The position numbers and the translations under genes were made by a program. A DNA stretch of 64,000 nucleotides from Candidatus Latescibacterota bacterium (GTDB taxonomy: Bacteria > Latescibacterota > UBA2968): positions 2,700 through 66,699 of the forward strand of contig JAJEDY010000095.1 of NCBI GenBank assembly GCA_022821275.1, in the 5' to 3' direction. A model generated the notes under the pieces. That model made no database searches, had not been told where the DNA came from, and was given only the letters and a program-made list of their open reading frames with translations. Each line of letters starts with the position of its first letter. Position 1 is the stretch's first letter. Below are positions 1 to 64,000 of this stretch, piece after piece.

Positions 1-1158
1 TCTGTGCTGATGAACAGAGGTCGGTCAACAAAGGACCGGAATATAGGCAGCGTGAGTTCCGTTAGAATAACGGCGACCAGTAGCGCAAGCAGGGCCAATA
101 GCAGGGACTCCCCTAAAAATTGTCTGATTAGTTGGCCCCGGTTTGCTCCTACAACTTTTCGCAGTGCAACCTCTCTGTTTCGGCTGATCGATAGGGCTGT
201 GGACAGATTCACGAAATTCATTGCGGCAATGATGAGAATAAGGATCCCGATGAGCGAGGCTTGTTCCACGGTTTTCAGGCTCCCATACGGCCGCTTGATG
301 ATATAACTGAATGTCTGTTTGAGGATGCCAAATCGGTCTCCTGAGTGGAGGTAAATGTCGTTCACACGCTGAAGATGATAGGCATTGGTCCTCGCGATCT
401 CCTCGCCCATATGTCTCAGCATTGCGTCATTCAGCTTTGCTTCCAGGCTCTTTAAAGAGGCCGTTTCGGAAAGGCGCAAATAGATCTCGACACGGGCGGC
501 GCCTCGTGGAAGCCACGTATCCCAGTATCTGAACTCATTCCTCAGACTTTGCGGAGAGATGAGAAAATCAAAAAAGATCGTAGATGTATGCGGGATATCC
601 TCCAGAACACCTGCCACACGGTATTCTCCTCCGAATAAGTAATTTTCTACTGAAAGGACCTGACCGATTGGGTTCTCGCTTCCAAAGAATTTTTGAGCTG
701 CGGATTGCGTTACCAGGATTGATCCCGGCTCCATGAGTACCCACTGAGCTTGTCCCCCGGTATGTACGGGAAAGTGAAACATCTCCATAAGCCCTTCATC
801 GGCCAGACAGAAGATCTGCTCGAACACTCTGTCTTGATATTTTATCCAGGCGTCACGACGATGCAGACGGACTACTTGATTTACTTCCGGCATTTCTTCC
901 CGAATAACCTGACCAAGCGCGCCAGACAGTCGCTCTGAATATGTGGATTGACCCTGATCGGATCGCGTCTCTCGCAAGACCCGGTAGAGCAGATGAGAAT
1001 CTTTGTGAAAGCGGTCATAACTAAACTCGTGCCGGACAAAGAGCGCGATAAGCATCACAGTGGTCATTCCTATGGCAAGTCCCGCGATATTCAGTACAAC
1101 ATATTGCTTGTTTTTCAGCATGTATCGAATCAAGACTGCGATATAGTTCTTCAGCATG
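1..1158 (-). CDS. ABC-transporter permease, MacB/FtsX duplicated type (3' part cut by window edge)
   Basis: Absent from the ORF track because it runs off the window. The reverse complement from 1158 reads ATG MLKNYIAVLIRYMLKNKQYVVLNIAGLAIGMTTVMLIALFVRHEFSYDRFH..., the same N-terminal layout (MLKNY, TM1, E-x-SYD) as the full-length paralogs at 6308-8710, 8725-11142 and 49792-52218. Confidence 0.8.
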
Positions 1159-1231
1159 AAACGATCTCCGAAAGTCCCGATGGCACAGGGTGTTTCGTTT
1201 CGGGAAACACCTCTTCCAACACTATACCTGA

Positions 1232-3424
1232 TTATTCATACCTTAGAGCTTCCACTGGATTTCTGCGCGCGTTTTTTAAGATGAGAAATCCTACGGTGAT
1301 CCCGGTAATGAACAGGGTTAATAATCCAGTTTCTGCGAAGATGGTGATTTCCGCCTGTGTTCGATAGGCAAATGATTCTAACCATTGGTGAATGCCCCAG
1401 TAGGCGATGGGGAGAGCAATCGCATTTGCTATAATGACCAGGAGCAAAAATTCTTTTAAGAATAGTCGCAAAATATCGTACTCTGATGCGCCTAATACTT
1501 TCCGTATTCCAATTTCTTTTGTGCGTCGCTCGACCATGAATGAGACCAGTCCAAGGAGCCCCAGGCAAGAGATGAGAATGGCCAATGCAGAGAATGCACC
1601 GAAAACCTGGCTCAACTGAATTTCTTTCGCATAGTTTGTGCGGTCCAGTTTTTCGTCTAAAAATGCATAAGTAAAAGGTCGTTCGGGTAATAGTTCATTC
1701 CACATTTGTCCGATAAATTGAAGGGTTTCACGCATATTTTGAGGGGCAATTTTGAGATACAGAAATTTTATCGAACCCTGTCGAAAGACCAGGGGCGGGA
1801 TTTGATGATGCAGGCTCCCCAAATGAAAGTCACCGATTACGCCCACAATTACACCGTCTATTCTGCCTGCACGGCCAAATCGCTTGCCGATAGGTTGATC
1901 CCAGCCTATCATTTTCACGGCGGTTTCATTCAGCAAATATTTGACTGGTGAATCCCTATCTTGATAGCGATCCCCTATGAATAAGTTCCGGCCTTGAACG
2001 ACATCTACTCCAAAGAAGTCAACATACGATTCGTCTATGTCAAATTCTCCAAATCGCCATTCTTCTGACAAGCCTTCAGCCTGATATACATTTAAGGGCG
2101 CAGGACGATCCTGTGGAAACCGCATCGCCGTGGCTGATAGGACATTTGGGTGCTGCAAAAAGATCTGTTTCACTTCCCGATAGCGAGCCACTAAATTCCT
2201 GCCCTGGACATCTCGCGCTTTCCAGAATATATCTAATTCAATTATCTGTTCTTTCGAAAATCCAAGGTCTTTTCCCTGCATATATTTGAGTTGCTTGTGA
2301 ACGATAAAGGTAAATGCGATTAGAATTGCTGCCATTCCAAATTGAAAGATCACAAGCCCTTGCCGAAGTCTGGATTTTTGATTTAGTCCAGCCGGGGATT
2401 TTCCCGAAAGTACCTGGATGGGTTGAAAGGCGGACAGGTAAAACGCCGGGATGCTACCAGCTATGATACCTATTATCAATACGACCACAGGTCCGATGAC
2501 ATAGGGGATTGGATTGTGTTGTGGGTTCAGGGTGAGGTCTTCGGCAACAAAGGCATTAAACCCGGGCAGTATCAGTTCAATTAAAACAAGGGCAATGATA
2601 CTGCCTGCCAATGTTAAGAGCATGATTTCAAAAAAAAACTGGCGTATTAATACCCCTCGATGCGCGCCTACTACTTTTCGGACGCCTACTTCGGTTGCCC
2701 GAGAAATCGCTCGCGATGTCGTCAGATTGATAAAATTAACGCAGGCTATAACGAGGACGATCAGGGCAATAATGGATAGCAGGTAAATTTGATTGATATC
2801 GCCATAGGCCGGTCTGCCTGCGTCTTGCGAGAGGTAGTCGCGCATGCCAAAATCCTGTGCTGAATACAGGTGCATCCTGTTCATGGTCTGCAAGTGATAG
2901 GCATTGTTTTCTGCAACTGTATCGCCCATGTAGCGCTTCATAATTTCTGCAAGTTGCATTTGAAACACTACTGGGTCTGCCTTTTCACGTAACAAAACAT
3001 AGGTTTCAATAGCGCGATACTGTGACATAGGGCGCCACTCTGTCCAATACCAGAGAAAATTAGGTATGATGCGCGAGACGTGCGTCGTGAGCAGTTCAAA
3101 ATGCAATGAACTATTCGTGGGGGGATCTGAGACAATGCCCGTTATGGTGTAGATGGTGCCATCTCTGTCGCCATCTACCCGAAGTTGTTTGCCGATGGGA
3201 TCAACCCTGCCGAAGATTCTGGTTGCTGCCGATGCTGTCAAAACCGCTGTGCCCGCACCTTGTAAGGCTGTTTCTGGATCTCCTTTGAGAAATGGGATGG
3301 TGAACACATTTAAAATTTCAGGGTCGGCAATACAATATTGGAGATCGAACAGTGTGTCTTCATAACGAACAAATGTTTTAAACCAAAAGGTTCGGATGGC
3401 GATCGTTAAATAGTTTTTGAGCAT
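1232..3424 (-). CDS. MacB/FtsX-type permease paralog with in-frame loss of TM1 (possibly non-functional)
   Basis: 730 aa with two FtsX-type C-terminal TM bundles (RTKEIGIRKVLGAS; EVGVRKVVGAH). The N-terminus MLKNYLTIAIRTFWFKTFVRYEDTLFD jumps directly from the MLKNY...AIR leader to the segment aligned with aa ~103 of the 806-aa paralog (YAIRTYFRESDAWIRYKDKIHRQ). Confidence 0.75.
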   Translation of the reverse strand: MLKNYLTIAIRTFWFKTFVRYEDTLFDLQYCIADPEILNVFTIPFLKGDPETALQGAGTAVLTASAATRIFGRVDPIGKQLRVDGDRDGTIYTITGIVSDPPTNSSLHFELLTTHVSRIIPNFLWYWTEWRPMSQYRAIETYVLLREKADPVVFQMQLAEIMKRYMGDTVAENNAYHLQTMNRMHLYSAQDFGMRDYLSQDAGRPAYGDINQIYLLSIIALIVLVIACVNFINLTTSRAISRATEVGVRKVVGAHRGVLIRQFFFEIMLLTLAGSIIALVLIELILPGFNAFVAEDLTLNPQHNPIPYVIGPVVVLIIGIIAGSIPAFYLSAFQPIQVLSGKSPAGLNQKSRLRQGLVIFQFGMAAILIAFTFIVHKQLKYMQGKDLGFSKEQIIELDIFWKARDVQGRNLVARYREVKQIFLQHPNVLSATAMRFPQDRPAPLNVYQAEGLSEEWRFGEFDIDESYVDFFGVDVVQGRNLFIGDRYQDRDSPVKYLLNETAVKMIGWDQPIGKRFGRAGRIDGVIVGVIGDFHLGSLHHQIPPLVFRQGSIKFLYLKIAPQNMRETLQFIGQMWNELLPERPFTYAFLDEKLDRTNYAKEIQLSQVFGAFSALAILISCLGLLGLVSFMVERRTKEIGIRKVLGASEYDILRLFLKEFLLLVIIANAIALPIAYWGIHQWLESFAYRTQAEITIFAETGLLTLFITGITVGFLILKNARRNPVEALRYE

Positions 3425-3446
3425 TGGCGTTCTTCCGTGAACAAAG

Positions 3447-3941
3447 TCAGGTGCCTTTTGTATTATTTTGTAAAAATGCTTGTACGCTCACATCGGTAAA
3501 GAAGAAGTATTTTAATGTGCCACAGAGCTTGAATCCCAGACTTCTGTATAAGTGCTCACCTATGTCAGTTGCTTGCAAGATGCAATAATTATATCCCAAT
3601 TCTTGCGCGTCGTATATGCATCTTAACATCATCTCCCTACCCATACCGCGATTTCTCAATTCTGGAATGACAGATACAAAATATATCCCTGCCACACCTG
3701 CGGAGAAGAAGATCATAGACGTAGCGACCACCTGGCCATTATGTACGCCAGAATAAAATCTCACTTTTTGTGTAAATAGCCTTTTCAGCCTGCGGTAGCG
3801 GGACTTGATCTTCAAAGTAGTCTTTGCCTCTCCATTTGGCAGCATGTGCATCGCAAGTGGCGACGCCTGCATCTTGAGGCGAATCTTGAAACTGCTTGAT
3901 TTTATTATGACAGTTCGGGATTTGGCTGACGCAAACAGCAC
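3447..3941 (-). CDS. GNAT family N-acetyltransferase
   Basis: Acetyl-CoA binding motif A region VSVIPELRNRGMGREMMLRCIYDAQELGY followed by LYRSLGF. The exact start is uncertain. Confidence 0.7.
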   Translation of the reverse strand: MLFASAKSRTVIIKSSSFKIRLKMQASPLAMHMLPNGEAKTTLKIKSRYRRLKRLFTQKVRFYSGVHNGQVVATSMIFFSAGVAGIYFVSVIPELRNRGMGREMMLRCIYDAQELGYNYCILQATDIGEHLYRSLGFKLCGTLKYFFFTDVSVQAFLQNNTKGT

Positions 3942-3955
3942 TTTAGTAAAGGTTA

Positions 3956-4366
3956 TTAAACCCTTGGTAGAATGAGGAGTCTTCGTTCTGCAATGCGAAA
4001 GGATTGATTGAATTGGAGCAAGCGAGCTGTTGCGCGACCTTTTGGCGTTAGCGGATGAATATTGCCAGGTACTTGCAATTCGAAATGATCATTCCAAATA
4101 TCCTGGCGAGGATTGAACAGCGGGGTGATAATCCCTGTTTGTGGATCAATAGAGGCTATGTCGCTTCCCTTGTATTTATTACATAATGAACAGGAAAGCG
4201 CGAGGTTTTCCGAGATGGTTTGCCCACCGTGTTTCTGGGCGATGATGTGATCAATTTCGTGTGTAGAAAATGAAAATGATTGTGGAATGCGACAGTATTC
4301 GCACAGTTCATTCGCGCGTTCAATGACTTGACTGCGCAGATTGGTGGGAATATATGATGAACTCAT
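3956..4366 (-). CDS. HNH endonuclease (compact, ~136 aa)
   Basis: CEYC...HEIDHIIAQKHGG...NLALSCSLCNKYKG, i.e. Cys pairs plus the H-N-H core. A 4-nt ATGA overlap links it to the upstream small gene. Confidence 0.85.
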   Translation of the reverse strand: MSSSYIPTNLRSQVIERANELCEYCRIPQSFSFSTHEIDHIIAQKHGGQTISENLALSCSLCNKYKGSDIASIDPQTGIITPLFNPRQDIWNDHFELQVPGNIHPLTPKGRATARLLQFNQSFRIAERRLLILPRV

Positions 4367-4713
4367 TTGGTCTTGAGCTTTAAGGCAGCGTTGGCTTTGG
4401 CTAAGCGAACCAGATGTTCCAGGTATTCATATTGCGCCCACTCTCTTTCTTCTTCTGGTTGCAATCCTTCCGTACGATTCTTTTTAAGGAGATCATCAAT
4501 CCGTTTTTGTAATCTATCTGATGGTCGAAGCTTTATAATTTCTTCGGCAGAAGGAAGGGCGATCAGCTTTTCTAATATCTCCGAAGCGTCTTCAAAGGTC
4601 GAATGCGTATTTGCATCAATTTTGCGAAGTCCAAGTTCTATAATTTCGGCGTGATCTTCTCTATCGCGCAACCGCGCGGCTAGATCATCGGGAATATCCA
4701 TCGTGATTTTCAT
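4363..4713 (-). CDS. Small RHH/VapB-like protein, putative partner of the HNH nuclease
   Basis: MKITMDIPDDLAARL... is an N-terminal beta-strand/helix typical of RHH-type antitoxins, followed by a helical charged C-terminus. AAGAGG lies 6 nt upstream of the ATG at 4713. The track ORF starts at a TTG at 4740. Confidence 0.5.
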   Translation of the reverse strand: MKITMDIPDDLAARLRDREDHAEIIELGLRKIDANTHSTFEDASEILEKLIALPSAEEIIKLRPSDRLQKRIDDLLKKNRTEGLQPEEEREWAQYEYLEHLVRLAKANAALKLKTK

Positions 4714-4743
4714 ATAGACCTCTTGATGTTTGCGGCGCAATAC

Positions 4744-4766
4744 GACTATTTTCCTATAAAATAGTC
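4744..4766. promoter_or_regulatory. Perfect 9-bp inverted repeat (GACTATTTT-CCTAT-AAAATAGTC), operator-like
   Basis: Read directly from the sequence, about 30 nt upstream of the start of the small-gene/HNH pair. Confidence 0.4.
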
Positions 4767-4928
4767 AATAATAACCGTTTTTCAAGGCTGAACTTTTTCA
4801 GAACTATTCAAGTTTCGAAGCCATTTGTTTTATGTGTTCCTTTTCCGAAAGTGTCCGATTATCCATTCGCTCGCCGGATGTCTGATAATATCAGAAAAAA
4901 TGGCGACTCTCATGCACAATTCCCTGAG

Positions 4929-5522
4929 TTATTCTCTTATTACTGAAACGCCATCAACTTCGATTTTCTCTCCGGGTTGTCCTATTTCAGTGAAATACTG
5001 TTCATAGAAGTCACTGGGCGATAGACCTGAACGGGTCAACATGTCGTATATCTCTCGGCGACTCAGGTTTGGATCCAGTGTCCATACTCTGTCCTGTACG
5101 CAAGAAACGCCTGTGATCCCACGCAAGGCATCAGCGATTCTTCGACGATGCCACCACGTAAACGGCTCGGGCAACTGATCTGGGCTGAAATAGCCGACAT
5201 CTAAAACCTCTTTCGCTTGAGGTACTGGTTTGTCATTCTTAGGAATGGCTGCGTAAACGATCGCATGATCACCGCCTGAGCGCCAGTTTGGACTTGAGTA
5301 TATACCAACCAGGCGTACGAGATGGATGTCGATTCCCGTCTCTTCTTTGACTTCGCGTACTGCCGCTTGCGCTATTGATTCACCTGAATCGATTGCACCA
5401 CCGGGCAATGCCCAGACCTCGACATCCTTCCGCTTAATGAGCAGGACTTGTCCGTCTGAGACAACGACTGCACTGGCTCCAAAATTTGGCACTGGTTTTT
5501 TCTCCTTTAACATTACAGTCAA
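4929..5522 (-). CDS. NUDIX hydrolase
   Basis: Nudix box GGAIDSGESIAQAAVREVKEETGI. Confidence 0.85.
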   Translation of the reverse strand: MTVMLKEKKPVPNFGASAVVVSDGQVLLIKRKDVEVWALPGGAIDSGESIAQAAVREVKEETGIDIHLVRLVGIYSSPNWRSGGDHAIVYAAIPKNDKPVPQAKEVLDVGYFSPDQLPEPFTWWHRRRIADALRGITGVSCVQDRVWTLDPNLSRREIYDMLTRSGLSPSDFYEQYFTEIGQPGEKIEVDGVSVIRE

Positions 5523-6304
5523 CCACCTACTACCTTATTCTTTCTAAGAATCGGAAATTCGGCACCTTTCATTCCGGTATCTGTCAAATATATAAGGTTG
5601 CAATGATGATACGCACAGATATAGCTTCTACGTGGTTTATCAGATAAATTGGAGCCGCTTCTATGTAAAACATGCGAATGAAAAATGACGACTTCACCTG
5701 CGTGCATTTCGATTGGAACTTGATTTTTTTTATCCACATCGTGTGCCAATCGACCTGCGTAGAATGTTTCCGTCTCTCTCAATAATACATGATCAAGTCG
5801 CCCCCATTTGTGTGAGCCTGGAATCACCCATAGACATCCATTGCGGATAGTAACAACATCAAGAGCAACCCAACAAGTGATGTAATGTTCCGGCTCTGTT
5901 AGACCGTACTGAGCGTCTTGATGCCAATGAAATTCTTTGCCTTGAAACGGAGGTTTATTAGCTATCAAATTCCAATGAAGATCAGCATTGGGCCCAACCA
6001 GTTTCTTACAAGCTTCGACAAAAAGAGGTTGTTTTACGAACTCCGCAAATAAGTCGCTCTTCAAATGAGGATTGCGTTGAAACCACTTGGGATTGTCTGC
6101 GCTGTATTTTTCATATTCCTCCGCCAGCTTATTGAGCCACTCACTCGAGATTTTTTGTTCAACAATGAAAAATCCTCTCTCATCAAAGTCATTAAGATTA
6201 CGGCTGGTTATAATATCCACTTTGCCCTTCCTCAATTTACAGCCTCTTTTCAAAGAACCCGTTGCGTTTTGAGAAGAGGCCAGTAATTTTAACTCGCGAC
6301 GCAT
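5519..6304 (-). CDS. Phytanoyl-CoA dioxygenase (PhyH) family Fe(II)/2OG oxygenase
   Basis: FHWHQDAQYG ... VIFHSHVLHRSGSNLSDKPRRSY is the typical PhyH His/Asp...His...Arg pattern. Confidence 0.8.
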   Translation of the reverse strand: MRRELKLLASSQNATGSLKRGCKLRKGKVDIITSRNLNDFDERGFFIVEQKISSEWLNKLAEEYEKYSADNPKWFQRNPHLKSDLFAEFVKQPLFVEACKKLVGPNADLHWNLIANKPPFQGKEFHWHQDAQYGLTEPEHYITCWVALDVVTIRNGCLWVIPGSHKWGRLDHVLLRETETFYAGRLAHDVDKKNQVPIEMHAGEVVIFHSHVLHRSGSNLSDKPRRSYICAYHHCNLIYLTDTGMKGAEFPILRKNKVVGG

Positions 6305-6307
6305 GAG

Positions 6308-8710
6308 TCATTCGGACTTCAATGCGTCAACGGGATTTAGATAAGCCGCTCGCAATGATTGATAGACGACGGTAATTAGAGCGATGGCAATTACAACACC
6401 GCTTCCTGCAACAAAGGTCTCTATTTTCAAATTGTCACGATATGCAAACTCTTGTAGCCAGTCGTTCATGACATAAAAGGCAACTGGCCAGGCCAAAAGT
6501 GTAGCTATTGACAATAGTTTTAGATATTCTGTCGAAAGGAGACTTGTCACAGAAAATACGGAAGCACCTAATACTTTTCGAATACCTATTTCTTTTGTTC
6601 GTTGTTCCGCGGCAAAGGCAGAAAGTCCCAATAATCCCAGACACGAAATAACGAGTGCTAAGGCAAAAAAGAAATGTAAAAGTTGGGACAGCCGCATCTC
6701 AGAAAGGTAAAGCTGATTTAGACGTTCATCTAAGAAGCTAAATTGAAAAGGGCGGTTTGGTAAAAACCGTTCCCAGGTTGATTGGATAAAGGATAGTGTT
6801 TCTGATATGTTTTGAGGACGAATTCTCAACGAGAGCCACCGAAAACTCGTGGGTTCCTTAATGAGGAATAGGGGCTCAATTTTTTCATATAAAGACTCAA
6901 AATTATAGTCTTTGATAACACCAACCACAGTACCTTGATAACCGCGCCATCCCAATTTGAGTTGTTTCCCGACAGGGGCATCCCAACCCAGTTGCTTTAC
7001 AGCGGTCTCATTGATAAGAAACTCAAATTGAACGTTGTCTGAAACCGCTATATGCGATAAAGGCCGACCAGAAATAATCTCCACACCATAGACATCTACA
7101 TAGTCTTCATCTACACACAGCCTTCGCATACGCAAATTGCTCTGGGAATTATCCTCGGGAAGAATCAGTGACGAGTTATAGGGAATGCTCGGTATGGCTT
7201 CAGATGCAGAAGCAGCAATAATATTGGAATGAGCGCGGAATGCCTGCTTTACTGTTTCGTATTGTGGTATGAGATCGTAGTTCTCATAGAACAGGTGCAT
7301 CGTGATTACGAGGTCCTTATCAAAACCCAGATTTTTATTTTGGACATATTTCAATTGATTGTAGATGGTCAATATTCCGATGATGAGAACAATGGAGATA
7401 CCAAACTGAAAAACCACGAGAATTTTGCGAAGAATGATGCCTCTTGAATCGGTTTTTGATCGTCTTTGCAAAGACTGAATGGGTTGAAAAGCTGAAAGAA
7501 AAAAAGCGGGATAGCTTCCAGCGAGAATACCAGCCCCAAAAGCCACACATATTGTTAATAAAACATCTGATTGATTGAGAATGATATGTTTGCCAGTAAA
7601 GGCATTGGCATAAGGAAGTGCCATCTCTACGCAGCTAAGCGCAAGAATTGACGCTATTATCGAAAGAAATACTGACTCGCCTAAGAAATGTAGAATGAGT
7701 TGATGCCTCTGAGCGCCGACAATTTTACGCATACTTACTTCATGTGCGCGATAGGCAGAGCGCGCAGTAGAGAGGTTCATGAAATTGATGCAGCCAATCA
7801 GGAGAATAAAGATCGAAATGGTTGAAAAGAGGATAATATGAGTTATATCACCTGTCCCGAAGATTCCATAATCGGCTTTGGAATACAAATGTACACGCGA
7901 CAGGGGCTGCAAGTGATATGACACGCGAACGGGCTGATCCCCTGCCTCTTTAGCGACAAGAGATTCAATTTTTTGTTCTAATTCTGTTGATTCTTGTCCC
8001 TTTCCCAGTAAAACATATGTCTGTATTCGTCCCGACCAGGTGCTATTTAACCTGCTGGAGTCCCATATTGATTTCACAAATTCCGTTCTAATTGTCGTGG
8101 TTAAAAATTCAATTTGTAAATGCGTATTCGCAGGCGCGTCTTTTAGCACGCCTGTTACGATATAATCGCCACCAACTTTGCGTTGGTCCTCAACGACAAT
8201 GGTTTTGCCAATCGGATTCTCATCACCGAAATATTTACGCGCAATAGATTGGGTGATAATGACAGAATTAAGTTCATCAAAAACGGTTTCAGGATCTCCC
8301 TGGACTAAAGGGAGAGTAAATACATTAAAAATGTCTGGGTCTGTTACACAAAATCGCTGCCGATGAATTTTGTCTTTGTAGCGAATCCAGGCATCACTTT
8401 CTCGGAAATACGTGCGAATCGCATATTCTACTTCTGGAAAATTGGCCTCCAGGCTCGGAGCTAATTCTCCAGGCGTAAGATCAGTATATTCATTCCCAAC
8501 GCCAGGCGTGCGAATTTCTCGAATAACTCTATAAATTTCATCGTATTTGACATGATGCTGGTCATAGCTCAATTCATCCTGTACAAAAAGATATATCAGG
8601 AGACAGCAAGTTAGACCCATAGCAAGGCCCAGGATATTGATGAGGGTATAATACTTTTGCCTTATAAAGTTACGAAGCGCAATTTTGATATGAAAATTGT
8701 TGAATAACAC
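6308..8710 (-). CDS. ABC-transporter permease, MacB/FtsX duplicated type
   Basis: Two FtsX modules (HEVSMRKIVGAQ; RTKEIGIRKVLGAS) with large periplasmic domains. The preferred start is the GTG at 8710, which has AAAGGAGAAAG just upstream. The track start at 8728 is a GTG overlapping the upstream stop. Confidence 0.85.
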   Translation of the reverse strand: MLFNNFHIKIALRNFIRQKYYTLINILGLAMGLTCCLLIYLFVQDELSYDQHHVKYDEIYRVIREIRTPGVGNEYTDLTPGELAPSLEANFPEVEYAIRTYFRESDAWIRYKDKIHRQRFCVTDPDIFNVFTLPLVQGDPETVFDELNSVIITQSIARKYFGDENPIGKTIVVEDQRKVGGDYIVTGVLKDAPANTHLQIEFLTTTIRTEFVKSIWDSSRLNSTWSGRIQTYVLLGKGQESTELEQKIESLVAKEAGDQPVRVSYHLQPLSRVHLYSKADYGIFGTGDITHIILFSTISIFILLIGCINFMNLSTARSAYRAHEVSMRKIVGAQRHQLILHFLGESVFLSIIASILALSCVEMALPYANAFTGKHIILNQSDVLLTICVAFGAGILAGSYPAFFLSAFQPIQSLQRRSKTDSRGIILRKILVVFQFGISIVLIIGILTIYNQLKYVQNKNLGFDKDLVITMHLFYENYDLIPQYETVKQAFRAHSNIIAASASEAIPSIPYNSSLILPEDNSQSNLRMRRLCVDEDYVDVYGVEIISGRPLSHIAVSDNVQFEFLINETAVKQLGWDAPVGKQLKLGWRGYQGTVVGVIKDYNFESLYEKIEPLFLIKEPTSFRWLSLRIRPQNISETLSFIQSTWERFLPNRPFQFSFLDERLNQLYLSEMRLSQLLHFFFALALVISCLGLLGLSAFAAEQRTKEIGIRKVLGASVFSVTSLLSTEYLKLLSIATLLAWPVAFYVMNDWLQEFAYRDNLKIETFVAGSGVVIAIALITVVYQSLRAAYLNPVDALKSE

Positions 8711-8724
8711 GAGTCTTTCTCCTT

Positions 8725-11142
8725 TCACTCGTAACGAAGCGCGTCAACCGGATTGGCGCGTGCAGCGCGGATGGCCTGAAAGCTGATGGTGCAAAATGCG
8801 ATCAAAAGCACCAGCAGGCTGCCAGAGAGAAATACGCTCGGATCCAGATCGATTCGGTAGGCAAAGCGGTTGAGATAGGACCGGATGAAGAGATATGCGG
8901 CAGGCCAGGCTAGCAGACTTGCGACTATGATGAGCACTGCAAGTTCCTTCAGAAGAAGAATTAGAATATCGCCAGACGATGCACCAAGGACTTTGCGAAC
9001 ACCAATTTCTTTGGTGCGGACTTCTGTGGTATAGGCAATCAAGCCCAATAGACCCAGACAGGCGACAAAAATGGCCAGGCCTGAAAGATAAGTGAAGGCC
9101 TTCTGGGTACGCATTTCGCCCTGGTAGAGGTTATTCAAAAAACCATCGACAAATAGAAATTTGAAGGCGTGAGCTGGCACAAAATCCTTCCATACTGATG
9201 CGAGAAAGTCCAGTACTCTGGGCAGATTGTCCATACGCACTTTGACGGTGACATAATCGTACGCTCGTCCGTGGTATATAAGCATCAGGGGCCGCACGGG
9301 ATTGTGCAGACTGCTGTTATGAAAGTCTTTGAAAATACCGACGACAGTGCAATCCCTATCCCAAACGCGCAGGACGATACCCGGTTTTGCGCCGCCCAGT
9401 GCCTGAGCGGCTGTCTGGTTCAGGAGCAATTTGAATTGATCTTTGTCAGTTAGGGCCAACGGCCTGCCTTCAAGGATGGGGATGTTATAGACCTCGGTAA
9501 ATTTGTGATCCACCGACAGGTAGTGGACATTCATGGAATCTGCGTGGTCCAGCCGTCTGACCAACGAGCGGTCAGTATTATTTTCATAACCGGGCGGAGC
9601 CAGAGAAACAGTCGCGCCCAAAACGTCGGCACTTGCTTCAAAACGGTCTCGAATAATTTCAAAGTGCTCGCGCAAGCGTCGATCTTCTTTAATCAGGGGC
9701 ATTGTAATTAAGCCCTCTTTTGCAAACCCGAGGTCGCGTGTGCGAATATAGTTTGTTTGCTGCCAGGCAATGAGGGTACCAATGACAAGGACCACCGAAA
9801 TGGCAAATTGGAAAGTTACCAGACTACGCCGAAGTTGGGATCGTCCGCCGATCTTCTGTCCTGATCCCTTTAGAACTTGCACAGCAGCAAAGGATGATAA
9901 GAACATCGCTGGGTAGGCACCGGCAATTAGGCCAACAAAGAGTGCGAGCAATGCAGCACCGACGACGGACCAGACACTTAGCTGTAAAGAAGAAATTAGC
10001 AGGTTGTTGACTGTAGGAAGGGCAAGCTCGACAATAGCAAGTGCTAAAATAGCCGATATCCCGGCAAGGAGAACAGTCTCTCCGAGAAACTGGGTGATAA
10101 GCTGGGCGCGTGTAGATCCCACGGCCTTGCGGACACCAACTTCCAGGGCGCGGTTCGCTCCCCGCGCTGTGGATAGGTTTACGAAATTGACACATGCCAG
10201 CGCCAAAATGATTGCTCCGACAAGGCCAAAAGTATAGCAGCGGTTGATGTCTCCTAAAACAAGACCGACCTGCCGGTCCGACCCATCCATCTGCAATTGG
10301 AAATCGCGTCTGGCATATAAATGCTGACGACGCAAAGGCATAAGGTCGTAAGTATCACGCGGATCAGCACCATCGCCCAGATGACGATGTGCAAAATCCT
10401 GGAGCTTGGAACGAAGAGATGACGGGGAAACATCAGGCGCGAGCCGGACAAAGGTTCGCAGAATGAGGAATCCCGTTGTGGGTGACCACTGTCTTCGATT
10501 CCATGCTGAACCTGCAGGTCCCCTGGTTCCCTCATGAGTCACTAACAGGTCAAACATAAACTCACCCGATGTGGTAGCTGGCTGATCGCGGAGAATACCG
10601 TCGATGAGGAAGTCGCCTTCCACCCACTTGTAGTAAATTTTGAGCGTTCGACCAACAACGTCTGTGGTGCCAAAGAGCTTTTGTGCAAAACTTTCTGTGA
10701 TATAGACGGATCCAGGTGTTAATTCGGGTGGCTGGCTTCCGTCAATTAATGGGAAGGTGAAAAAGCGCAGGAAATTGGGATTGGCCACAGTACCGCGCAC
10801 ATCAAAGCCGCGATCTTCAAGACCAGCCCACATGGGGCGCGTGAGAAAGCGGGTCATATCCTTAATTTCGGGCAATTCATCGATAAGTGTGGGTCCAGCC
10901 CGGTCCTGAGTACCGAGTGCGTAATATGGGAGGCCGCCACCTGATGGGTGTACAAGCCGCATCACGCGATGAATGCGGTCTATGTCCCGATGATAGGCGT
11001 CATAGCTGAACTCGTGCTGCAAGAACAGACCGACGAGGATACAAGCCGCCATCCCCACGGCAAGGCCAAAGATGTTGACGAGCGTGTAAAGGCGGTGCCG
11101 AAAAAGATTGCGGAAAGATGTGCGGAGATAACTCAAAACCAT
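8725..11142 (-). CDS. ABC-transporter permease, MacB/FtsX duplicated type
   Basis: LEVGVRKAVGS and RTKEIGVRKVLGAS modules. The preferred start is MVLSYLRTSFRNLFRHRLYTLVNIFGLAVG at 11142, because the 35-aa track extension overlaps the upstream methyltransferase gene. Confidence 0.85.
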   Translation of the reverse strand: MVLSYLRTSFRNLFRHRLYTLVNIFGLAVGMAACILVGLFLQHEFSYDAYHRDIDRIHRVMRLVHPSGGGLPYYALGTQDRAGPTLIDELPEIKDMTRFLTRPMWAGLEDRGFDVRGTVANPNFLRFFTFPLIDGSQPPELTPGSVYITESFAQKLFGTTDVVGRTLKIYYKWVEGDFLIDGILRDQPATTSGEFMFDLLVTHEGTRGPAGSAWNRRQWSPTTGFLILRTFVRLAPDVSPSSLRSKLQDFAHRHLGDGADPRDTYDLMPLRRQHLYARRDFQLQMDGSDRQVGLVLGDINRCYTFGLVGAIILALACVNFVNLSTARGANRALEVGVRKAVGSTRAQLITQFLGETVLLAGISAILALAIVELALPTVNNLLISSLQLSVWSVVGAALLALFVGLIAGAYPAMFLSSFAAVQVLKGSGQKIGGRSQLRRSLVTFQFAISVVLVIGTLIAWQQTNYIRTRDLGFAKEGLITMPLIKEDRRLREHFEIIRDRFEASADVLGATVSLAPPGYENNTDRSLVRRLDHADSMNVHYLSVDHKFTEVYNIPILEGRPLALTDKDQFKLLLNQTAAQALGGAKPGIVLRVWDRDCTVVGIFKDFHNSSLHNPVRPLMLIYHGRAYDYVTVKVRMDNLPRVLDFLASVWKDFVPAHAFKFLFVDGFLNNLYQGEMRTQKAFTYLSGLAIFVACLGLLGLIAYTTEVRTKEIGVRKVLGASSGDILILLLKELAVLIIVASLLAWPAAYLFIRSYLNRFAYRIDLDPSVFLSGSLLVLLIAFCTISFQAIRAARANPVDALRYE

Positions 11143-11149
11143 TTTGACC

Positions 11150-11779
11150 TCATTCTGAATTCGTACCTGAAGCCACGAATATCCCGATGCTGGCAAACTC
11201 GCCGCCACAACTCGACTGCGCTTCGCAACACGTACCGATGCTGTCAATACGTATTTCTCTCAGTCCCGCGCTCTGAAACCACGCCACAATATCTGCTCTT
11301 TTGAAACCCATCCAGCGGTCGTGGTGTTCTTCTCGCAGGAAGTCAAATTCGTGTTCATCAAGATCAGTGATCACCAGTTTACCGGCAGGCTTCAGGATTC
11401 TGACCATTTCTGCGATTGCTTCTGACGGGGATTCGACATGGTGGAGACACATGTTGGCAAAAGCATAGTCAACCGTTGCATCGGAAATGGGTAGATTTTG
11501 GGCTTGTCCAATGCGATAGTCAATTGTCTCAATGCCCGCAAATTTTCTCTTCATTTCTTTCAGGATTGCTTCAGACTGATCAACTGCAATGACCTGAAGC
11601 CCTGCCCGTATAAGACTCTCAGAGATAAAGCCTGTACCTGCGCCAATATCAGCGGCAATTTTGCCTTTTTGTACAGCAGCGGTAGAAAGTGCTGTCACTC
11701 TGACTTCATCGGAGAAGAAATTTTCGCGCATGTCGTCCCAGTCTTGGGCAACGCGATCAAAATAGTCCTTACTGCTCAT
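11150..11779 (-). CDS. Class I SAM-dependent methyltransferase with Cys-rich C-terminal tail
   Basis: Motif I DIGAGTGF, then VDYAFANMCLHHV. The C-terminus is GTCCEAQSSCGGEFASIGIFVASG. Confidence 0.85.
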   Translation of the reverse strand: MSSKDYFDRVAQDWDDMRENFFSDEVRVTALSTAAVQKGKIAADIGAGTGFISESLIRAGLQVIAVDQSEAILKEMKRKFAGIETIDYRIGQAQNLPISDATVDYAFANMCLHHVESPSEAIAEMVRILKPAGKLVITDLDEHEFDFLREEHHDRWMGFKRADIVAWFQSAGLREIRIDSIGTCCEAQSSCGGEFASIGIFVASGTNSE

Positions 11780-11807
11780 TGGTATTTATTCCTTCCTGAA
11801 AGGGTGA

Positions 11808-12503
11808 TCAAGAATACCTGAATAGATGGGTTTGCCATCTCGATAAGGGGCTTTGTTGCGTTTGATTGAACAGCTTCAAAGAGGCCCGAGCGTCCAGGCT
11901 TTCAGATGATTGCAATGGGTTGCAGAAGGTGTATTCGAGTCCTCCCCTGTCTTCTTCAAGCGCGTATGATTCCAAACAGTGCATCAGGTCTGGTCGCGCA
12001 AGATCAAATGGGACACAATCCGTGGTCGCCAGAACGCCTTCGTGATGGAATCCCGGGACGTCTTTCTCCAAATTGGTAATCCGCGACATGCCGTACTGAT
12101 AGGAGATGCTGAGGAACACACAACCTCCGCTGACCAGGTATTCTCTGGCACCGCGCAGAACGATTCTCCTGTACTCGAATCCGTCATCGTTCTCGCTGGA
12201 CGGCGGGTTGGCCAATATAAAATTCACTTTTCCCTTCAGGCTTTCCAGTTCACGGCGATCTGTATCGGAAAATGGGTCGAAGGAGTCGGAGCGCAAGAAT
12301 CTGGTTTTCGCTTCGACCTTGTTCAATCGCGCGTTTTCGCTGGCTGTTGCCACATTGTCTTCAGTGATGTCGAATCCAATTATGCGGTTTACTTCGGGAA
12401 TCCGACTGGCAGCGATGGAGAGACAGCCTCCGCCACATCCCCAATCGATTCCTAATGAAGCAAAAATTATGCCAGAAAAGTCAAATATTGATATAACAAT
12501 AGG
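11808..12503 (-). pseudogene. 5'-truncated SAM-dependent methyltransferase (NPPS motif IV)
   Basis: The frame is open from 12503, just after an in-frame TAA. It encodes ...GIDWGCGGGCLSIAASRIPEVNRIIGFDITEDNVATASEN...ILANPPS... Motif I (GCGGG) lies upstream of the first canonical start, the GTG at 12353. There is no ATG, GTG or TTG between 12503 and 12353, and only ~18 codons precede motif I. Confidence 0.55.
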
Positions 12504-12628
12504 TTACGAAAATTACTGGAATTTAGCGTCTTATAAAGTGTCCGATTTTGATACAGTGGTGTCCGAAAATGAACACTTGGGCGAGGAGAAATGCTTGAGA
12601 TGCTTCTGACATTTTTCGTTTGCTTTTT

Positions 12629-12644
12629 GTAGCGTGTACGCTAC
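12629..12644. promoter_or_regulatory. Palindrome GTAGCGT-GT-ACGCTAC, putative TA operator
   Basis: Perfect 7-bp arms, 10 nt upstream of the toxin ATG at 12654. Confidence 0.4.
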
Positions 12645-12653
12645 ATTCTGAAT

Positions 12654-12992
12654 ATGAATGTATTTCCCAGGACGGTACGCAATTATGTTACCCTTCAAGG
12701 GCGTGTGCCCTTTGAGGATTGGTTGCAATCTCTTAGAGATAGAAAAGCACGAGCGATTATCCGCAACCGAATCAACCGCGTGCGATTGGGGAATATGGGC
12801 GATACCGAGCCTGTGGGCGAAGGCGTATTTGAACTGAGAATCCACTATGGTCCAGGGTATCGCGTGTATTATGGGGAACTGGAAAGAGTAGTTGTAATAT
12901 TGCTCTGTGGCGGTACTAAACGCTCACAACGCCGCGACATTGAACGCGCCAAAATGTATTGGCAGGATTTGAGGAGCCGCAACAATGACTAA
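12654..12992 (+). CDS. higB: Type II TA toxin, HigB/RelE-like 'addiction module killer'
   Basis: PFEDWLQSL...RINRVRLGNMGDTEPVGEGVFELRIHYGPGYRVYYG...ILLCGGTKRSQRRDIERAKMYW matches the killer-protein family signature. Confidence 0.85.
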   Translation: MNVFPRTVRNYVTLQGRVPFEDWLQSLRDRKARAIIRNRINRVRLGNMGDTEPVGEGVFELRIHYGPGYRVYYGELERVVVILLCGGTKRSQRRDIERAKMYWQDLRSRNND

Positions 12993-13311
12993 AAAACAGG
13001 TTTTGAAACACACGGTCAGTTACGAAGAGGGACTGATAAAAGCTCTTAAAGACCCCGAAGAAGCTCGGGCTTATCTGGAAGTGGCATTGGATGAGTGTGA
13101 AGCAAGCGGTGAGACCGATGGGCTGTTATTGGCGTTGCGCGATGTCGCCCAGGCACAAGGTGGCGTTGGTGCATTGGCAGAACGCGCTGGATTGAACCGC
13201 GAACATCTCTATCGCGTGCTTTCAAGTCGCAGCAAACCAAAGCTCGACAATCTGATGGCTATTATTTCCGCCCTGGGGTTCCGGCTGAGGTTAGATTGTA
13301 TCAAACTGTAG
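12985..13311 (+). CDS. higA: Type II TA antitoxin, HigA-like HTH 'antidote'
   Basis: DPEEARAYLEVALDE...LLLALRDVAQAQGGVGALAERAGLNREHLYRVLSSRSKPKLDNLMAIISALGFRLRL. It overlaps the toxin gene by 8 nt. Confidence 0.85.
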   Translation: MTKKQVLKHTVSYEEGLIKALKDPEEARAYLEVALDECEASGETDGLLLALRDVAQAQGGVGALAERAGLNREHLYRVLSSRSKPKLDNLMAIISALGFRLRLDCIKL

Positions 13312-13324
13312 CAGCAATGACTGG

Positions 13325-13573
13325 TTAGTCCTGAGTGCGTTTGTCTCCGAAAGCGGCGATTCCAAATATGATTGCCGCTGCTATGAGTATCCCCAAAGTC
13401 CAATTTGAGGGTAAGGACAATGCGGGTATAAGTAGCACAATGAGAACACCAAGGGGACCTATAAAACGACGCAAGGATATTTGACCTTTTCGCCATTTTA
13501 TATATCCCACGACTTGCAATGCAACCAGAATGCCTATAGCCAGGATCAGCAAGATCATATACATGGTTTTCAT
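13325..13573 (-). CDS. Small membrane protein (3 predicted TM helices)
   Basis: 82 aa and strongly hydrophobic (ILLILAIGILVALQVVG; LGVLIVLLIPAL; LGILIAAAIIFGIAAF). It is the last gene of the co-directional cluster. Confidence 0.45.
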   Translation of the reverse strand: MKTMYMILLILAIGILVALQVVGYIKWRKGQISLRRFIGPLGVLIVLLIPALSLPSNWTLGILIAAAIIFGIAAFGDKRTQD

Positions 13574-13586
13574 CTCCTGAAATAAA

Positions 13587-15569
13587 TTACCATCCGTGAA
13601 TCCCGTGTCCCTGATCTGGAAACCAGATCACATCTACAAGGAATGCGATTCCTATTGCAAATACAAATCCCACGATTAACCCATAACAACACGGGCGCAC
13701 CCGCCGGTAGAGCAAGATCCCTCCGAATTGCAACACCAGCAGCTTGGCCAGCCATACTAAGAAAATATCCAGAATATAAATGCGCATGTACCAGCTATAC
13801 ATGACCATCAATCCCATGGGGTGGATGGGCCACCAGGGGATTCTCGCCTGAAGTACGGCAAATATTAGCGCACCCAGGGTGCCCAATAAATACACGCCGG
13901 TCTTTTCTATATCTGGAACAGATCGGTCTGTGTCGCCAACCGCTCCGGCGATGATATTGTACCGTTCGCGTGCAGAACCTTCCAATGCCCAGGAATGAAA
14001 GCTGGCACCGCCCCAGGTATAACACAGCCAGACCGTATAAGAAGCACCGATGATCACGCCGAGGAGCACGCCGATCCAGATCAATCGGTTTGTCTTTGTG
14101 GATCTCGCCATTGTCCGTTCTATATTGGGTAGCGCCGTTGGTACGCGCCAGCCTGCCAGCAAACGGTGATTGACCATGTGCGTGCTTACCAGCGTGGGTG
14201 TGGACATATTGCGCGTGCCCACAAACATATCGCCCAGTATGGTTGTTCCACCTGCCCAAAAGGGAAATAAATAGGCGAAACCAGTGGCAGCTACCAGCTT
14301 CATCGATACAAAAAGGCCGATCCAGAATGCCGCCATCCACAATATCAGTGTTGATGGGCTGTTGCCCGACTGATAGAGCCAGAATGCCATATAGAGCAAT
14401 CCACCCGCAAGCACCAGCAAAGTGCTACGCGGAGACAGGATCATTGTTTCGGAGGCTTCTCCTGCAATTGGACTGCGAACCTGTCGCCAGACGCGTTTCA
14501 GATGCCCGCGTGCTGCCCATATCGCCCAGAGAGCCAGTCCCAACATCGCCCCGTTTGAAAAAAGGTTCACGATGACGCCCGCATCGGCTTCTTGCCCGCT
14601 CATTCCCACTGTGAACCCCACGCGATTCATGGCGTATTGTGCCCCCAGCCCTACGAGATAAACCGACCAGATGCTGAACAGGATGTTCAGGTCGCACAGA
14701 AAAGTAAATCCCATCAGGGTGGGCAGAATGCGGTAGGAGAAGGCAAATGGCGGCAAGTACCGGGACAGGGGCGCGCCTCTGCGTCCGGTTCGCCCGAACA
14801 TGGGGTCAAAAATTGCAATGCGAGGGAAATCGGGGATGAAGTATTCTGCGATGTTCCACAAGAGGGGTAGTGCTGCGATAAAAAACCCCGCCCAAAATGC
14901 CTTGCTTTGCATAAAGGCAGGCCAACCCGGTTTTCGGTCAAATCCTTCGGTGAGTTCCAGGGAGACTTCGGCGAGGGGATAGACGAGTCGCTCGTGTTGC
15001 GCCCATTGTTTTTGAAATAATGCGGTTAATCCCAATCCGACGGCTGTGATTGCGAGAGCGATGGATCCCGCCCAGAAAATTGGTCCCAACCACGCGCCCC
15101 AGGGTACGCCTGACCATATTCCCTGATAGAAGCCATCGACCACACCCGGACTGTTTAACGGCAGCATCCAGTTGGGCAAGTCGTCAAAATACAATTCTTC
15201 CCAGCGGTTCTCTGGCGAGGCAAAATAGCGCGGTGCGGCCATCATGCCAGCCCACTGCGTTGCCCAGTTAAAACCGGCAAATAAGCCGCCGACCCACAAG
15301 AGGCAAAATAGCACCCGCATCTCTGTTGCGGATAGCGATAATTGGGGCCAAAAACGCTTGAATATCGAATTGCCCAGGAGCCAGAATACGAAGGGCAACA
15401 ATACGGTCATTGGCAGATTGGACATTGCCAGGAGACCGGATCGCGTGCTCAGTTCCACATACGTTGACATCACGCACGTAAATACCAGCGTGCCTACCAT
15501 CGCCAATACAGCGGTTTTGCGTACCCTGTTCTCTGTCTCTAAAGTTTCAACGCTTTGTAATTGAGCCAT
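13587..15569 (-). CDS. Large polytopic membrane protein of unknown function (paralog of 18219-20177; possibly DUF6785/DUF6784-type)
   Basis: More than 12 hydrophobic segments. Motifs shared with the paralog include SPENRWEE / SPENRFWE, KQW.QHERLVYPLAEV / KQWLMHERLSFPLATV, and the C-termini WFPDQGHGIHGW / WFPLNRHFVHGW. The preferred start is MAQLQSVE at 15569, because the track start at 15656 is a GTG inside a terminator hairpin. Confidence 0.7.
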   Translation of the reverse strand: MAQLQSVETLETENRVRKTAVLAMVGTLVFTCVMSTYVELSTRSGLLAMSNLPMTVLLPFVFWLLGNSIFKRFWPQLSLSATEMRVLFCLLWVGGLFAGFNWATQWAGMMAAPRYFASPENRWEELYFDDLPNWMLPLNSPGVVDGFYQGIWSGVPWGAWLGPIFWAGSIALAITAVGLGLTALFQKQWAQHERLVYPLAEVSLELTEGFDRKPGWPAFMQSKAFWAGFFIAALPLLWNIAEYFIPDFPRIAIFDPMFGRTGRRGAPLSRYLPPFAFSYRILPTLMGFTFLCDLNILFSIWSVYLVGLGAQYAMNRVGFTVGMSGQEADAGVIVNLFSNGAMLGLALWAIWAARGHLKRVWRQVRSPIAGEASETMILSPRSTLLVLAGGLLYMAFWLYQSGNSPSTLILWMAAFWIGLFVSMKLVAATGFAYLFPFWAGGTTILGDMFVGTRNMSTPTLVSTHMVNHRLLAGWRVPTALPNIERTMARSTKTNRLIWIGVLLGVIIGASYTVWLCYTWGGASFHSWALEGSARERYNIIAGAVGDTDRSVPDIEKTGVYLLGTLGALIFAVLQARIPWWPIHPMGLMVMYSWYMRIYILDIFLVWLAKLLVLQFGGILLYRRVRPCCYGLIVGFVFAIGIAFLVDVIWFPDQGHGIHGW

Positions 15570-15650
15570 GAATTGAATAAAAAAAGGAAGAGATATAATG
15601 CGGATACCGGGTATATACGGCAAAAGACCGATAAGGCTCAAGAAAAAAAT

Positions 15651-15686
15651 AGGCACCGACGAAAAAATATACTCCGTCAGGTGCCT
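15651..15686 (-). terminator. Intrinsic terminator-like hairpin (dispersed family AGGCRCYTGACGG...CCGTCGGYGCCT + T-run)
   Basis: The minus strand reads AGGCACCTGACGGAGTATATTTTTTCGTCGGTGCCTATTTTTTT. It lies 43 nt downstream of the GWxTD gene stop. Confidence 0.55.
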
Positions 15687-15728
15687 ATTAAATGATGGTG
15701 CGAAACCAGCCCCCAGCCCCTCTCTTAT

Positions 15729-18206
15729 TTATCTGCGTTCATCTGCGTCATCTGCGGATCCATATTGAAAACTTACCGCTCTACTGGTTTGTTCACCGCT
15801 CACGAGATCCGTAATCTGTATCTCCAGCACATTCACACCGCGCTTGACCTTTTGCAGATCCAGTTCGACATATTCGCGCGTGCGCGTGTCCTTGCCCACC
15901 TGTTCATAACTCACGGATACCTGCGGTTTGCGGTATTTGATAAACGCGCTCAGTCCCGTGGCGACCGAACCCAGAATACCAGAGATGGCCCTGGGATTGT
16001 ATCGAACCAGATATTGCACTTTATAGCGGGTCTGCCCAAATGCGTCTTGTTTCAAATTGTAGAGTTCAAAATAGACGTAAACCTTTTGCGATCCGGCATA
16101 CGCTCGAGAAGGCATTGGCACCACCCAGATGTCCTCCTTCAAAAATCGGATATTCGACGGCTCCTCACCGATGTCATAAGCCAGTTCAATATCGCTAATT
16201 TGAAGTGCCTGAGATGTATAATCTCGTACATCCACGGCTTGTTTATAAAGTCCCACTCGCCCCGAATTCATATCTTTGAGTTGTACCTGAAGTTCGTATT
16301 CTCCAGGTGGAATATTCAGGGTCAATACATCGGGCACAAATACGCCTTTTGCCCGGCTGAACCCCTCGTTTTGGGGGCGTTCGTACAAAAAGACCTCGGC
16401 TTCTCTGTAAATATGGGTATGGCCCGCGTCGGCCAGTGCCAATGCAGCCTGTACCCGGATATAGTCCTGTTCTTCTGTCTGTCCGATTTTCACTTCTCCT
16501 GGCGGTACGCCGTAATAGACTTCCAGCGTGGTCTGCTCGCCGGGTCCTTGAAAAGAGGCCAGGTCGTAAAAAAAGTGCAGCGGGGCTTTGCCTATTCCTG
16601 GGCGGTAATAATCGGGTGTCTCGTCCTGGACCCGTTCGAACATCACTGCTGGGGCGTATTCGGTCAGGCGTCCGACCTTGCTGATGACCCGTTCTCCTGT
16701 CGGCGTGGTTGGCATTGGGGCAAATTCAAATTGACCGCTGGACAGTTCGTCGGTAAAGGTGAACTCCACGCCGCGACCGAGTTGGGTATAGGTCCAGGCC
16801 TCCCAGGGTACTGCCTGTAATTCTGAATCGAGCGTTACGGGCGCGTAATCTTCAAATCCGAATCGGGGATTAACCCGCCATGCCTCGTTGCGCTGGTTCA
16901 CAAATTCCGATTCGCTGGGCACATCTCGAAACGTCTCGGCTTCGAGGCTCTCCAGGCCCCCCTGTTCTGCCTGCGTCACCAGCACATCGTCTTGTTCGTC
17001 CAGATTTGACGTGGGCGCTTCTCCTCCCAGGCGGGCCAGCGTTGCTTCGAGCAATTCGTCTGGGGCGTTGAATGTCACACTGGTGCTATAGGGATCGCGC
17101 TGCACCTTTACCGGAAAAACCGGACCGCTAAACGTCAGGTACGCGGCTTCTGGGCCGTACATATCTACCGCCATCTGCGTGCGCACTGCCTCGACCTCTG
17201 TGCTCACTCGCACCTGCCGCTCGATAGACCGGGCGCGGTGATCGGGTTCTCCATAGCGGATATAGACCTCTCCACGCTTGTCCCAGGGTTGCTCGTGTTT
17301 GGAGAAAAACGTCCGGGCGTACCACACCCGGCGATAGTGTTCGATGATCCGCTCGTTGATCCCGGTCAAAATATCGGGGTCCCGCCGCCTCCAGAACCCT
17401 TTTAGATAAGCCTGTCGCTCGCCTTCGTCGGACAGAGCCTGATATGCCTGGCGCTCTTTTCCAGAGGCCACGAGAGAAATATCGGTATAATGCGCCCGCT
17501 CCGCCTCGTCCTGGTGCTGCAAATAACGCTCAAAATGTTCCAGTGCAGCCTGGTAATGTTCCAGAAAGAAGTAGCTCTGTGCAGTTAGAGGCAGGAGATG
17601 GATGGCGTCGGGATGGGTCTTTAGATAGGGGATGATATACCGCTCAATTTTGTCGTATTGTCCTGCCTGGATGCAGACCAGTCCGAAAGAATAAAGCCCC
17701 TCCGGGTTGTCTGGCTCCCGTTTCAGGTATTGCAAATAGTATGTAATCGCCTTTTCGCGGTCCTCTCGAAACCGTTCGTAGAGTTCGCTCAAAAGTCGAT
17801 AGGCTGGCGCGTAATTCGGGTCGAGTTTGGTCGCCCGTTTGGCTTCGCCCACTGCGCGTCGAAAGTGATATACGGCTTCCAGGCCCTTTGCCGGTCCTTC
17901 CACATAGGCCATCCCCAATCCGACATAGGCAGGGACAAAGGTTTTGTCCAGTTTCTTTGCCGCTTTAAAAGCCTTTTCGGCAGCTTCGTAATTCTTTGTT
18001 TTCAAATACGCATATCCCAGTTGCGTTTGCACCTCGACATCGTCGGGTTTGGCTTTGGTCAATTGTGCAAATGTCTCGACTGCTGCCTCGAATAAGTCAG
18101 TCGCCATCTGCTCTTTGCCCAGCGCGGTTAGTGAATCCGTTTTGGTTGTGGCAAAGACTGTTGCTGAAGAGAATATCAGTATTACCAGAAATGCAAAACG
18201 CACCAT
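15729..18206 (-). CDS. Secreted TPR-repeat protein with GWxTD-like domain
   Basis: Signal peptide MVRFAFLVILIFSSATVFA and N-terminal TPR repeats. The central segment FWRRRDPDILTGINERIIEHYRRVWYARTFF...PWDKRGEVYIRYGEPD matches the GWxTD-domain signature (FW..RDP...NE...EHY.R...A...F...GW.TDRG..YI.YG.PD). Confidence 0.75.
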   Translation of the reverse strand: MVRFAFLVILIFSSATVFATTKTDSLTALGKEQMATDLFEAAVETFAQLTKAKPDDVEVQTQLGYAYLKTKNYEAAEKAFKAAKKLDKTFVPAYVGLGMAYVEGPAKGLEAVYHFRRAVGEAKRATKLDPNYAPAYRLLSELYERFREDREKAITYYLQYLKREPDNPEGLYSFGLVCIQAGQYDKIERYIIPYLKTHPDAIHLLPLTAQSYFFLEHYQAALEHFERYLQHQDEAERAHYTDISLVASGKERQAYQALSDEGERQAYLKGFWRRRDPDILTGINERIIEHYRRVWYARTFFSKHEQPWDKRGEVYIRYGEPDHRARSIERQVRVSTEVEAVRTQMAVDMYGPEAAYLTFSGPVFPVKVQRDPYSTSVTFNAPDELLEATLARLGGEAPTSNLDEQDDVLVTQAEQGGLESLEAETFRDVPSESEFVNQRNEAWRVNPRFGFEDYAPVTLDSELQAVPWEAWTYTQLGRGVEFTFTDELSSGQFEFAPMPTTPTGERVISKVGRLTEYAPAVMFERVQDETPDYYRPGIGKAPLHFFYDLASFQGPGEQTTLEVYYGVPPGEVKIGQTEEQDYIRVQAALALADAGHTHIYREAEVFLYERPQNEGFSRAKGVFVPDVLTLNIPPGEYELQVQLKDMNSGRVGLYKQAVDVRDYTSQALQISDIELAYDIGEEPSNIRFLKEDIWVVPMPSRAYAGSQKVYVYFELYNLKQDAFGQTRYKVQYLVRYNPRAISGILGSVATGLSAFIKYRKPQVSVSYEQVGKDTRTREYVELDLQKVKRGVNVLEIQITDLVSGEQTSRAVSFQYGSADDADERR

Positions 18207-18218
18207 GACACACCTCCG

Positions 18219-20177
18219 TTACCATCCGTGTACAAAATGCCGGTTCAATGGAAACCAGATCGCATCTACTACTGTCGAAGCTCCTACCCCCACCAGATAT
18301 CCCACCACAATACCGTACCAAAATGGCAGCGATCGCCGGTAGAGGCTCACCCCGCCAAAGCGCAATGTCAATGACTTGGCCAGCCATACGATGAATATCC
18401 CAAACCCGTAGCGAAATCGGTTGTCTGGAAAAGCCAGGCCGAACGGGTGAATTGGCCAACCCGCGTACCGCATGCCCAAAAGCGTCAATAATCCCGCCTC
18501 GGCAATGCCCAAAAACCACACTATGGTTTTGTCCAGATCGAAATACGCCGGTTGTGTGCCTTCAATCAGCGACACTTGCCTGACCATGTGTCGCCAGTCG
18601 GGCATATAGGCGTAATTCAATCCGCCTTCCATATAACACACGTAGAGTTGTGCGGCACAGGCCACTGCAAATGCGCCCAGAAGGGCAACGGGCAACACGC
18701 CCACGATGGTCCATGAGCGCTGTAGCCCATTGCCCAGGAGCTTAAAAAAATGGGGAATTGCCGGCACAGATAGCATGCGGGCTGGCGCTCCGGCGAGCGC
18801 GTTTCGGCTTACCACTATCAAACCCGTCAAATCCCGGCTCGAAATATTTAATGTCCCGTAGAGTGCCTTCATAATCTGCCACCCCTTTTCTCCCTGGGGT
18901 GCGAGGAACACGTAGCCCGTGGCCGTCGCAAACTTGGTTACGCCGAAGTAGATGATGAACAGAAGCCCCATCTGCACCATTGCCGAAGGTAGGCTGATGC
19001 CCATTGAGAGCAAAAAACCCGTGAAAAAAATTGTGGCACTTAAAAATCCCAGCCAGGCCGTGCGATAGGATACGGGCACCCCGTCGTCTTGTGAGCGCAT
19101 ATCTCCAAAAGCCTTGTGCAGCGTCTCCTTCAAGTGATCTCGGGCCACCCATACCGACCAGATGACCAGAAAAACCAGTGCGCCGTGCGCCTCCAGCATC
19201 AAAATCTCTTCGGGCGCGGCTGTCTGGCCCTGCAACCCGATGGTAAAGCCCGTGCGGTTCATCACTGTCATCTTAAACGCATTGACGAGGAAAAAAAACC
19301 AGAAACTCATCAAAATATTCAGCGGGCACAAATAGGCCAGACCCATCATCAGTGGGTGAATGCGCAAATAGATGGTGGGTATATACTGTCCCGTATCTAC
19401 CGCTGTGGTCAGCCAGTGGTCGTAGATCGTGATGCGGGGCAATGTCAGAACAAAATAGCCGGTGATATTCCAGAAAATCACGCCGGCTGTACACGCAAAT
19501 CCGGCCCAGAAAACCCAGTCTTTGAACACATCGGGAACCCGGCTTCCCTCGGATTCTTCCAGGAGTGCCAGAGGTACGGTAGCGAGGGGAAAGGACAGGC
19601 GCTCGTGCATCAGCCACTGTTTGTAGAATAGTACGCTGGCAAAAAATCCGGCCAGTACCAGAGATAGACTTCCCACAAACCACCAGAACAGCGGAACGAC
19701 CCAGTGCGCCCAGGGAATCTCATCTCTGTGCCCCAATCCCACGTATAGCCGCTCTACCACTTCGCTTCCCCGGTCCATAAATAACCACCGGGGCAGGTAC
19801 TGCCCCGCCACTTCCCAGAATCGGTTTTCGGGTGAAGAAAAGGCCGCGGGTGCCGAAATATCCGTGATTAAATACCCTACCCACCCGATTGCGGGCACCG
19901 TAGAGACCATCCACACGATCCCAAAAATCGTGACCACTTCGCTGCGCGATAGGGCGAATCGGGGTGCTGTCAGTTTTAACGCGGTGTTGATTCCGATCCA
20001 CACCACGAGGGGCAGCAATGCGGTTACGGGCAAAAAACTCTTCATCAAATTTCGTCCGTAATAGGTCGCAAAAATACATACCCCTGCAATTGTGATCATC
20101 GCCAGAATAAAGGCTCTGAGCGTCACGCCCTGGGGTTCTGCAACCGGTGCCTCAATTGTGCGTTCGGAAATCGCCAC
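18219..20177 (-). CDS. Large polytopic membrane protein of unknown function (paralog of 13587-15569)
   Basis: See the paralog entry. GTG start at 20177 with AAAGGA 7-8 nt upstream. Confidence 0.7.
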   Translation of the reverse strand: MAISERTIEAPVAEPQGVTLRAFILAMITIAGVCIFATYYGRNLMKSFLPVTALLPLVVWIGINTALKLTAPRFALSRSEVVTIFGIVWMVSTVPAIGWVGYLITDISAPAAFSSPENRFWEVAGQYLPRWLFMDRGSEVVERLYVGLGHRDEIPWAHWVVPLFWWFVGSLSLVLAGFFASVLFYKQWLMHERLSFPLATVPLALLEESEGSRVPDVFKDWVFWAGFACTAGVIFWNITGYFVLTLPRITIYDHWLTTAVDTGQYIPTIYLRIHPLMMGLAYLCPLNILMSFWFFFLVNAFKMTVMNRTGFTIGLQGQTAAPEEILMLEAHGALVFLVIWSVWVARDHLKETLHKAFGDMRSQDDGVPVSYRTAWLGFLSATIFFTGFLLSMGISLPSAMVQMGLLFIIYFGVTKFATATGYVFLAPQGEKGWQIMKALYGTLNISSRDLTGLIVVSRNALAGAPARMLSVPAIPHFFKLLGNGLQRSWTIVGVLPVALLGAFAVACAAQLYVCYMEGGLNYAYMPDWRHMVRQVSLIEGTQPAYFDLDKTIVWFLGIAEAGLLTLLGMRYAGWPIHPFGLAFPDNRFRYGFGIFIVWLAKSLTLRFGGVSLYRRSLPFWYGIVVGYLVGVGASTVVDAIWFPLNRHFVHGW

Positions 20178-20190
20178 GGCAGGTCCTTTG

Positions 20191-20316
20191 GACGAATAGA
20201 CGAATAGACGAATAGACGAATAGACGAATAGACGAATAGACGAATAGACGAATAGACGAATAGACGAATAGACGAATAGACGAATAGACGAATAGACGAA
20301 TAGACGAATAGACGAA
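20191..20316. repeat. Perfect tandem octanucleotide repeat (GACGAATA)x15 plus partial unit
   Basis: Counted directly: 120 nt of exact 8-mers from 20191 to 20310, then GACGAA. It starts 14 nt upstream of the GTG start at 20177. Confidence 0.95.
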
Positions 20317-20380
20317 CTCTACCCCGCCACCTCAAATCGGTACGAACTCCATTCGTAGATTTGCTGATTCGTAGATTCAC

Positions 20381-20420
20381 AGAAAAGAGGCGGCGGCCCT
20401 ATCCTCGCTGGACCGCCGCC
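20381..20420 (-). terminator. Rho-independent terminator after the PorV-like gene
   Basis: The minus strand reads GGCGGCGG-tccagcgaggataggg-CCGCCGCC followed by TCTTTTCT. Confidence 0.6.
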
Positions 20421-20452
20421 AGAAATGCGTGGGCTTTATGCCAATGAGCGCA

Positions 20453-21442
20453 TCAGAATGTTCCACTAAGGGTCAACCGCAGCGGCGCGGAAAACGCGAC
20501 TTCATCCACGGCCGCATACGAGAAGTCAACCGCGAGACTTCGCCCTGCGATGCTCTGCTTGACTCCCGCACCGATAGACCAGCTATAGATATCTCTGTTA
20601 AATCCAAAGAGACCTTTGTCGAATTTGTAGCCCGCGCGCAGAGCCAGCATATTTTGCAACCACAGCTCTGTGCCTATTCTGAATTGCTCTTTCTCTACCT
20701 CCAGATTATAGGCATTTACCAGCGATAATGTCAATGAGACCGGATCGCCCAAATTGCCGATAACTTCCATGGCAGCGCCAAAATTGAATACCATTGGCAT
20801 CCGAAATGGGTCATCGGTCACGACGGCTTTGTCTGCGCCGAAGTTTTTCAGCGACATGCCGATGCGGCTGCTGGCAAAGCCCGTGGCAAACATGCTGGAT
20901 ACCCCGAAGTCGATGTGGGTAATCTGTTCTCTGTGCAGGTTCTGCTGCAAGTAGCGCACCTCCAGGCCAAACGACAGTTTATTGGTCAGGCGCTTGGCAA
21001 ATACCAGCCCCAGCGCCGTGCCATTGCCGTTGACCATCTCGCCCGTGCCCTGTGGCTCGAAGATCGTGGTCTCTTCAAATTGCTCAGGTGCAAATGAAAT
21101 GACGCTGACGCCCAATGTCCCGAATGGGATATTGTAAGACACGGCACCCGAATACAGCTTCGAGTTGACCAGCCAGCGCGTGTATGTAGCGGAAAAAGCC
21201 CCGCGCTCGACGGCGACCAGCCCCGCGGGATTCCAGAAAATTGCGTTGATATCGTTGGCGATCGGTATATAGGCTTCGCCCATCGCTGTGGCTCGCGCGC
21301 TTTGCCCCACCAGCAGGAATCCAAAGCCGGTAGAAGCTGTGCGCCGAAAACCGGACTTGACTTCTTCGGCCGATACAGGAGGGGCCGAAAGCCCAGCCAT
21401 AAGGGCCACAATCAGTCCGATTAAGAGGGTATTTCTTTTCAT
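20453..21442 (-). CDS. PorV/PorQ-like outer-membrane beta-barrel protein
   Basis: Signal peptide, then GQSARATAMGEAYIPIANDINAIFWNPAGL, alternating beta-strand pattern and a terminal aromatic residue (...TLSGTF). Confidence 0.65.
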   Translation of the reverse strand: MKRNTLLIGLIVALMAGLSAPPVSAEEVKSGFRRTASTGFGFLLVGQSARATAMGEAYIPIANDINAIFWNPAGLVAVERGAFSATYTRWLVNSKLYSGAVSYNIPFGTLGVSVISFAPEQFEETTIFEPQGTGEMVNGNGTALGLVFAKRLTNKLSFGLEVRYLQQNLHREQITHIDFGVSSMFATGFASSRIGMSLKNFGADKAVVTDDPFRMPMVFNFGAAMEVIGNLGDPVSLTLSLVNAYNLEVEKEQFRIGTELWLQNMLALRAGYKFDKGLFGFNRDIYSWSIGAGVKQSIAGRSLAVDFSYAAVDEVAFSAPLRLTLSGTF

Positions 21443-21460
21443 GTTCTGGCCTCCTCCTCA

Positions 21461-23779
21461 TTATCGAATAATCATTAATGTTCCGGTCTGTGTTTTGCCT
21501 TCACTGCCCGGAACTAAGGACTCTACCACCCAGAAATACACGCCGCTGCCGAGCCGCTCTGTTACGTTGCCCGAATGCATCGTGTTCTGGTTCCACACAG
21601 CCTCACCTTGCGATGCGTTGTTGTGGGTTTTGGTGACGATCAAGTTGCCCGATATAGAGTAGATGCTGATGCGGGCATGGCGAGGCAAACCCGTGAACCG
21701 CATATTTTTGGATGCCTTGTAGTGGCCGGCTTTGTCCGTTAGATGGAACGGATTGGGCACCACTTGAATCGGCACTTCCATGCGGTCGAATGCCGAACTG
21801 GAAATCACCACGGGGCGGACGCCGTTGTGATAGCTGATCTGGTTTTGCGAACTGTGTCCGCCTTCCAGGCCCATTCGCACATTGTCCTGTACATCGGGGG
21901 GCAGGTCGGCTAAAGTTTTGCCATTGGCACCTGTCCAGTGGTCGTGACCCTTGTCGAAAGCCCGCACTATGTACCAATAGGCAAAGCCAGGCAGGGACTC
22001 GGTATCCGTCCAGGAGAAGAAGTTGGTCGCGCCGTCATAGGTCACGCCATCGGGCAGGTTGACGGGTCCCGAGACGGGATCGGTTTTTACCTCAACGGCG
22101 AGTTCCCATGGACCGAAGAAAGCCTGACGCGACACATAGACGCGAAAACCTGCTATGTCCTGAGCCTCAGCGCCCGTGTAGTCGGGATCGCGCGCATCCA
22201 TCACATCGCCAGACCAGCTTATGGTAAAGTTGCCGTCGGCATTGCTGCGGATCTCGTAGTACACATCTGGCGGGTGATTGGGTACGTTGTAGTCCAGTTC
22301 GTAGGCATTTTGCGCCCTTTCCAGATGCTTGAAGAGCACTTCTTCACCCAGATCGATTTCGTCCTTTTTGCCTTCGAACATCCAGTACCAGTCATAGGGC
22401 TGGACCTGGCCTTTGTACTTGTCGTGACCAGACGCCTGAGCCGCAACATAAGCCGTCACCACCTTGGCTTTCTCGCCCGGTGCCAGGTCATAAGGTCCCC
22501 AGGCCTGGGTGTGGGCATAAGCGGATACTTCTGTGGGGTCGGCTGGCGTTGGGGCCGTGATCATGTCGTACATCTGCTCGTCTGAGTGCTGCGCTTCGTG
22601 CGGATCGTCGTAGTCCGACCGATTGCGCACCTGGTACCAATTGACCGAAGTGGGCTGTTCGGCTACCTTTGGCGCCACGTACTTAGACGCTGCATCCGGC
22701 TCGTGGGCAAATCCGTCGGTGGGATCAGCATCGATGGTGGCAAAGCCAATGTACACGGCCGATAGCAGCGTGCCTTCGGGACGGTCGATCTGCGGCGGAT
22801 AGCGCGGGTCTTCGCGCGATTTGACCAGTGGCTCTCCCCTGTCATCGTGTGGACTGAGGGGATAATCCCCGTCATAGCTATAGCTCATCCGCGCCTTTGC
22901 GATGGCCTCGGCAGATACGCCTGGCGGCCCCACATAGCCCGGCGACCCCGTGTATTTGTAGTGGTCGTCATAAGCTGCCGTATTGGTTCCGGCATACCAC
23001 AGGGGATACCCACCCGTGAAAATATGCCCGGGCTGGGCGGGCCGAAAGATGTTGTTCATCGCAAAGTACGTGTCGTTCAGGGGTTTGTCACCCACGTTCT
23101 CGAATGTCAACTCGTATATGATGAAGTCATCGTAATCCGGATGGCTCCACACGCGGCCTTTGCGCGTGCCCAGGATCGGGCCTGCTTGCCAATGGGCGAT
23201 TACGACCTGCTCGCCATAGCTGTCCTTGTCCGGGGTCGCGTATTCCCCATAGGTCCAGTTGTGGATATTCACGGGACGCGCACTCGGCGGCGCCACGCCA
23301 GCCCAGTAGTTGGGCTGTACAAAACTCGGCAAGCCGTGTGTTTCCAAAAGCGAGGGGTCGTCGCTGATGGGTTGGTTGTCATAGCCCTGATTCTGCTCTT
23401 CTCTTTGATCTGCGGGATAATCCACCTGATGAACCCCATCGCTGTTGTAGCGCGGACCTCCGCTGGAATACACCTCGTAGGTTCCCCCATCTTTCAGGAG
23501 AATCCAGACGCCCTGACCAGAGGACTGGTACCATTTGGTACTCCGCGACCCATACGAACCGCTCAACTGCAGCATGCCCGGATAGGCCAGGCCGATTCGC
23601 TCGTAGATCTTCTGGTAGTTGAAGATCATCCCAGAGCCGCCGTTTTCGACCACGCCATCCCACAGCTTACCCCGGTTGAGATATTCCATGCTCTGGGCCT
23701 GCACAATGCTCGGCGCGCACAGCATCAGCGCGAGCATTCCCACAAGGCCCCACAATATTGGACGTGCGTTGAATCGCAT
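21461..23779 (-). CDS. Secreted ~770-aa protein with FN3-like region and T9SS-type (FlgD-Ig-like) C-terminal domain
   Basis: Signal peptide ending VQAQ. The C-terminus is VVPNPFH...RISIYSISGNLIVTKT...SGVYFWVVES...GTLMIIR. It is a paralog of 32245-34314. Confidence 0.65.
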   Translation of the reverse strand: MRFNARPILWGLVGMLALMLCAPSIVQAQSMEYLNRGKLWDGVVENGGSGMIFNYQKIYERIGLAYPGMLQLSGSYGSRSTKWYQSSGQGVWILLKDGGTYEVYSSGGPRYNSDGVHQVDYPADQREEQNQGYDNQPISDDPSLLETHGLPSFVQPNYWAGVAPPSARPVNIHNWTYGEYATPDKDSYGEQVVIAHWQAGPILGTRKGRVWSHPDYDDFIIYELTFENVGDKPLNDTYFAMNNIFRPAQPGHIFTGGYPLWYAGTNTAAYDDHYKYTGSPGYVGPPGVSAEAIAKARMSYSYDGDYPLSPHDDRGEPLVKSREDPRYPPQIDRPEGTLLSAVYIGFATIDADPTDGFAHEPDAASKYVAPKVAEQPTSVNWYQVRNRSDYDDPHEAQHSDEQMYDMITAPTPADPTEVSAYAHTQAWGPYDLAPGEKAKVVTAYVAAQASGHDKYKGQVQPYDWYWMFEGKKDEIDLGEEVLFKHLERAQNAYELDYNVPNHPPDVYYEIRSNADGNFTISWSGDVMDARDPDYTGAEAQDIAGFRVYVSRQAFFGPWELAVEVKTDPVSGPVNLPDGVTYDGATNFFSWTDTESLPGFAYWYIVRAFDKGHDHWTGANGKTLADLPPDVQDNVRMGLEGGHSSQNQISYHNGVRPVVISSSAFDRMEVPIQVVPNPFHLTDKAGHYKASKNMRFTGLPRHARISIYSISGNLIVTKTHNNASQGEAVWNQNTMHSGNVTERLGSGVYFWVVESLVPGSEGKTQTGTLMIIR

Positions 23780-23818
23780 TGTCCTACCTCCTTTAATTGA
23801 GACAACAAATTGTCGCCG

Positions 23819-26791
23819 TTAGAATTTTACCCTCAAACCCAGCACCACATGCCGGGGGGCGCCCATATACCGGTTCAACACAAGTTCGTCTCCGTACTGC
23901 TCAAATTTCGCATTGCCCGGACGCGGTGTGGTCAAACCCCACTGCATCCAGTCGAACGGCGGTTGGTTGTTGTCGAACTGGTTGTTGTTGCGCAGGTCTT
24001 GGGTGTTGAACAAGTTGCTGATTTCCGTGTAAAAGATCGCCTCATAACGGTTGATGTAGAAGCTGCGTTCCAGACTCATGTCCGTGCGGGTCCGCAGCGG
24101 GGAATTTGCCCACACTGTAGGCCCGTCGGGAGGCGAATACTGGAACGGCGTACCCGTATCCAGGCGATAGATGATATTGGAGCGCCAGTTGCCCAGGGGT
24201 TTTATCTTCCCGAGCGTCGGGCCGAAGTCCGCAGGGGTGGATACCAGTACCTGGATGCTGCCGAAAGCGCGCTGGTCCGCGTTGATGCGCGGCCTGGATT
24301 CATTGCCGCCCGAAAGCGTCATGAAGAGCCACATCTTGCCCCCGTTGGGCGCTTCGTACATCAGATCGGGGAAGGATTTGCGGAAAGGCGCGAGGCTGAT
24401 TTCGCCAGCCTGCCAGGAGCGCAGGGTTCTGTTCGCCTGAGCGCCGAATTTCCTGATTTCGGATTCGGACATCGGCACGGGTGTCTCCATACCGGTATTC
24501 GGATCGTAGGTATGCTGCCGCCAGAACAGACCGCTGGCGATAAATAGCGAGTCCGGGAAGGCGGAAGCGCCGCGCCAGCCCGACTGGTCTTCGGTGGCCC
24601 ACTGCACGTTATATGCCACCTGGAAGGCGAAGTGGTGAGAGAATCGCTTTTTCAGGCTCACCTCAAACCCGCGACTATCCTCTGAATATCCGGCCATCCT
24701 GTGGGAAGGTCCCACGATGTTTTTTCCGTTCTTCAATGGATCGCGATAATTGGTCTGGCTACCCGCGCGCGACTGGTCAACCGCGCTTTTGTAATACGTG
24801 GTCAGGTTCAACACGTAGTCGCTCACGAAGTTCCAGTCCAATCCGACTTCAAAACTCGTGGTCTGCTCATAGGGCGCAAATGCCGAGTGCCCGTGGAGCA
24901 GGCCCTGTGTTTTCACATATCCACTGCCCCATTCGTAGTCCTGCACCACGCCATCTCCATTGCGGTCATCTGTGGTGCCGGAATCCCACTCTTCCTGATA
25001 CCAGTGGTCAAATCGCAACGGCTGGGTGAATTTGCCGTAGAAAAACCGAAGCGTTGACTTTTCGGTAATCGGGTGGGAGATGCCCAGGCGCGGGCTCCAT
25101 CGCATCATCGGCTCGGCCGGTTCGGTCGGCGCATTGCGGAAGCGCAACAAGCCCACGTACATCGGCGTGGTGCCCCACAGGTAGGGATGCGGTTCATCCC
25201 TGCGGAAGTCGAAGCGGTCCAGCCGAATACCGGCATTGAGCACAATGCCTTCAAACTCGATCCGGTCCTGCAGGTACAGGGCTATTTCCAGGGGTTGTAC
25301 CCCTTCGCCGATGTTGTGATCCTGGCCGATAAATCTTATGGTGCGGTTCGCTTCAGTGGCGTGCTGAATCCAGGTCCACCACACGTTGTAATACGTAATA
25401 TCTATACCCGTTTTGATGAGGTTGGAGCGCGTTATCTGGCTGGACAGGTCCGCCTTCAGATTCCACCGGATCCGCTCCGAATCCTCTGGGCGGAAAAAGG
25501 CGCGGTCCATATTGAAATAACCGCTTCTGGTCCACTTTGTGGTGGCTGTCGGGCCGTTCCTTGTCTCTATGCTGCTGTGTGAACGCGAAAGACGCATTTC
25601 GTAAAACGTGCGGGAAGTGATCGTGTGCGTGGCTGATAAATAAATCATGTCTTCCTGGTTCCACCGGTGGCCGGCTGTGGCAAAATCGTCGGGCAGGAAC
25701 AAATTGCGGAAGCTGCTTCCAACACCGCGGGAATCGCCGTTGTAGCCTTTGTGGCGCTCAAAAAGACCCCCCACGCGCACCTTCAAATTGGGGTTGACCT
25801 GCTGGATTAACTTCATGTGGTTCTGCGTATTCCACGGCACCCGCGCTGTTGGCCCGGGAAACCGCGGCACCCTGCCGTCCCACTTGGTGCTGGCAAAAAA
25901 TTGCAAACCGCCCACCAGGGGCCCCGACAAGCTCATATCTACTTCATGCCCTGAGGTGCTGGTGTAGTCCAGCCTTGTGGCGTTGTCCGGGAAATCCTGT
26001 TGGAGTACGGTCGGGTGCTCATAGATATTTGGTCCCCAGTGTTTTTTAGAAGGCGGCGTGTTGCGGTATTCCACCAGGCCCCTCAATGTGTTGCTTCCGT
26101 CTCGCGTTACGATCCGGATAATCCCGGCCTGTGCATTGCCGTATTCCGCCTCCATCCCACCGGTGATGACCTGCAACTCTTCAATGGCGTTGGTGTTTAC
26201 GCCCATAAACCGGTTAAATCCGCCGAGGTCGTTGTTCACCAGACGGACGCCGTCGATAATTACCGAGGCATCCGGCGCGTCTCCACCGCGGATGGTCCAG
26301 TTGCCATCTACGGATACACCGCCTTGCAACTCGGCAAAATCGGATGCACTGCGCACCATTGGCAATGCCTCGATTTCCTCGGAGGTCACCACGTATTTGG
26401 TCGATGTCTTGTCCGGCTCAACAAGGGGCCGCTCGGCCACAACTACGATTTCTGCCCCTTCAAGTACCATTTCCTCCAGGCGAAAATCCACCGTTGTGGT
26501 AAAATCCACAATCATCTTCACATCTTCTTGCACGATGGACTGATAGCCCACCAGAGATGCTTCTACGCGGTATGTGCCCGGATCCACGGATAAAATAAAA
26601 TATCTGCCTTCCGAATCTGTGCTCGCGCCCCGCCGCAGTTCTTTGATCACCACGTTGGCGCCGGGAAGTGGCTCACCTCTTTGATCTAATACCACGCCGG
26701 TGAGCTTGCCCGTTGTACCGCTCCAGGCATTTCCCGCACATAGACAGATCAGGAGTAGCAGAAAAGGACTCAATAAGGCAAGTCTTCTCAT
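23819..26791 (-). CDS. TonB-dependent receptor with N-terminal CarboxypepD_reg-like domain
   Basis: GKLTGVVLDQRGEPLPGANVVIKELRRGASTDSEGRYFILSVDPGTYRVEASLVGYQ, then a plug region (IEALPMVRSASDFAELQGGV...IRGG...VIIDGVRL), a long beta-barrel and a terminal ...LGLRVKF. Confidence 0.9.
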   Translation of the reverse strand: MRRLALLSPFLLLLICLCAGNAWSGTTGKLTGVVLDQRGEPLPGANVVIKELRRGASTDSEGRYFILSVDPGTYRVEASLVGYQSIVQEDVKMIVDFTTTVDFRLEEMVLEGAEIVVVAERPLVEPDKTSTKYVVTSEEIEALPMVRSASDFAELQGGVSVDGNWTIRGGDAPDASVIIDGVRLVNNDLGGFNRFMGVNTNAIEELQVITGGMEAEYGNAQAGIIRIVTRDGSNTLRGLVEYRNTPPSKKHWGPNIYEHPTVLQQDFPDNATRLDYTSTSGHEVDMSLSGPLVGGLQFFASTKWDGRVPRFPGPTARVPWNTQNHMKLIQQVNPNLKVRVGGLFERHKGYNGDSRGVGSSFRNLFLPDDFATAGHRWNQEDMIYLSATHTITSRTFYEMRLSRSHSSIETRNGPTATTKWTRSGYFNMDRAFFRPEDSERIRWNLKADLSSQITRSNLIKTGIDITYYNVWWTWIQHATEANRTIRFIGQDHNIGEGVQPLEIALYLQDRIEFEGIVLNAGIRLDRFDFRRDEPHPYLWGTTPMYVGLLRFRNAPTEPAEPMMRWSPRLGISHPITEKSTLRFFYGKFTQPLRFDHWYQEEWDSGTTDDRNGDGVVQDYEWGSGYVKTQGLLHGHSAFAPYEQTTSFEVGLDWNFVSDYVLNLTTYYKSAVDQSRAGSQTNYRDPLKNGKNIVGPSHRMAGYSEDSRGFEVSLKKRFSHHFAFQVAYNVQWATEDQSGWRGASAFPDSLFIASGLFWRQHTYDPNTGMETPVPMSESEIRKFGAQANRTLRSWQAGEISLAPFRKSFPDLMYEAPNGGKMWLFMTLSGGNESRPRINADQRAFGSIQVLVSTPADFGPTLGKIKPLGNWRSNIIYRLDTGTPFQYSPPDGPTVWANSPLRTRTDMSLERSFYINRYEAIFYTEISNLFNTQDLRNNNQFDNNQPPFDWMQWGLTTPRPGNAKFEQYGDELVLNRYMGAPRHVVLGLRVKF

Positions 26792-26803
26792 TGCAACCTC
26801 CTC

Positions 26804-27499
26804 TTAAAAATAGTATTTCAGACCTACGCCCAGATCCAGCATTTGAAAGAACGAGGTCTGAGCAATTCCCCAGGCCAGATGCGGCCTCAGGTAACCGAAA
26901 ATGACGTTATAGCGCGTCCGTACGTCCAGGGCGAGTTGTGTGCCGACGGGCAAAGTTCCGCCCAGGCCCACATTGACGCCCAGTGCCGTGCGGACATCGG
27001 ATTGTTCGGGCAGGTGCAGCGACTGGTTTAGCGGCTCCACGGCTTGACCGGGAAAGATCAGGTTCTGCACTTTCGTGCGGTAAGCGTAAAGCCCGGTCCC
27101 TATCGCGAAATAGGACGAAAAGCCCGTATTGCGGTTGCGGTCCTGAAAGTGGATGAGGGTGTTTAGCAAAAAGCTGTTAATCCGCATCTCGTGTACCGCA
27201 TTTGGGCTTACGTAATCCCGTTTATCCACCGCCCAGGTAAATGGCGTCGTTTCCAGGGATCCATCGCCGAACAGGGAATAGTGATATTCCATTTCTACCG
27301 AGATCCTGGGATTGGCTGTGTAGGTCAGCGTTATCCCGCCTTTGGGCACGCCGCTCCAGCGGTCGGCCAGTCCCAGTGTCGGTCTGGCATAATCGACAAA
27401 GGCCCCCATACCCCACTGCCCTGTTTCCTGAGCGTCTGCTGTCTGCCACAATCCCAGGCAGCATCCCACACAGGTTATGATAACTGCCATTTTTTTCAT
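26804..27499 (-). CDS. Small outer-membrane beta-barrel protein
   Basis: Signal peptide ...WQTADAQ, alternating hydrophobic pattern and a C-terminal GVGLKYYF. Confidence 0.55.
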   Translation of the reverse strand: MKKMAVIITCVGCCLGLWQTADAQETGQWGMGAFVDYARPTLGLADRWSGVPKGGITLTYTANPRISVEMEYHYSLFGDGSLETTPFTWAVDKRDYVSPNAVHEMRINSFLLNTLIHFQDRNRNTGFSSYFAIGTGLYAYRTKVQNLIFPGQAVEPLNQSLHLPEQSDVRTALGVNVGLGGTLPVGTQLALDVRTRYNVIFGYLRPHLAWGIAQTSFFQMLDLGVGLKYYF

Positions 27500-27595
27500 T
27501 CGGAACCTCCTTTCAGTCTCAGAGACTGTTTTAACTGCTGATGCTTCTGAAACGCGACGTTCTCTCTCTGTTCCGGTTCCTCACCTCCTTTCAAA

Positions 27596-28914
27596 TTACC
27601 CGCGTCCTGCTTCGGCCATCAACCGGCGGTAATACGGCGTGGGCACCGGACCTTTCAGGATTGGATCGCCGACCTCTTCCAGCCAGGCCCACAATCGTCC
27701 GTCCAGTTCGGCGCGTATATCTGCGTAATTCGGGTCTTCCGCCGCGTTGTGAAACTCATTCGGGTCTTTTTGCAAGTCAAAGAGTTGCACTGCCGGGCAT
27801 TCTTCCGATGTTACGAGATATGCCGTGTTCGGCCACCGGGATGATACCGAAACCGATACATCTACAGGCGTGGCAAATAGTCTGCGGGGTTCAAAATTGC
27901 GGATCAATTTGTGGTGTTGTGTGCGAATGCAGCGCAATTCGCCCGATTGCATAAATCCGAAGATTGCGTCTCGCGGCGGTTTGCCTTTTCCGAAAGCGCC
28001 GGAAAAACTCACGCCCTGCACGTTTTCGGGTATTGGCTCTCCGATGAGGTGCAGCAGGGTGGGGAGAAAATCCACATTGCTCAAGAGCCAGTCGCAGGTT
28101 TTGCCGCCTTGAATCCCGCCGCCGGGCCATCGCACGATGAGGGGAATGGACAATCCCGGATCGTACACATGGCCTTTTGCTCTGGGGTAGGGGATGCCGT
28201 GATCTACGGTAAAGACGATGATGGTATTGTCCGCAAGGCCGCTTTCGGCAAGTCCTTTTGTAATAATTCCCACTGCTTCGTCAGCTTTTCGGAGTGCGCC
28301 CTGGTAATGGGCCAGGTCCGCGACTATTGCGTCGTTTTCAGCCAGGAAGGGGGGTACAAAAACCCCTTTGCTGTCGTCGGGTGTCACGTCTCCGAAGTCA
28401 AAGGGACGGTGTGTTTCAAAGAATCCCACCTGTGCGTAAAATGGCGTGCGTTTGACGGCTTCTGTTTTCAGAAATTCGGCTGTCACCCGCGCGACTTCAT
28501 CGGCTGTACACCGACCGCCTCCATCCCCGCGCTGGGCGTGTAATGCCTCAAAGCCCAGTGTTTGTACATCGGCGGCTTCGTGTTGCAATCCGAATAGTGC
28601 GGTGTGGTAACCGGCATCGCGGAGTATGTGCGATAGGTGCTGTTCTCCTTCGTTGAGGGACCAGTGCCAGGGGGAGTGCGTCAAGCCCATGAGTCCGGTG
28701 CTTGCGGATAGCGACCGGTGAGCATTGCCCCGCGGCTGGGGCTGCAAAGCGGTACGGTTGCAAAATAATTTTCAAATTTCATCCCATCAGCAGCCAGTGC
28801 ATCTATCGCGGGGGTATGTACGGTTTCCACCCCGTAACACCCGAAGTGACGGCCCGAGTCGTGATTGGTGATGATTAGAATATTTGGCTTTTGACTCATG
28901 TGTGTTTCTCGCAA
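27596..28914 (-). pseudogene. Formylglycine-type sulfatase interrupted by a 1-nt frameshift
   Basis: The N-terminal ORF (28914-28681) is MSQKPNILIITNHDSG...PLCSPSRGAMLTGRYPQAPDSWA*. The C-terminal frame (from ~28747) continues ...STGLMGLTHSPWHWSL... The frames switch at about 28695-28705. Confidence 0.75.
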
Positions 28915-29435
28915 ATAAAGAGGTTTTCAGATAAAAAAATCGCGCTTGCATTTTTTGCGTAGCGCGGCTGTTTTATCAAAAAGGCTCTCTCCTTTTTGGG
29001 CGAGCTTTCAAATGGAATTGAGAAATGTATTAACCTTATGGGTCAGTTAATCTTATCGACATAGATGTAATCAATATATTAATCTTTTAAATTAATTAAA
29101 ATTATCAAAAATTTGTTGTTGTAGCATAGTTTTAAGTAGTGATTTGAAAGGTATTGCCGCACGATTTTAGCTGCGATTCAGTAATATTGGAAAGACTTTT
29201 TTGCAAGATATAAATAAGTTTTACTAAGTAACCATTTACTCACTTAGATAATATATTACATCCTGACCCAAAAGCAACCCTAATTTTTAAAAAATTTCAT
29301 CGTTACAGAGTCGCTATCCCATTAACAAAATTGGCGTTGGACATGGCTCAGTACAGGTACACGAAGCGTGGGATCCGAATCGTTGGCGGCAGCGATTTAA
29401 TCCGCCCTGTCAAGCGTTTTTGCAGTACAAACTTA

Positions 29436-29472
29436 AGGCGCCGACGGGTGAGATACAATCCGTCAGGCGCCT
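29436..29472 (-). terminator. Hairpin of the AGGCRCYTGACGG family, downstream of the 29504 gene
   Basis: The minus strand reads AGGCGCCTGACGG-attgtatctcac-CCGTCGGCGCCT followed by TTAAGTTTG, a weaker T-tract. Confidence 0.45.
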
Positions 29473-29503
29473 GTAGATTCAGATGAAAGATTTTTAGAGT
29501 AGC

Positions 29504-30886
29504 CTACCAGTCCCCGCGCTGGTATTTGTCCCAGGTCTCAAAAAGTGTCTTTTCCAATGCTCGGAGTTCATCGGCTGTGCCGGGATGTGGAGTGTGTGTA
29601 TAGACTGCACGATTGATGTCGGTTACTGCCTGGATCAGATTTTCGCGCGGGTTCCCCTGCAGGTCGTAATAGCCATTCTGGTTGTTCTTTGCGAGTGTGT
29701 CGCCGCCCTGATCGTACATACAGGCGCAGTACGTGACGCCCAGAACCTGAGGGTCTTTATAATGTCTCATCAGGCTTGCCCGGTATATTTCACCGCGCGC
29801 GTCGTGAGATGATACACCCGCGTGACGCTTGCCTTTTTCGCCGGGGTAGTGGAAACCGAAGTAGTCATCCGATAAAAGGATGGGCAATCCTGCGGTATCG
29901 GCCAGTTCATTGACTGAAATTGCGCGGTTAACATGCTGGGGTGCGATCATGTCGATGTAGGGTGCCGCTGCTTTCCACGATTCTCCGGTCAAAGCCCATT
30001 CTTTGATAAAGGAGCCAAAGATGAGATGGTTGCTGTCCCACCGCCGAATAGCCGTGTGGGCAATTTTGTAGAGTGTGACACACATGTGGGAGAGGATGGC
30101 TTCGAAATCATCCAATTGCCGTGGATTTAGTGTTTTTTGTATTGCCGGATAATTGCGGTTCTCGAAGGTCTGGTCGTAGGCGAGTATTTCCGTCTGTTTC
30201 AGGTCGGCAATCTGGCTCAAAGAAATGTCGTATATCCGGTTGAATTTTTGAACGTCGTTGTCATACCGTTGTGCGAGCAGGTCGATGATGGCATTTCGTC
30301 CAGGGCTGTCTGGCGGTAGGGATAGATGGTGGTTTACCCAGTGTTCTGAATGGTTAAATGCACCGAAGCCATAATAATAGCCCATTACGAGCGGGTCATC
30401 TGCAGCAGCTGGACAAGCCGCTTCGGCTCTGGATTCGATCAGTTGTTCAAACGCGGGATCAAAAATATCCGGGAGTGTTTCTCCTTCGACAAATTCCCAG
30501 GGATGTTTTAGCAAGATTACGCCAACTGCAAAGGGGAAATTCTCTTCCCGAAATATTGTCTCTGATTCTGCGATATCGACAAATCCGTTCAGGTTGCGTT
30601 CCGGGCTTGTGGCACCGCCCAGGGCGCAGTTAAAGCCCATTGCGCGGGCATTGGCAAGCGAGCCGCGCACCCATGCTTCCCGGTCACCCCCGTAAACATT
30701 CTCGCAGGCTACATCGCTTTCCCCCGACAGCAGATGGCTGAGCGCTACGGGAAAAAAGACGTTGCCCTGCGGCGTTATAAACCAGTTTCGACCATTGATT
30801 TCTTCCAGATGAAAAAAGCCGGTCTTTTCGCCCTGAATACCCGTCCATCCACCGTATTCGTCCAGTTCGGTATTTGTTGTGTTCAT
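29504..30886 (-). CDS. Hypothetical cytoplasmic protein, possibly glycoside-hydrolase-like
   Basis: Preferred start MNTTNTELDEYGGWTGIQGEKTGFFHLEEINGRNWFITPQGNVFF at 30886, with GAGGG upstream. The 55-aa track extension runs through intergenic repeats. The functional call comes only from a general resemblance to TIM-barrel GH N-termini. Confidence 0.4.
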   Translation of the reverse strand: MNTTNTELDEYGGWTGIQGEKTGFFHLEEINGRNWFITPQGNVFFPVALSHLLSGESDVACENVYGGDREAWVRGSLANARAMGFNCALGGATSPERNLNGFVDIAESETIFREENFPFAVGVILLKHPWEFVEGETLPDIFDPAFEQLIESRAEAACPAAADDPLVMGYYYGFGAFNHSEHWVNHHLSLPPDSPGRNAIIDLLAQRYDNDVQKFNRIYDISLSQIADLKQTEILAYDQTFENRNYPAIQKTLNPRQLDDFEAILSHMCVTLYKIAHTAIRRWDSNHLIFGSFIKEWALTGESWKAAAPYIDMIAPQHVNRAISVNELADTAGLPILLSDDYFGFHYPGEKGKRHAGVSSHDARGEIYRASLMRHYKDPQVLGVTYCACMYDQGGDTLAKNNQNGYYDLQGNPRENLIQAVTDINRAVYTHTPHPGTADELRALEKTLFETWDKYQRGDW

Positions 30887-30916
30887 TCTTACCCTCGTGC
30901 ATTTTTCGATAAAAAA

Positions 30917-30952
30917 AGGCACCGACGGATGAGTGTACTCCGTCAAGCGCCT
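30917..30952 (-). terminator. Intrinsic terminator, same hairpin family
   Basis: The minus strand reads AGGCGCTTGACGGAGTACACTCATCCGTCGGTGCCTTTTTTT. Confidence 0.55.
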
Positions 30953-30992
30953 GTGTGAAAACAAAAATAGCCACGGATGAACACGGATGTAG

Positions 30993-31012
30993 GGGCGAGG
31001 CATGCCTCGCCC
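30993..31012. repeat. Perfect 20-nt palindrome GGGCGAGGCATGCCTCGCCC (copy 1)
   Basis: Self-complementary. The 25-nt string TGTAGGGGCGAGGCATGCCTCGCCC is identical at 44547-44571. Confidence 0.9.
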
Positions 31013-31158
31013 GTCATAGCGGCTTGGTTTTAGCCGCCTGTCTGCGTGCAATGCACAGACAGGCGATCCAGAAAGGTTTGCCTTTCGCCTTTCATCCGCG
31101 AAAAACGCTCAAATTACTCGCGTTTTTTTCTGCGTCATCTGCGGATACCTTCCCATCG

Positions 31159-32232
31159 TTAGTTCCCGAAGTCAAATCCAACCGTCACGACATGTACTGA
31201 ACCCAGACGGCCAAATTCGATGTAGGCGTAATCCACGCTGATCCCGTATTGATCGCGCTTCAGATTGAGACCCCCGCCAGCGGTGAGGCCCTCTTCGTCG
31301 TAATTGAAGCGGTACCCGCCGCGAAGATAGGCCAGGTTTCGCAATCCGTATTCGGCGGCTATGTGCATTTTTTCGTCGCCGTCATTGGGATGCGTAAACT
31401 CGGTTGCCACCGTGAGGAGATGGGGCTGATCCTCTGACTGTTCGACCAGATCAAAAGCCGCACCGAGTTTGAATACCATGGGCATTCGCACTTGCGATGG
31501 CGGGATTTGGATCTGTTCGTCGTATTTGGTGAACTCGGTATCGGGACCGAAATTCTGCCCGAGCATGGCTATCCGCAGGCTTTTGATGCCGGTGTGATAG
31601 TACGTGCCGATATCAATCGCCCAGTTGCCAGTGGTGGCATCGTCTAAGGTTTCCTGAAAGTACTTCGCCGTGCCGCCTACCTGCAAGCGGTCTGTGATGC
31701 GCCGACCGTAATTGAAGCCCACGGCGAGGTCGCCACCCGAAAACGTGCCCAGGCCTTCTATAACGGGCTGGGTGCGGCCCAGGGTTTCGCCATCGGAACC
31801 AAATAGTTCCTGGTTTTCCGTGCGCACCATATCCCCGTAATCGAGGGTACTGATGCTGAGACCGAAAACACCCCACTGGTCAAAGTTTTTGACCACGGCA
31901 CCGGAATAATAGGTGATGTCGGCAATCCAGTTCATGTTGCTGCCCGAAAGGCCAATATTTTTCACATCTGAGATTGTAGCTGGATTGGTCAATGCGGCGT
32001 TGGCGTCTGCCTTGCTCAATACCGTTGCAATACCTCCCAGACTCGCCATGCGTGCCGAGGTGGGCAATTTGGCAAATTGCCAGCCCGACCGTCCCACGCG
32101 ACTATAGGGTAGAGCCGCGACGCCTGGGCCTACCTCTGCCTCGAACCGCCGCTGCGCGAACCCCTCACTTGCAAATCCCAGTACGAGCAAAAGGATCGGG
32201 ACCATTGTCCATTTAAATGTACAACGTTTCAT
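31159..32232 (-). CDS. PorV/PorQ-like outer-membrane beta-barrel protein
   Basis: Signal peptide ...EGFAQ, then LPTSARMASLGGIATVLSKADANAALTNPA and a beta-barrel pattern. Confidence 0.65.
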   Translation of the reverse strand: MKRCTFKWTMVPILLLVLGFASEGFAQRRFEAEVGPGVAALPYSRVGRSGWQFAKLPTSARMASLGGIATVLSKADANAALTNPATISDVKNIGLSGSNMNWIADITYYSGAVVKNFDQWGVFGLSISTLDYGDMVRTENQELFGSDGETLGRTQPVIEGLGTFSGGDLAVGFNYGRRITDRLQVGGTAKYFQETLDDATTGNWAIDIGTYYHTGIKSLRIAMLGQNFGPDTEFTKYDEQIQIPPSQVRMPMVFKLGAAFDLVEQSEDQPHLLTVATEFTHPNDGDEKMHIAAEYGLRNLAYLRGGYRFNYDEEGLTAGGGLNLKRDQYGISVDYAYIEFGRLGSVHVVTVGFDFGN

Positions 32233-32244
32233 TATAGCCTCCGT

Positions 32245-34314
32245 TTATCGAATGATCATGAATTTCCCAACGTGAGACTGGCCTTCTTGTCCCGCTACGT
32301 GAGATGTTACGTGATAGATGTAAAGCCCAGCTGCTGGGCTTTCGGAAAAGTCCGTCTGGAGATAATTGCCATTGGCCTGACTGCCCCAGGTGGTTTCTCC
32401 AAAACCGTCGTGTTCAATAATTTTTATCAAATCGCCCGCAAGCGTGTAAATCCGGATGGTGCATTTGGCCGGGATATTTACAAAAGCCAAGCGATTGTTC
32501 TGAGATGCATCCAGCAACCCGCTTCGCTGGCGGAAGGGATTGGGCACCACGCGGATTTGAGTCATATCATCCGAAGGCGCCTTGGGGGCTTCCGTAGCGA
32601 AAAATGTATAGGCCGTTATGCCGCTTTCCAGGCCGTGGGTATCGTAGGAGGTCACCGCAAAGCGGAAGGGGATACCGGGATCGGTCTCGACTTGAAAAGC
32701 GATCTTATCCCCCTGCTTATAAGCTGCGGCTTCTGAAGCGGAAATATCCGCAAGCTCTTCCCAGGGACCGGTGATGTGAATTTCTGATCGGTAAACCCGA
32801 TATCCGGCAAAGTCATTTTCACCTGTGCCCGGGTCCTGGTAATTGTCCGGAACGGCTTGCCAGGTTAAGGTGAAACCCTGCTTTCCAGTACTGGCGTCGG
32901 CAAATGGCTCAGCCTCCAGCTTGGGATATCCGTCTTCGACAAATGGCTGGGTTCCCACAAGAGGGGGCGGATACTGATCGGCGGGCAGCTTGTAATCATT
33001 TGCGATCAGTTCCAGAGCCGAATCCCAGTTTTGCTTTAACGCAGCAATACCTTCTGCCTGGTATCGTTGTGCGGCTTCTAATCCACCGCGTTGGGACACA
33101 TTGCGGTCCATCTCGCCAAAACAATAGAGGATGATCAGTTCAATTTCATCGCCGGGCTGAAAATTGTAGGGACCAATGTAGGAATACAGCATGGGGGATC
33201 GCTCGAACAGATTGCCATCCACCGATCCGTCTTTGGGACGGGATGGGTCGTTCCAGAGGTCAATCCAACTCGCCCGCTCCTGATCGTGTGAAAATGCCAG
33301 CAAATCCTGTTCCCAGCTTTGCCCTGCCCACAGACGTCCGGATTCGCGCGCTGGTACGCGGGCATCGCTCATCCTGCCCGCGAAGTTGCCCGTCCGCGTG
33401 CCAGACTCGGCCGCAGCGAGGATATTGTAATGGGGTTCTTCGGGCTGGCCGTTGTAAGTCAGATTCAGAATGCCCCACGCCCGGGCTTCTGGTTCGTAGA
33501 GCCTGCGATCCAGAGACCCGGCCTCGGTGATATTGCCGGGGTCACCCCCATCGCCGGTCACGTCTCCCGGCGGCTCGAATATGTTAAACGAAATGGGCGC
33601 GCTTTCCGTGGTGGGCCACTGCACATCGTCGTAGAATATGAAAACTTTCCGTTCGGGATCCCAGTCGAATTGCATGTCGTTCTTGAACTTGAAGGCGTTG
33701 TTCACGAGTTGACCGTTGTTGTACTGAACCTGAGCGGGAAAACACATGTAGAAATCTTTAAATGGTACATCATCCACATGTTTGATCTTGATCTTGTGGA
33801 TGACAAAATCGTCGTATTTAGGCACACTCCACACCATTGTCTTGGTGGTGATCTGCATTGCTCCCATCGGATCGGCCGGGCTGGCTGGATTCATTTTGAA
33901 GGTCTGGAAAACGCCTTCGCCCCATTGCTCGGCCTCGTTAGTGCCACCTGGTCCCACGAAATTGTAATTGTAATTGTTGACCATGGGCGTTACGGCACCG
34001 CCAAAAGACACAATGCTTCGTTCTGTCAAATTGATCTTGACCCGTCGCCCCTGATTGTTGACCCAGATCCAGGGCGCAATCATGTCCATATGATCCGGTG
34101 CTTGATAATAGCCAGGATATGAAACGACATTGGGAATCGCCGTTTCTGCGTAATTCGCCGCGGTACTCGTGCCCCACCACAATCTTCCGGCGGTAAACTC
34201 AATTGGGTTGTTGCCCACGAGTTGGCTTTCGGGCACCTGAGCATTTACAACCTCCGGCAACATCAGCACGAGGCACATCACCCAGAGTGGGAGAAGCCTG
34301 CGTATTGCATTCAT
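32245..34314 (-). CDS. Secreted ~690-aa protein with FN3-like region and T9SS-type C-terminal domain (paralog of 21461-23779)
   Basis: Signal peptide ...VVNAQ. WSVPKYDDFVIHKIKIKHVDDVPFKDFYM aligns with WSHPDYDDFIIYELTFENVGDKPLNDTYF in the paralog. The C-terminus is VVPNPFRQ...TIRIYTLAGDLIKII...AGLYIYHVTS...GKFMIIR. Confidence 0.65.
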   Translation of the reverse strand: MNAIRRLLPLWVMCLVLMLPEVVNAQVPESQLVGNNPIEFTAGRLWWGTSTAANYAETAIPNVVSYPGYYQAPDHMDMIAPWIWVNNQGRRVKINLTERSIVSFGGAVTPMVNNYNYNFVGPGGTNEAEQWGEGVFQTFKMNPASPADPMGAMQITTKTMVWSVPKYDDFVIHKIKIKHVDDVPFKDFYMCFPAQVQYNNGQLVNNAFKFKNDMQFDWDPERKVFIFYDDVQWPTTESAPISFNIFEPPGDVTGDGGDPGNITEAGSLDRRLYEPEARAWGILNLTYNGQPEEPHYNILAAAESGTRTGNFAGRMSDARVPARESGRLWAGQSWEQDLLAFSHDQERASWIDLWNDPSRPKDGSVDGNLFERSPMLYSYIGPYNFQPGDEIELIILYCFGEMDRNVSQRGGLEAAQRYQAEGIAALKQNWDSALELIANDYKLPADQYPPPLVGTQPFVEDGYPKLEAEPFADASTGKQGFTLTWQAVPDNYQDPGTGENDFAGYRVYRSEIHITGPWEELADISASEAAAYKQGDKIAFQVETDPGIPFRFAVTSYDTHGLESGITAYTFFATEAPKAPSDDMTQIRVVPNPFRQRSGLLDASQNNRLAFVNIPAKCTIRIYTLAGDLIKIIEHDGFGETTWGSQANGNYLQTDFSESPAAGLYIYHVTSHVAGQEGQSHVGKFMIIR

Positions 34315-34390
34315 CAGAAACTCCTTTGTTGTTTGAGAAGGGAATTGCAGGCCGGGTATCGTTCATTTTTCTCGACACCCGGCTATTTGG

Positions 34391-37300
34391 CTAATAATCA
34401 ATCGACAGCGAGAAGAACAACTCTCTCGGATTCAGGTCCGGGCGGTAAATCGTCCACTGATTCGGCTCTACCCATTCGGCTGAAGCACCATCTGGCGTCA
34501 GATAGGAGGCTTTTATCACGGGCATTTCGCCCTTTTCAATGTAGTTGAACAAATCCTGTCCGCCGAACAGTTTCAGGATTTTGTTGTTGAAGACATTGTG
34601 TATGTCTATTGCGAATTCGCCCTTCATTCCACCCACCAATTCGAAACGCTTGGAGAGGCGCGCATTGGTGCGGTGATAGGGTTTCCACGACCGGTTCAGC
34701 GGCTCGGTACTCGTATCGCCGGGCGGATGATAGGTGTATCGCTGCGCCGAAGCGTAGGTGTAGTGCATATTCAAGAACCAGTTCCCCATCACCGGGCCGA
34801 AGTTGTTGGGCGTGCTGAGCAATGCATTGAGCTTAAACGTGTTGTGCGGGTTCCACAACTCGAGGTTGTTCTCGCCGGATCCGTGATAGCGATCCCGTCC
34901 GAGTTGCTTGATCGAACCGTCTGGTTGTTGGATGGGAATATAGAGGCTCGTCGGGCCATAGGCACCCGTGCTGGAATAGGACAGGTCGTATTTGAGCTGG
35001 AGGCGCACATTTTGCCAGCGCTTGGTGCTCAATTCCAATTCCAGACCGCGTGCATCGAGGCGAGCTCCCGCCATCGAGAAAGCGCCCCGGTTGGTAAACC
35101 CACTCTGAGGTGTTTGCTTCTGCGGATTGTTGGGATCCATAAACAGAGTGAATTGAAGCGTTGAACTGTTGCCGGTTTCTTCCTCTCGTCCCTGTCGAAA
35201 GCCTCGCCTTGTCAGATCCTTGGCGTCCTTGTAATACATGGTTACATCTAAACCGAGCACACCGGCAATATCCTGATCAAAGCCCACTTCGTACTGGATC
35301 ATCTTTTCGAACCCGATCTCCGGGTTGCCACCTGTGCCCCACCAGTGGATATAGTTGTAATCCTCGTTGGGATTTGGATCGTAGTTGGGTGGCAGTTGAA
35401 CGCTCGGATCAGAGGGTGCCCCGCGGTTCCAGATGGCTTTATTCCCGGCAATTTTTACCCAGGGAGGTCGCTGGTTAAAATGTCCGTACATAAAGTGCAA
35501 GACGGTGCTCGCGGTAATGGGATGCGCGATGCCCACGCGGGGTGAAATCGCGACCTGTAGCGGTGTCTTGGCGGCATGGGGACCGTCCGGATCAAAGGAC
35601 AGAATTCCGCCCGCAATATTGCCATCGGTAATACTCGACAGCGCGTAGGGATCCCACAGGATGTAATTCACGTTCCGGTTGGCGTTGAACATGTCCAGGC
35701 GCAAGCCGAGGTTTACGATCATGCCTTCGGCTTCGATTTGATCCTGCACATAAGCGGTGAAATCCCAGGGGCTATAATCCCTGTTTGGCACCTTGTTAAA
35801 CGGTTGTGAAGCCGATCCAAATTGTCCACCGTACCAGGTATCGATATACTGCGGATCGAATGACAGGCCCGCCTTGACCAGATTGTATTCGTTGACCTGG
35901 CTGGTCAGATCAAAATTGATTGATGTTCGCCAGGTATTGGCGAACAGTTTGGCGTTATCTCTCGGCCATTGCCACCGCCGTCCGCCAGTGCTGACCGGAC
36001 TGGTGGGGAACCAGGTGGGTTCCAAAAACACCGGGGTTCGATCGAGTTGGTCCTGGAATAAGACGGGATTCGTATCCAGGTTTTCGTAATGCGCGTCGTA
36101 ATCCATTCGGTAGTGCTGAATGCGGAAATCCATAAATGTGCGCGGACTGAAGACGTGCGTCAGTTTTAACATTGCCGCATTCGTCCGAATATACTGTGGA
36201 GGCGGCACGCGCGAGTTATTGCCGGTAATTACGCTGTTGCCATTCGAATTCCATTTCTCTCTCTGAAAAGGCGTTCGGATTCCACCCGACGGAAGATTCC
36301 CCATTGAACCACCCATATCGTCGGACGACATGTAAGACAATCTGGGCTGACCACTGTTGTCGGTGCCCTGGTGGTTGAACGATGCCGTGATTTTGGTGTT
36401 CTGGGTCAGGTTGTAATTCAATTTGGCGAGCGCGCTCCATTCGGGGCTGTATTTGAAAACGCTCGGCCACCTGGTTACACCTTGCAAATACTTGCCGCTT
36501 AACAACAGATCCATATTGGAGGAGATGGGACCGAAAGCAGCACCTTCCCACTCCCACTGGTCCAGATCGGCGTAATTGCCCATGTCTTCCGGTGGCGTTG
36601 TGAATTCCTGGTATTTTTGCCAGTTGAACTCGGGTGTAGGATTTTGGCCCTGTTCTGTCCAGTAGTTATTCCAGGAGGCTCCCATGTCGTTTTTGTCGAA
36701 GAACTCTTTGGTGATAACCTGGTTTTCGACATTTTCCTCGCTGTAAATATTGCGGCCCCAGTGGTACTTCCCGCGCGGGCGCATGCGCGTTTTGGCAGTC
36801 GTGTGCCAGCGGTCTCGCGCTGATCGCGTTACGATGTTGATGATCCCATCGTTGGCCCGGCCGTATTCCGCGTTGTATCCACCCGTGAGTATTTCCATTT
36901 CCTGGATGGCCGCGGTATTGGTCACGACAAAGCTGGATTGGGTATTGCCGTCCCGCACATCCACACCATCTATAATATAGGCGGCGGTGAAGCCATATCC
37001 TCCGCGGATACTTCCCCGAACCCCTACCCCAGATTGGGTTTCCACGGCCTCTTCCACGGAATTGGCCCAACTCAATTCCAGGTCCATCGTCGTTAGTGCC
37101 TGCTTGCTTCCCGTGAGGTCGAGTTCTACGGGTGGGCGTTCGGCCATGACCAGTATCTCGGCTGCTTCGAGGGTTTCTTCGGTCAGTTCAAAATTGAGTT
37201 TTGTGGTCTGGTCGATTTTTACGCGGACATCGGTCTGTGTGACTTTCGCATATCCCACCATTGATGCCTGTACTTCCAGCATGCCGGGTGGGACATTGAG

Positions 37301-37489
37301 AATAAAATAGTTGCCCTCGGTGTCTGTGGTCGCGCCCAGACGGGTACCAAGCACGACGACGTTTGCGCCGGGCAATACTTCTCCGGATTTGGCGTCTTTT
37401 ATTACGCCAGCAACCTTCCCCGTGGTACCTGCAAAGGCTTGAGATACCAGGAGAAGGACGAGCATACTGAAAAAACACATTCGCTTCAT
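34391..37489 (-). CDS. TonB-dependent receptor with N-terminal CarboxypepD_reg-like domain
   Basis: GKVAGVIKDAKSGEVLPGANVVVLGTRLGATTDTEGNYFILNVPPGMLEVQASMVGYA, a plug (IRGGYGFTAAYIIDGVDV) and a long barrel ending ...FFSLSIDY. Confidence 0.9.
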   Translation of the reverse strand: MKRMCFFSMLVLLLVSQAFAGTTGKVAGVIKDAKSGEVLPGANVVVLGTRLGATTDTEGNYFILNVPPGMLEVQASMVGYAKVTQTDVRVKIDQTTKLNFELTEETLEAAEILVMAERPPVELDLTGSKQALTTMDLELSWANSVEEAVETQSGVGVRGSIRGGYGFTAAYIIDGVDVRDGNTQSSFVVTNTAAIQEMEILTGGYNAEYGRANDGIINIVTRSARDRWHTTAKTRMRPRGKYHWGRNIYSEENVENQVITKEFFDKNDMGASWNNYWTEQGQNPTPEFNWQKYQEFTTPPEDMGNYADLDQWEWEGAAFGPISSNMDLLLSGKYLQGVTRWPSVFKYSPEWSALAKLNYNLTQNTKITASFNHQGTDNSGQPRLSYMSSDDMGGSMGNLPSGGIRTPFQREKWNSNGNSVITGNNSRVPPPQYIRTNAAMLKLTHVFSPRTFMDFRIQHYRMDYDAHYENLDTNPVLFQDQLDRTPVFLEPTWFPTSPVSTGGRRWQWPRDNAKLFANTWRTSINFDLTSQVNEYNLVKAGLSFDPQYIDTWYGGQFGSASQPFNKVPNRDYSPWDFTAYVQDQIEAEGMIVNLGLRLDMFNANRNVNYILWDPYALSSITDGNIAGGILSFDPDGPHAAKTPLQVAISPRVGIAHPITASTVLHFMYGHFNQRPPWVKIAGNKAIWNRGAPSDPSVQLPPNYDPNPNEDYNYIHWWGTGGNPEIGFEKMIQYEVGFDQDIAGVLGLDVTMYYKDAKDLTRRGFRQGREEETGNSSTLQFTLFMDPNNPQKQTPQSGFTNRGAFSMAGARLDARGLELELSTKRWQNVRLQLKYDLSYSSTGAYGPTSLYIPIQQPDGSIKQLGRDRYHGSGENNLELWNPHNTFKLNALLSTPNNFGPVMGNWFLNMHYTYASAQRYTYHPPGDTSTEPLNRSWKPYHRTNARLSKRFELVGGMKGEFAIDIHNVFNNKILKLFGGQDLFNYIEKGEMPVIKASYLTPDGASAEWVEPNQWTIYRPDLNPRELFFSLSIDY

Positions 37490-37693
37490 GTGTCAACTCC
37501 TTTGGTTGGGGTTTTGACGGGGATAATCCCGTCTAACGACTAGGTTTCTTTCTTTAAAAGCTATCAATTCTCAGCGCATAACGCCCTCCTTTGAAACGGT
37601 GACTTTCTTATACCTGTACAACTGGTCACAGTCCAGCGGTTTTGTCCTTCTTCCCCTTGTCTTCTGTATTCTCTGTGGATACTTTTTACCTTT

Positions 37694-37757
37694 TCATCTG
37701 CGTTCATCTGCATTCATCTGCGTTCATCTGTGGATGCTTTTGCCTTTTCATCTGTGG
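37694..37757. repeat. Array of 9-10-nt units (TCATCTGCGT / TCATCTGCAT / TCATCTGTGG)
   Basis: Read directly. The stop codon of the PhyH gene (37748) lies inside the last unit. Confidence 0.85.
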
Positions 37758-38557
37758 TTCAAATTGTCCGTTCTCAATATCCAGTCCAACGGGGTCCAGT
37801 CCATTTGGGGTGGTCCCGTTTTTGGGTTGTATTGATATTCTGGGTCTGCTTTTAGCCATCCGTGTAGCCCAACGCGTACGTGGTCGCCCCGGTTGGCGGA
37901 GCTGGCGTGTACCATGAGATAATGGCATATCGCCACGTCGCCCGCCTGCGCGACGATGGGTATTGGATCGTTGAGCGGGATGTCCGGCGCGCCCGTGCTG
38001 CCGGTTGTGCGCCATTTTTCTCCGAGGTCGATGTTGTTGGTATAAGCCCACGAAAATACCTGGCGCGGGCTGCCCGGCCATACGGTGAATGCGCCGTCGT
38101 GTGCATCCGTATCTGTGAGATAGGCCATGACGAGGAGGAGAAAGTGGGTGGGGTAGGCCGTGAGGCCATTGCCCTGGCGCGTGCCATCGATATGTGCGCC
38201 GCCCGGTTCAAATTGTTTGGGTCCCGGCTGCGGAAATCGCAATATGGGGCTTAATCCCGGCTCATTGGTAATAGCTGGTCCGGCCAGCTCTCGCACGATA
38301 GATTTTAGTTTGGGCGAGATACACATGGTCCGGTCAATCGCAATGCCTTCCTGAGTTACGTGCATGCCATTTTTGTCTTTGGGCCATGTTTTAGACTTAT
38401 CGGGCACGATGCCGGTTTTATTTTTTAATTCTTTTAGTCCCGCGCGCACGCGGTCCGGATTGACCAGTCCCGGGACGATGACAAATCCATCATTCACAAA
38501 TTGCGCGACCTGCGCTTGTGTGAGATGCGCTGTGCCTTCTGGTTTGGAAATAGACAT
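37748..38557 (-). CDS. Phytanoyl-CoA dioxygenase (PhyH) family oxygenase
   Basis: AQFVNDGFVIVPGLV...GGAHIDG...FTVWPGSPRQ...MVHASSANRGDHVRVG. Confidence 0.8.
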   Translation of the reverse strand: MSISKPEGTAHLTQAQVAQFVNDGFVIVPGLVNPDRVRAGLKELKNKTGIVPDKSKTWPKDKNGMHVTQEGIAIDRTMCISPKLKSIVRELAGPAITNEPGLSPILRFPQPGPKQFEPGGAHIDGTRQGNGLTAYPTHFLLLVMAYLTDTDAHDGAFTVWPGSPRQVFSWAYTNNIDLGEKWRTTGSTGAPDIPLNDPIPIVAQAGDVAICHYLMVHASSANRGDHVRVGLHGWLKADPEYQYNPKTGPPQMDWTPLDWILRTDNLNHR

Positions 38558-38587
38558 GGAAATGTCCGGAGTTTTTGAAGGTTGGTA

Positions 38588-39307
38588 TTACAATCCCGCG
38601 GGCAAGAGAATGAGTTCGGGTATTCGCGCACGCGCGGGCGTGGTCGCCACATATAAACAGGCATCGGCTACGTCTTCAGGCTTTAGTGCTTTGGCCATGA
38701 CTTCTGGGGGCGTGGGTACGGGGCGCTGCAAGACGATGGGGGTGTCGCACAATCCGGGGAAGATTACTGTGGTGCGAATGCCATTTTCTTGTTCTTCTTG
38801 AAATGTCCCGTGCGCCAGGCCAGACATGCCGTGTTTGGATGCCTGATAAGATACGCCGGATACATCGGGCGATTGTACGCATCCAGAAGAAAGATAGATG
38901 ATCAGGCCCGATTGCTGTTTTCGCATGGTGGGTAAGACCGCTTTTGTGCAGTTGAATGCGCCGGTCAGATTTGTGCCGATCATCATTTCCCAGGTTTCGT
39001 GGGTTAAGACTTCAAGGCTGCGGTCCGGGATGTTCGTTCCCGTGGCGTACACGAGGATATCGATTTGCCCGAATTTATCCAGTGTCGTCTGGATTAAGTG
39101 GTTTACTTGCGCTATATCCCGCGCGTCTGTGGGACATGAGATTGCGCGGTTTCCTATTTCTGCTGATAGGTTGTCTAATTTGTCTTTGCTTCGCGCTGCC
39201 AGTACCACGCTGGCGCCTGCCTGAGCATAAGATCGCGCGGTCGCTTTTCCCATTCCCGAACTGCTTCCCACTATGATAGCGACTTTGTTTTCCAGCGCAA
39301 GATGCAT
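38588..39307 (-). CDS. SDR family oxidoreductase
   Basis: VAIIVGSSSGMGKATA (glycine-rich NAD(P) motif) and the catalytic YQASK. Confidence 0.9.
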   Translation of the reverse strand: MHLALENKVAIIVGSSSGMGKATARSYAQAGASVVLAARSKDKLDNLSAEIGNRAISCPTDARDIAQVNHLIQTTLDKFGQIDILVYATGTNIPDRSLEVLTHETWEMMIGTNLTGAFNCTKAVLPTMRKQQSGLIIYLSSGCVQSPDVSGVSYQASKHGMSGLAHGTFQEEQENGIRTTVIFPGLCDTPIVLQRPVPTPPEVMAKALKPEDVADACLYVATTPARARIPELILLPAGL

Positions 39308-39474
39308 AAATTCTCCTTCGGATTGGACTCACTCAAATACAGTTATATAAAATAATAAGGTCTATAAATACGCGCAAGAGTGAATGAAGAGGTGGTTGCA
39401 TGCACATGCTCAGAACCGTATCTTTTACTTTCAATGGGAGATTTGTAGATACTGAAAAACCGAAAGGACAAAAG

Positions 39475-40827
39475 ATGAGCGATTTGTTGATCGAAAAATA
39501 TATGGCAAAGACGCCAAGATCACGCGCTTTGTACCAGCGGGCACGGGAGACTTTTCCCAGTGGGGTGACGCATGATACGCGCTATTTGATGCCTTATCCG
39601 CTTTCTATTGCTCGGGCACAGGGTGGGCGAAAGTGGGATGTGGATGGGTGTGAGTATGTCGATTATTTTGGGGGGCACGGTGCGCTGATTTTGGGGCATA
39701 ATCATCCGGAGGTGACAGAGGCGGTGCGGGAGCAGTTGAGCAGGGGAACGCATTACGGGGCGTCGCACGAGTTGGAACTCGAATGGGCAGAGCAGATTAT
39801 TCGGATGGTGCCGTGCGCGGATAAGGTGCGTTTTACGTCGTCGGGGACAGAGGCGAGTCTTTTGGGGTTGCGCGTTGCGCGGGCTTTTCAGAATAAGTCT
39901 AAGATTCTGCGTTTTACGACGAATTTTCACGGGTGGCACGATCAGGTGGCTTTTGGCGCTTCGTCCAGTTTTGATGGTACGCCTCCGAGCGGTATTACGG
40001 AGGATCATGTCGAAAATGCCGTGTTGTGTGAGCCGAATAATATCGATCAGGTTACACAGGCGCTTGATAGTCGGGACGATATTGCTGCGGTTATTCTGGA
40101 GCCTACGGGTGCGAGTTTTGGGCGCGTTCCCACGCAGGGCGATTTTTTGCGCCAGCTTCGCGCGGTTACCCGCGAGTACGGGGTTTTGCTCATTTTTGAT
40201 GAGGTGATTACGGGGTTTCGCGTTGCGCCAGGGGGTGCGCAGGAATATTATGGGGTGACGCCAGATCTGGCTCTTTTTGCGAAGATTGTTGCGGGAGGGT
40301 TTCCCGGTGGCGCGATTGCGGGTCGCGCGGATTTGCTCGATGTGATGACGTATCGCGACGATGCTTCGTGGAATGACAGATACCGCGTGCCACACCAGGG
40401 TACGTTTAATTCCAATCCGGTTTCAGCGCGTGCGGGGTTGACGACGCTTAAAATTGTTGCGGAAGATGAGATTACTGAGCGCGCTAATCGGAATGGCGAG
40501 GTGTTGAGAAACGCGCTCAATGATGTGATTCAGAGACGCGGGCTGAACTGGCTTGTGTACGGCGAGTTTTCGGGGTTTCAATTTTTGCCGTTGTCCGAGG
40601 ATCAGACGTACACCTGTTCGGATATTTACGATGGTACAGTGCCCCATTCTGTTCTCAAGGGCGGGATTTCGATGAAGCAGATTTACTATCTTCGCTGCGG
40701 TTTGATTGCAGAGGGCGTCGATGTGATGCCCTGGCCCGGTGGCGTTATTTCTGCTGTTCACAGCGATGCGGATATCGATCAGACGGCTCAGGCGTTTGAT
40801 CGGGTGCTTAAGGCGTTTAAGGGCTAA
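39475..40827 (+). CDS. Class-III (GSA-aminomutase-like) PLP aminotransferase
   Basis: DVDGCEYVDYFGGHGALILGHNHP...FDEVITGFRVAPGGAQEYYGVTPDLALFAKIVAGGFPGGA. Start MSDLLIEKY with AAAGGA upstream. Confidence 0.85.
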   Translation: MSDLLIEKYMAKTPRSRALYQRARETFPSGVTHDTRYLMPYPLSIARAQGGRKWDVDGCEYVDYFGGHGALILGHNHPEVTEAVREQLSRGTHYGASHELELEWAEQIIRMVPCADKVRFTSSGTEASLLGLRVARAFQNKSKILRFTTNFHGWHDQVAFGASSSFDGTPPSGITEDHVENAVLCEPNNIDQVTQALDSRDDIAAVILEPTGASFGRVPTQGDFLRQLRAVTREYGVLLIFDEVITGFRVAPGGAQEYYGVTPDLALFAKIVAGGFPGGAIAGRADLLDVMTYRDDASWNDRYRVPHQGTFNSNPVSARAGLTTLKIVAEDEITERANRNGEVLRNALNDVIQRRGLNWLVYGEFSGFQFLPLSEDQTYTCSDIYDGTVPHSVLKGGISMKQIYYLRCGLIAEGVDVMPWPGGVISAVHSDADIDQTAQAFDRVLKAFKG

Positions 40828-40829
40828 TT

Positions 40830-41396
40830 TTATATCTTAATCCGAACATTCCGAAAGTCAATGGGGCTGCGGTGGTTTTGCAGGCCGATGTATCCGGTTT
40901 TTAAGCGGTCTTTGAGGTCTGGATATTTGCTTGTGTCACAGGATATGACTTCGCGTCCGTTGATGATGACGTTTACCATTGTTCCCTGGCAGGATACTTC
41001 AATGGCGTTCCACTCTCCCGCCGGGTGAGACGGGTCAACGGTGGGGGCGACCGCGTCGTAGATGGCGCCGTTTGATTTATTGTTGAGTGGCTCGTGCGGT
41101 ACGTCGTAAATTTGTATTTCCATTCCCTGATAGGCGGGGCGCCCTTCTTCGCTCGTCCGCAGGAAGATTCCGCTGTTTCCTCCCGCGCTGTTTCGATAGT
41201 CCAGGCGCAATACAAAGTCTGTGTACATGGCTTTGGGGCGAATCCATCCCCTGCCTTCGCCATTGCATACCATCAGTCCGTTTTGGACTTCCCAGCCTTC
41301 TTCCGGTCCGATAATTTTCCAGTCATTCAGGTCCTTGCCGTTGAATAAGGGCGCAAATCCCTCCGCTTGTTCTTCTGGGGATAGGTGTGTTGCCAT
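40830..41396 (-). CDS. DUF1080 / 3-keto-disaccharide hydrolase-like lectin-fold protein
   Basis: FNGKDLNDWKIIG...GWEVQNGLMVC...DFVLRLDYR...NSGIFLR...GYIGLQNHRSPIDFRNVRIK. Confidence 0.85.
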   Translation of the reverse strand: MATHLSPEEQAEGFAPLFNGKDLNDWKIIGPEEGWEVQNGLMVCNGEGRGWIRPKAMYTDFVLRLDYRNSAGGNSGIFLRTSEEGRPAYQGMEIQIYDVPHEPLNNKSNGAIYDAVAPTVDPSHPAGEWNAIEVSCQGTMVNVIINGREVISCDTSKYPDLKDRLKTGYIGLQNHRSPIDFRNVRIKI

Positions 41397-41518
41397 TGGA
41401 GTTCCTCCGTAAATAATGATTGGTTCGTAACCTTTGGTGCAGGTTATCCATATAGTAAGGGCCTATATAGGGTTATAATCGTCATTGCGGCATGCTTAAA
41501 GCCGCAATCCACACGCCT

Positions 41519-42706
41519 CTACTCTGCACCAGTTTCTCGCCATTTGATGAGGGCGTGGGCGACGGTTTCTACCATTTCTTTGACGTCGGCGTTGTGCGCG
41601 TCAATGCTGTCGGGGATGGCTTGCAAAAAGGTGCGGATTGTGCCAGCTTGTTCGCAGATGTGTTTGTCGCCATAGACGTTGTGTTCGGGTTGTCGCGGGT
41701 CGATCAGTACTTTTCGATTTTTTAATGGTTCAATGTGGTAGTTTTCGAAGATTGCTTGTTCGAGGATTTCCGCTTTTGTCCGAAGATGGTGCGGCATGGA
41801 TGCTTTGTCGTGCATGCCAATGCTTCGCGTGAAGTCTGGTCGCGTGAAGTGGGCGTGGACTTCGATGGATGCATCTGGTTTTTTTTCGAGGAAATACTGC
41901 CACAGTGCCGCGGTTTCTCTGGGTGCGCTTTTGCCTTCTACGAGGTGGTTGATTCCGAATTTCGGTACTTCGCCCATGGCATTGGTTACGCTGCGTCCTT
42001 CGCAAACGCCGTCGGGATTTGTGATGGGCATGAGGCAGAATTGTATGTGGTCTAATAATCTCTGTGTGCGTGCGGTTGGGATGGTCAAGCTGTGGGCTAT
42101 GTGCAAGATGCCCCATGATACGGGTTCGCACGATTGCATTGTGGCATCGACGAGTAGGGTCAGGTCGCGCGGTTCGGTTTCCAATACGCAAATTGGTCGT
42201 CCCCGAGCAGAGTGGCCGATTTCCAGGTATGTCCAGATGTCGTATTGTTCGGATAGTTGTCGCGCTTTTTCGCAGATGACGGATGGGTCTTCATAAGGGG
42301 CAGATGCGATGCGGATGGTTTCTCCGGGTTGGATGTGAACGGATATGTCGATGTGTTCTGCCGGGTGAAAGTCCGTGTTTTCATAAGGCACCCACGCCCA
42401 TCCCGTGTTTTCTCGCCAGATACACCAGGGGGGATACATGTAGCTCGCGCCTTTTTTGCTGAGTAGAAATCGCAATGTTGCCCACTTTGCGCGGTTTCCG
42501 ATATGACGCACGCGCACATGCGCCATGTATTCTTTGGGTACGCCTGCGCCGTCGAATAGTTCGTCTAACAGGTCCTGGAACCATTGGGGGATTTCTTCTG
42601 GTTTGTATCCGATTTCACTTATGCCGGTTTCTATGATCCGCATTTCTCCGGCACTGCTGCACGGAAAGTCGTAGTCGATGATGATGTCGTTGTTTTCGAG
42701 TTTCAC
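41519..42706 (-). CDS. M14 carboxypeptidase-fold protein with altered zinc motif
   Basis: IGHSARGRPICVLE...LMPITNPDGV...IEVHAHF is M14-like, but the HxxE position reads QSCE. Confidence 0.4.
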   Translation of the reverse strand: MKLENNDIIIDYDFPCSSAGEMRIIETGISEIGYKPEEIPQWFQDLLDELFDGAGVPKEYMAHVRVRHIGNRAKWATLRFLLSKKGASYMYPPWCIWRENTGWAWVPYENTDFHPAEHIDISVHIQPGETIRIASAPYEDPSVICEKARQLSEQYDIWTYLEIGHSARGRPICVLETEPRDLTLLVDATMQSCEPVSWGILHIAHSLTIPTARTQRLLDHIQFCLMPITNPDGVCEGRSVTNAMGEVPKFGINHLVEGKSAPRETAALWQYFLEKKPDASIEVHAHFTRPDFTRSIGMHDKASMPHHLRTKAEILEQAIFENYHIEPLKNRKVLIDPRQPEHNVYGDKHICEQAGTIRTFLQAIPDSIDAHNADVKEMVETVAHALIKWRETGAE

Positions 42707-43693
42707 TCAACACACCATTCCGCGTTTGGCGCGAATGCCATGGGCAGGTGGGTCGTCGCCAATCCAGCGTTCGTCAACGGGGTCCGATGCGAGTTGATAT
42801 CGCGTGTCGGATGATATGCGGTATTGTTTGGAGTGGTTGTCGGAGCTTGAGTGGAGGGTGTACATCGAAAATATCAGCAGGTCTCCCATTTCGTATTCCG
42901 ATACCAGCCAGCGTCCGCCCAGTTCTTTGCGGGTGGCTATCGCATTAGAGGAATAAGATCCGGTCGAGTTCCACTTTACAGAAGCCCGCTCTTGATGGGT
43001 CAGGTTCCGCCCTTCGGCGCGTGCGCGTTCTATAATTTCCTGGGCATCGCCTTTGTTTTCACAGTATAGATCGACGTCTGTTGAGCCATATCCCGATTTT
43101 AGATCGTGTAATTTGTGTGAGTTTTCGAGCAGCATCAATCCACCCATGTAGGAGGGTACATCGCCATAGGGTATCCAGGCGGTGTAGAGGTTTTTTGTTC
43201 CGCGGCCCATATAGACGATGTCGCAGTGTGGATTGGTGGCGGTGTGCAGTCCGGGTTGTTTGGCTCGAAACCAGGTGTAGTCAAAGTAGCGCGCAGTCCC
43301 GCCGAAAAAGAAATCGAAAAACGACATGAGCGGGCCTTCGTGGATTACTTTGTCCAGGGGGGGATTGTTGCGCGCGAGTAAGGGCATGAACGATCCCGTT
43401 GCGCGGCCGTCAATTTTCTTTTTTGAGGCTGCAATGCCGTCGATTGCCGGATAGCGTTCGTCTAAGACACCCGCGCCCATGAGTCGGTCCATGATTTCCT
43501 GACGAGCGGCTAAGACTTCGTCTTTGTTCAGGTGATTTTTGAGAAATAAATAGCCATCGTCCGCCATTCGGCGGTGGAGTTCGTCGCGATCATCTATCGC
43601 GTCATTGGATTTGCGTAGGCCGCCAAAGTCGTCCAGCGAGTGGCCCAGGGGTTCGCCCTGGTACGTGAGTTTTAATGCTTTTTCCATTTCCAT
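42707..43693 (-). CDS. Phytanoyl-CoA dioxygenase (PhyH) family oxygenase
   Basis: DGYLFLKNHLNKDEVLAARQEI...NPHCDIVYMGRGT...LLIFSMYTLHSSSDNHSKQYRISSDTRY. Confidence 0.75.
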   Translation of the reverse strand: MEMEKALKLTYQGEPLGHSLDDFGGLRKSNDAIDDRDELHRRMADDGYLFLKNHLNKDEVLAARQEIMDRLMGAGVLDERYPAIDGIAASKKKIDGRATGSFMPLLARNNPPLDKVIHEGPLMSFFDFFFGGTARYFDYTWFRAKQPGLHTATNPHCDIVYMGRGTKNLYTAWIPYGDVPSYMGGLMLLENSHKLHDLKSGYGSTDVDLYCENKGDAQEIIERARAEGRNLTHQERASVKWNSTGSYSSNAIATRKELGGRWLVSEYEMGDLLIFSMYTLHSSSDNHSKQYRISSDTRYQLASDPVDERWIGDDPPAHGIRAKRGMVC

Positions 43694-43796
43694 TATGTGC
43701 CTCCAGGATATTTTGTTGTGCTTTTTAATATAAGAAAATATTTTAGATAAACAATCCCCAGTCCCCAGCCCCCAGCCCCTTCTTTAAGGAGTTTTT

Positions 43797-44540
43797 ATGT
43801 TTCTCGCCAATATGACTTCTCCCGATGTCGATGCTTTGTCGCGGGATCTGGTGGTTATTATACCCGTGGCGTCAATTGAGCAACACAGTCTGCATTTGCC
43901 CGTGTTTACCGATTCGATGATTCTTCAGGAGGTGGTCAATCGCATTGAGAAGCGGTTGTCTCGGGATGTGCTTATTCTGCCCGTTATGTGGCTGGGGTAT
44001 TCGCAGCATCACATGAAGTATCCCGGTACGGTTTCTGCGTCGTCTGAGACGCATCTGGCGATTATGAACGATGTTCTCGTTTGTATGATTGAACACGGTT
44101 TTTCGCAGTTTCTTTTGATTAATAGCCACGGGGGCAATGAACCCAATATTTCGGTTTTGCGACAGCGCGTTATGGAGGGGTATGAAGATGTCAATCTTTT
44201 CACGACGACGCCGTATGCCGAGCCGTCGAGTAAAAAAATAAATGAGATTTTGACGTTGGGATCAAAGGGGTCCGGGCATGCAGGCGAGTGTGAGACCGCT
44301 ATGATTATGGCGATAGATCCCGATCTGGTGAAAACAGATGCTTTACACGAGGATGGTCAGCGCCGCCGGGAGAGTATTCCGGGTTTGCGTCTGTACAAGC
44401 GGTTTGATCAGAATACCGAGCACGGGGGGTTGGGCGATCCGCGTCCTGCGACGGCAGAGATGGGTGAGCAGATTTTTCAAGTTGCCGAAGATTTTCTGGT
44501 TGATGCGATACGGAAAATTTATCGGGGTGGAAGAGGTTAG
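43797..44540 (+). CDS. Creatininase family amidohydrolase
   Basis: IPVASIEQHSLHLPVFTD...INSHGGN...GHAGECETAMIMAI. Confidence 0.85.
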   Translation: MFLANMTSPDVDALSRDLVVIIPVASIEQHSLHLPVFTDSMILQEVVNRIEKRLSRDVLILPVMWLGYSQHHMKYPGTVSASSETHLAIMNDVLVCMIEHGFSQFLLINSHGGNEPNISVLRQRVMEGYEDVNLFTTTPYAEPSSKKINEILTLGSKGSGHAGECETAMIMAIDPDLVKTDALHEDGQRRRESIPGLRLYKRFDQNTEHGGLGDPRPATAEMGEQIFQVAEDFLVDAIRKIYRGGRG

Positions 44541-44551
44541 TGTGCGTGTAG

Positions 44552-44571
44552 GGGCGAGGCATGCCTCGCCC
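44552..44571. repeat. Perfect 20-nt palindrome GGGCGAGGCATGCCTCGCCC (copy 2)
   Basis: Identical to 30993-31012. It lies 12 nt after the creatininase stop. Confidence 0.9.
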
Positions 44572-44635
44572 ATTTTGGGACAGATTTAAAACCCGCCCGT
44601 ACAAAACAAGCTGATGTCCGATAGATAATTTTAAA

Positions 44636-44680
44636 ACTAAAAAAGCCCGCACACAGAACCGTGCGGGCTTTGTCGTTTGT
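44636..44680. terminator. Bidirectional intrinsic terminator between convergent genes
   Basis: AAAAAAGCCCGCAC-acagaacc-GTGCGGGCTTTGTCGTTTG: a 9-bp GC stem with an A-run on one side and a T-rich tract on the other. Confidence 0.7.
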
Positions 44681-44687
44681 ATCGCGC

Positions 44688-45170
44688 CTAAAATGGCAGG
44701 TCGTCGTCTGCGGCATAAGAGGGTGGCTCTGGGGCAGATGTATCGTCCGATGCAGAATCTGTTGGCTGTGATCTTGACTGCCCTCCGCCCTGGGCCCCGC
44801 CACCGCCATAGCTACCGTCCATACCGTCCATTTCGCCGCGGGCATCGAGCATTTGCATGTCGCGGGCAACCACTTCGGTGGTGTAGCGCTTTAGCCCATC
44901 TTGCCCTTCCCAACTGCGCGTTTGCAATTTGCCTTCGATATAGACTTTGCTACCTTTGCGCAAATACTGGTTGCAGATTTCGGCCAAACGGCCCCATACC
45001 ACAATGCGGTGCCATTCGGTGCGTTCTTGTCTTTCGCCACTGCTATCGGTCCAGCTTTCGTTGGTGGCGATGCTGAAGTTCGATACGGCTGTGCCTCCTG
45101 GCGTGTATCGAAGCTCGGGATCGGCGCCAGAATTACCGATCAAGATGACTTTGTTGACTCCTCGTGCCAT
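44688..45170 (-). CDS. ssb: Single-stranded DNA-binding protein
   Basis: [40 protein letters not shown]...[14 protein letters not shown]...[17 protein letters not shown], a Gly-rich tail and a C-terminal DDDLPF. Confidence 0.95.
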
Positions 45171-45341
45171 ACGTGGCCTCCTTAGGATTAAGTGTGCGTT
45201 TCAGGGATCATGGCACGACCCTGTATAACTTATAGTACGAATATACTTTTGCATGTGGGATTTGTCAAGGCGACATTGGCTAAAATAATGGCGAGGGGTG
45301 TTGCGATATCCTATATTGGATACATATCTAAAGGAGGTGCT

Positions 45342-46289
45342 ATGAAATATCGCATATTGGGACGCACGGGTTTGAAGGTTTCGATTATGGGTATTGGCGG
45401 GGGTGGGCCTACGCAAATGGGGCAAAAGACGGGTGTCGATCAGGCGGGTGTGAATCGTCTGGTGCAGCGCGCGCTGGATCTCGGTATCAATTTTTTTGAT
45501 ACGGCTGCAGCGTATGGCGAGAGTGAGACGATTCTCGGAAACGCGCTTAAGGGTGTGCCGCGCGATGATTATATTTTGGCGACTAAATTTCACGCCCATC
45601 TTCACAATAGCGGTGAGCTTGTGAGTCCAGAGGATGTCGTCGATTCTATTGAGCGCAGTTTGAAGCGGTTGCAGGTGGATTATGTCGATGTGATGCAGTG
45701 GCACGGTGTTCGTCCATACCATTATTCTGAGGCTATTGAGCAGTTGTGGCCCACGGTGGAGAGGTTGAAAGATCAGGGGAAGTTCGGGTTTATGGGGGTG
45801 AGTGAGACGTATGCCGAAGACCACAAGCACGAGATGTTTTCTATGGCTTTGGCGGATGATTTGTTCGATACGGCTATGGTGGGTTACAATTTGTTGAGTC
45901 CAACGCCCGAGCACGAGGTTTTGCCTATGTGTCAGGAGCGAGATGTGGGCGTGATTTGCATGGTTGCTGTTCGGCGGTCACTGGCTCGGCCCGATGTGCT
46001 TGAGGAGCGCATTGCGTATGCGAAGGATAAGGGGTTGATTGCGCGAGATGCGCTGGAAGATGAGGATCCGTTGGGGTGGTTGGTTAAGGGCGATGTTACG
46101 TCATTGCCTGCGGCGGGCTATAAGTATGTGAACGCACATCCCGCGATGGGTGTGGTGCTGTCGGGTACGGCAAATATCGACCATTTGGAGGAGAATGTGA
46201 AGGCGATTCTCGGCCCGCCTTTGCCGGATGAAGATATGGCGCGGTTGCGGTCTATTTTTGGCGATGTGTGGGAGCCGTTGGGAAATTGA
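45342..46289 (+). CDS. Aldo/keto reductase
   Basis: MKYRILGRTGLKVSIMGIGGGG...INFFDTAAAYGESE. AAGGAGG lies 6 nt upstream of the ATG at 45342. The track start at 45192 is an unsupported extension. Confidence 0.85.
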   Translation: MKYRILGRTGLKVSIMGIGGGGPTQMGQKTGVDQAGVNRLVQRALDLGINFFDTAAAYGESETILGNALKGVPRDDYILATKFHAHLHNSGELVSPEDVVDSIERSLKRLQVDYVDVMQWHGVRPYHYSEAIEQLWPTVERLKDQGKFGFMGVSETYAEDHKHEMFSMALADDLFDTAMVGYNLLSPTPEHEVLPMCQERDVGVICMVAVRRSLARPDVLEERIAYAKDKGLIARDALEDEDPLGWLVKGDVTSLPAAGYKYVNAHPAMGVVLSGTANIDHLEENVKAILGPPLPDEDMARLRSIFGDVWEPLGN

Positions 46290-46318
46290 TCCGCAGATGG
46301 ACGCAGATGGACGCAGAT
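46289..46318. repeat. Array ATCCGCAGATGG-ACGCAGATGG-ACGCAGAT directly after the AKR stop codon
   Basis: Read directly. The inverse-oriented array is at 46407-46436. Confidence 0.85.
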
Positions 46319-46406
46319 AAAGGCGTGTAAAGGAATAAGACAAGGAGTTGGGACGGAATTGATAGCAGATTGCTGACTATCGGTGCTGGAGCAAGCAACA
46401 GGCTAA

Positions 46407-46436
46407 CCATCCGTGTCCATCCGTGTTTATCTGTGG
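46407..46436. repeat. Array CCATCCGTGT-CCATCCGTGT-TTATCTGTGG (inverse orientation of 46289-46318)
   Basis: Read directly. Confidence 0.85.
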
Positions 46437-46460
46437 TTTCAAAGGGTTAAAGGAGTTTTT

Positions 46461-47651
46461 TTGAATAATCCAATTTCTGAGTGGAATCGAGATTTTCGTT
46501 TGCTCGCGCTTGCGGTTGCTTCGCAGGGGATTTTTTTTGGCGTGCAGTTGACGCTTTACAACAATTTTGTTGTTGATCGCCTGAATATCGACGCGCACGA
46601 ATTGGGATATGTGGAAGCTCTGCGCGAGGTGTCGGGTTTTATGAATGCGTTTTTTGTCGCGCTGATGGTGCGGTTCGCCCCCCCGATTGTCGCTGCGATT
46701 TCGCTGATGGTTATGGGCGCGGGCATTATGGCTTATGCCCAGGTTGATTCGGTTTTTGTGCTGGCGCTGTATTCGTTTGTGTGGGGTGTGGGATTTCACT
46801 GCTGGATCCCGATGGAACAGTCGATGGCGTTGCTTTTTTCGCCAGAGGGTAAGAAGGGGAAGTGGTTGGGACAGTTGCGCAGTGTGAATAGTGTGGCGTG
46901 GTTGTTGTCGATTCTGGTTTGTAAGTTGGCTTACGATTTTGTCGGGTATAACGGTTTGTTTATTATGGCGGGTGCCGCTACTGTGGGGGGTGGTTTTGCC
47001 ATTTTGTTTGCGTCTCGGAAGCGGCCAGCCCACGAGCGGAGTTTTGTTTTTAAGCGGCGGTATGGTCTGTATTACGCGCTGAATTTTTTGCAGGGTATGC
47101 GGAAGCAGATGTTTATTACGTTTGCGATTTTTGCTCTGGTGAAGATTCACGGGATGCCCGTGCATACGACGATGATTCTGGTGCTGATGAATCAGACGCT
47201 GATTACGCTGACTGCGCCGACGATGGGCAAGTTGGTGGATCAGTACGGCGAGCGGAAGATGCTGTCGTTGAGTTATATCGGGTTGACCTTTGTGTTTGTC
47301 GGATATGCGGTGGTGACGCATCGCCCCACGCTGTACGTTTTGTATTGTGTTGATAATATTATCTTTTTTGGCGGGATTGCGCTGACGACGTATTTGCATA
47401 AGATCGCGCCCGAGTCGGATCTCAAGCCGTCGCTTGCGATGGGCGTGACGATGAATCATGTGGCTTCTGTTGCGGCACCGCTTTTGGGCGGTTTTGCATG
47501 GCACTATTTTGGCTATCAGGTGATTTTCTTTAGCGGTGCTGTTCTGGCTCTGATTTCGCTGATTGTGAGTCAGTGGGTCGATCCCGAGGGACAGCTTCAG
47601 CGGGAGCGGGAGGAGATGCCGGATCAAGTGGTGCCCCAACCTGTTTCGTGA
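46461..47651 (+). CDS. MFS transporter
   Basis: About 12 hydrophobic segments. The preferred start is the TTG at 46461, with AAGGAG 5 nt upstream. The track start at 46413 lies inside the repeat array. Confidence 0.75.
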   Translation: MNNPISEWNRDFRLLALAVASQGIFFGVQLTLYNNFVVDRLNIDAHELGYVEALREVSGFMNAFFVALMVRFAPPIVAAISLMVMGAGIMAYAQVDSVFVLALYSFVWGVGFHCWIPMEQSMALLFSPEGKKGKWLGQLRSVNSVAWLLSILVCKLAYDFVGYNGLFIMAGAATVGGGFAILFASRKRPAHERSFVFKRRYGLYYALNFLQGMRKQMFITFAIFALVKIHGMPVHTTMILVLMNQTLITLTAPTMGKLVDQYGERKMLSLSYIGLTFVFVGYAVVTHRPTLYVLYCVDNIIFFGGIALTTYLHKIAPESDLKPSLAMGVTMNHVASVAAPLLGGFAWHYFGYQVIFFSGAVLALISLIVSQWVDPEGQLQREREEMPDQVVPQPVS

Positions 47652-47663
47652 GCGGAGTAGGAG

Positions 47664-49598
47664 ATGGCTGATAAGGCGTTTGATACATGGGAACCGATTG
47701 TCGAAGATGACGAGACGATCAGGGCGGCGTTGGAGGATGCGAATATCCCCGCGTTGATGGTTTCTCTGGTGCATTTGACCGGGGATATGGGCATTGTCCG
47801 GGGGGAGATTCGCCCACGGGCGAGGAATCTGGCGGATCCACAGGCAGGTGTGAAAGAGGAGCAGCAGGCAGTTGTTCGGGAGATCGCTTTTGAGGTGTTG
47901 AAGGCCTATCGGGATCGCGGTTGTTCTCTGCCGCCTGCACCGGACCGGGCGCGGGTTTGGGAGATGATGAATTTTATGATTGGAGAGGAGATTCCCGAAG
48001 ATTACGGGGTGTTTTTGGAGGGGGAGTTGTCCTTGAATGGCGAAGATCCGTTTGTGCCCCCGGGGATGGATGATTTGCCGGAGGATAAGAGGCGGGATTT
48101 TTGCGTGTTGATTATTGGGGCGGGGATGTCCGGGTTGCTGGCGGCGCATCGGCTTCAAGAGGTGGGGATTTCGTTTACGGTGGTGGAGAAGAATGCCGAT
48201 GTGGGGGGGACATGGCTGGAGAATACGTATCCCGGATGCCGCGTTGATAGTCCGAATCACTCGTATTCTTATTCTTTTTTGCCCAAAAATTGGCCGCAGT
48301 ATTTTTCTACGCAGCAGGTGCTTCTCGATTATTTCAAGCAGTTTGCTGCGGATTTTCATCTGCGCGAGCATGTCCGGTTTCAGACAGAGGTTGTGTGTGG
48401 TCGTTTTGATGAGGCGCGCAAGGTCTGGGAAGTTGAGGTGCGGGATAAAGAGGGGGTGCGGCAGACGATTGAGGTGAATGCCATTATCAGCGCTGTGGGA
48501 CAGCTCAACCGTCCAAAGTTGCCGGATATTGTGGGGCGCAAGTGCTATCGGGGAATTGCATTTCATTCTGCGCGATGGCCGCGGGAGTGCGATTTGACGG
48601 ATAAGCGCGTTGGGGTGATTGGTACGGGCGCGAGTGCATTTCAGTTTGTGCCGGAGATTGCAAAGCAGGCGCGCGAGGTTTTTGTGTTTCAGCGCACACC
48701 GCCCTGGATTCAGCCCAATCCGCATTATCACGCGGATGTGCCCGAGGGACAGCACTATCTTTTGAATCATGTGCCGTTTTACGCCAAGTGGTTTCGGCTG
48801 TTTATGTTCTGGCGTTCGGCAGAGGGGATGCTCGGCGCGGCGAAAAAGGATCCGGCATGGCCGCATCAGGAACGCGCGGTTAGCAAGGCGAATGACAAGG
48901 TGCGCCAGCGGATTATAGAGTATCTCGAGTCGGTGTTGGGCGATGATCCCGAGTTGATGCAGAAGTGTATTCCGGATTTTCCGCCGGCTGGCAAGCGCAT
49001 GTTGTGGGATAATGGCCTGTGGTTGCGCACGCTGAAGCGGGAGAATGTGCATCTTATTACGGATCCGATTGCGCGTATTACGGAGTCCGGTTTGGCGACG
49101 CGGTCGGGTGAGGGCTATGATTTTGATGTGCTGATTTACGGTACGGGATTTCAGCCGAGTCGGATGTTGTGGCCGATGACGTTTGAGGGGGTTGGGCGCA
49201 GGGATTTACAGGCGCATTGGGATGGCGATCCGCGTGCGTATAAAGGCGTTTCTGTTCCGGGATTTCCCAACTTTTTTTGCATGTATGGACCCAATACCAA
49301 TATTGTTGTGAATGGGAGTATTATCTTTTTTTCCGAGTGCGAGATGAGGTATATCCTGGGATGTATCAAGCTGCTGATTGAGACGGGATGCGCTGCGATG
49401 GATTGTAAGCAGGATGTGCATGATCGGTATAATGAGCGCATTGATGCGGGTAATCTGGAGATGGCATGGGGCGCGCCAAATGTTCGGAGTTGGTATAAGA
49501 ACGAGGCGGGACGAGTGACGCAGAATTGGCCGTTTTCAATGCACGAGTTTTGGAAGCAAACGCGGGCGCCCGATTCTGAGGATTATGTGTTTATTTAG
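47664..49598 (+). CDS. Class B flavoprotein (Baeyer-Villiger-type) monooxygenase
   Basis: FAD motif VLIIGAGMSGLLAA...EKNADVGGTW, BVMO fingerprint YRGIAFHSARWP and a second Rossmann motif VGVIGTGASAFQ. Confidence 0.85.
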   Translation: MADKAFDTWEPIVEDDETIRAALEDANIPALMVSLVHLTGDMGIVRGEIRPRARNLADPQAGVKEEQQAVVREIAFEVLKAYRDRGCSLPPAPDRARVWEMMNFMIGEEIPEDYGVFLEGELSLNGEDPFVPPGMDDLPEDKRRDFCVLIIGAGMSGLLAAHRLQEVGISFTVVEKNADVGGTWLENTYPGCRVDSPNHSYSYSFLPKNWPQYFSTQQVLLDYFKQFAADFHLREHVRFQTEVVCGRFDEARKVWEVEVRDKEGVRQTIEVNAIISAVGQLNRPKLPDIVGRKCYRGIAFHSARWPRECDLTDKRVGVIGTGASAFQFVPEIAKQAREVFVFQRTPPWIQPNPHYHADVPEGQHYLLNHVPFYAKWFRLFMFWRSAEGMLGAAKKDPAWPHQERAVSKANDKVRQRIIEYLESVLGDDPELMQKCIPDFPPAGKRMLWDNGLWLRTLKRENVHLITDPIARITESGLATRSGEGYDFDVLIYGTGFQPSRMLWPMTFEGVGRRDLQAHWDGDPRAYKGVSVPGFPNFFCMYGPNTNIVVNGSIIFFSECEMRYILGCIKLLIETGCAAMDCKQDVHDRYNERIDAGNLEMAWGAPNVRSWYKNEAGRVTQNWPFSMHEFWKQTRAPDSEDYVFI

Positions 49599-49610
49599 AA
49601 TCAAAAGCAA

Positions 49611-49638
49611 CCACAGATTAACACGGATTAACACGGAT
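49611..49638. repeat. Array CCACAGATTA-ACACGGATTA-ACACGGAT after the monooxygenase stop
   Basis: Read directly. The inverse array CTCTGTGTT-CATCTGTGTT-CATCGG is at 49692-49716. Confidence 0.8.
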
Positions 49639-49791
49639 AAAAGGCACCTGCCTTAGCTCAGTGAGGAGGTGTTGACGCATGAATTTTGCCCCTCTGTGTT
49701 CATCTGTGTTCATCGGTCGTTGTATTTTGGGGCTGGGGGCTGGGTTTATCCTGATCATCCTTCCATCCTGACCATCCTGATTCTGCCTTTT

Positions 49792-52218
49792 ATGTTCTCC
49801 AACTATTTCACCATCGCATGCCGCAATTTGTGGTCGCACAAGCGCGATACGCTGATCAATTTGCTCAGTCTTATTGTGGGGCTGTCGTGTTGTGTGATGG
49901 CGATTGTGATTATTCATTGCGAGATGAGCTACGACCGCTTTCATCCCGATGTGCATCGCATTTATCGGGTTTTGCGAGAGCGGGTGAGCAATGAGCAGAC
50001 GCAGGTGCGATGGCTGACTTCGGGGGCGCTCGCGCGGACACTTGAAGCGGAGATGCCCGAAGTTGAGTTGGCGTCGAAGAATCGCATTTATCCGGTTGTG
50101 GTGCGATTTGAGGACCGGGAGCTTACGCTGGCGCAGGGGCAGGTTGACGACCGATTTTTTGAGTTGTTTCACTTTCCTTTTGCTATGGGTGATGCCGATG
50201 CGCTCGCGCAGCCGTATCGGGTTGCGATTACGGAGTCAGCGGCTGAGCGGTTGTTCGGCAAGGCCGATCCCATAGGCAAGGTTCTTACTGTTCGCGAACG
50301 GTATTACGGCGGCGATTATACGGTTGCCGCGGTTTTGCAAACGCCTCCGAGGTTTTCGTCCCTTCAGTTTGATTTGTTGCATTTTACCAATGGGCGAACA
50401 CAGGAGGCTATTTTTGATTGGACGCAGTGGCGGGGGTTGGTGCAACAGGCGGGGATTGAGACTTTTGTGCGTTTGCGCGATGGGGTAGATGCGGGTGAAT
50501 TTGAGGCAAAGTTGTCGGGTGTTATTGAACGGCATATGGGCGCGGATGTGCGTCGCATTCTTTCGTTTCGTTTGCAGCCTTTTGAGCGGTTGCATTTGTA
50601 TGGGGTTCAGGATTACAATTTGCCCTCGGGCGGCAATGTTCAGACGCTTTATCTTTTTGCGATTATTGCGGCGCTGGTTCTGGCGATTGCGGCGATTAAT
50701 TTTGTCAATCTCGCTACGGCGCGTTCGATGTATCGCGCGCGTGAGGTGGGGATGCGGAAGGTGGTTGGCGCGCGTCGCGGTCAGTTGATTCAGCAGTTTT
50801 TGTGTGAGACGGTTTTGCTGGCGTTGATCGCTGTGGTTATCGCTGTGCCCATTGCGCGTGTCGCGTTGTCGGAATTCAGTGCGCGGACAGACGCGCATTA
50901 CGCTCTGGATGCGCCGATGTTGTCCGTGCTCTTGCCGGGTTTTTTAGCGCTTGCCGTGTTTGTGGGTTTGATGGCGGGGGTATATCCCGCGTCTTATTTT
51001 TCGGGGTTTCGGCCGGCTGATGTGCTCAAGGGCGCGGCGTATTTGCCGGGTGCGAGGCTTCGGCAGGTTCTGGTTGTGGCGCAATTTGCGATTGCTATTT
51101 TGCTTATGATTGTTGTGGATGTTATTTATCGGCAACTGGATTATATTCAGTACAAGGATCTCGGTTTTGATAAAGAGCACCTCGTTTTGTTGCCTATTTT
51201 TAAGCTGGATCGTCGGCTCAAGACCAATGATGATCCCTGGCTCGTGGCACGGTATAATACTGTAAAGCAGGCGTTTTTGGAACATCCCAATATTGTTTCG
51301 GCGTCTGCTTTTCGCTTTTTGCCCGGACAAGATGGCGGTGGTTTTGTGCGGATTGTCAAACCCGAAGGTCAGGACCATACCGAGTGGCGGATGCCGGTGC
51401 AGGAGGCAGATGAAGATTTTTTTGCTACTTTCGATGTGCCTATTATAGCTGGTCGCACGTTTTCGCCCGGGATTGAGCGCGATCGTACGCATGGGTATAT
51501 TCTCAATGAGACCGCTGTGCGCGCGCTTGGTTGGGCAGTGGCGGATGCCGTGGGGCGGCGTTTTGGTCGGGCGCGTTCAGAGGAGGATGCTAAGGGGACT
51601 GTGATTGGCGTGATTGCAGATTTTCACTACGCCTCTCTTCGACAACCGATTGGGCCTGCGGTTTTTGCTTATCGGCAGTGGTTTTACGATTATCTGGCGT
51701 TGCGGGTGCGCGATTTTTTAGCGGTCCGACCTTTTCTGGAGGAGACCTGGGATTCATTTATGCCAGCCGATAAGCCTTTTGAGTTTACGTTTCTCGACGA
51801 TGAACTCGATGCGATTTATCGGGCGGAGAGGGATTTGGGGCAGGCTGTTACCGCTTTTGCCGGGTTGGTGTGTTTGCTGGCGTGTTTGGGTTTGTTCGGT
51901 TTGGCGGCTTTTACGGCTGAACGCCGCAGGCGCGAGATCGGTATTCGCAAGGTGCTGGGTGCATCTGTTTCAAGTGTTGTTTTGCTGGTGTCAAAGGCGT
52001 TTTTGAAGCTGGTGCTTGTCGCCAATCTGATCGCCTGGCCAGTTGCTTTTTATTTTACAAATACCTATTTGCAAAATTTTGCGTATCACACATCCCTGAG
52101 TTTATGGTCGTTTGTGTTGTCGGGTTTGCTCGCACTTTTAATTGCGCTTTTGACCGTTGGTACACAGGCGTTCAGGGTTGCGCATACCAATCCCGTGGAA
52201 ATACTGAGGCATGAGTAG
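49792..52218 (+). CDS. ABC-transporter permease, MacB/FtsX duplicated type
   Basis: Preferred start MFSNYFTIACRNLWSHKRDTLINLLSLIVGL at 49792. Modules REVGMRKVVGAR and RRREIGIRKVLGAS. Confidence 0.85.
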   Translation: MFSNYFTIACRNLWSHKRDTLINLLSLIVGLSCCVMAIVIIHCEMSYDRFHPDVHRIYRVLRERVSNEQTQVRWLTSGALARTLEAEMPEVELASKNRIYPVVVRFEDRELTLAQGQVDDRFFELFHFPFAMGDADALAQPYRVAITESAAERLFGKADPIGKVLTVRERYYGGDYTVAAVLQTPPRFSSLQFDLLHFTNGRTQEAIFDWTQWRGLVQQAGIETFVRLRDGVDAGEFEAKLSGVIERHMGADVRRILSFRLQPFERLHLYGVQDYNLPSGGNVQTLYLFAIIAALVLAIAAINFVNLATARSMYRAREVGMRKVVGARRGQLIQQFLCETVLLALIAVVIAVPIARVALSEFSARTDAHYALDAPMLSVLLPGFLALAVFVGLMAGVYPASYFSGFRPADVLKGAAYLPGARLRQVLVVAQFAIAILLMIVVDVIYRQLDYIQYKDLGFDKEHLVLLPIFKLDRRLKTNDDPWLVARYNTVKQAFLEHPNIVSASAFRFLPGQDGGGFVRIVKPEGQDHTEWRMPVQEADEDFFATFDVPIIAGRTFSPGIERDRTHGYILNETAVRALGWAVADAVGRRFGRARSEEDAKGTVIGVIADFHYASLRQPIGPAVFAYRQWFYDYLALRVRDFLAVRPFLEETWDSFMPADKPFEFTFLDDELDAIYRAERDLGQAVTAFAGLVCLLACLGLFGLAAFTAERRRREIGIRKVLGASVSSVVLLVSKAFLKLVLVANLIAWPVAFYFTNTYLQNFAYHTSLSLWSFVLSGLLALLIALLTVGTQAFRVAHTNPVEILRHE

Positions 52219-52317
52219 GTGTGCAATAGACTGTTCGACAGGCCAATAATCCAGAGGAACTCACGCCTTTCTTACACGTATAATATTGGAATTGACTAAT
52301 ACTTTGGAGGTCCTCCC

Positions 52318-52737
52318 ATGTTCTTCACACTTCTTGTCATTACCCTCGTAGTCGCCGCTCTCGTGTCTTTTATCGCCGTGCGTGCGTTTAGTAGCGCGAT
52401 CAATAGTATTCTGCATCGGCTTATTGACGATGCGATAGCAGGCGCGTGGGTGCGCTATATGAAGTTTGCGATTTTTGTGGTGGGTATTTCTGGCGGTGTG
52501 CGTGTCCGTTCGCTGGAGCGCTATATTTTGCCGCAGGAGCATTTCGATTCCACTGGTGAATCCCGCGATATGCCGCCTTTTGAACTGACGACCGAACGCT
52601 GGGTGCTCGAGATATATCGCACGATTATCGAGTCCCTGCAATCTATCGCGTGGATGTTGCTCGTCTTTTTTATTGTGTCACTGGGTATGTACATTGTGGT
52701 GCGTATTTTTGAAATGCGCCGAGGGACGAACGAGTGA
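52318..52737 (+). CDS. Hypothetical membrane protein (3 TM)
   Basis: Hydrophobic segments FFTLLVITLVVAALVSFIAV, FAIFVVGISGG and WMLLVFFIVSLGMYIVV. GGAGG lies upstream. No recognisable family. Confidence 0.4.
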   Translation: MFFTLLVITLVVAALVSFIAVRAFSSAINSILHRLIDDAIAGAWVRYMKFAIFVVGISGGVRVRSLERYILPQEHFDSTGESRDMPPFELTTERWVLEIYRTIIESLQSIAWMLLVFFIVSLGMYIVVRIFEMRRGTNE

Positions 52738-52807
52738 TGAGTAGAGAGGACGATAAAGCGGTGGACATCGGATTGCGGCGAATTATATTGGCGCAAAGGG
52801 AGCTGGT

Positions 52808-53338
52808 ATGGAGAAAATAGAGAGAAAGGTGATACCGGGCTGGACCGGGAGATGCTATGAGGATTTTGAGGTGGGCGAAGTTTATCGAAGCCGGTTCGGG
52901 CGGACGGTGACGACGGCTGATAACCAGTTGTTCACGCATCTGACCCTGAATACCAATCCGCTTCACTTTGACGAGGAGTACGCCCGCCGGACGCGGTGGG
53001 GAAAGATCCTGGTGAACAGTACGTTTACGCTCGCGCTGGTCGTGGGGATGAGTGTCCCGGATGTGAGCGAGCGGGCGATGGCGAACCTGGGTTGGAGCGA
53101 GATTCGGCTTCCGAACCCGGTATTTGTGGGAGATACGCTCTATTGCGAGACGGAGGTGCTCACCAGGCGGGAGTCGAAGTCGTACCCGGAAGCGGGTATC
53201 GTGAAGGTGCGTACACGGGGCGTGAATCAGGATGGCCGCGTCGTCATAGATCTGACTCGCAGCGTGATGGTCTATAAGAGGGCGCACGCGCCGTCGGAGG
53301 ATGCCTTTCCCGAAATTCACGAGGAGAAAGACGGGTGA
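52808..53338 (+). CDS. MaoC-family (R)-enoyl-CoA hydratase/dehydratase
   Basis: FEVGEVYRSRFGRTVTTADNQLFTHLTLNTNPLHFDEEYA...GKILVNSTFTLALVVGMSV (hot-dog fold hydratase signature). Confidence 0.85.
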   Translation: MEKIERKVIPGWTGRCYEDFEVGEVYRSRFGRTVTTADNQLFTHLTLNTNPLHFDEEYARRTRWGKILVNSTFTLALVVGMSVPDVSERAMANLGWSEIRLPNPVFVGDTLYCETEVLTRRESKSYPEAGIVKVRTRGVNQDGRVVIDLTRSVMVYKRAHAPSEDAFPEIHEEKDG

Positions 53339-54204
53339 AGTCGATGCGGTCCTGGCTTTTTGTGCCGGGGCACCAGCAGCGGATGATCGACAAGGCTCTG
53401 GGTCTGCCGGCTGATGTGCTGATATTCGATCTAGAGGACGGCGTCCCGAAGGCTGAGAAGGATGTTGCGCGCAGTCGTGTCGCTGCCGCGCTGGCCGGCG
53501 CGCGTGGGGGCTCAACGCGATTTGTTAGAGTTCACGATGCTGGTTCCTCCGAATTGGACGCCGATCTGCAGGCGATTGCGCGTGCGGGATTGCAGGGACT
53601 CGTGTTGCCCAAAGTGCAGGGACCGGAGGATGTGCTTCAGGTGTGCCGGTGGCTGGATCGGCACGAAACCAGAGCGGGATCTGGACGCGTCGGGCTTCTG
53701 GCAATCATTGAGAGCGCCCGGGGTCTGGTTCATGCTCCTGCGATCGCATCCGTTACACCCAGGCTGGTGGGGCTTATGTTCGGCGCGGAGGATTTCGCGC
53801 TGGATCTGGGCCTTTTTTCGCACCCGGGACAGGGATTGGTCAACTACGCCCGGTCAGCGCTGGCGGTGGCCGCGGCAAGCGGACAAATCCGGGCTATAGA
53901 TAAGGTATTTACGGACATCACCGATCCCGACGGACTGGCCGTGGAGGCGCAGCGGGCCAGGGATCTGGGGTTTGCCGGAAAAGCCGTGATTCATCCGGGT
54001 CAGGTTGGGGTGGTGAATAAAATTTTCAGTCCTACGGAGGTCGAGGAGAGGTGGGCACGGCGAATTGTTGAGGCTTTTGCACGGCGGGCGGACGAAGGCC
54101 CGGCGACCGTGGATGGTCGGATGGTAGATAGGCCGATTCTGGAACGGGCGCGGCGGATTCTGGATCGCCTCGAGGGAGAGGGCAATGACCGGCAGGCCGA
54201 TTGA
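53335..54204 (+). CDS. HpcH/HpaI-CitE family CoA-ester lyase
   Basis: MRSWLFVPGHQQRMIDKALGLPADVLIFDLEDGV...VRVH...GLVLPKV...IESARG...GAEDF. GTGA overlap with the upstream gene. Confidence 0.85.
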   Translation: MKSMRSWLFVPGHQQRMIDKALGLPADVLIFDLEDGVPKAEKDVARSRVAAALAGARGGSTRFVRVHDAGSSELDADLQAIARAGLQGLVLPKVQGPEDVLQVCRWLDRHETRAGSGRVGLLAIIESARGLVHAPAIASVTPRLVGLMFGAEDFALDLGLFSHPGQGLVNYARSALAVAAASGQIRAIDKVFTDITDPDGLAVEAQRARDLGFAGKAVIHPGQVGVVNKIFSPTEVEERWARRIVEAFARRADEGPATVDGRMVDRPILERARRILDRLEGEGNDRQAD

Positions 54205-54220
54205 AGAGGAAGAGGGTTAC

Positions 54221-55426
54221 ATGCACGATCAATCCCAACATCCGCCTCTGAATGGAATAAGGATTGTCTCGGTGGAGCAGTTCGGAGCGGGGCCGTGGGC
54301 AACGATGATGCTGGCGGACCTTGGGGCGGAGATCATCAAGGTCGAGAATCCCGAGACAGGTGGTGATGTCGCGCGTTATGTGCCACCCTATACCGCTGAA
54401 CAGGACAGTGTGTATTTCCAGAGTTTCAACCGGAACAAGAAGAGTATGACGCTGAATTTGCAGCATCCGGAAGGGAGGGAGGTGTTGCATCGGCTGGTGA
54501 AGGTTTCGGATGGGGTGTTCAACAACCTGCGCGGAGATCTTCCGACCCGGCTGGGTCTGGACTATCCGGCGCTGAGTGCGGTCAAGGCTTCGATTGTATG
54601 TTGCTCGCTTTCCGCGTTCGGACGGCAGGGGTCTCGAGCGGGCGAACCGGGATACGATTATTTGATGCAGGGCTATGCCGGATGGATGAGTCTTACGGGC
54701 GAGCCTGACGGTCCACCGACAAAAACGGGACTTTCCCTCGTAGATCTCGGCGCGGGCACAATGGCGTCCCTGGGCATGGTCAGCGCGATCTTCCGCGCCA
54801 GACAGACGGGCCTGGGGTGTGATGTAGATGTGAATCTGTTCGATACGGCGCTGGCGAATCTGGGATATGTGGCGGCGTGGTTCCTGACCAGAGGGTATCA
54901 GGCGCATCGGACGCCCGATTCTTCTCATCCGTCACAGATCCCGTCGCAGGTGGTGCCGACTAAGGACGGATGGCTCGTGATCATGTGCGCAAAGGAGAAG
55001 TTTTTTCAAAATCTGGTACGCATTCTGGAGGCGCCGGAACTGGCGGAGGATTCCCGGTTCTGCTCTTTTGCAGATCGCCTGGAGAATCGAGATGTTCTGG
55101 TTCCGATTCTGAAGGACCTCTTCCGCAAGAAGACAACTGCCGATTGGCTGGCGCTGCTCAAGGGCGAGGTGCCCTGCGCGCCCGTGAATACGGTTGAGCA
55201 GGCTTTTGCCGACCCGCATGTGGCCGAGAATGAGATGATCCTGGCGTTGCCGCATCCGGAGTTCGGAGCCGTCCGGGTGGTGGCGAGTCCCATAGAGGTC
55301 GGCGGCGAATCGGTTGAACCCCGGCGCGGGCCATCACTGGGAGAACACAACGAGTCGATTCTGGGCGAGTATCTCGGATATTCAATACCAGAGATTGAGA
55401 AACTCCGAAGCGATGGCGCTATTTGA
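54221..55426 (+). CDS. Family III (CaiB/BaiF) CoA-transferase
   Basis: LNGIRIVSVEQFGAGPWATMMLADLGAEIIKVENPETGGDVAR. The preferred start is the ATG at 54221 (MHDQSQHPP). Confidence 0.85.
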   Translation: MHDQSQHPPLNGIRIVSVEQFGAGPWATMMLADLGAEIIKVENPETGGDVARYVPPYTAEQDSVYFQSFNRNKKSMTLNLQHPEGREVLHRLVKVSDGVFNNLRGDLPTRLGLDYPALSAVKASIVCCSLSAFGRQGSRAGEPGYDYLMQGYAGWMSLTGEPDGPPTKTGLSLVDLGAGTMASLGMVSAIFRARQTGLGCDVDVNLFDTALANLGYVAAWFLTRGYQAHRTPDSSHPSQIPSQVVPTKDGWLVIMCAKEKFFQNLVRILEAPELAEDSRFCSFADRLENRDVLVPILKDLFRKKTTADWLALLKGEVPCAPVNTVEQAFADPHVAENEMILALPHPEFGAVRVVASPIEVGGESVEPRRGPSLGEHNESILGEYLGYSIPEIEKLRSDGAI

Positions 55427-55430
55427 ATTT

Positions 55431-56798
55431 TTATGCATCGGGCAATTCTGTCCGCAATGCGAATTTTTCCTCGGGAGTTCCCGCGCCTTTCAATACTTCC
55501 AGATACGCTTTGTGCAGTCGCTGTGCTTCGGCCATGTTTTGCTGGTTATATATGTTGTTCTTTTGCGCGAGGTCTGTTCGCAGGTCGTATAGTTCCGCAG
55601 GCCAGTTGGGGCCGCGATAGTGCAATGTCCAGTTGCCATCTGTGATGCTGGAGCACACGCTGCGGTCTTCGCGCACGGGCAGGGTTGCCGATGTGACGGC
55701 GACTTTCCGTTGTTCTTCTGTTTTTTCGCCTTTCAGGATAGGAGCGACGGATACTCCGTGCAGGCCATCGGGTTTTTTTATGCCTGCCAGGTCGAGAATT
55801 GTGGGCATAAAATCGACGGGTTGTGTCAAGAATTTTGTGCGTTTTCCCGCTGCGTTGCTGCCGGGTACATATCCCATGAAGGCTGTGTGGGATACTTCTT
55901 CGTAATAGGGCCAGTCGCCGTCTGGTCCCTGCCCGCTTTTGCCAATGCGTCCGTGGTCTCCGATATAATGTCCGTGGTCGGACATAAAAATTACTGCTGT
56001 ATCTTCCCAGAGGCCCAGATTTTCTACTTTTTCTAACAAATGGCCGACCCAGGTGTCCATGAGCGTGACTTCACCTGCGTATAGCGCTTGTGTGTGTTTG
56101 ATTTCTTCTGCGCTCAGGTAATCGCAGTAGTCGTAAATGGGATGGTCAATGACTTCACCTGTGTATCCGGGGTTGTACATATTGACGTAGTGCGCGGGTG
56201 GATCCCACGGTTCGTGGGGGTCAAAGGTGTCGATGTAGAGGAAGAATTTTTCGTGGGTGTGGTTTGCTTCCAGCCAGTCTGCGGCGCGTTGCATGGTGCG
56301 TGCGACAAAGGTGTCGCGTTCTGTTTCCCAGTGTGCTGCACGCCAGCGATAGTGATATTGTTGCATGCGCTCAGGCGTGCGAATTTTTTCGGGGACTGAT
56401 TCAAGGGGGACGGGTACGTCGTCTGTGATAGCGCGGTCGCCTTCTTGCCCGCGAATCCACTCCCAGCCCAAAAATCCGCGGTCAAACTGATGTCCGTCTC
56501 TTACCAGGTGCGGTGTATCGCACAAGAGCATGGTGACATACCCCGCGTCTGTGAGGAGTTCGGCCAAGATGACTTCATCTTCTGGGAGTGGCGTCCAGCC
56601 GCGAAAGGGAAAGGTGAGTCTGCCGGTCATCATGTCTGTGCGCGTGGGTATTGTTGGGAATGATGCCTGATACGCGCGGTCAAATAACATGCACCGTTTG
56701 GAAAATGCGTCTATATGTGGCGTGCGGATCCAGGAATTTCCATGACAGCCCAGGTGGTCGTAGCGCAAGGTGTCGGACATTACGACGATGATGTTCAT
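55431..56798 (-). CDS. Sulfatase-fold (alkaline-phosphatase superfamily) hydrolase with Thr at the nucleophile position
   Basis: MNIIVVMSDTLRYDHLGCHGN...TPHIDAF...SFPTIPTRTDMMTGR aligns to the sulfatase C-x-P-S-R-x-x-x-x-TG motif as T-I-P-T-R-T-D-M-M-TG. No signal peptide. Confidence 0.8.
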   Translation of the reverse strand: MNIIVVMSDTLRYDHLGCHGNSWIRTPHIDAFSKRCMLFDRAYQASFPTIPTRTDMMTGRLTFPFRGWTPLPEDEVILAELLTDAGYVTMLLCDTPHLVRDGHQFDRGFLGWEWIRGQEGDRAITDDVPVPLESVPEKIRTPERMQQYHYRWRAAHWETERDTFVARTMQRAADWLEANHTHEKFFLYIDTFDPHEPWDPPAHYVNMYNPGYTGEVIDHPIYDYCDYLSAEEIKHTQALYAGEVTLMDTWVGHLLEKVENLGLWEDTAVIFMSDHGHYIGDHGRIGKSGQGPDGDWPYYEEVSHTAFMGYVPGSNAAGKRTKFLTQPVDFMPTILDLAGIKKPDGLHGVSVAPILKGEKTEEQRKVAVTSATLPVREDRSVCSSITDGNWTLHYRGPNWPAELYDLRTDLAQKNNIYNQQNMAEAQRLHKAYLEVLKGAGTPEEKFALRTELPDA

Positions 56799-56939
56799 GT
56801 GTGACCCTCCAAAAAAGGTTTCTGAGTGCTGAGAATTGAGCCTGTGTAAAATAATTCCTTTTTTAAAATCCGCAATACGAACGCCAGACGGTTCAAAATG
56901 GGGTTGTGGTTTGCAGCAGGATATAACGCCTGTGGATGG

Positions 56940-56968
56940 TTGACAGCATATAAATTTCTGTCTATGTT
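56940..56968 (+). promoter_or_regulatory. Sigma70-like promoter (TTGACA-17 nt-TATGTT) upstream of the R-M genes
   Basis: Read directly, about 50 nt upstream of the ATG at 57017. Whether this lineage uses sigma70 consensus promoters is unknown. Confidence 0.35.
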
Positions 56969-57016
56969 TGTAGCAAAATCAAATACCCATTTTGAAGTTA
57001 CATATCACGTAAATAC

Positions 57017-57736
57017 ATGACGGAAAAAGACCCCAAAATCTTATCCCTGGATGAAATAGAGGAAATTGAAAAGCTCACATTGCGTTGGATATTCCAAGCG
57101 GTTTATGATTTCGGAATGGAAGCACATGAAATATTCCTTAGATCGCCTGATAGCGTTAAAGATATTGCTGAAGATATAACGCGAGAATTGCTTGATCGGC
57201 TTTCCGGTTTTAATGTGCAACAGAGAGTGTATGGAACAGTTGATTACAAAAAAGCAAGATATGTGATTCTTCCTGATCAAACCGTCAGACAGGCATTGTT
57301 TATTGACTCAAAAGCAGAGAAGGAAAATCGTTCTGCAACGATTCAGATGTCACAAACTTCCATGTGGGTGAAACAACGGCGATCCGGTGCCCAGGTTAAT
57401 GAAAAAGGATTTTTGCCAGAAATATCCAGATATGGAGATAAAAATTATCTCACGACGACATGCCTTATTCATTTCAGCTACGATGATGATCTTTTAGGTC
57501 ATCACCGTTTGCATGAAGTGACTATGGTAGCAATTCCAAATGGAAAATTGCAAGAAAAGTATAACCCAACAGTTGATGATGGCATCTGGCTGGCTGGTAG
57601 AAATGCACCGACATTAGGTGAAGATTTCAGGGTAAGAGTAGGCTTTAACAGATTAAGGGCCAAGGCTTCGTGGCGAATACAAAGGCTTACCTATAATGAA
57701 AAAAGACAGGAGTGTATTGGGTCATGGCAATCGTAA
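57017..57736 (+). CDS. Putative type II restriction endonuclease (PD-(D/E)XK-like)
   Basis: Possible catalytic motif ...GTVD(76)YKK...ALFID(97)SK(99)AEK. It overlaps the downstream DNA methyltransferase gene by 13 nt. No family recognised by eye. Confidence 0.5.
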   Translation: MTEKDPKILSLDEIEEIEKLTLRWIFQAVYDFGMEAHEIFLRSPDSVKDIAEDITRELLDRLSGFNVQQRVYGTVDYKKARYVILPDQTVRQALFIDSKAEKENRSATIQMSQTSMWVKQRRSGAQVNEKGFLPEISRYGDKNYLTTTCLIHFSYDDDLLGHHRLHEVTMVAIPNGKLQEKYNPTVDDGIWLAGRNAPTLGEDFRVRVGFNRLRAKASWRIQRLTYNEKRQECIGSWQS

Positions 57737-58749
57737 ACTTGTTTAAATCACTTGCTCCGAACGCGATATATCACGGCGATTCGCAGGAGCTTTTGGAGAG
57801 AATTGAGCGGGAATCTATTGCGCTCAGTATCTGGTCGCCTCCGTATTACGTCGGGAAAGATTACGAGAAGGATTTATCATTTGAAGATTGGAAAAATCTT
57901 CTGCAAAAGGTGATCAAACTTCATTTTCCCATTGTGAAACCCGGCGGATTTTTGGTGATTAATATTGCCGATATATTGTGTTTTAAGGATGAGACGATGC
58001 CCAAAATTATGGCGGAAAACATTTCTCGTCGGAAAATTAATCTTACAAAAGAAGACATACTTAAGGTTGTACAACAGCATCCTGATTGGAATAGGTACAA
58101 ACTTGCAGAACACTTTGGGTGCAGTGAGCAAACAATAGATCGACGGCTTAATGGTAACAATATTAGAGGTGGGAAATATCAATCCCAAACAAGGGTCTAT
58201 CTCGTTGGGAATTTGATAGAAAAAGCTGCTACAGATGCAGGTTTTTATTTGTATGACCGGCGTATATGGGTAAAAGACGCCGCCTGGGAGAATTCGAGAT
58301 GGCATACCATATCATACCGTTCTGTAGATGAGTCAGAATATATTTATATTTTTTGGAAGCCGGGTATAACGAAGATTGATCGATCAAGGCTTACAAAACA
58401 AGAATGGGTAAATTGGGGTTCCAGAGGCGTATGGGAAATTCCCTCTGTACGCAGCAATTCAGATCATGATTCTAAGTTTCCAGTTGAATTGCCGCGCAGA
58501 GCTATTAAGCTATTTACTGAGCCTGATGAAATAGTGCTCGATTGTTTTATAGGAAGCGGCACGACTGCTTTGGCAGCATTAAGTGAGGGAAGGAGATATA
58601 TCGGTATTGACAAGGAAAAGAGGTCAGTGGAGATTGCAACAGAGGCTGTAAAATCATTCAATACGTACGAAAAAGAGCCTGAGCAGATGGATCTGCTGAT
58701 ACGGGAATTGGAAGCAGGGTATGAGATAAATGAAGGACGTCAGATGTGA
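57724..58749 (+). CDS. Beta-class N4/N6 DNA methyltransferase (motif IV before motif I)
   Basis: SIWSPPYYVG (motif IV, SPPY) near the N-terminus and LDCFIGSGTTALAA (motif I) near the C-terminus. The region between them contains the HTH-like segment RYKLAEHFGCSEQTIDRRLNG. An alternative GTG start is at 57712. Confidence 0.85.
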   Translation: MAIVNLFKSLAPNAIYHGDSQELLERIERESIALSIWSPPYYVGKDYEKDLSFEDWKNLLQKVIKLHFPIVKPGGFLVINIADILCFKDETMPKIMAENISRRKINLTKEDILKVVQQHPDWNRYKLAEHFGCSEQTIDRRLNGNNIRGGKYQSQTRVYLVGNLIEKAATDAGFYLYDRRIWVKDAAWENSRWHTISYRSVDESEYIYIFWKPGITKIDRSRLTKQEWVNWGSRGVWEIPSVRSNSDHDSKFPVELPRRAIKLFTEPDEIVLDCFIGSGTTALAALSEGRRYIGIDKEKRSVEIATEAVKSFNTYEKEPEQMDLLIRELEAGYEINEGRQM

Positions 58750-58809
58750 CGTCAAAAGTGGGCGAACTCAAGGGTGTAATCTACAACTGACTATTGACCA
58801 CGAAGTGAT

Positions 58810-59031
58810 ATGAATAAAGACATCAAACTTTTAGATGTGATTGCATTGACCGAAGATATTGCTGAGTATGATCTTTGTCAGGGTCAGGTTGGCACAATTG
58901 TTGAGGTACTTTCGGACGGTCAAGCGTTTGAAGTTGAATTTTGTGATCGCGAAGGTCGCATCTATGAATCAGTTGGTTTACGTCCCAACCAGTTTATCGT
59001 ATTACACTATGCGCCGATCACAAATGTTTGA
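58810..59031 (+). CDS. DUF4926-like small protein
   Basis: 73 aa: LLDVIALTEDIAEYDLCQGQVGTIVEVLSDGQAFEVEFCDREGRIYESVGLRPNQFIVL, the SH3-like small-protein pattern of DUF4926 (recalled from memory). Confidence 0.6.
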   Translation: MNKDIKLLDVIALTEDIAEYDLCQGQVGTIVEVLSDGQAFEVEFCDREGRIYESVGLRPNQFIVLHYAPITNV

Positions 59032-59056
59032 GATATTGTATATAAAAAGTTACTTG

Positions 59057-59111
59057 CAAAGCCCCGGATTTCTCCAGGGCTTTTTTTATAGCGCAATAAT
59101 CAATTTGACCT
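59057..59111 (+). repeat. Direct repeat copy 1 (contains a terminator hairpin + T7)
   Basis: CAAAGCCCCGGATTTCTCCAGGGCTTTTTTTATAGCGCAATAATCAATTTGACCT. About 93% identical to 63038-63094. Confidence 0.9.
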
Positions 59112-59127
59112 GTTCCAGATAAGGCAG

Positions 59128-59312
59128 AACGTGATGTGTGACTTTAAATAGTGCAAAAGAGGTTTCTCGGCTATCTTGAATTGTTCACTAAACAAGAAGC
59201 CATCCAACCAAAATCTTAACCCATACCATGTGTGTCTTTCTCAATATCATCAATTACAGAGACCCGCTGGATTTTGACGGACTCGTTCAATTTTGAAGTC
59301 ACATATCGCGTT
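59128..59312 (-). other. Stem-closed ~185-nt element 1 (20-nt inverted-repeat arms, ~140-nt interior), 3' of the 417-aa nuclease gene
   Basis: Arm AACGTGATGTGTGACTTTAAAT (59128-59149, +) pairs with the arm whose reverse complement is AACGCGATATGTGACTTCAAAA (59291-59312). The two mismatches would be G-U pairs in RNA. Confidence 0.6.
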
Positions 59313-59341
59313 TGTCAGGGGTTATTTTTTACCGGCAGTTT

Positions 59342-60595
59342 TTAATCCCAAGTCTCCAGTAGTCTTGTTATTTTTTGTCGAACTTCATCTATAAATGTGT
59401 CCTCTGAATCATCTAATCTAAGAGCTTCTTCTCGATTCCATCGGTAGATGCAACTTAAACCTGGGCAAGTTCTCAGGTAGCTTCTTCCGGTTTCAGTAAA
59501 GTTCTCTTCAAGTCCGGAGACATCCTCACAGCTAATCAGTTCGAGCTGTAAAAGCTGTCGAAAAAAATCGCGAAAATCTGAAGAATCGCGGTTTACTTGG
59601 CTAATCATTTGAGGATTTTGTTCCCAAAAATTGATATAGGCTTCAAGATCCAATGGTGTGTTTGCCCAACATAAATGTTTCTGTATATGCGAAAAATGCA
59701 GATTGGGATCAATATTCCATCCTCTATTGGTAAGATCCTGTAAGGCATCTGTATTGAGACTCTCATATAAGGCGCGTGCCTGTGCCATTGTGTCCCCAGG
59801 GTGAATTTTTAGTTCTATACACCAATTGTTATCCTGTTCTCGTTTTATGCCCAAATAAATTCGACGAGCAGGTAAATCATTAGAACCAAGTTCGATATGT
59901 TGACCTTGAACCTCTCCAATGGAAATGGATTCCAAAATTCTGACACATCTTCTGTTGATCAAATACGGGTCGTCTTTACAGATGCTGAACTTTGAAAATG
60001 GATTCAGAGACCCAAAATGCGTATCTACAAAAGTCAGAAAATCTTCAATCAGTAACGCTTCAGCGCCATGCACAAGCTGTTTTTGTAGTAAGGCACTCAG
60101 GCACTCAATAACCTCCTTCCAATCAATGCCAACCGGATCTTCTACAATTTCAATTTCTGAGTCTTCTGCGATACTAGGGTTTAATTGCTCTTCCCAGACA
60201 TTTTCAGACCAGGGTTTGTTTTCTATCACGAGAATCCATTTTGGATCAGAATCAAAATATATAACTCCATCATAGCGGGCACTTCGATCCACATTTTCAA
60301 TTTTGTTCTCGGGTGTCCAATTCTTATTGGTCATCAATAAGGAAACCAAATATCCCTGAGAATCGGTTATGTTTTTCACTTGAGTCTGAATATTGTCAAG
60401 TTTCATTTGTAGCTCTGTTAAAGTCGGAAGAACTCGGTCATGCTCATTTAAAATTTGATAAGACCTGACTAAATCAATAAAGGTAGTCTGCACCAAGGGT
60501 ACCATCCTCAATACAACAAGGAACGCACGGGTTAATTGATCTTCATGGTGAGGTCCTTTGCTCTTGTACGGTTCGAAGTAGTTCAGGTGATTCAT
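59342..60595 (-). CDS. PD-(D/E)XK nuclease-family protein (417 aa)
   Basis: Preferred start MNHLNYFEPY at 60595, with AAAGGAGG 7 nt upstream. Motifs are HHEDQLTRAFLVVL ... RYDGVIYFDSDPKWILVIENKPW...EEQL (E...D...ExK...QL, as in the PDDEXK_4-type family). The 77-aa track extension crosses a palindromic intergenic element. Confidence 0.6.
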   Translation of the reverse strand: MNHLNYFEPYKSKGPHHEDQLTRAFLVVLRMVPLVQTTFIDLVRSYQILNEHDRVLPTLTELQMKLDNIQTQVKNITDSQGYLVSLLMTNKNWTPENKIENVDRSARYDGVIYFDSDPKWILVIENKPWSENVWEEQLNPSIAEDSEIEIVEDPVGIDWKEVIECLSALLQKQLVHGAEALLIEDFLTFVDTHFGSLNPFSKFSICKDDPYLINRRCVRILESISIGEVQGQHIELGSNDLPARRIYLGIKREQDNNWCIELKIHPGDTMAQARALYESLNTDALQDLTNRGWNIDPNLHFSHIQKHLCWANTPLDLEAYINFWEQNPQMISQVNRDSSDFRDFFRQLLQLELISCEDVSGLEENFTETGRSYLRTCPGLSCIYRWNREEALRLDDSEDTFIDEVRQKITRLLETWD

Positions 60596-60651
60596 TACAA
60601 ATCCTCCTTTTTGAGAAGTGGTAACAAACGGTTTTCTATACAATATAACTT

Positions 60652-60831
60652 CATGTGTGACTTCAAGATCAGTGGTCATGAGAGCACTGTCATTCTGAGC
60701 GGAGCGCAGCGGAGTCGAAGAATCTGCTGCCTCAACGATGTGCATGGGTAACAGATTCTTCGTCAGCCTATCGGCTTTCTCAGCAGGACAGGGTATAGTA
60801 GCCCATTTACTTTTAAAGTCACACATCGCGT
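60652..60831 (-). other. Stem-closed ~180-nt element 2 (same arm core, unrelated palindromic interior), between the two nuclease genes
   Basis: Arm CATGTGTGACTTCAAG (60652-60667, +) pairs with the arm whose reverse complement is ACGCGATGTGTGACTTTAAAA (60811-60831), with 11 perfect bp (ATGTGTGACTT). The interior holds the 11-bp hairpin CGAAGAATCTG...CAGATTCTTCG and GTCATTCTGAGCGGAGCGCAGCGGAG. Confidence 0.6.
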
Positions 60832-60866
60832 AAGGCAGAGTAATTCCCTATTCGCAAAGCTTCGAT

Positions 60867-62459
60867 TTACTCTGGTGGTATAAGCAATGCAATCAATTCG
60901 TGTAATTTTGAGAAACGAAAATCTTCTAATTTCAAAGGGCGCCAAAGAGCATACCAAGAACCGTATCTTGGACTAGGACAATTTTGACGTGGTTGAAAAT
61001 CGTAACCCAGATCTGTACCTTTAATCTTCTGAAAAAGATCATTTCGACACTCGTTATCATCTTTCTCAATTCTCATTTGAATAGACCCGACATCTTCATC
61101 TTTTTTTGCTAATATTCCCGTTTTGTTATCAAACTCAATATGAATCCAGTACGAAAATGAGCCTGACAATATCAAATTTAATTCGGATAGCAATAGAGAT
61201 CCTGCTATTCTTATTTCTTCAGATGCAAACCATACTCCCGACGGTTCAGAATTGGTCGTCGGTTCAGTTCTTAACAGGTTGTGTTGGCGACTATGTTCTT
61301 TGAACCAATGCCAGAACAGTTGATTGCAAAATCGATCAGAGAAACGATGAATGGTTGGAAGTGTGGGGGGCTCTGCTTCTGTCTCTTCTATAAAAAATCC
61401 TCGTAGTTTTTGAAAGAACTCAGCCTCTTTCCGAAGATGAGTTGCGAATGAGGAGACAAAAGAATTCTTCTGTGCAGATGTCTGTCTTAAAATTTCGTCG
61501 GCCAAATGTGCAAACGTTATAAGGGGATAATTTGTGCGTTCATCTTCACTAAGGTCGGGAAAATTCCACTCGTCAAATGCAATTCTTCCAAGTTTTGTCT
61601 GTGTTTGTGCATAGTTTTTAATTTGGTCTCGACTTCCGTACGTTTTGCATTTGACCTCAAAAACCGCAATTAGATTGTCATTTTCATATACACAAATATC
61701 GAATCGTTTATCTCTACTCTCGGTTACTTCGGGGCTTATTGTCAATTCTGAATTTGTGTTAGCTGATAATTCCAATTTTTCGAGTAACACAGATAATAAT
61801 TGATTACCTAAACCATGGTCTCCTTTTGGATCCATAAGCCAACAAATTGTACCAGAGACAAAAGTTTCGCGATCTGCAGGTGCTAAATATTGCCAAACTG
61901 AATGAGGTTCCCTGTTTTCCTTCTTAACTATGACAGAAGAGTTGTCAGGTTGTTTAGACCCCAGAGGCGATGTTGTGACTTTCTGGGACTGTTGAATGCC
62001 TGAGCGTTCTGTGTAAATGGACGCCAATTTAGGCCTGCCTCTTGGCTGTTTATTGCGCCATTGCACAATTTTTTGCGCGTCAGGTTCAGATAGGATAATA
62101 GGATATGTGGGGCCATATTGTTTGCCGATGTCTATTCCCGAAGCTCGCATTGAATGGATGGTATTGCGCAATGTGCGTGGTGTAATGTCCAATTTTTCTG
62201 CTAATTCTGAAATTGAATAAATGGTCTCTATTTTTCCATGTAAAATTTTTGCGTGTTCCGAAAGAATATCGTTCAGATCCACGCCCTTACTGGCATTTTC
62301 AATTGTAATAGATACCAATTTATCTTTATCATTATAGGACAGAATAATGTCCTGATGTTCGCCATCTGTTCCGGCATTTTCCGCGCCTCCAGATGCAGGT
62401 GTCGAACTCAGTGTAATATGAAGCGTATCCGTTTCGGAAAAATACTCCAGAGATTTCAT
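60867..62459 (-). CDS. DUF2283-like / HTH / PD-(D/E)XK nuclease fusion protein (530 aa)
   Basis: aa 1-67: YFSETDTLHITL...ILSYNDKDKLVSITIENASKG (DUF2283-like). HTH: ISELAEKLDITPRTLRNTIHSM. Nuclease core: ETFVSGTICWLMDPKGDHGLGNQLL...RFDICVYENDNLIAVFEVKCK...DQIKNY. Confidence 0.6.
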   Translation of the reverse strand: MKSLEYFSETDTLHITLSSTPASGGAENAGTDGEHQDIILSYNDKDKLVSITIENASKGVDLNDILSEHAKILHGKIETIYSISELAEKLDITPRTLRNTIHSMRASGIDIGKQYGPTYPIILSEPDAQKIVQWRNKQPRGRPKLASIYTERSGIQQSQKVTTSPLGSKQPDNSSVIVKKENREPHSVWQYLAPADRETFVSGTICWLMDPKGDHGLGNQLLSVLLEKLELSANTNSELTISPEVTESRDKRFDICVYENDNLIAVFEVKCKTYGSRDQIKNYAQTQTKLGRIAFDEWNFPDLSEDERTNYPLITFAHLADEILRQTSAQKNSFVSSFATHLRKEAEFFQKLRGFFIEETEAEPPTLPTIHRFSDRFCNQLFWHWFKEHSRQHNLLRTEPTTNSEPSGVWFASEEIRIAGSLLLSELNLILSGSFSYWIHIEFDNKTGILAKKDEDVGSIQMRIEKDDNECRNDLFQKIKGTDLGYDFQPRQNCPSPRYGSWYALWRPLKLEDFRFSKLHELIALLIPPE

Positions 62460-62485
62460 ATCAGAGGTCCTTTCGTTTTTCTTTT

Positions 62486-62875
62486 TTAGTGTACAGGCGA
62501 TTGCAAAATTGATGCGTTATTGTTAATATAACTTGGTGTGAATACGGTGCTTCTCTTATTGTCTCCCTCAAATTCGAGTATCAAACTGTGTATTTCAACT
62601 CGATGCTCAACAGGGCTTACTTGATAGGTCTCGCCATCTCTGCTCACAATCTCAAAAATTCCTCCGTAAAGGTATCTGTCTCCGTCAATCTGTGCGAAGG
62701 TGACTATGAAATCTGTAACAAATCGCTCTTTGGCTATTCCTCTATATGTTTGCCAACTTGCCCATTCTTCAGGATTCCAAATTGAGTCAATCGGGTATTC
62801 CCCTGTCTCATTTCGCTTGGCAAGGTGAACTCGAGCATTGGAATCGTCATATTCTGGGAAAATCTCTTGAATCAT
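62486..62875 (-). CDS. Small hypothetical protein (129 aa), first gene of the nuclease operon
   Basis: AAGGAG 7 nt upstream of the ATG and a 26-nt gap to the next gene. WASWQTYRGIAKERFVTDFIVTFAQIDGDRYLYGGIFEIV loosely recalls a non-catalytic N-terminal module seen fused to some GIY-YIG nucleases (from memory, unverified). Confidence 0.45.
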   Translation of the reverse strand: MIQEIFPEYDDSNARVHLAKRNETGEYPIDSIWNPEEWASWQTYRGIAKERFVTDFIVTFAQIDGDRYLYGGIFEIVSRDGETYQVSPVEHRVEIHSLILEFEGDNKRSTVFTPSYINNNASILQSPVH

Positions 62876-63037
62876 GTTAATTCTCCTTTTGTAATTCAGG
62901 TTGATCTCTGAGTGTTCGGTTGCGAAAATATGGCGTCTTCTTCATCGATAATATCCTTCTCATATAAGGCGACCTATATGGGAATATTGGTCAACCGGTC
63001 AACATAGAATATAACCATATAGAACTATCTGTCAATA

Positions 63038-63094
63038 CAAAAAGCCCCGGATTTCTCCAAGGCTTTTTTCATAGCGCAGTAATCAATTTGACCT
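63038..63094 (+). repeat. Direct repeat copy 2
   Basis: CAAAAAGCCCCGGATTTCTCCAAGGCTTTTTTCATAGCGCAGTAATCAATTTGACCT. Confidence 0.9.
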
Positions 63095-63152
63095 CTGTAG
63101 GAGTGATGTTTTTTCAGAGTGAATATTTATAGTCACATGTATTTGGGAGGAG

Positions 63153-64000
63153 ATGATGGATTCTATTTTTGGGATTGTGCCGCCTGTGGTGACGCCGTTT
63201 CGGGAGGATGACGCACTTGATGAAGGGGCGTTTCGCGCGGAAATTCAGTATATGATTGAGATGGCGAAGGTGCATGGGTTGGCGGTGACGGGGAGTACGG
63301 GTGAGGGGCATACGCTCGGGGATGATGAGGTGAGGCAATTGACGCAATGGGCGGTGGAGGAAGCCGATGGGCGAGTGCCAGTGATTACGGGGATTATTAC
63401 GGACAGTACGAAGTCGGCAATTGAGCGGGGTAAGGCTGTGGCCGATTTGGGTCCGGTGGCGTTGCAGGTGACGCCGGTGCATTATTTGTTTCGGCCAGAT
63501 GATGATGCGATGGTCAGGCATTTTGAGGCGTTGTGTGAGGGGACGGGGTTGCCGGTGATGATTTACAATGTGGTGCCGTGGACGTATTTGTCGCCGGAGT
63601 TGTTGACGCGGATTATTGACGAGGTGGAAGGTGTGGTGGGGGTGAAGCAGAGTGCGGGTGATATGAAGTTGCTGGCTGATTTGTTGTTGATGGCCGGAGA
63701 TCGTGCGCGGATTATGACTGCGGTAGATGCGTTGTTGTATCCGTCATTTGTTTTGGGTGCACACGGTGCGATTGCGGCGATTTTGACGGCGGTGCCCGAG
63801 TTGTGTGTGGCGGTGTGGGATGCGTGTCGGGCGGGTGATCATAAGGAGGCGCTGGATTTACATGAGAAGTTGCTGCCGATTTGGAATGCGATTTTTGATG
63901 ATAATTTGCCTGCAAATACGAAGTATGCTATGAAGCTGCAGGGGCGCGATGGGGGTGTGCCAAGGCCGCCAATGCCACCTCCATCTGCCGAGCAGGAGGG
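63153..64000 (+). CDS. Dihydrodipicolinate synthase (DapA) family lyase, 3' end beyond window
   Basis: Absent from the ORF track because it runs off the window. MMDSIFGIVPPVVTPFREDDALDEGAFRAEIQYMIE...VTGSTGEGHTL...VITGI...VGVKQSAGD. GGGAGG lies upstream, and the ATG at 63153 or 63156 could be the start. Confidence 0.85.
   Translation, partial: MMDSIFGIVPPVVTPFREDDALDEGAFRAEIQYMIEMAKVHGLAVTGSTGEGHTLGDDEVRQLTQWAVEEADGRVPVITGIITDSTKSAIERGKAVADLGPVALQVTPVHYLFRPDDDAMVRHFEALCEGTGLPVMIYNVVPWTYLSPELLTRIIDEVEGVVGVKQSAGDMKLLADLLLMAGDRARIMTAVDALLYPSFVLGAHGAIAAILTAVPELCVAVWDACRAGDHKEALDLHEKLLPIWNAIFDDNLPANTKYAMKLQGRDGGVPRPPMPPPSAEQE

Follow-up and report, generated by a model that had tools for sequence, protein, structure and literature searches.

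Among the closest known counterparts of the locus analyzed here are two kinds of mobile unit. Cardinium cOegib carries transposase-less miniature elements (MITEs) of ~240 bp whose inverted repeats are those of a parental element of the IS982 family; they have been amplified in a single lineage and are presumably maintained by intact parental copies (PMC9769881). In TIME-COMPs, a passenger lies between two non-autonomous elements with inverted repeats, and the resulting target-duplicated unit is mobilized in trans (PMC4133298, PMC13367494); MITE-bounded composites are likewise known from Acinetobacter, where they carry integrons or blaPER-1 (PMC3934969).

The unit described below lies in a 64-kb stretch of Candidatus Latescibacterota DNA (hereafter the window, meaning the whole stretch that was analyzed), and resembles TIME-COMPs and the Acinetobacter units in having a bracketed passenger and a target duplication around the whole unit. 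Those units, however, are of Tn3-family or other origin and carry antibiotic-resistance genes, mostly on plasmids of clinical bacteria, whereas the unit in the window has IS982-family ends, is bracketed by two elements of different types and carries a putative nuclease or defence gene from a two-gene operon, on the chromosome of an uncultured symbiont. It also departs from the Cardinium cOegib system in three respects: in the Latescibacterota a single set of ends is common to two or more MITE families whose interiors are unrelated, the first of the two elements in the window is a one-off deletion derivative and not an amplified family, and the Latescibacterota elements build gene-carrying composites.

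Repeat copies in the window

The initial annotation had listed six copies of an inverted-repeat motif in a gene island of the window. A scan with the 14-nt core of this motif, allowing up to two mismatches, returned six matches where 0.72 were expected for the 64-kb window; none of 100 shuffles gave as many as six. Five of these matches fall within the island (56992-57005, 59293-59306 and 60813-60826 on the minus strand; 59134-59147 and 60653-60666 on the plus strand), and the sixth, at 18552, has two mismatches and is chance-like. The motif is written here as the 20-mer ACGYGATRTGTGACTTYAAA, against which copies A to E and G were scored:

56991-57010, minus strand: copy A, solo terminal inverted repeat, 1 mismatch to the 20-mer
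58737-58756, plus strand: copy G, solo terminal inverted repeat, 3 mismatches
59129-59148, plus strand: copy B, left repeat of element 1
59292-59311, minus strand: copy C, right repeat of element 1
60648-60667, plus strand: copy D, repeat of element 2, 3 mismatches
60812-60831, minus strand: copy E, repeat of element 2

Five of the six copies listed at the outset are significant; the remaining one, at 63126-63142, is at chance level, and copy G had been overlooked. The sequence at 63126-63142 matches the 20-mer at 13 of 20 positions, a grade at which about 20 matches are expected per window by calculation, and its similarity to copy A is no greater than that of shuffled sequence. It also lies outside the island, being still present in genomes with an empty site. 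For matches of the grade of copy G the calculated chance expectation is ~0.02 per window, and this copy recurs at the equivalent place in relatives, with two mismatches in locus L117 and three in L116 and L123; the stop codon of the methyltransferase gene (TGA, 58747-58749) falls within it. The outer terminus of copy A, at 57010, stands 6 nt ahead of the ATG of the restriction endonuclease gene. Leftward of this terminus, a weak nhmmer match between positions 1-94 of MITE family A and 57010-56913 (E = 0.11) suggests that a degenerate MITE remnant may extend to about 56913. The paired stems noticed at the start are borne out, B and C pairing over 21 nt at 86% and D and E over 14 nt at 93%, and the interiors that they enclose are indeed nearly equal in length (143 and 146 nt) and have no mutual relation.

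The parent insertion sequence and its miniature derivatives

The description of the motif as island-specific holds within the 64-kb window, but in the lineage at large its copies are scattered throughout the genomes. When one genome per species was scanned for exact matches, with counts that are lower bounds, the 20-mer was found at >113 loci, at least 111 of them in 15 Candidatus Latescibacterota assemblies and spread along the chromosomes; such genome-wide frequency is the outcome that the initial annotation had named as speaking against its own reading. The motif looks island-specific in the window because the family targets AT-rich non-coding DNA, which is mostly found within the island there.

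Among the loci so identified, recurrent motif-bounded elements of 1048 bp encode, in a single open reading frame, a 326-aa DDE transposase that matches NCBIfam NF033520 (IS982 family transposase) with 165.1 bits against a cut-off of 130 (E = 2e-48), as well as Pfam DDE_Tnp_1_3 (E = 7e-9). Nine copies, in several genomes, are exactly 1048 bp long, with repeats of 20-22 nt, and the reading frame is intact in nine of the ten full-length copies. The element has in common with IS982 of Lactococcus, ISAba825 and ISAba9 of Acinetobacter and ISCca4 of Cardinium a length of ~1 kb and a single DDE transposase reading frame. Its repeats of ~20 nt start with AC and its target duplications are short and variable (7-9 bp), which places it within the ranges of length, duplication size and "AC" ends given for the family in ISfinder. 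The motif ACGYGATRTGTGACTTYAAA forms the terminal inverted repeats of this 1048-bp insertion sequence (IS) of the IS982 family and of its miniature derivatives. Within the motif, TGTGAC is a conserved core.

Sixty-nine paired elements were examined. MITE family A accounts for 29 of them, with a modal length of 182 bp, and MITE family B for 21, with a modal length of 183-184 bp and 88-96% identity over the full length; the IS group comprises 11, namely the ten full-length copies together with a 459-bp deletion derivative. Exact target-site duplications of 7-11 bp flank 50 of the 69 paired elements, compared with 0 of 69 control flanks, and seven of the ten full-length IS copies show exact duplications of 7-9 bp. 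Insertion-site flanks are poorer in GC than the rest of the locus (0.427 vs. 0.505, p = 4e-12), and insertions lie in a coding-like frame in 4 of 66 cases, against 362 of 545 random positions. The IS982-family member had not been described previously and, in the sampling available, occurs only in Candidatus Latescibacterota, in MAGs from sponges, corals and other marine sources; it has at least two MITE families. A full-length IS was found at about genome depth in a sister sponge metagenome, and also in a coral metagenome and metatranscriptome. No intact transposase gene was found in the window or among the assembled contigs of the source sample, and present-day mobility in the source genome is therefore hypothetical, intact IS copies being known from related genomes and from the sister metagenome.

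Both paired elements of the window can be placed within this family:

59129-59311, plus strand: element 1, 183 bp, internally deleted IS982-family copy with repeats B and C
60648-60831, minus strand: element 2, 184-bp member of MITE family B with repeats D and E

Nucleotides 1-84 of element 1 correspond to IS positions 1-84 at 87-94% identity and nucleotides 79-183 to IS positions 944-1048 at 90-95% (nhmmer E = 4e-23 and 2e-32). The last 29 transposase codons are retained, tblastn of the transposase C-terminus giving 96.6% over 29 aa. Since no other copy in the sample shares this particular deletion, we read element 1 as a defective IS whose two ends were brought together by loss of the interior, rather than as an amplified MITE. 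Element 2 matches the MITE family B profile (nhmmer E = 8e-63); compared over the full length, at least 14 copies from other genomes share 88-96% identity with it, including 96% for the copy at L075 and 88-92% for 12 others. It contains a palindromic core of 39 nt (60687-60725), and the initial annotation was right in likening its inner palindrome to a widespread environmental repeat. Elements 1 and 2 are both shorter than 500 bp, lack a transposase gene and have ends identical to those of the IS, as MITEs do; the multiple dispersed copies with a conserved interior that also mark MITEs are found for element 2 and not for element 1. The initial annotation had set a MITE family aside on the ground of conserved ends and variable interiors, but each interior is conserved inside its own family, and element 2 is a family member.

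The same two elements had been proposed to be structured RNA modules belonging with the nuclease genes and serving in RNA processing or stability, as terminators, or as small-RNA partners. Their placement would suit such a role: both follow a stop codon by 30-35 nt on the coding strand, as originally noted, element 2 standing 35 nt after the stop of the gene for a 530-aa protein and element 1 30 nt past the stop of the next gene, both on the minus strand. Element 2, moreover, folds far better than its shuffles (z = -3.85), and metatranscriptome contigs cover parts of the region, such as 59215-59601, as far as assembled contigs go. Element 1, however, folds like shuffled sequence (z = -0.47), and there is no match to an Rfam family at E <= 1. 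Across 16 copies of MITE family B, none of the 45 predicted pairs shows compensatory changes and the substitutions seen break pairs; the covariation term for these copies is +0.95, at the low power that such closely related sequences afford. The two outer stem positions are mismatched in nearly all copies, the elements also adjoin unrelated genes, such as those for a tRNA synthetase and an ABC transporter, and the target duplications are proof that the elements inserted as DNA. The structured-RNA and small-RNA-partner ideas are hence very improbable, although the hairpins of the elements may have incidental terminator or stabilizer effects.

The composite unit and its cargo

Elements 1 and 2 enclose a single gene, and the whole is bracketed by a direct duplication:

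59121-59128, no strand: left target-site duplication AAGGCAGA, 8 bp, directly abutting the outer terminus
59129-60831, no strand: very probable composite transposon, 1703 bp, consisting of element 1, the cargo gene and element 2
59312-60647, minus strand: cargo 2, 1336 bp, with one gene (59342-60595, 417 aa) preceded by a GGAGG ribosome-binding site
60832-60839, no strand: right target-site duplication AAGGCAGA, 8 bp, an exact 8/8 match to the left copy

At the outside stand repeats B and E, each 20 nt long, in inverted orientation and 95% complementary, and the AAGGCAGA duplication brackets only the composite as a whole. Element 1 (flanks AAGGCAGA/TTGTCAGG) and element 2 (flanks ACAATATA/AAGGCAGA) have no duplication of their own, as expected if they had moved together. 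The best explanation, in which we place high confidence, is that the motif represents IS982 transposon ends and that elements 1 and 2 moved the cargo gene as a composite transposon.

The origin of the cargo can be followed to native loci in related genomes. Positions 1-1336 of cargo 2 align end to end, at 87-89% nucleotide identity, with three loci that lack the repeats (L118, L119 and L122), where the cargo gene is followed by a DUF2779 gene in a two-gene operon. The breakpoints between cargo and native operon are TATATTGT and ATGACAA; by alignment, the cargo is a precise fragment of the native operon, and a donor locus without elements is thereby identified. Element 2 is inserted directly upstream of a native -10-like TATATT. 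In the encoded protein, which is uncharacterized, there is a D...ExK motif of the kind typical of PD-(D/E)XK nucleases, with invariant residues D110, E126 and K128 (numbering of the 418-residue query; D109, E125 and K127 in native numbering). The protein has no match in Pfam, NCBIfam or PADLOC and no PDB sequence match by family profile, and its AlphaFold model (pLDDT 91) yielded no significant Foldseek match and no PDB fold match. Comparison by hhalign of its D...ExK region with the PDDEXK_4 region of the 530-aa protein gave a weak alignment (E = 0.005, probability 7%).

Loci L116 and L117 carry the composite at the same site as the window, with 91-97% nucleotide identity, like the flanking genes, and with target duplications matching at 8/8 positions in L116 and 7/8 in L117. 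From this shared site and identity the insertion is judged to be old, and it may now be a fossil. A related composite occupies a different locus, L121, where it adjoins an EcoRV restriction-modification (R-M) system. Its upstream MITE-cargo junction is identical to that of the window, its downstream MITE differs and is inserted 4 nt away, and its outer duplication, TCATATAT/TCATACAT, matches at 7/8 positions; with only the upstream junction in common, the two composites are related but are not the same unit. Among the 113 fetched loci there are no other composites, neighboring MITEs having their own separate duplications and the intervening genes being ordinary. The empty-site allele (joint 59128->60840) was not found in the reads of four runs, and the reconstructed empty site (...CCAGAT-AAGGCAGA-GTAATTCC...) has no exact match in JGI metagenomes. 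A larger element reaching from copy G, on the plus strand, to copy C or E was also considered and was rejected, as its flanks give no target duplication.

Transposon ends could also have come to bracket the gene through independent insertions and later rearrangements, the unit never having transposed as a composite. The family clusters in AT-rich DNA, where two elements can land nearby by chance, locus L005 has two MITEs 1.7 kb apart that each have their own duplication, and the region has a history of duplication and deletion. We nevertheless consider this account unlikely. The elements of the window lack duplications of their own, and yet the 8 bp abutting the outer termini are identical, for which the chance is roughly 1.5e-5. 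Furthermore, the cargo is an exact excerpt of an operon located elsewhere in related genomes, and at a third locus, in L121, another composite stands with a duplication of its own.

The restriction-modification pair and the borders of mobilized segments

A second segment of the island is delimited by the solo repeats:

57011-58736, plus strand: cargo 1, SfiI-like restriction endonuclease and DNA methyltransferase genes, between copies A and G
57017-57736, plus strand: SfiI-like restriction endonuclease (Pfam RestrictionSfiI, E = 6e-93; PADLOC REase_II)
57712-58749, plus strand: N6/N4 DNA methyltransferase with an HTH insert (Pfam N6_N4_Mtase, E = 1.5e-41; PADLOC MTase_II)

Cargo 1 is exactly bounded by the outward-facing termini of copies A and G. 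Homology to an R-M locus without repeats, L124, begins exactly at 57011, and at both ends the breakpoints of this homology coincide with the termini of the two copies. The R-M pair was probably captured in the same way as cargo 2. It is flanked by solo repeats only, with no duplication scorable there, and the distal parts of the flanking elements would since have decayed.

The proposal that the motif marks recombination sites or cassette junctions stands in a loose sense, since ends acted on by a transposase mark the borders of two mobilized segments, but features of an integron are lacking. On the stricter reading, the repeats would be sites of a site-specific recombinase, attC-like as in integrons or shufflon-like, joining gene cassettes. 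The likeness to integron cassettes lies in imperfect inverted repeats of ~60-140 nt after single genes, exactly at the borders of exchangeable segments in an array-like island, and this island is polymorphic in natural populations. The core sites of attC, R''/R', have the form RYYYAAC ... GTTRRRY; they are absent here, the ends reading ACGYGATRTG..., no integrase or recombinase is encoded among the island proteins, and membership among integron attC sites was rejected on these grounds. The target duplications of 7-11 bp are not a product of site-specific recombination, identical ends bound the gene of the parent DDE transposase, and the breakpoints seen in populations (56913/63110, 56965/57701 and 58858/63143) match no repeat terminus. 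Taken as the work of a site-specific recombinase, the repeats would be explained in a way that we find extremely improbable.

Copy A lies between a promoter-like arrangement (TTGACA, a 17-nt spacer and TATGTT; 56940-56968) and the endonuclease ATG, and HTH domains are present in two island proteins. Both observations accord with the suggestion that the motif is an operator through which the 530-aa protein or the HTH-bearing methyltransferase regulates the nuclease genes. This suggestion is otherwise unsupported, and we rate it as highly unlikely: genes for these HTH proteins are absent from >113 loci that have the motif, neither L124 nor the operon to which the cargo gene is native has the motif, and copy A is missing entirely from an orphan-methyltransferase variant of the island. 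Secondary co-option may nonetheless have taken place at copy A.

Assembly of the island by paired IS982-type elements

In the model that we propose for the composite transposon, the terminal inverted repeat is the DNA site that is bound and cut by the DDE transposase of the IS982-family element. The window holds only non-autonomous relatives of that element, in the form of a deleted IS copy, a 184-bp MITE and the solo repeats A and G, and a transposase encoded by a full-length copy at another genomic position would recognize any inverted pair of termini. In an ancestor, the operon formed by the uncharacterized putative nuclease and DUF2779 would have received a MITE 52 nt upstream of its first gene, and a second element would next have landed 7 nt inside the DUF2779 reading frame. 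Joint use of the two outermost termini would then have allowed the 1.7-kb unit to transpose as a composite into the AT-rich DNA that separates the DUF4926 gene from the gene for the 530-aa protein, creating the 8-bp duplication AAGGCAGA upon insertion. The MITE ends may, in addition, rewire the promoters of captured genes. It is conceivable, and we advance it only tentatively, that paired non-autonomous IS982-type elements recurrently excise single defence genes or gene pairs from the operons to which they are native and assemble AT-rich defence islands in Latescibacterota symbionts, and that both the R-M system and the orphaned first gene of the uncharacterized PD-(D/E)XK-like and DUF2779 system arrived in this way.

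The mechanism is an ordinary one, unusually cleanly documented, and nothing in it is new. Its recognition accounts for a puzzling repeat, corrects an over-extended call of a 494-aa reading frame that reads through the MITE, and gives a candidate phylum that has been little studied a previously undescribed IS982-family element along with two MITE families. On the composite reading, the locus offers a clean natural case of MITE-bounded composite transposition outside the clinical context of antibiotic resistance, in which one can see the donor operon, the precise points at which the gene was captured, and two target sites along with the target duplications, and in which a single gene has been cut from a two-gene candidate defence system and placed beside other nucleases.

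The repeat and its transposon family

The low-GC island at about 56.8-63.1 kb (GC about 0.40, versus 0.55 in the flanks) carries most copies of the motif: its 14-nt core occurs six times in the window with up to two mismatches, against 0.72 expected, and five of the six lie inside the island. The full repeat is the 20-mer ACGYGATRTGTGACTTYAAA.

Genes, repeat copies and elements of the island and its borders
55431-56798, minus, sulfatase gene, left neighbour of the island
56991-57010, minus, repeat copy A
57017-57736, SfiI-like restriction endonuclease
57712-58749, N6/N4 methyltransferase with HTH insert
58737-58756, plus, repeat copy G, overlapping the methyltransferase stop codon and kept at that position in three related genomes
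58810-59031, DUF4926 protein
59129-59148, plus, repeat copy B, left end of element 1 (59129-59311)
59292-59311, minus, repeat copy C, right end of element 1
59342-60595, minus, uncharacterised protein (cargo gene)
60648-60667, plus, repeat copy D, left end of element 2 (60648-60831)
60812-60831, minus, repeat copy E, right end of element 2
60867-62459, minus, 530-aa DUF2283-HTH-PDDEXK_4 protein
62486-62875, minus, 129-aa protein
63156 onwards, plus, DHDPS-family gene, right neighbour of the island

Five island copies reported in the initial annotation stand, as do the B/C and D/E stems with their loops of about 145 nt and mutually unrelated interiors; copy G had been overlooked, and a further copy proposed at 63126 matches 13 of 20 positions, which is not significant. 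The sequence at 63126 is assigned to the host backbone because it is retained in genomes where the island is absent.

The motif had been thought confined to the island. When one genome per species was scanned for the 20-mer, it turned up at more than 113 dispersed loci; of the matches listed, 111 lie in 15 Candidatus Latescibacterota assemblies, scattered along the chromosomes. The listed loci form 69 plus/minus repeat pairs, ten of which delimit elements 1048 bp long (1069 bp in one case) coding for a 326-aa protein that scores 165 bits against the NCBIfam equivalog cut-off of 130 for IS982-family transposases and also matches Pfam DDE_Tnp_1_3; the frame is intact in nine of these ten. The remaining pairs belong mostly to two small families, A (29 copies, modal length 182 bp) and B (21 copies, modal length 183-184 bp). 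Exact direct repeats of 7-11 bp flank 50 of the 69 elements and none of 69 control flanks, and the insertion sites are AT-rich (p = 4e-12) and non-coding (4 of 66 in a coding-like frame, versus 362 of 545 random positions). The motif is thus a terminal inverted repeat, shared by an insertion sequence and its MITEs, and because the family favours AT-rich, non-coding targets, the motif shows up in this window only within the AT-rich island. The window itself holds no transposase gene. A full-length copy of the insertion sequence has been assembled from a sister sponge metagenome, with coverage close to that of the genome, and from both a metagenome and a metatranscriptome of coral, so that supply of transposase in trans is plausible for this genome.

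These results bear on three other readings of the repeats. As an operator for the HTH proteins of the island, the motif would not be expected at over a hundred loci without these proteins, nor to be absent, as it is, from homologous repeat-less loci. Integron-like sites are disfavoured by the lack of core sites and of an integrase, and the target duplications argue against site-specific recombination. Against structured RNAs, the elements have no Rfam match, element 1 shows no excess stability, that of element 2 is due solely to its inner palindrome, and none of 45 pairs shows compensatory changes among 16 family B copies, although these are close to one another in sequence. The unlike interiors had also been held against MITEs, an argument that fails because members of the same family share a conserved interior. 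The initial observations mostly hold, and transposon ends largely replace their interpretation.

A composite transposon around a captured gene

Element 1 is a defective insertion sequence, in which the first 84 and last 105 bp are fused and the coding sequence for the last 29 transposase residues is retained, and element 2 belongs, over its full length, to MITE family B (nhmmer E = 8e-63), with 96% identity to a copy in another species-level genome. Neither element has a target duplication of its own; the 8 bp abutting the outer termini of B (59121-59128) and E (60832-60839) both read AAGGCAGA, and over 20 nt the outer repeats show 95% complementarity. Between the two elements lie 1336 bp that can be aligned along their whole length, with 87-89% nucleotide identity, to repeat-less loci in other genomes; there the cargo gene opens a two-gene operon whose second member is a DUF2779 gene. 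Base-level comparison places the upstream breakpoint 52 nt ahead of the ATG, where the MITE directly precedes TATATTGT, and the downstream one 7 nt inside the DUF2779 frame, where element 1 follows ATGACAA.

The identical upstream junction between MITE and cargo occurs in another genome (locus L121) at a quite different location, adjoining an EcoRV-type restriction-modification system, with a different copy of family B as the downstream element, its insertion point lying 4 nt earlier. Because this unit is flanked by a repeat of its own (TCATATAT/TCATACAT) at a different locus, composites built on the cargo gene appear to have inserted at two or more sites. At two further loci, L116 and L117, the unit occupies the same site as in the window and island identity resembles that of the flanking genes (91-97%), so that the insertion at this site is old.

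Element 2 sits directly upstream of TATATT, a -10-like hexamer of the native locus, having replaced the native upstream sequence (60596-60667, minus strand). Its repeat offers TTGAAG as a possible -35, at a spacing of only 13-15 nt, which the promoter scan did not list; the captured gene may owe its expression to this hybrid or to read-through from the 530-aa gene. Public gene calls in the window and L116 give a 494-aa product (59342-60826, minus strand), whose extra 77 N-terminal residues are a read-through of element 2; the true start codon, at 60595, is an ATG that follows GGAGG.

Restriction-modification genes, island polymorphism and nested palindromes

Copies A and G point outward from the restriction-modification genes, as C and D do from the cargo gene. 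Another genome has an SfiI-like restriction-modification locus without repeats (L124), with 81% nucleotide identity to the window; the homology spans 57011 to about 58736, exactly from the A terminus to the G terminus, with unrelated sequence beyond. We infer from this comparison that the pair was formerly bracketed by elements of the IS982-type family, the inner repeats alone surviving. The methyltransferase frame extends about 27 codons (58668-58749) beyond the stop of its L124 homologue (314 aa) and ends within solo repeat G at a TGA, a stop codon thus supplied by the element end.

Part of a 119-kb sponge-metagenome scaffold is near-identical to the window (99.98% over the 8.6 kb compared). 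The island varies among related populations. Metagenome contigs reveal three population breakpoints, lacking the whole island (56913 to 63110), the endonuclease and copy A, with an orphan methyltransferase left (56965 to 57701), or the right half (58858 to 63143); none of the three uses a repeat terminus. At L123 the sulfatase/DHDPS site is empty and the module of restriction-modification and DUF4926 genes (window 56818-59090) lies on the other side of the sulfatase gene, adjoining cas3. A 54-nt direct repeat containing a terminator hairpin (59058-59111 and 63041-63094, 94% identical) corresponds to the 3' flank of the DUF4926 gene. The DHDPS side retains different remnants of a second copy, this 3' flank only in the window and the first 51 nt only in L117 (reverse complement, about 11700-11760), which implies an ancestral DUF4926 duplication that bracketed 59112-63040.

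Within element 2, the 39-nt palindromic core CTGTCATTCTGAGCGGAGCGCAGCGGAGTCGAAGAATCT (60687-60725; see also loci L125-L204) is a very widespread REP-like palindrome with no matching Rfam family. Its resemblance to an environmental repeat, proposed in the initial annotation, is borne out by an exact 34-mer in at least 120 contigs from many unrelated metagenomes; among the matches listed, a degenerate inverted copy often follows 30-45 nt later. In four runs from sponges and corals its coverage is 10-40 times that of the flanks, which are of many different sequences, and Latescibacterota loci also contain the core outside family B. The core is interrupted by a 35-36-nt hairpin, TGAACTGGCCTGAGAAGCGGCCAGTTGTACCCCGC, in the L117 copy of element 2 (L117:7831-7865) and in metatranscriptome contig X17 (at window 60720/60722), with a similar sequence in L068; this hairpin appears to be a second, very small mobile palindrome inside the MITE. 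Furthermore, an intergenic hairpin, CGTCATTGCGGC...GCCGCAATCC (41473-41511), is similar to the hairpin at the centre of family A (nhmmer E = 3e-5), with weaker likenesses at 29153-29200 and 31011-31037, which suggests that MITE interiors in this lineage are built around short palindromes also found alone.

The cargo protein and its setting

The cargo protein has 82 homologues, none of them annotated, and fold and family searches with it gave no match. D110, E126 and K128 (numbered on a 418-residue query with one extra N-terminal codon) are invariant and lie on adjacent predicted strands in a PD-(D/E)XK pattern, and a weak alignment links them to the PDDEXK_4 region of the neighbouring 530-aa protein; on this pattern, the protein can reasonably be regarded as a putative nuclease. 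At native loci (L118:8001-10720, L119:6001-8741, L122:5180-6522), overlapping stop and start codons join genes for a 422-424-aa PD-(D/E)XK-like protein and a 484-489-aa DUF2779 protein, in the neighbourhood of WYL, AAA/STAND-like and Gp49/HTH_3 genes; the operon is a candidate uncharacterised defence pair.

IS982-derived MITEs have been described in Cardinium (PMC9769881), and MITE-bounded composite transposons for Tn3-derived elements and in Acinetobacter (PMC4133298, PMC13367494, PMC3934969). The biology found here is ordinary and the case well resolved: the same kinds of element occur in a candidate phylum, with cargo of a defence type.

What the first reader, a model, noticed from the sequence alone, without database searches (positions are those of the whole stretch)
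59342..62875. Three-gene operon (small protein, DUF2283/HTH/PD-(D/E)XK fusion, second PD-(D/E)XK protein): candidate undescribed defence-type module
Seen in the sequence:
- Three co-directional minus-strand genes, each with a strong Shine-Dalgarno (AAGGAG, AAAGGA, AAAGGAGG). They sit inside an AT-rich island next to a type II R-M pair.
- The 530-aa protein strings together three parts. First a DUF2283-like N-terminus; that domain usually occurs as a stand-alone antitoxin-like partner protein. Then an HTH (ISELAEKLDITPRTLRNTI). Then a nuclease core (ETFVSGTICWLMDPKGDHGLG...RFDICVY...IAVFEVKCK...DQIKNY).
- The 417-aa protein has the same core logic (EDQLTRAFLVVL...YDGVIYF...ILVIENKPW...EEQL) followed by about 230 aa I cannot place.
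- No ATPase, helicase, methylase or other partner is present in the operon.

Inference: two divergent nucleases plus a DNA-binding, antitoxin-like fusion and a 129-aa accessory protein look like an abortive-infection or restriction-like module. I do not recognise the combination as any named system.
Basis: partly seen in the sequence, partly recalled or inferred. Interest (0 to 1): 0.85.

Follow-up and report, generated by a model that had tools for sequence, protein, structure and literature searches.

The report
Three unrelated nuclease-type genes, side by side
The three genes are real and nuclease-related, but they are three separately acquired pieces sitting next to each other in a fast-changing genomic hot spot, not one conserved three-part defence system; one of them rides on a small transposon.

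Summary
Three co-directional minus-strand genes (129, 530 and 417 aa) with Shine-Dalgarno sites lie in a 39-41% GC island beside an SfiI-like R-M pair. The 530-aa protein is DUF2283 + HTH + PDDEXK_4.

The "three-gene module" reading does not hold.

- **g3.** It lies inside a 1,703-bp unit with 19/20-matching terminal inverted repeats and an exact 8-bp target duplication. A sister genome keeps the empty site. None of 22 distant g3 loci has g1 or g2. Close relatives sit elsewhere, coupled to a DUF2779 gene.
- **g2.** It is a lineage-specific fusion. At the same locus in another genome the DUF2283-HTH part and the nuclease are separate genes. In most genomes the nuclease stands alone. It matches PADLOC candidate PDC-S26 only over the catalytic core.
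- **g1.** It is a free-standing copy of the N-terminal domain of UzuA (Uzume defence) without the GIY-YIG nuclease. It is absent from a genome that keeps both g2 parts.

Most likely these are independent, probably defence-type, nuclease genes stacked in a hypervariable spot.

The most interesting piece is the g3 family. It is widespread (at least 167 clusters) and has no Pfam or PADLOC match. Its structure model is confident but resembles no solved structure. It keeps an invariant E…D…ExK…Q motif and often lies next to restriction genes.

The parts
62486..62875 (-). g1, 129 aa: free-standing homologue of the N-terminal (non-catalytic) domain of UzuA (Uzume). No GIY-YIG domain.
   Evidence: Exhaustive phmmer found 35 clusters. 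Relatives of 250-290 aa carry a C-terminal GIY-YIG domain and match PADLOC UzuA at E 1e-52 to 1e-29 over the full profile. g1 is 47% identical to P0154 (E 2.7e-23). g1 itself has no direct Pfam or PADLOC hit. It is 97-99% identical between strains, with dS 0.013-0.026.
60867..62459 (-). g2, 530 aa fusion protein: DUF2283 (aa 5-57), MerR/HTH_11-type HTH (aa 81-116), unconstrained linker (aa ~139-186), RecB-like PDDEXK_4 nuclease plus an uncharacterised C-terminal region (aa 187-530).
   Evidence: Pfam. Alignment with invariant E198, D254, E268xK270 and Q279. AF2 gives the nuclease part pLDDT 80-94 and the linker and residues 1-78 below 50. Foldseek: EcoT38I E 0.027; the HTH matches MerR/BldC at probability 0.99. 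Linker dN/dS is 1.2-1.4.
60870..61901 (-). Nuclease portion of g2 (g2C). In most genomes this is a stand-alone ~345-aa gene.
   Evidence: 22 of 30 homologues are 329-370 aa (one, P0023, is called at 568 aa) and cover only this part. There are stand-alone copies in L002, L027-L031 and L033-L035. PDC-S26 profiles match only positions ~44-139 of 413.
59342..60595 (-). g3, 417 aa: member of a widespread uncharacterised family with an invariant E18/D109/E125xK127/Q137 motif. Putative PD-(D/E)XK-type nuclease.
   Evidence: At least 167 homologue clusters across many phyla, none annotated. Invariant columns. AF2 pLDDT 91.3. No PDB or BFVD match at E < 0.001. No Pfam or PADLOC hit for 50 members.
59129..60831 (-). 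1,703-bp non-autonomous transposon-like unit carrying only g3.
   Evidence: Terminal inverted repeats 60812-60831 and 59129-59148 match at 19/20. The unit is flanked by an exact 8-bp duplication, and L001 has the unoccupied site.
60832..60839 (-). Target-site duplication, left copy (TCTGCCTT).
59121..59128 (-). Target-site duplication, right copy (TCTGCCTT).
60647..60831 (-). Left end module (~185 nt) of the unit, itself bounded by the same 16-20-nt motif in inverted orientation. It occupies most of the g2-g3 gap.
   Evidence: It folds better than shuffles (z -3.07).
59128..59312 (-). Right end module (~185 nt) of the unit. Same motif pair, unrelated interior.
   Evidence: Its fold is not exceptional (z -0.92).
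63041..63094 (+). 54-nt direct repeat, copy A (terminator-like hairpin plus 25 nt), just upstream of the g1 promoter.
   Evidence: 94% identical to copy B. Absent from L001, L003 and L036, which carry a DUF4926 5' fragment there instead.
59058..59111 (+). 54-nt direct repeat, copy B. Bidirectional terminator between the trio and the convergent DUF4926 gene.
63008..63035 (-). Promoter-like site TTGACA-16-TATATT (11/12) upstream of g1. The region just downstream of it (62994..62887) is shared with L036, where g1 is absent.
57017..58749 (+). Neighbouring SfiI-like type II R-M pair. This is context and not part of the trio.

Best explanation
The trio is an assemblage. Three independently acquired units lie head to tail in a hypervariable, low-GC hot spot between a DHDPS gene and a sulfatase gene.

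**Unit 1, g2.** This is a RecB-like PDDEXK_4 nuclease that normally exists as a solo ~345-aa gene. In this lineage an upstream DUF2283 + MerR-type HTH gene has become fused to it through an unconstrained linker. Inferred role: the N-terminal part binds DNA to autoregulate the promoter and/or holds the nuclease in check, in the manner of an antitoxin. The nuclease is the DNA-cutting effector.

**Unit 2, g1.** This is a nuclease-less copy of the UzuA (Uzume) N-terminal domain, placed between the shared promoter and g2. Inferred role: a target-binding or modulating accessory, or simply a separately selected passenger.

**Unit 3, g3.** This is a solo gene of a widespread unannotated family with a PD-(D/E)XK-like E/D/ExK/Q signature. 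It was delivered here by a 1.7-kb element bounded by terminal inverted repeats and a target-site duplication.

**Shown:** gene content, domain calls, independent distributions, the insertion structure, the fusion/split polymorphism, and purifying but relaxed selection.

**Inferred:** nuclease activity, a defence role, and any regulatory role of the HTH.
For: **g3 is separable.**
- L001 has g1-g2 and the same flanks but only 44 nt where the window has 1,757 nt.
- The unit has 19/20 TIRs and an exact 8-bp TSD.
- None of 22 diverse g3 loci has a g1, g2N or g2C homologue.
- g3 homologues at 80-82% identity sit at a different locus, overlapping a DUF2779 gene by 4 nt. DUF2779 is also adjacent in a Bacteroidota locus.

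**g2 is a fusion.**
- 22 of 30 homologues cover only the nuclease part; most are about 345 aa.
- L036/L037 have a 148-aa DUF2283-HTH gene and a separate 348-aa nuclease gene at the same locus.
- Several fused forms retain the solo gene's start Met.
- Linker dN/dS is above 1.

**g1 is separable.**
- It is replaced by an unrelated 158 nt in L036 downstream of the same promoter region.
- Other short g1-type genes have unrelated neighbours.
- Its dS is about 10-fold lower than that of neighbouring genes, which indicates a separate history.

**Defence flavour.**
- UzuA match of the g1 relatives.
- PDC-S26 core match of g2C.
- A SIR2-STAND gene lies next to a g2C homologue.
- R-M, McrBC-like, DUF6079+methylase or AAA_13 genes lie next to g3 homologues.
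- The hot spot holds different cargo in different genomes: FRG-domain gene, TnpB, IS elements.
Against: - g1 and g2 are only 26 nt apart under one promoter. Every genome seen with g1 also has the fused g2. A functional g1-g2 pair cannot be excluded.
- No activity of any kind has been measured.
- The nuclease assignment of g3 rests on motif conservation and strand/helix order only. Profile and fold searches were not significant.
- The defence association of g3 is qualitative. About 6 of 19 loci show it, others are housekeeping, and no enrichment statistic was computed.
- No cognate transposase and no other copy of the TIR motif pair was found.
- Sampling of g2 relatives is narrow (30 clusters, mostly one lineage).
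Confidence: 0.62

Rival explanations
1. g1 and g2 form a genuine two-component system, with g3 an unrelated transposon passenger. The UzuA-type N-domain (g1) supplies target or infection sensing in trans to the PD-(D/E)XK nuclease of g2. This replaces the GIY-YIG nuclease that is fused to that domain in Uzume.
For: There is a 26-nt gap and a shared promoter. g1 co-occurs with the fused g2 in the window, L001, L003 and a 45-kb contig. The g1 domain is fused to a nuclease in its full-length relatives. g1 is nearly invariant between strains.
Against: L036/L037 keep both g2 parts without g1. Three other short g1-type genes have no nuclease neighbour. Solo g2C genes elsewhere never have g1. All g1+g2 cases come from one closely related lineage, so they are not independent observations.
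Confidence: 0.2
2. One reading: one three-gene abortive-infection or restriction-like module in which two nucleases, the HTH/antitoxin-like fusion and the small protein act together.
For: The genes are co-directional with strong SD sites and lie in a defence-type island. The trio is intact in L003 and the window.
Against: g3 is absent in L001, lies on a TIR/TSD unit, is fragmented on one related contig, and is elsewhere never linked to g1 or g2. A 271-nt gap containing a structured transposon end separates g2 and g3. Each gene has its own distribution and its own divergence level.
Confidence: 0.05
3. The genes are selfish or addiction-type elements or mobile-element baggage, with no benefit against phage. 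Examples: g2 as a fused toxin-antitoxin that merely stabilises the island, g3 as a nuclease serving its transposon or a DUF2779-linked DNA-processing function, and g1 as a decaying Uzume remnant.
For: The fusion/split of a DUF2283-HTH part with a nuclease resembles toxin-antitoxin architecture. IS elements, an integrase and TA genes lie near homologues. dN/dS is relaxed at about 0.4 for g2C and g3. g3 is coupled to a Cas4-like/exonuclease-like DUF2779 gene in its other locus.
Against: dN/dS is below 1, and the catalytic motifs are invariant across deep divergence. g1 is intact and nearly invariant, not decaying. Neighbours of homologues are often bona fide restriction or defence genes. None of the three families was found on viral contigs.
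Confidence: 0.13

Closest known systems
Uzume (UzuA), a single-gene anti-phage system with a GIY-YIG nuclease domain
   Same: g1 is homologous (47% identity, E 2.7e-23) to the N-terminal ~130 aa of proteins that match the PADLOC UzuA profile end to end (E 1e-52).
   Different: g1 stops before the linker and lacks the GIY-YIG domain altogether. It gives no direct UzuA hit. In the literature I could reach, Uzume's mechanism is described only as 'probably nucleic acid degradation' (10.1101/2024.10.26.620412).
PDC-S26 (PADLOC phage-defence candidate, single gene, ~350-415 aa)
   Same: Similar size to the solo g2C gene. It has an N-terminal PDDEXK_4-type core that aligns with g2 aa 195-289 (E 3.5e-8; up to 2.6e-13 for family members).
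   Different: Only about a quarter to a third of the profile aligns, and the ~230-aa C-terminal region does not. g2 additionally carries DUF2283 + HTH. PDC-S26 itself is only a computational candidate (mentioned in PMC11551731).
Pfam PDDEXK_4 (PF14281), function listed as unknown in the PD-(D/E)XK survey (PMC3424549)
   Same: g2 scores 35.1 bits against a 22.3-bit cut-off. E, D, ExK and QxxxY are invariant in the family.
   Different: The family has no assigned biology, so membership says only 'metal-dependent nuclease fold'.
Fused toxin-antitoxin defence proteins (e.g. CapRel-type; from my own knowledge, not tested here)
   Same: A regulatory or neutralising module and an effector occur either as two adjacent genes or as one polypeptide. 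Here the split state is in L036 and the fused state in the window.
   Different: The domains are different. There is no evidence here of toxicity, neutralisation or a phage trigger.
Composite or passenger-carrying non-autonomous transposons built from MITE-like ends (from my own knowledge)
   Same: The g3 unit has 20-nt TIRs, an 8-bp TSD, no transposase, one passenger gene and an empty allele in a sister genome.
   Different: The two ~185-nt end modules share only their ends, not their interiors. No other copies and no cognate transposase were identified.
Integron gene cassettes / attC sites
   Same: A promoterless single-gene unit followed by an imperfect inverted repeat with conserved ends and a variable centre.
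   Different: There are no RYYYAAC/GTTRRRY core sites at the arms (read). The repeat is about 185 nt long. A target-site duplication is present, which integron recombination does not make. No integrase is nearby. Rejected.

Membership tests
Uzume / UzuA (for g1) | Protein matches the UzuA profile | tested here: inconclusive
   g1 gives no PADLOC hit at E <= 1. However, it is 47-53% identical to P0153-P0155, which do hit UzuA: P0154 at 1.3e-52 over the full profile, and the short P0153 at 2.5e-5 over profile positions 38-122.
Uzume / UzuA (for g1) | C-terminal GIY-YIG nuclease domain in the same polypeptide | tested here: not met
   g1 ends at aa 129, before the linker (alignment). Only 26 nt separate it from g2. 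There is no GIY-YIG hit.
Uzume / UzuA (for g1) | Confers phage resistance as a single gene | not testable with these tools
   Requires a phage-challenge experiment.
PDC-S26 (for g2) | Full-length match to a PDC-S26 profile | tested here: not met
   The best hit, PDLC04983, has E 3.5e-8 but covers only profile positions 44-139 of 413. The same holds for solo relatives.
PDC-S26 (for g2) | Single-gene unit | tested here: inconclusive
   Solo in L002, L027-L031 and L033-L035. In the window it is fused to DUF2283-HTH and preceded by g1.
PD-(D/E)XK superfamily, PDDEXK_4 (for g2) | Profile match above the curated threshold | tested here: met
   PF14281: 35.1 bits against a cut-off of 22.3, aa 192-286.
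PD-(D/E)XK superfamily, PDDEXK_4 (for g2) | Catalytic D...(D/E)xK conserved among homologues | tested here: met
   D254, E268, K270 and Q279 are invariant. E198 and Y283 are >=90% conserved across 24 sequences down to 41% identity.
PD-(D/E)XK superfamily, PDDEXK_4 (for g2) | Restriction-endonuclease-like fold | tested here: inconclusive
   The best Foldseek hit is the EcoT38I endonuclease, E 0.027, probability 0.80, TM 0.14-0.20.
PD-(D/E)XK superfamily (for g3) | Catalytic D...(D/E)xK conserved among homologues | tested here: met
   E18, D109, E125, K127 and Q137 are invariant in 50 sequences down to 32% identity. D109 lies at the start of a strand and E125/K127 within the next strand of the AF2 model.
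PD-(D/E)XK superfamily (for g3) | Significant profile or fold similarity to a known member | tested here: not met
   hhalign against g2C gives E 0.16, covering the motif stretch only. No Pfam or PADLOC hit. Best PDB match E 0.16. BFVD phage PD-(D/E)XK protein E 0.13, probability 0.6.
Type II toxin-antitoxin pair with a DUF2283-type antitoxin (for g2) | Two small adjacent genes, one neutralising the other | tested here: inconclusive
   A split state exists in L036/L037: a 148-aa DUF2283-HTH gene plus a 348-aa nuclease gene 100 nt apart. The window has the fused state. Toxicity and neutralisation cannot be tested here.
Three-gene operon/system (the finding) | Conserved co-occurrence of the three genes across lineages | tested here: not met
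   The trio occurs only in the window and L003. g3 is absent in L001. g1 and g3 are absent in L036/L037. None of 22 distant g3 loci has g1 or g2.
Non-autonomous transposable element (for the g3 unit) | Terminal inverted repeats, a target-site duplication and an empty allele | tested here: met
   19/20 TIR, exact 8-bp TCTGCCTT on both sides, and L001 has the unoccupied site.
Non-autonomous transposable element (for the g3 unit) | Multiple dispersed copies and a cognate transposase | tested here: not met
   The motif pairs occur only at this locus in the window and in L003. There is one half-site before the R-M endonuclease gene. No match was found in the other loci or in viral contigs. The whole genome was not available.
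Integron cassette (for the g3 unit) | attC with RYYYAAC / GTTRRRY core sites, and no target duplication | tested here: not met
   The arms read ACGCGATGTGTGAC... / ...GTCACACATCACGT, with no core sites, and a TSD is present.

The most novel reading that the evidence does not exclude
g3 represents an undescribed, widespread family of solo anti-phage (or anti-mobile-DNA) nucleases with a fold unlike any solved structure. The family sometimes works with a DUF2779 Cas4-like/exonuclease partner, and it spreads between defence hot spots as the cargo of small TIR-bounded non-autonomous transposons. In parallel, short nuclease-less UzuA N-domains such as g1 could be exchangeable sensor modules that can be paired with different nucleases.
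Probability: 0.3. Interest if true: 0.6.

Novelty: new variant of a known kind. Interest (0 to 1): 0.4.

Why it matters
As a "new three-gene defence system" the finding does not stand, so it should not be entered in catalogues as one. Four narrower points remain useful.

1. The g3 family is a clean candidate for experimental testing. It has at least 167 clusters across many bacterial phyla (Acidobacteriota, Bacillota, Bacteroidota, Nitrospirota and others) plus a Nanoarchaeota MAG. It has no Pfam or PADLOC model. Its predicted structure is confident but has no structural neighbour. It keeps an invariant catalytic-type motif.
2. The locus shows, at nucleotide resolution, how a defence-type gene is dropped into a hot spot by a small transposon. 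The empty site is preserved in a sister genome.
3. The locus captures a regulator-nuclease pair in both split and fused states.
4. It reveals nuclease-less UzuA N-domain proteins. These may help to work out what that domain does in Uzume, whose mechanism is not described in the literature I could reach.

Tried and rejected
- **attC / integron cassette for the inverted-repeat modules.** Rejected: no core sites, and a TSD is present.
- **Structured RNA.** Rfam at E <= 1 gave only a chance sRNA hit well below threshold. One end module folds well (z -3.1) and the other does not (z -0.9).
- **Recent MITE copies.** The interiors of the two end modules are unrelated.
- **g3 as a paralogue of g2C.** hhalign E 0.16.
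- **Solved-structure relatives by sequence.** None for either family.
- **Phage origin.** No relatives of g1, g2C or g3 and no TIR match on IMG/VR contigs.
- **Metagenome scan with the g1 alignment.** The scan was then spent on g2C and gave only 2 loci.
- **The 158-nt replacement of g1 in L036 as a DUF4258-type toxin remnant.** No Pfam hit at E <= 0.1. Left unexplained.
- **Small ORFs upstream of solo g2C genes as DUF2283-like partners.** No hits, or unrelated CopG/DUF498.
- **Literature on DUF2283.** The one substantive mention (PMC4755241) concerns FseA-type ICE activators and did not help.
- **Organism identification.** The cluster look-up returned no names. A PVC-group bacterium is only my guess from the sulfatase, ECF-sigma and FtsX-permease content.
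- **The low-GC stretch at 1-11 kb.** It encodes MacB/FtsX-type permease paralogues, not defence genes.

Full report
**1. Observation**

The three minus-strand ORFs exist as described: g1 62875..62486 (129 aa), g2 62459..60867 (530 aa) and g3 60595..59342 (417 aa). Each has a purine-rich SD 6-9 nt upstream (AAGGAG, GAAAGGA, AAAGGAGG).

The intergenic gaps are unequal: 26 nt between g1 and g2, and 271 nt between g2 and g3.

The block lies in a 39-41% GC island, against 51-61% GC on either side. It is next to an SfiI-like endonuclease, an N4/N6 methylase and a DUF4926 gene.

g1 and g3 have no Pfam, NCBIfam or PADLOC hit.

**2. g2 is a fusion of two units**

Only 30 homologue clusters were found. 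Eight are full-length fusions (78-93% identical). The other 22 cover only aa ~185-530, and most are about 345 aa.

In the alignment the solo proteins start at MESHSVWQY. Several fused proteins still read ...ENMESHSVWQY at that point, although the window copy has lost that Met.

E198, D254, E268-x-K270 and Q279-xxx-Y283 are invariant or nearly so. This is a RecB-like motif set (my reading of the motifs).

Solo copies sit in unrelated places:
- After gyrAB with IS1595 and other IS elements and variable cargo (L027-L030).
- Next to a PIN_12 gene (L002).
- Next to a 1,041-aa SIR2-STAND protein (L035).
- In a Desulfococcaceae MAG next to transketolase, with HicA/DUF433 nearby (L031).
- Next to a tyrosine recombinase (L034).

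The decisive case is L036/L037. At the same chromosomal spot as the window (DHDPS ... DUF4926/sulfatase), there is a separate 148-aa DUF2283-HTH gene and, 100 nt later and in another frame, a separate 348-aa nuclease gene.

Between strains the linker (aa 141-186) has dN/dS 1.2-1.4. The value is 0.12-0.33 for the N-terminal part and 0.39-0.40 for the nuclease part.

The AF2 model gives pLDDT 80-94 for aa 187-530 and below 50 for the linker and for aa 1-78. By Foldseek the nuclease region is closest to the EcoT38I restriction endonuclease (E 0.027, probability 0.8). The HTH superposes on MerR/BldC DNA-binding domains (probability 0.99).

PADLOC's candidate PDC-S26 matches g2 and its solo relatives, but only over the catalytic core (profile positions ~44-139 of 413).

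**3. g1 is a nuclease-less UzuA N-domain**

The word-indexed search found one 99%-identical protein. The exhaustive phmmer search found 35 clusters.

Relatives of 250-290 aa carry a C-terminal GIY-YIG domain. They match the PADLOC UzuA (Uzume) profile end to end, with E 1e-52 to 1e-29. A short relative (P0153, 148 aa) matches only the N-terminal part of that profile.

g1 aligns with the first ~125 residues and stops before the linker. [quoted passage not shown] I found no mechanistic study.

g1 is not a fixed partner of g2. In L036 it is replaced by an unrelated 158-nt segment downstream of the same promoter region (window 62994..62887 = L036 5145..5252). A 122-aa relative in L026 has no nuclease neighbour. 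A 131-aa relative is followed by an unrelated ORF and preceded by an IS5-type transposase fragment.

g1 is 97-99% identical between strains, with dS 0.013-0.026. That is roughly 4- to 30-fold lower than its neighbours (dS 0.10-0.39). It therefore has a separate, recent history at this locus.

**4. g3 is the cargo of a small transposon-like unit**

In L001 the locus is otherwise collinear (89-96% nt identity), but the window's 1,757 nt between g2 and the terminator are replaced by 44 nt.

Inside that segment, window 59129-60831 (1,703 bp) is bounded by 20-nt terminal inverted repeats, ACGCGATGTGTGACTTTAAA and TTTAAAGTCACACATCACGT, which match at 19/20. It is flanked on both sides by exactly TCTGCCTT. 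Removing the unit and one TCTGCCTT copy gives a sequence that lines up with L001's unoccupied site.

An 8-nt identity at two fixed positions has a chance probability of about 1.5e-5.

Each end of the unit is a ~185-nt module bounded by the same 16-nt motif in inverted orientation, with an unrelated interior. g3 is the only ORF inside.

The ATG that opens the alternative 494-aa reading lies within the left TIR.

The left module fills most of the g2-g3 gap and folds unusually well (z -3.07). Co-transcription of g3 with g1-g2 is therefore possible but unproven.

**5. The g3 family**

At least 167 clusters of ~420 aa were found, with no source annotation beyond "hypothetical protein". They come from Acidobacteriota, Sumerlaeota, Bacillota, Bacteroidota, Nitrospirota, an actinobacterium and a Nanoarchaeota MAG.

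E18, R23, Q72, D109, E125, K127, P128 and Q137 are invariant in 50 sequences down to 32% identity.

The AF2 model is confident (pLDDT 91.3, pTM 0.78). D109 lies at the start of one strand and E125/K127 in the next, followed by a short helix carrying Q137. That order is the one expected for a PD-(D/E)XK core.

Nothing significant supports the fold assignment:
- hhalign against g2C aligns just this motif stretch (E 0.16).
- The best PDB match has E 0.16 and TM ~0.1.
- The best suggestive BFVD hit is a phage "PD-(D/E)XK nuclease superfamily protein" (E 0.13, probability 0.6).
- 50 members give no consistent Pfam or PADLOC family.

None of the 22 genome loci contains a g1, g2N or g2C homologue.

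The only recurrent neighbour is DUF2779, which has a weak Cas4-like N-terminus and an RNase-H-like region. It overlaps g3 by 4 nt in L038-L040, where g3 is 80-82% identical to the window copy but at a different locus. It lies directly upstream of g3 in a Vicingus MAG.

Other neighbours:
- Type I R-M (L004).
- A methylase-specificity fusion (L007).
- DUF6079 plus a methylase (L009).
- A McrB/McrC-like pair (L013).
- An AAA_13 ATPase (L020).
- WYL regulator + AAA ATPase + HigB-like/HTH (L038-L040).
- Plain metabolism, such as aconitase (L005).

**6. The locus as a whole**

Between the DHDPS and sulfatase genes, related genomes carry different cargo:
- g1+g2+g3 (window, L003).
- g1+g2 (L001).
- Split g2 + FRG-domain gene + a 243-aa ORF + TnpB/IS elements (L036/L037).

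A 54-nt repeat (a terminator hairpin plus 25 nt) brackets the trio in the window. The other genomes carry a DUF4926 5' fragment at the upstream position instead. This pattern is the footprint of recombination among repeated DUF4926/terminator cassettes.

Divergence is mosaic across the locus. The unlinked L002 nuclease is closer to the window's g2C (82% aa) than the same-locus copies in L001 and L003 are (77%).

**7. Interpretation**

The best-supported reading is three independent units stacked in a hypervariable hot spot. Each is plausibly a nucleic-acid-targeting defence or conflict gene.

The mechanism I commit to, with about 0.6 confidence for the architecture and about 0.35 for the biology, is this:
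- g2 is a self-regulated nuclease whose DUF2283-HTH part binds DNA and/or restrains the effector.
- g3 is a solo nuclease brought in by a transposon.
- g1 is an accessory or independent UzuA-type binding module.

A genuine g1-g2 pair remains possible (about 0.2). The three-gene module is unlikely (about 0.05).

**8. Novelty and score**

Nothing here maps to a named, validated system. Each piece does connect to known kinds: Uzume, PDC-S26/PDDEXK_4, TA-like fusions and non-autonomous transposons. The trio as a system is not real.

The g3 family is the part worth following up. Interest is 0.4.

Noticed in passing
window 56995-57010 (also L001 11725-11740, L003 11573-11588): A half-site of the transposon-end motif (AAGTTACATATCACGT) lies 7 nt upstream of the start codon of the SfiI-like endonuclease gene. 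A weaker palindromic version overlaps the methylase stop (58737-58752). It could be a solo TIR relic or an operator. The methylase itself has a weak internal HTH_11 hit (aa 113-146, E 3e-4).
   Followed up: partly
window 59058-59111 and 63041-63094; L001 13348-13374 and 14778-14835; L036 8703-8730 and 11961-11995: The terminator-like hairpin AAAGCCCCGGATTTCTCCAGGGCTTTTTT recurs at several cassette boundaries in related genomes. It is usually at the 3' side of DUF4926 or methylase copies. L001 also has a second methylase copy (97.5% identical) beyond an IS element.
   Followed up: partly
L036 5253-5410: Where the window has g1, L036 has a 158-nt stretch that reads as the start-less C-terminal tail of a small protein (...RWIYIAEIDKYVRVVVEADGETIHNAFPDR...). 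It ends 1 nt before the DUF2283-HTH start codon. It gave no Pfam hit. It is possibly the remnant of an earlier upstream partner gene.
   Followed up: partly
related 44,959-nt contig (cluster members P0192, P0193, P0195): g3 is recorded there only as fragments of 102, 67 and 127 aa, beside intact g1 (P0151) and g2 (P0188). This is either pseudogenisation of g3 in that strain or long-read frameshift errors.
   Followed up: no
window vs L001/L003/L002, g2 aa 187-530: The nuclease part of g2 is much more diverged between same-locus copies (77% aa, dN 0.15) than the flanking genes. It is closer to an unlinked solo copy in another genome (82%). This suggests allele exchange between loci or diversifying pressure.
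   Followed up: partly
L038-L040 (g3 homologue loci): A conserved WYL-HTH regulator followed by a ~946-aa AAA+ protein lies a few kb upstream of the g3-DUF2779 pair. In L038 a Gp49(HigB-like)/HTH_3 pair lies immediately upstream. This looks like another defence-type neighbourhood.
   Followed up: no
window 1232-11247: The second lower-GC stretch of the window encodes three large paralogous MacB/FtsX-type ABC permease proteins (730, 806 and 840 aa), not defence genes.
   Followed up: partly
window 58810-59031: DUF4926 (73 aa, E 8.6e-25) is convergent with the trio. Fragments of a second copy mark the other side of the hot spot in sister genomes, so this small gene seems to travel with the cassette boundaries.
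   Followed up: partly
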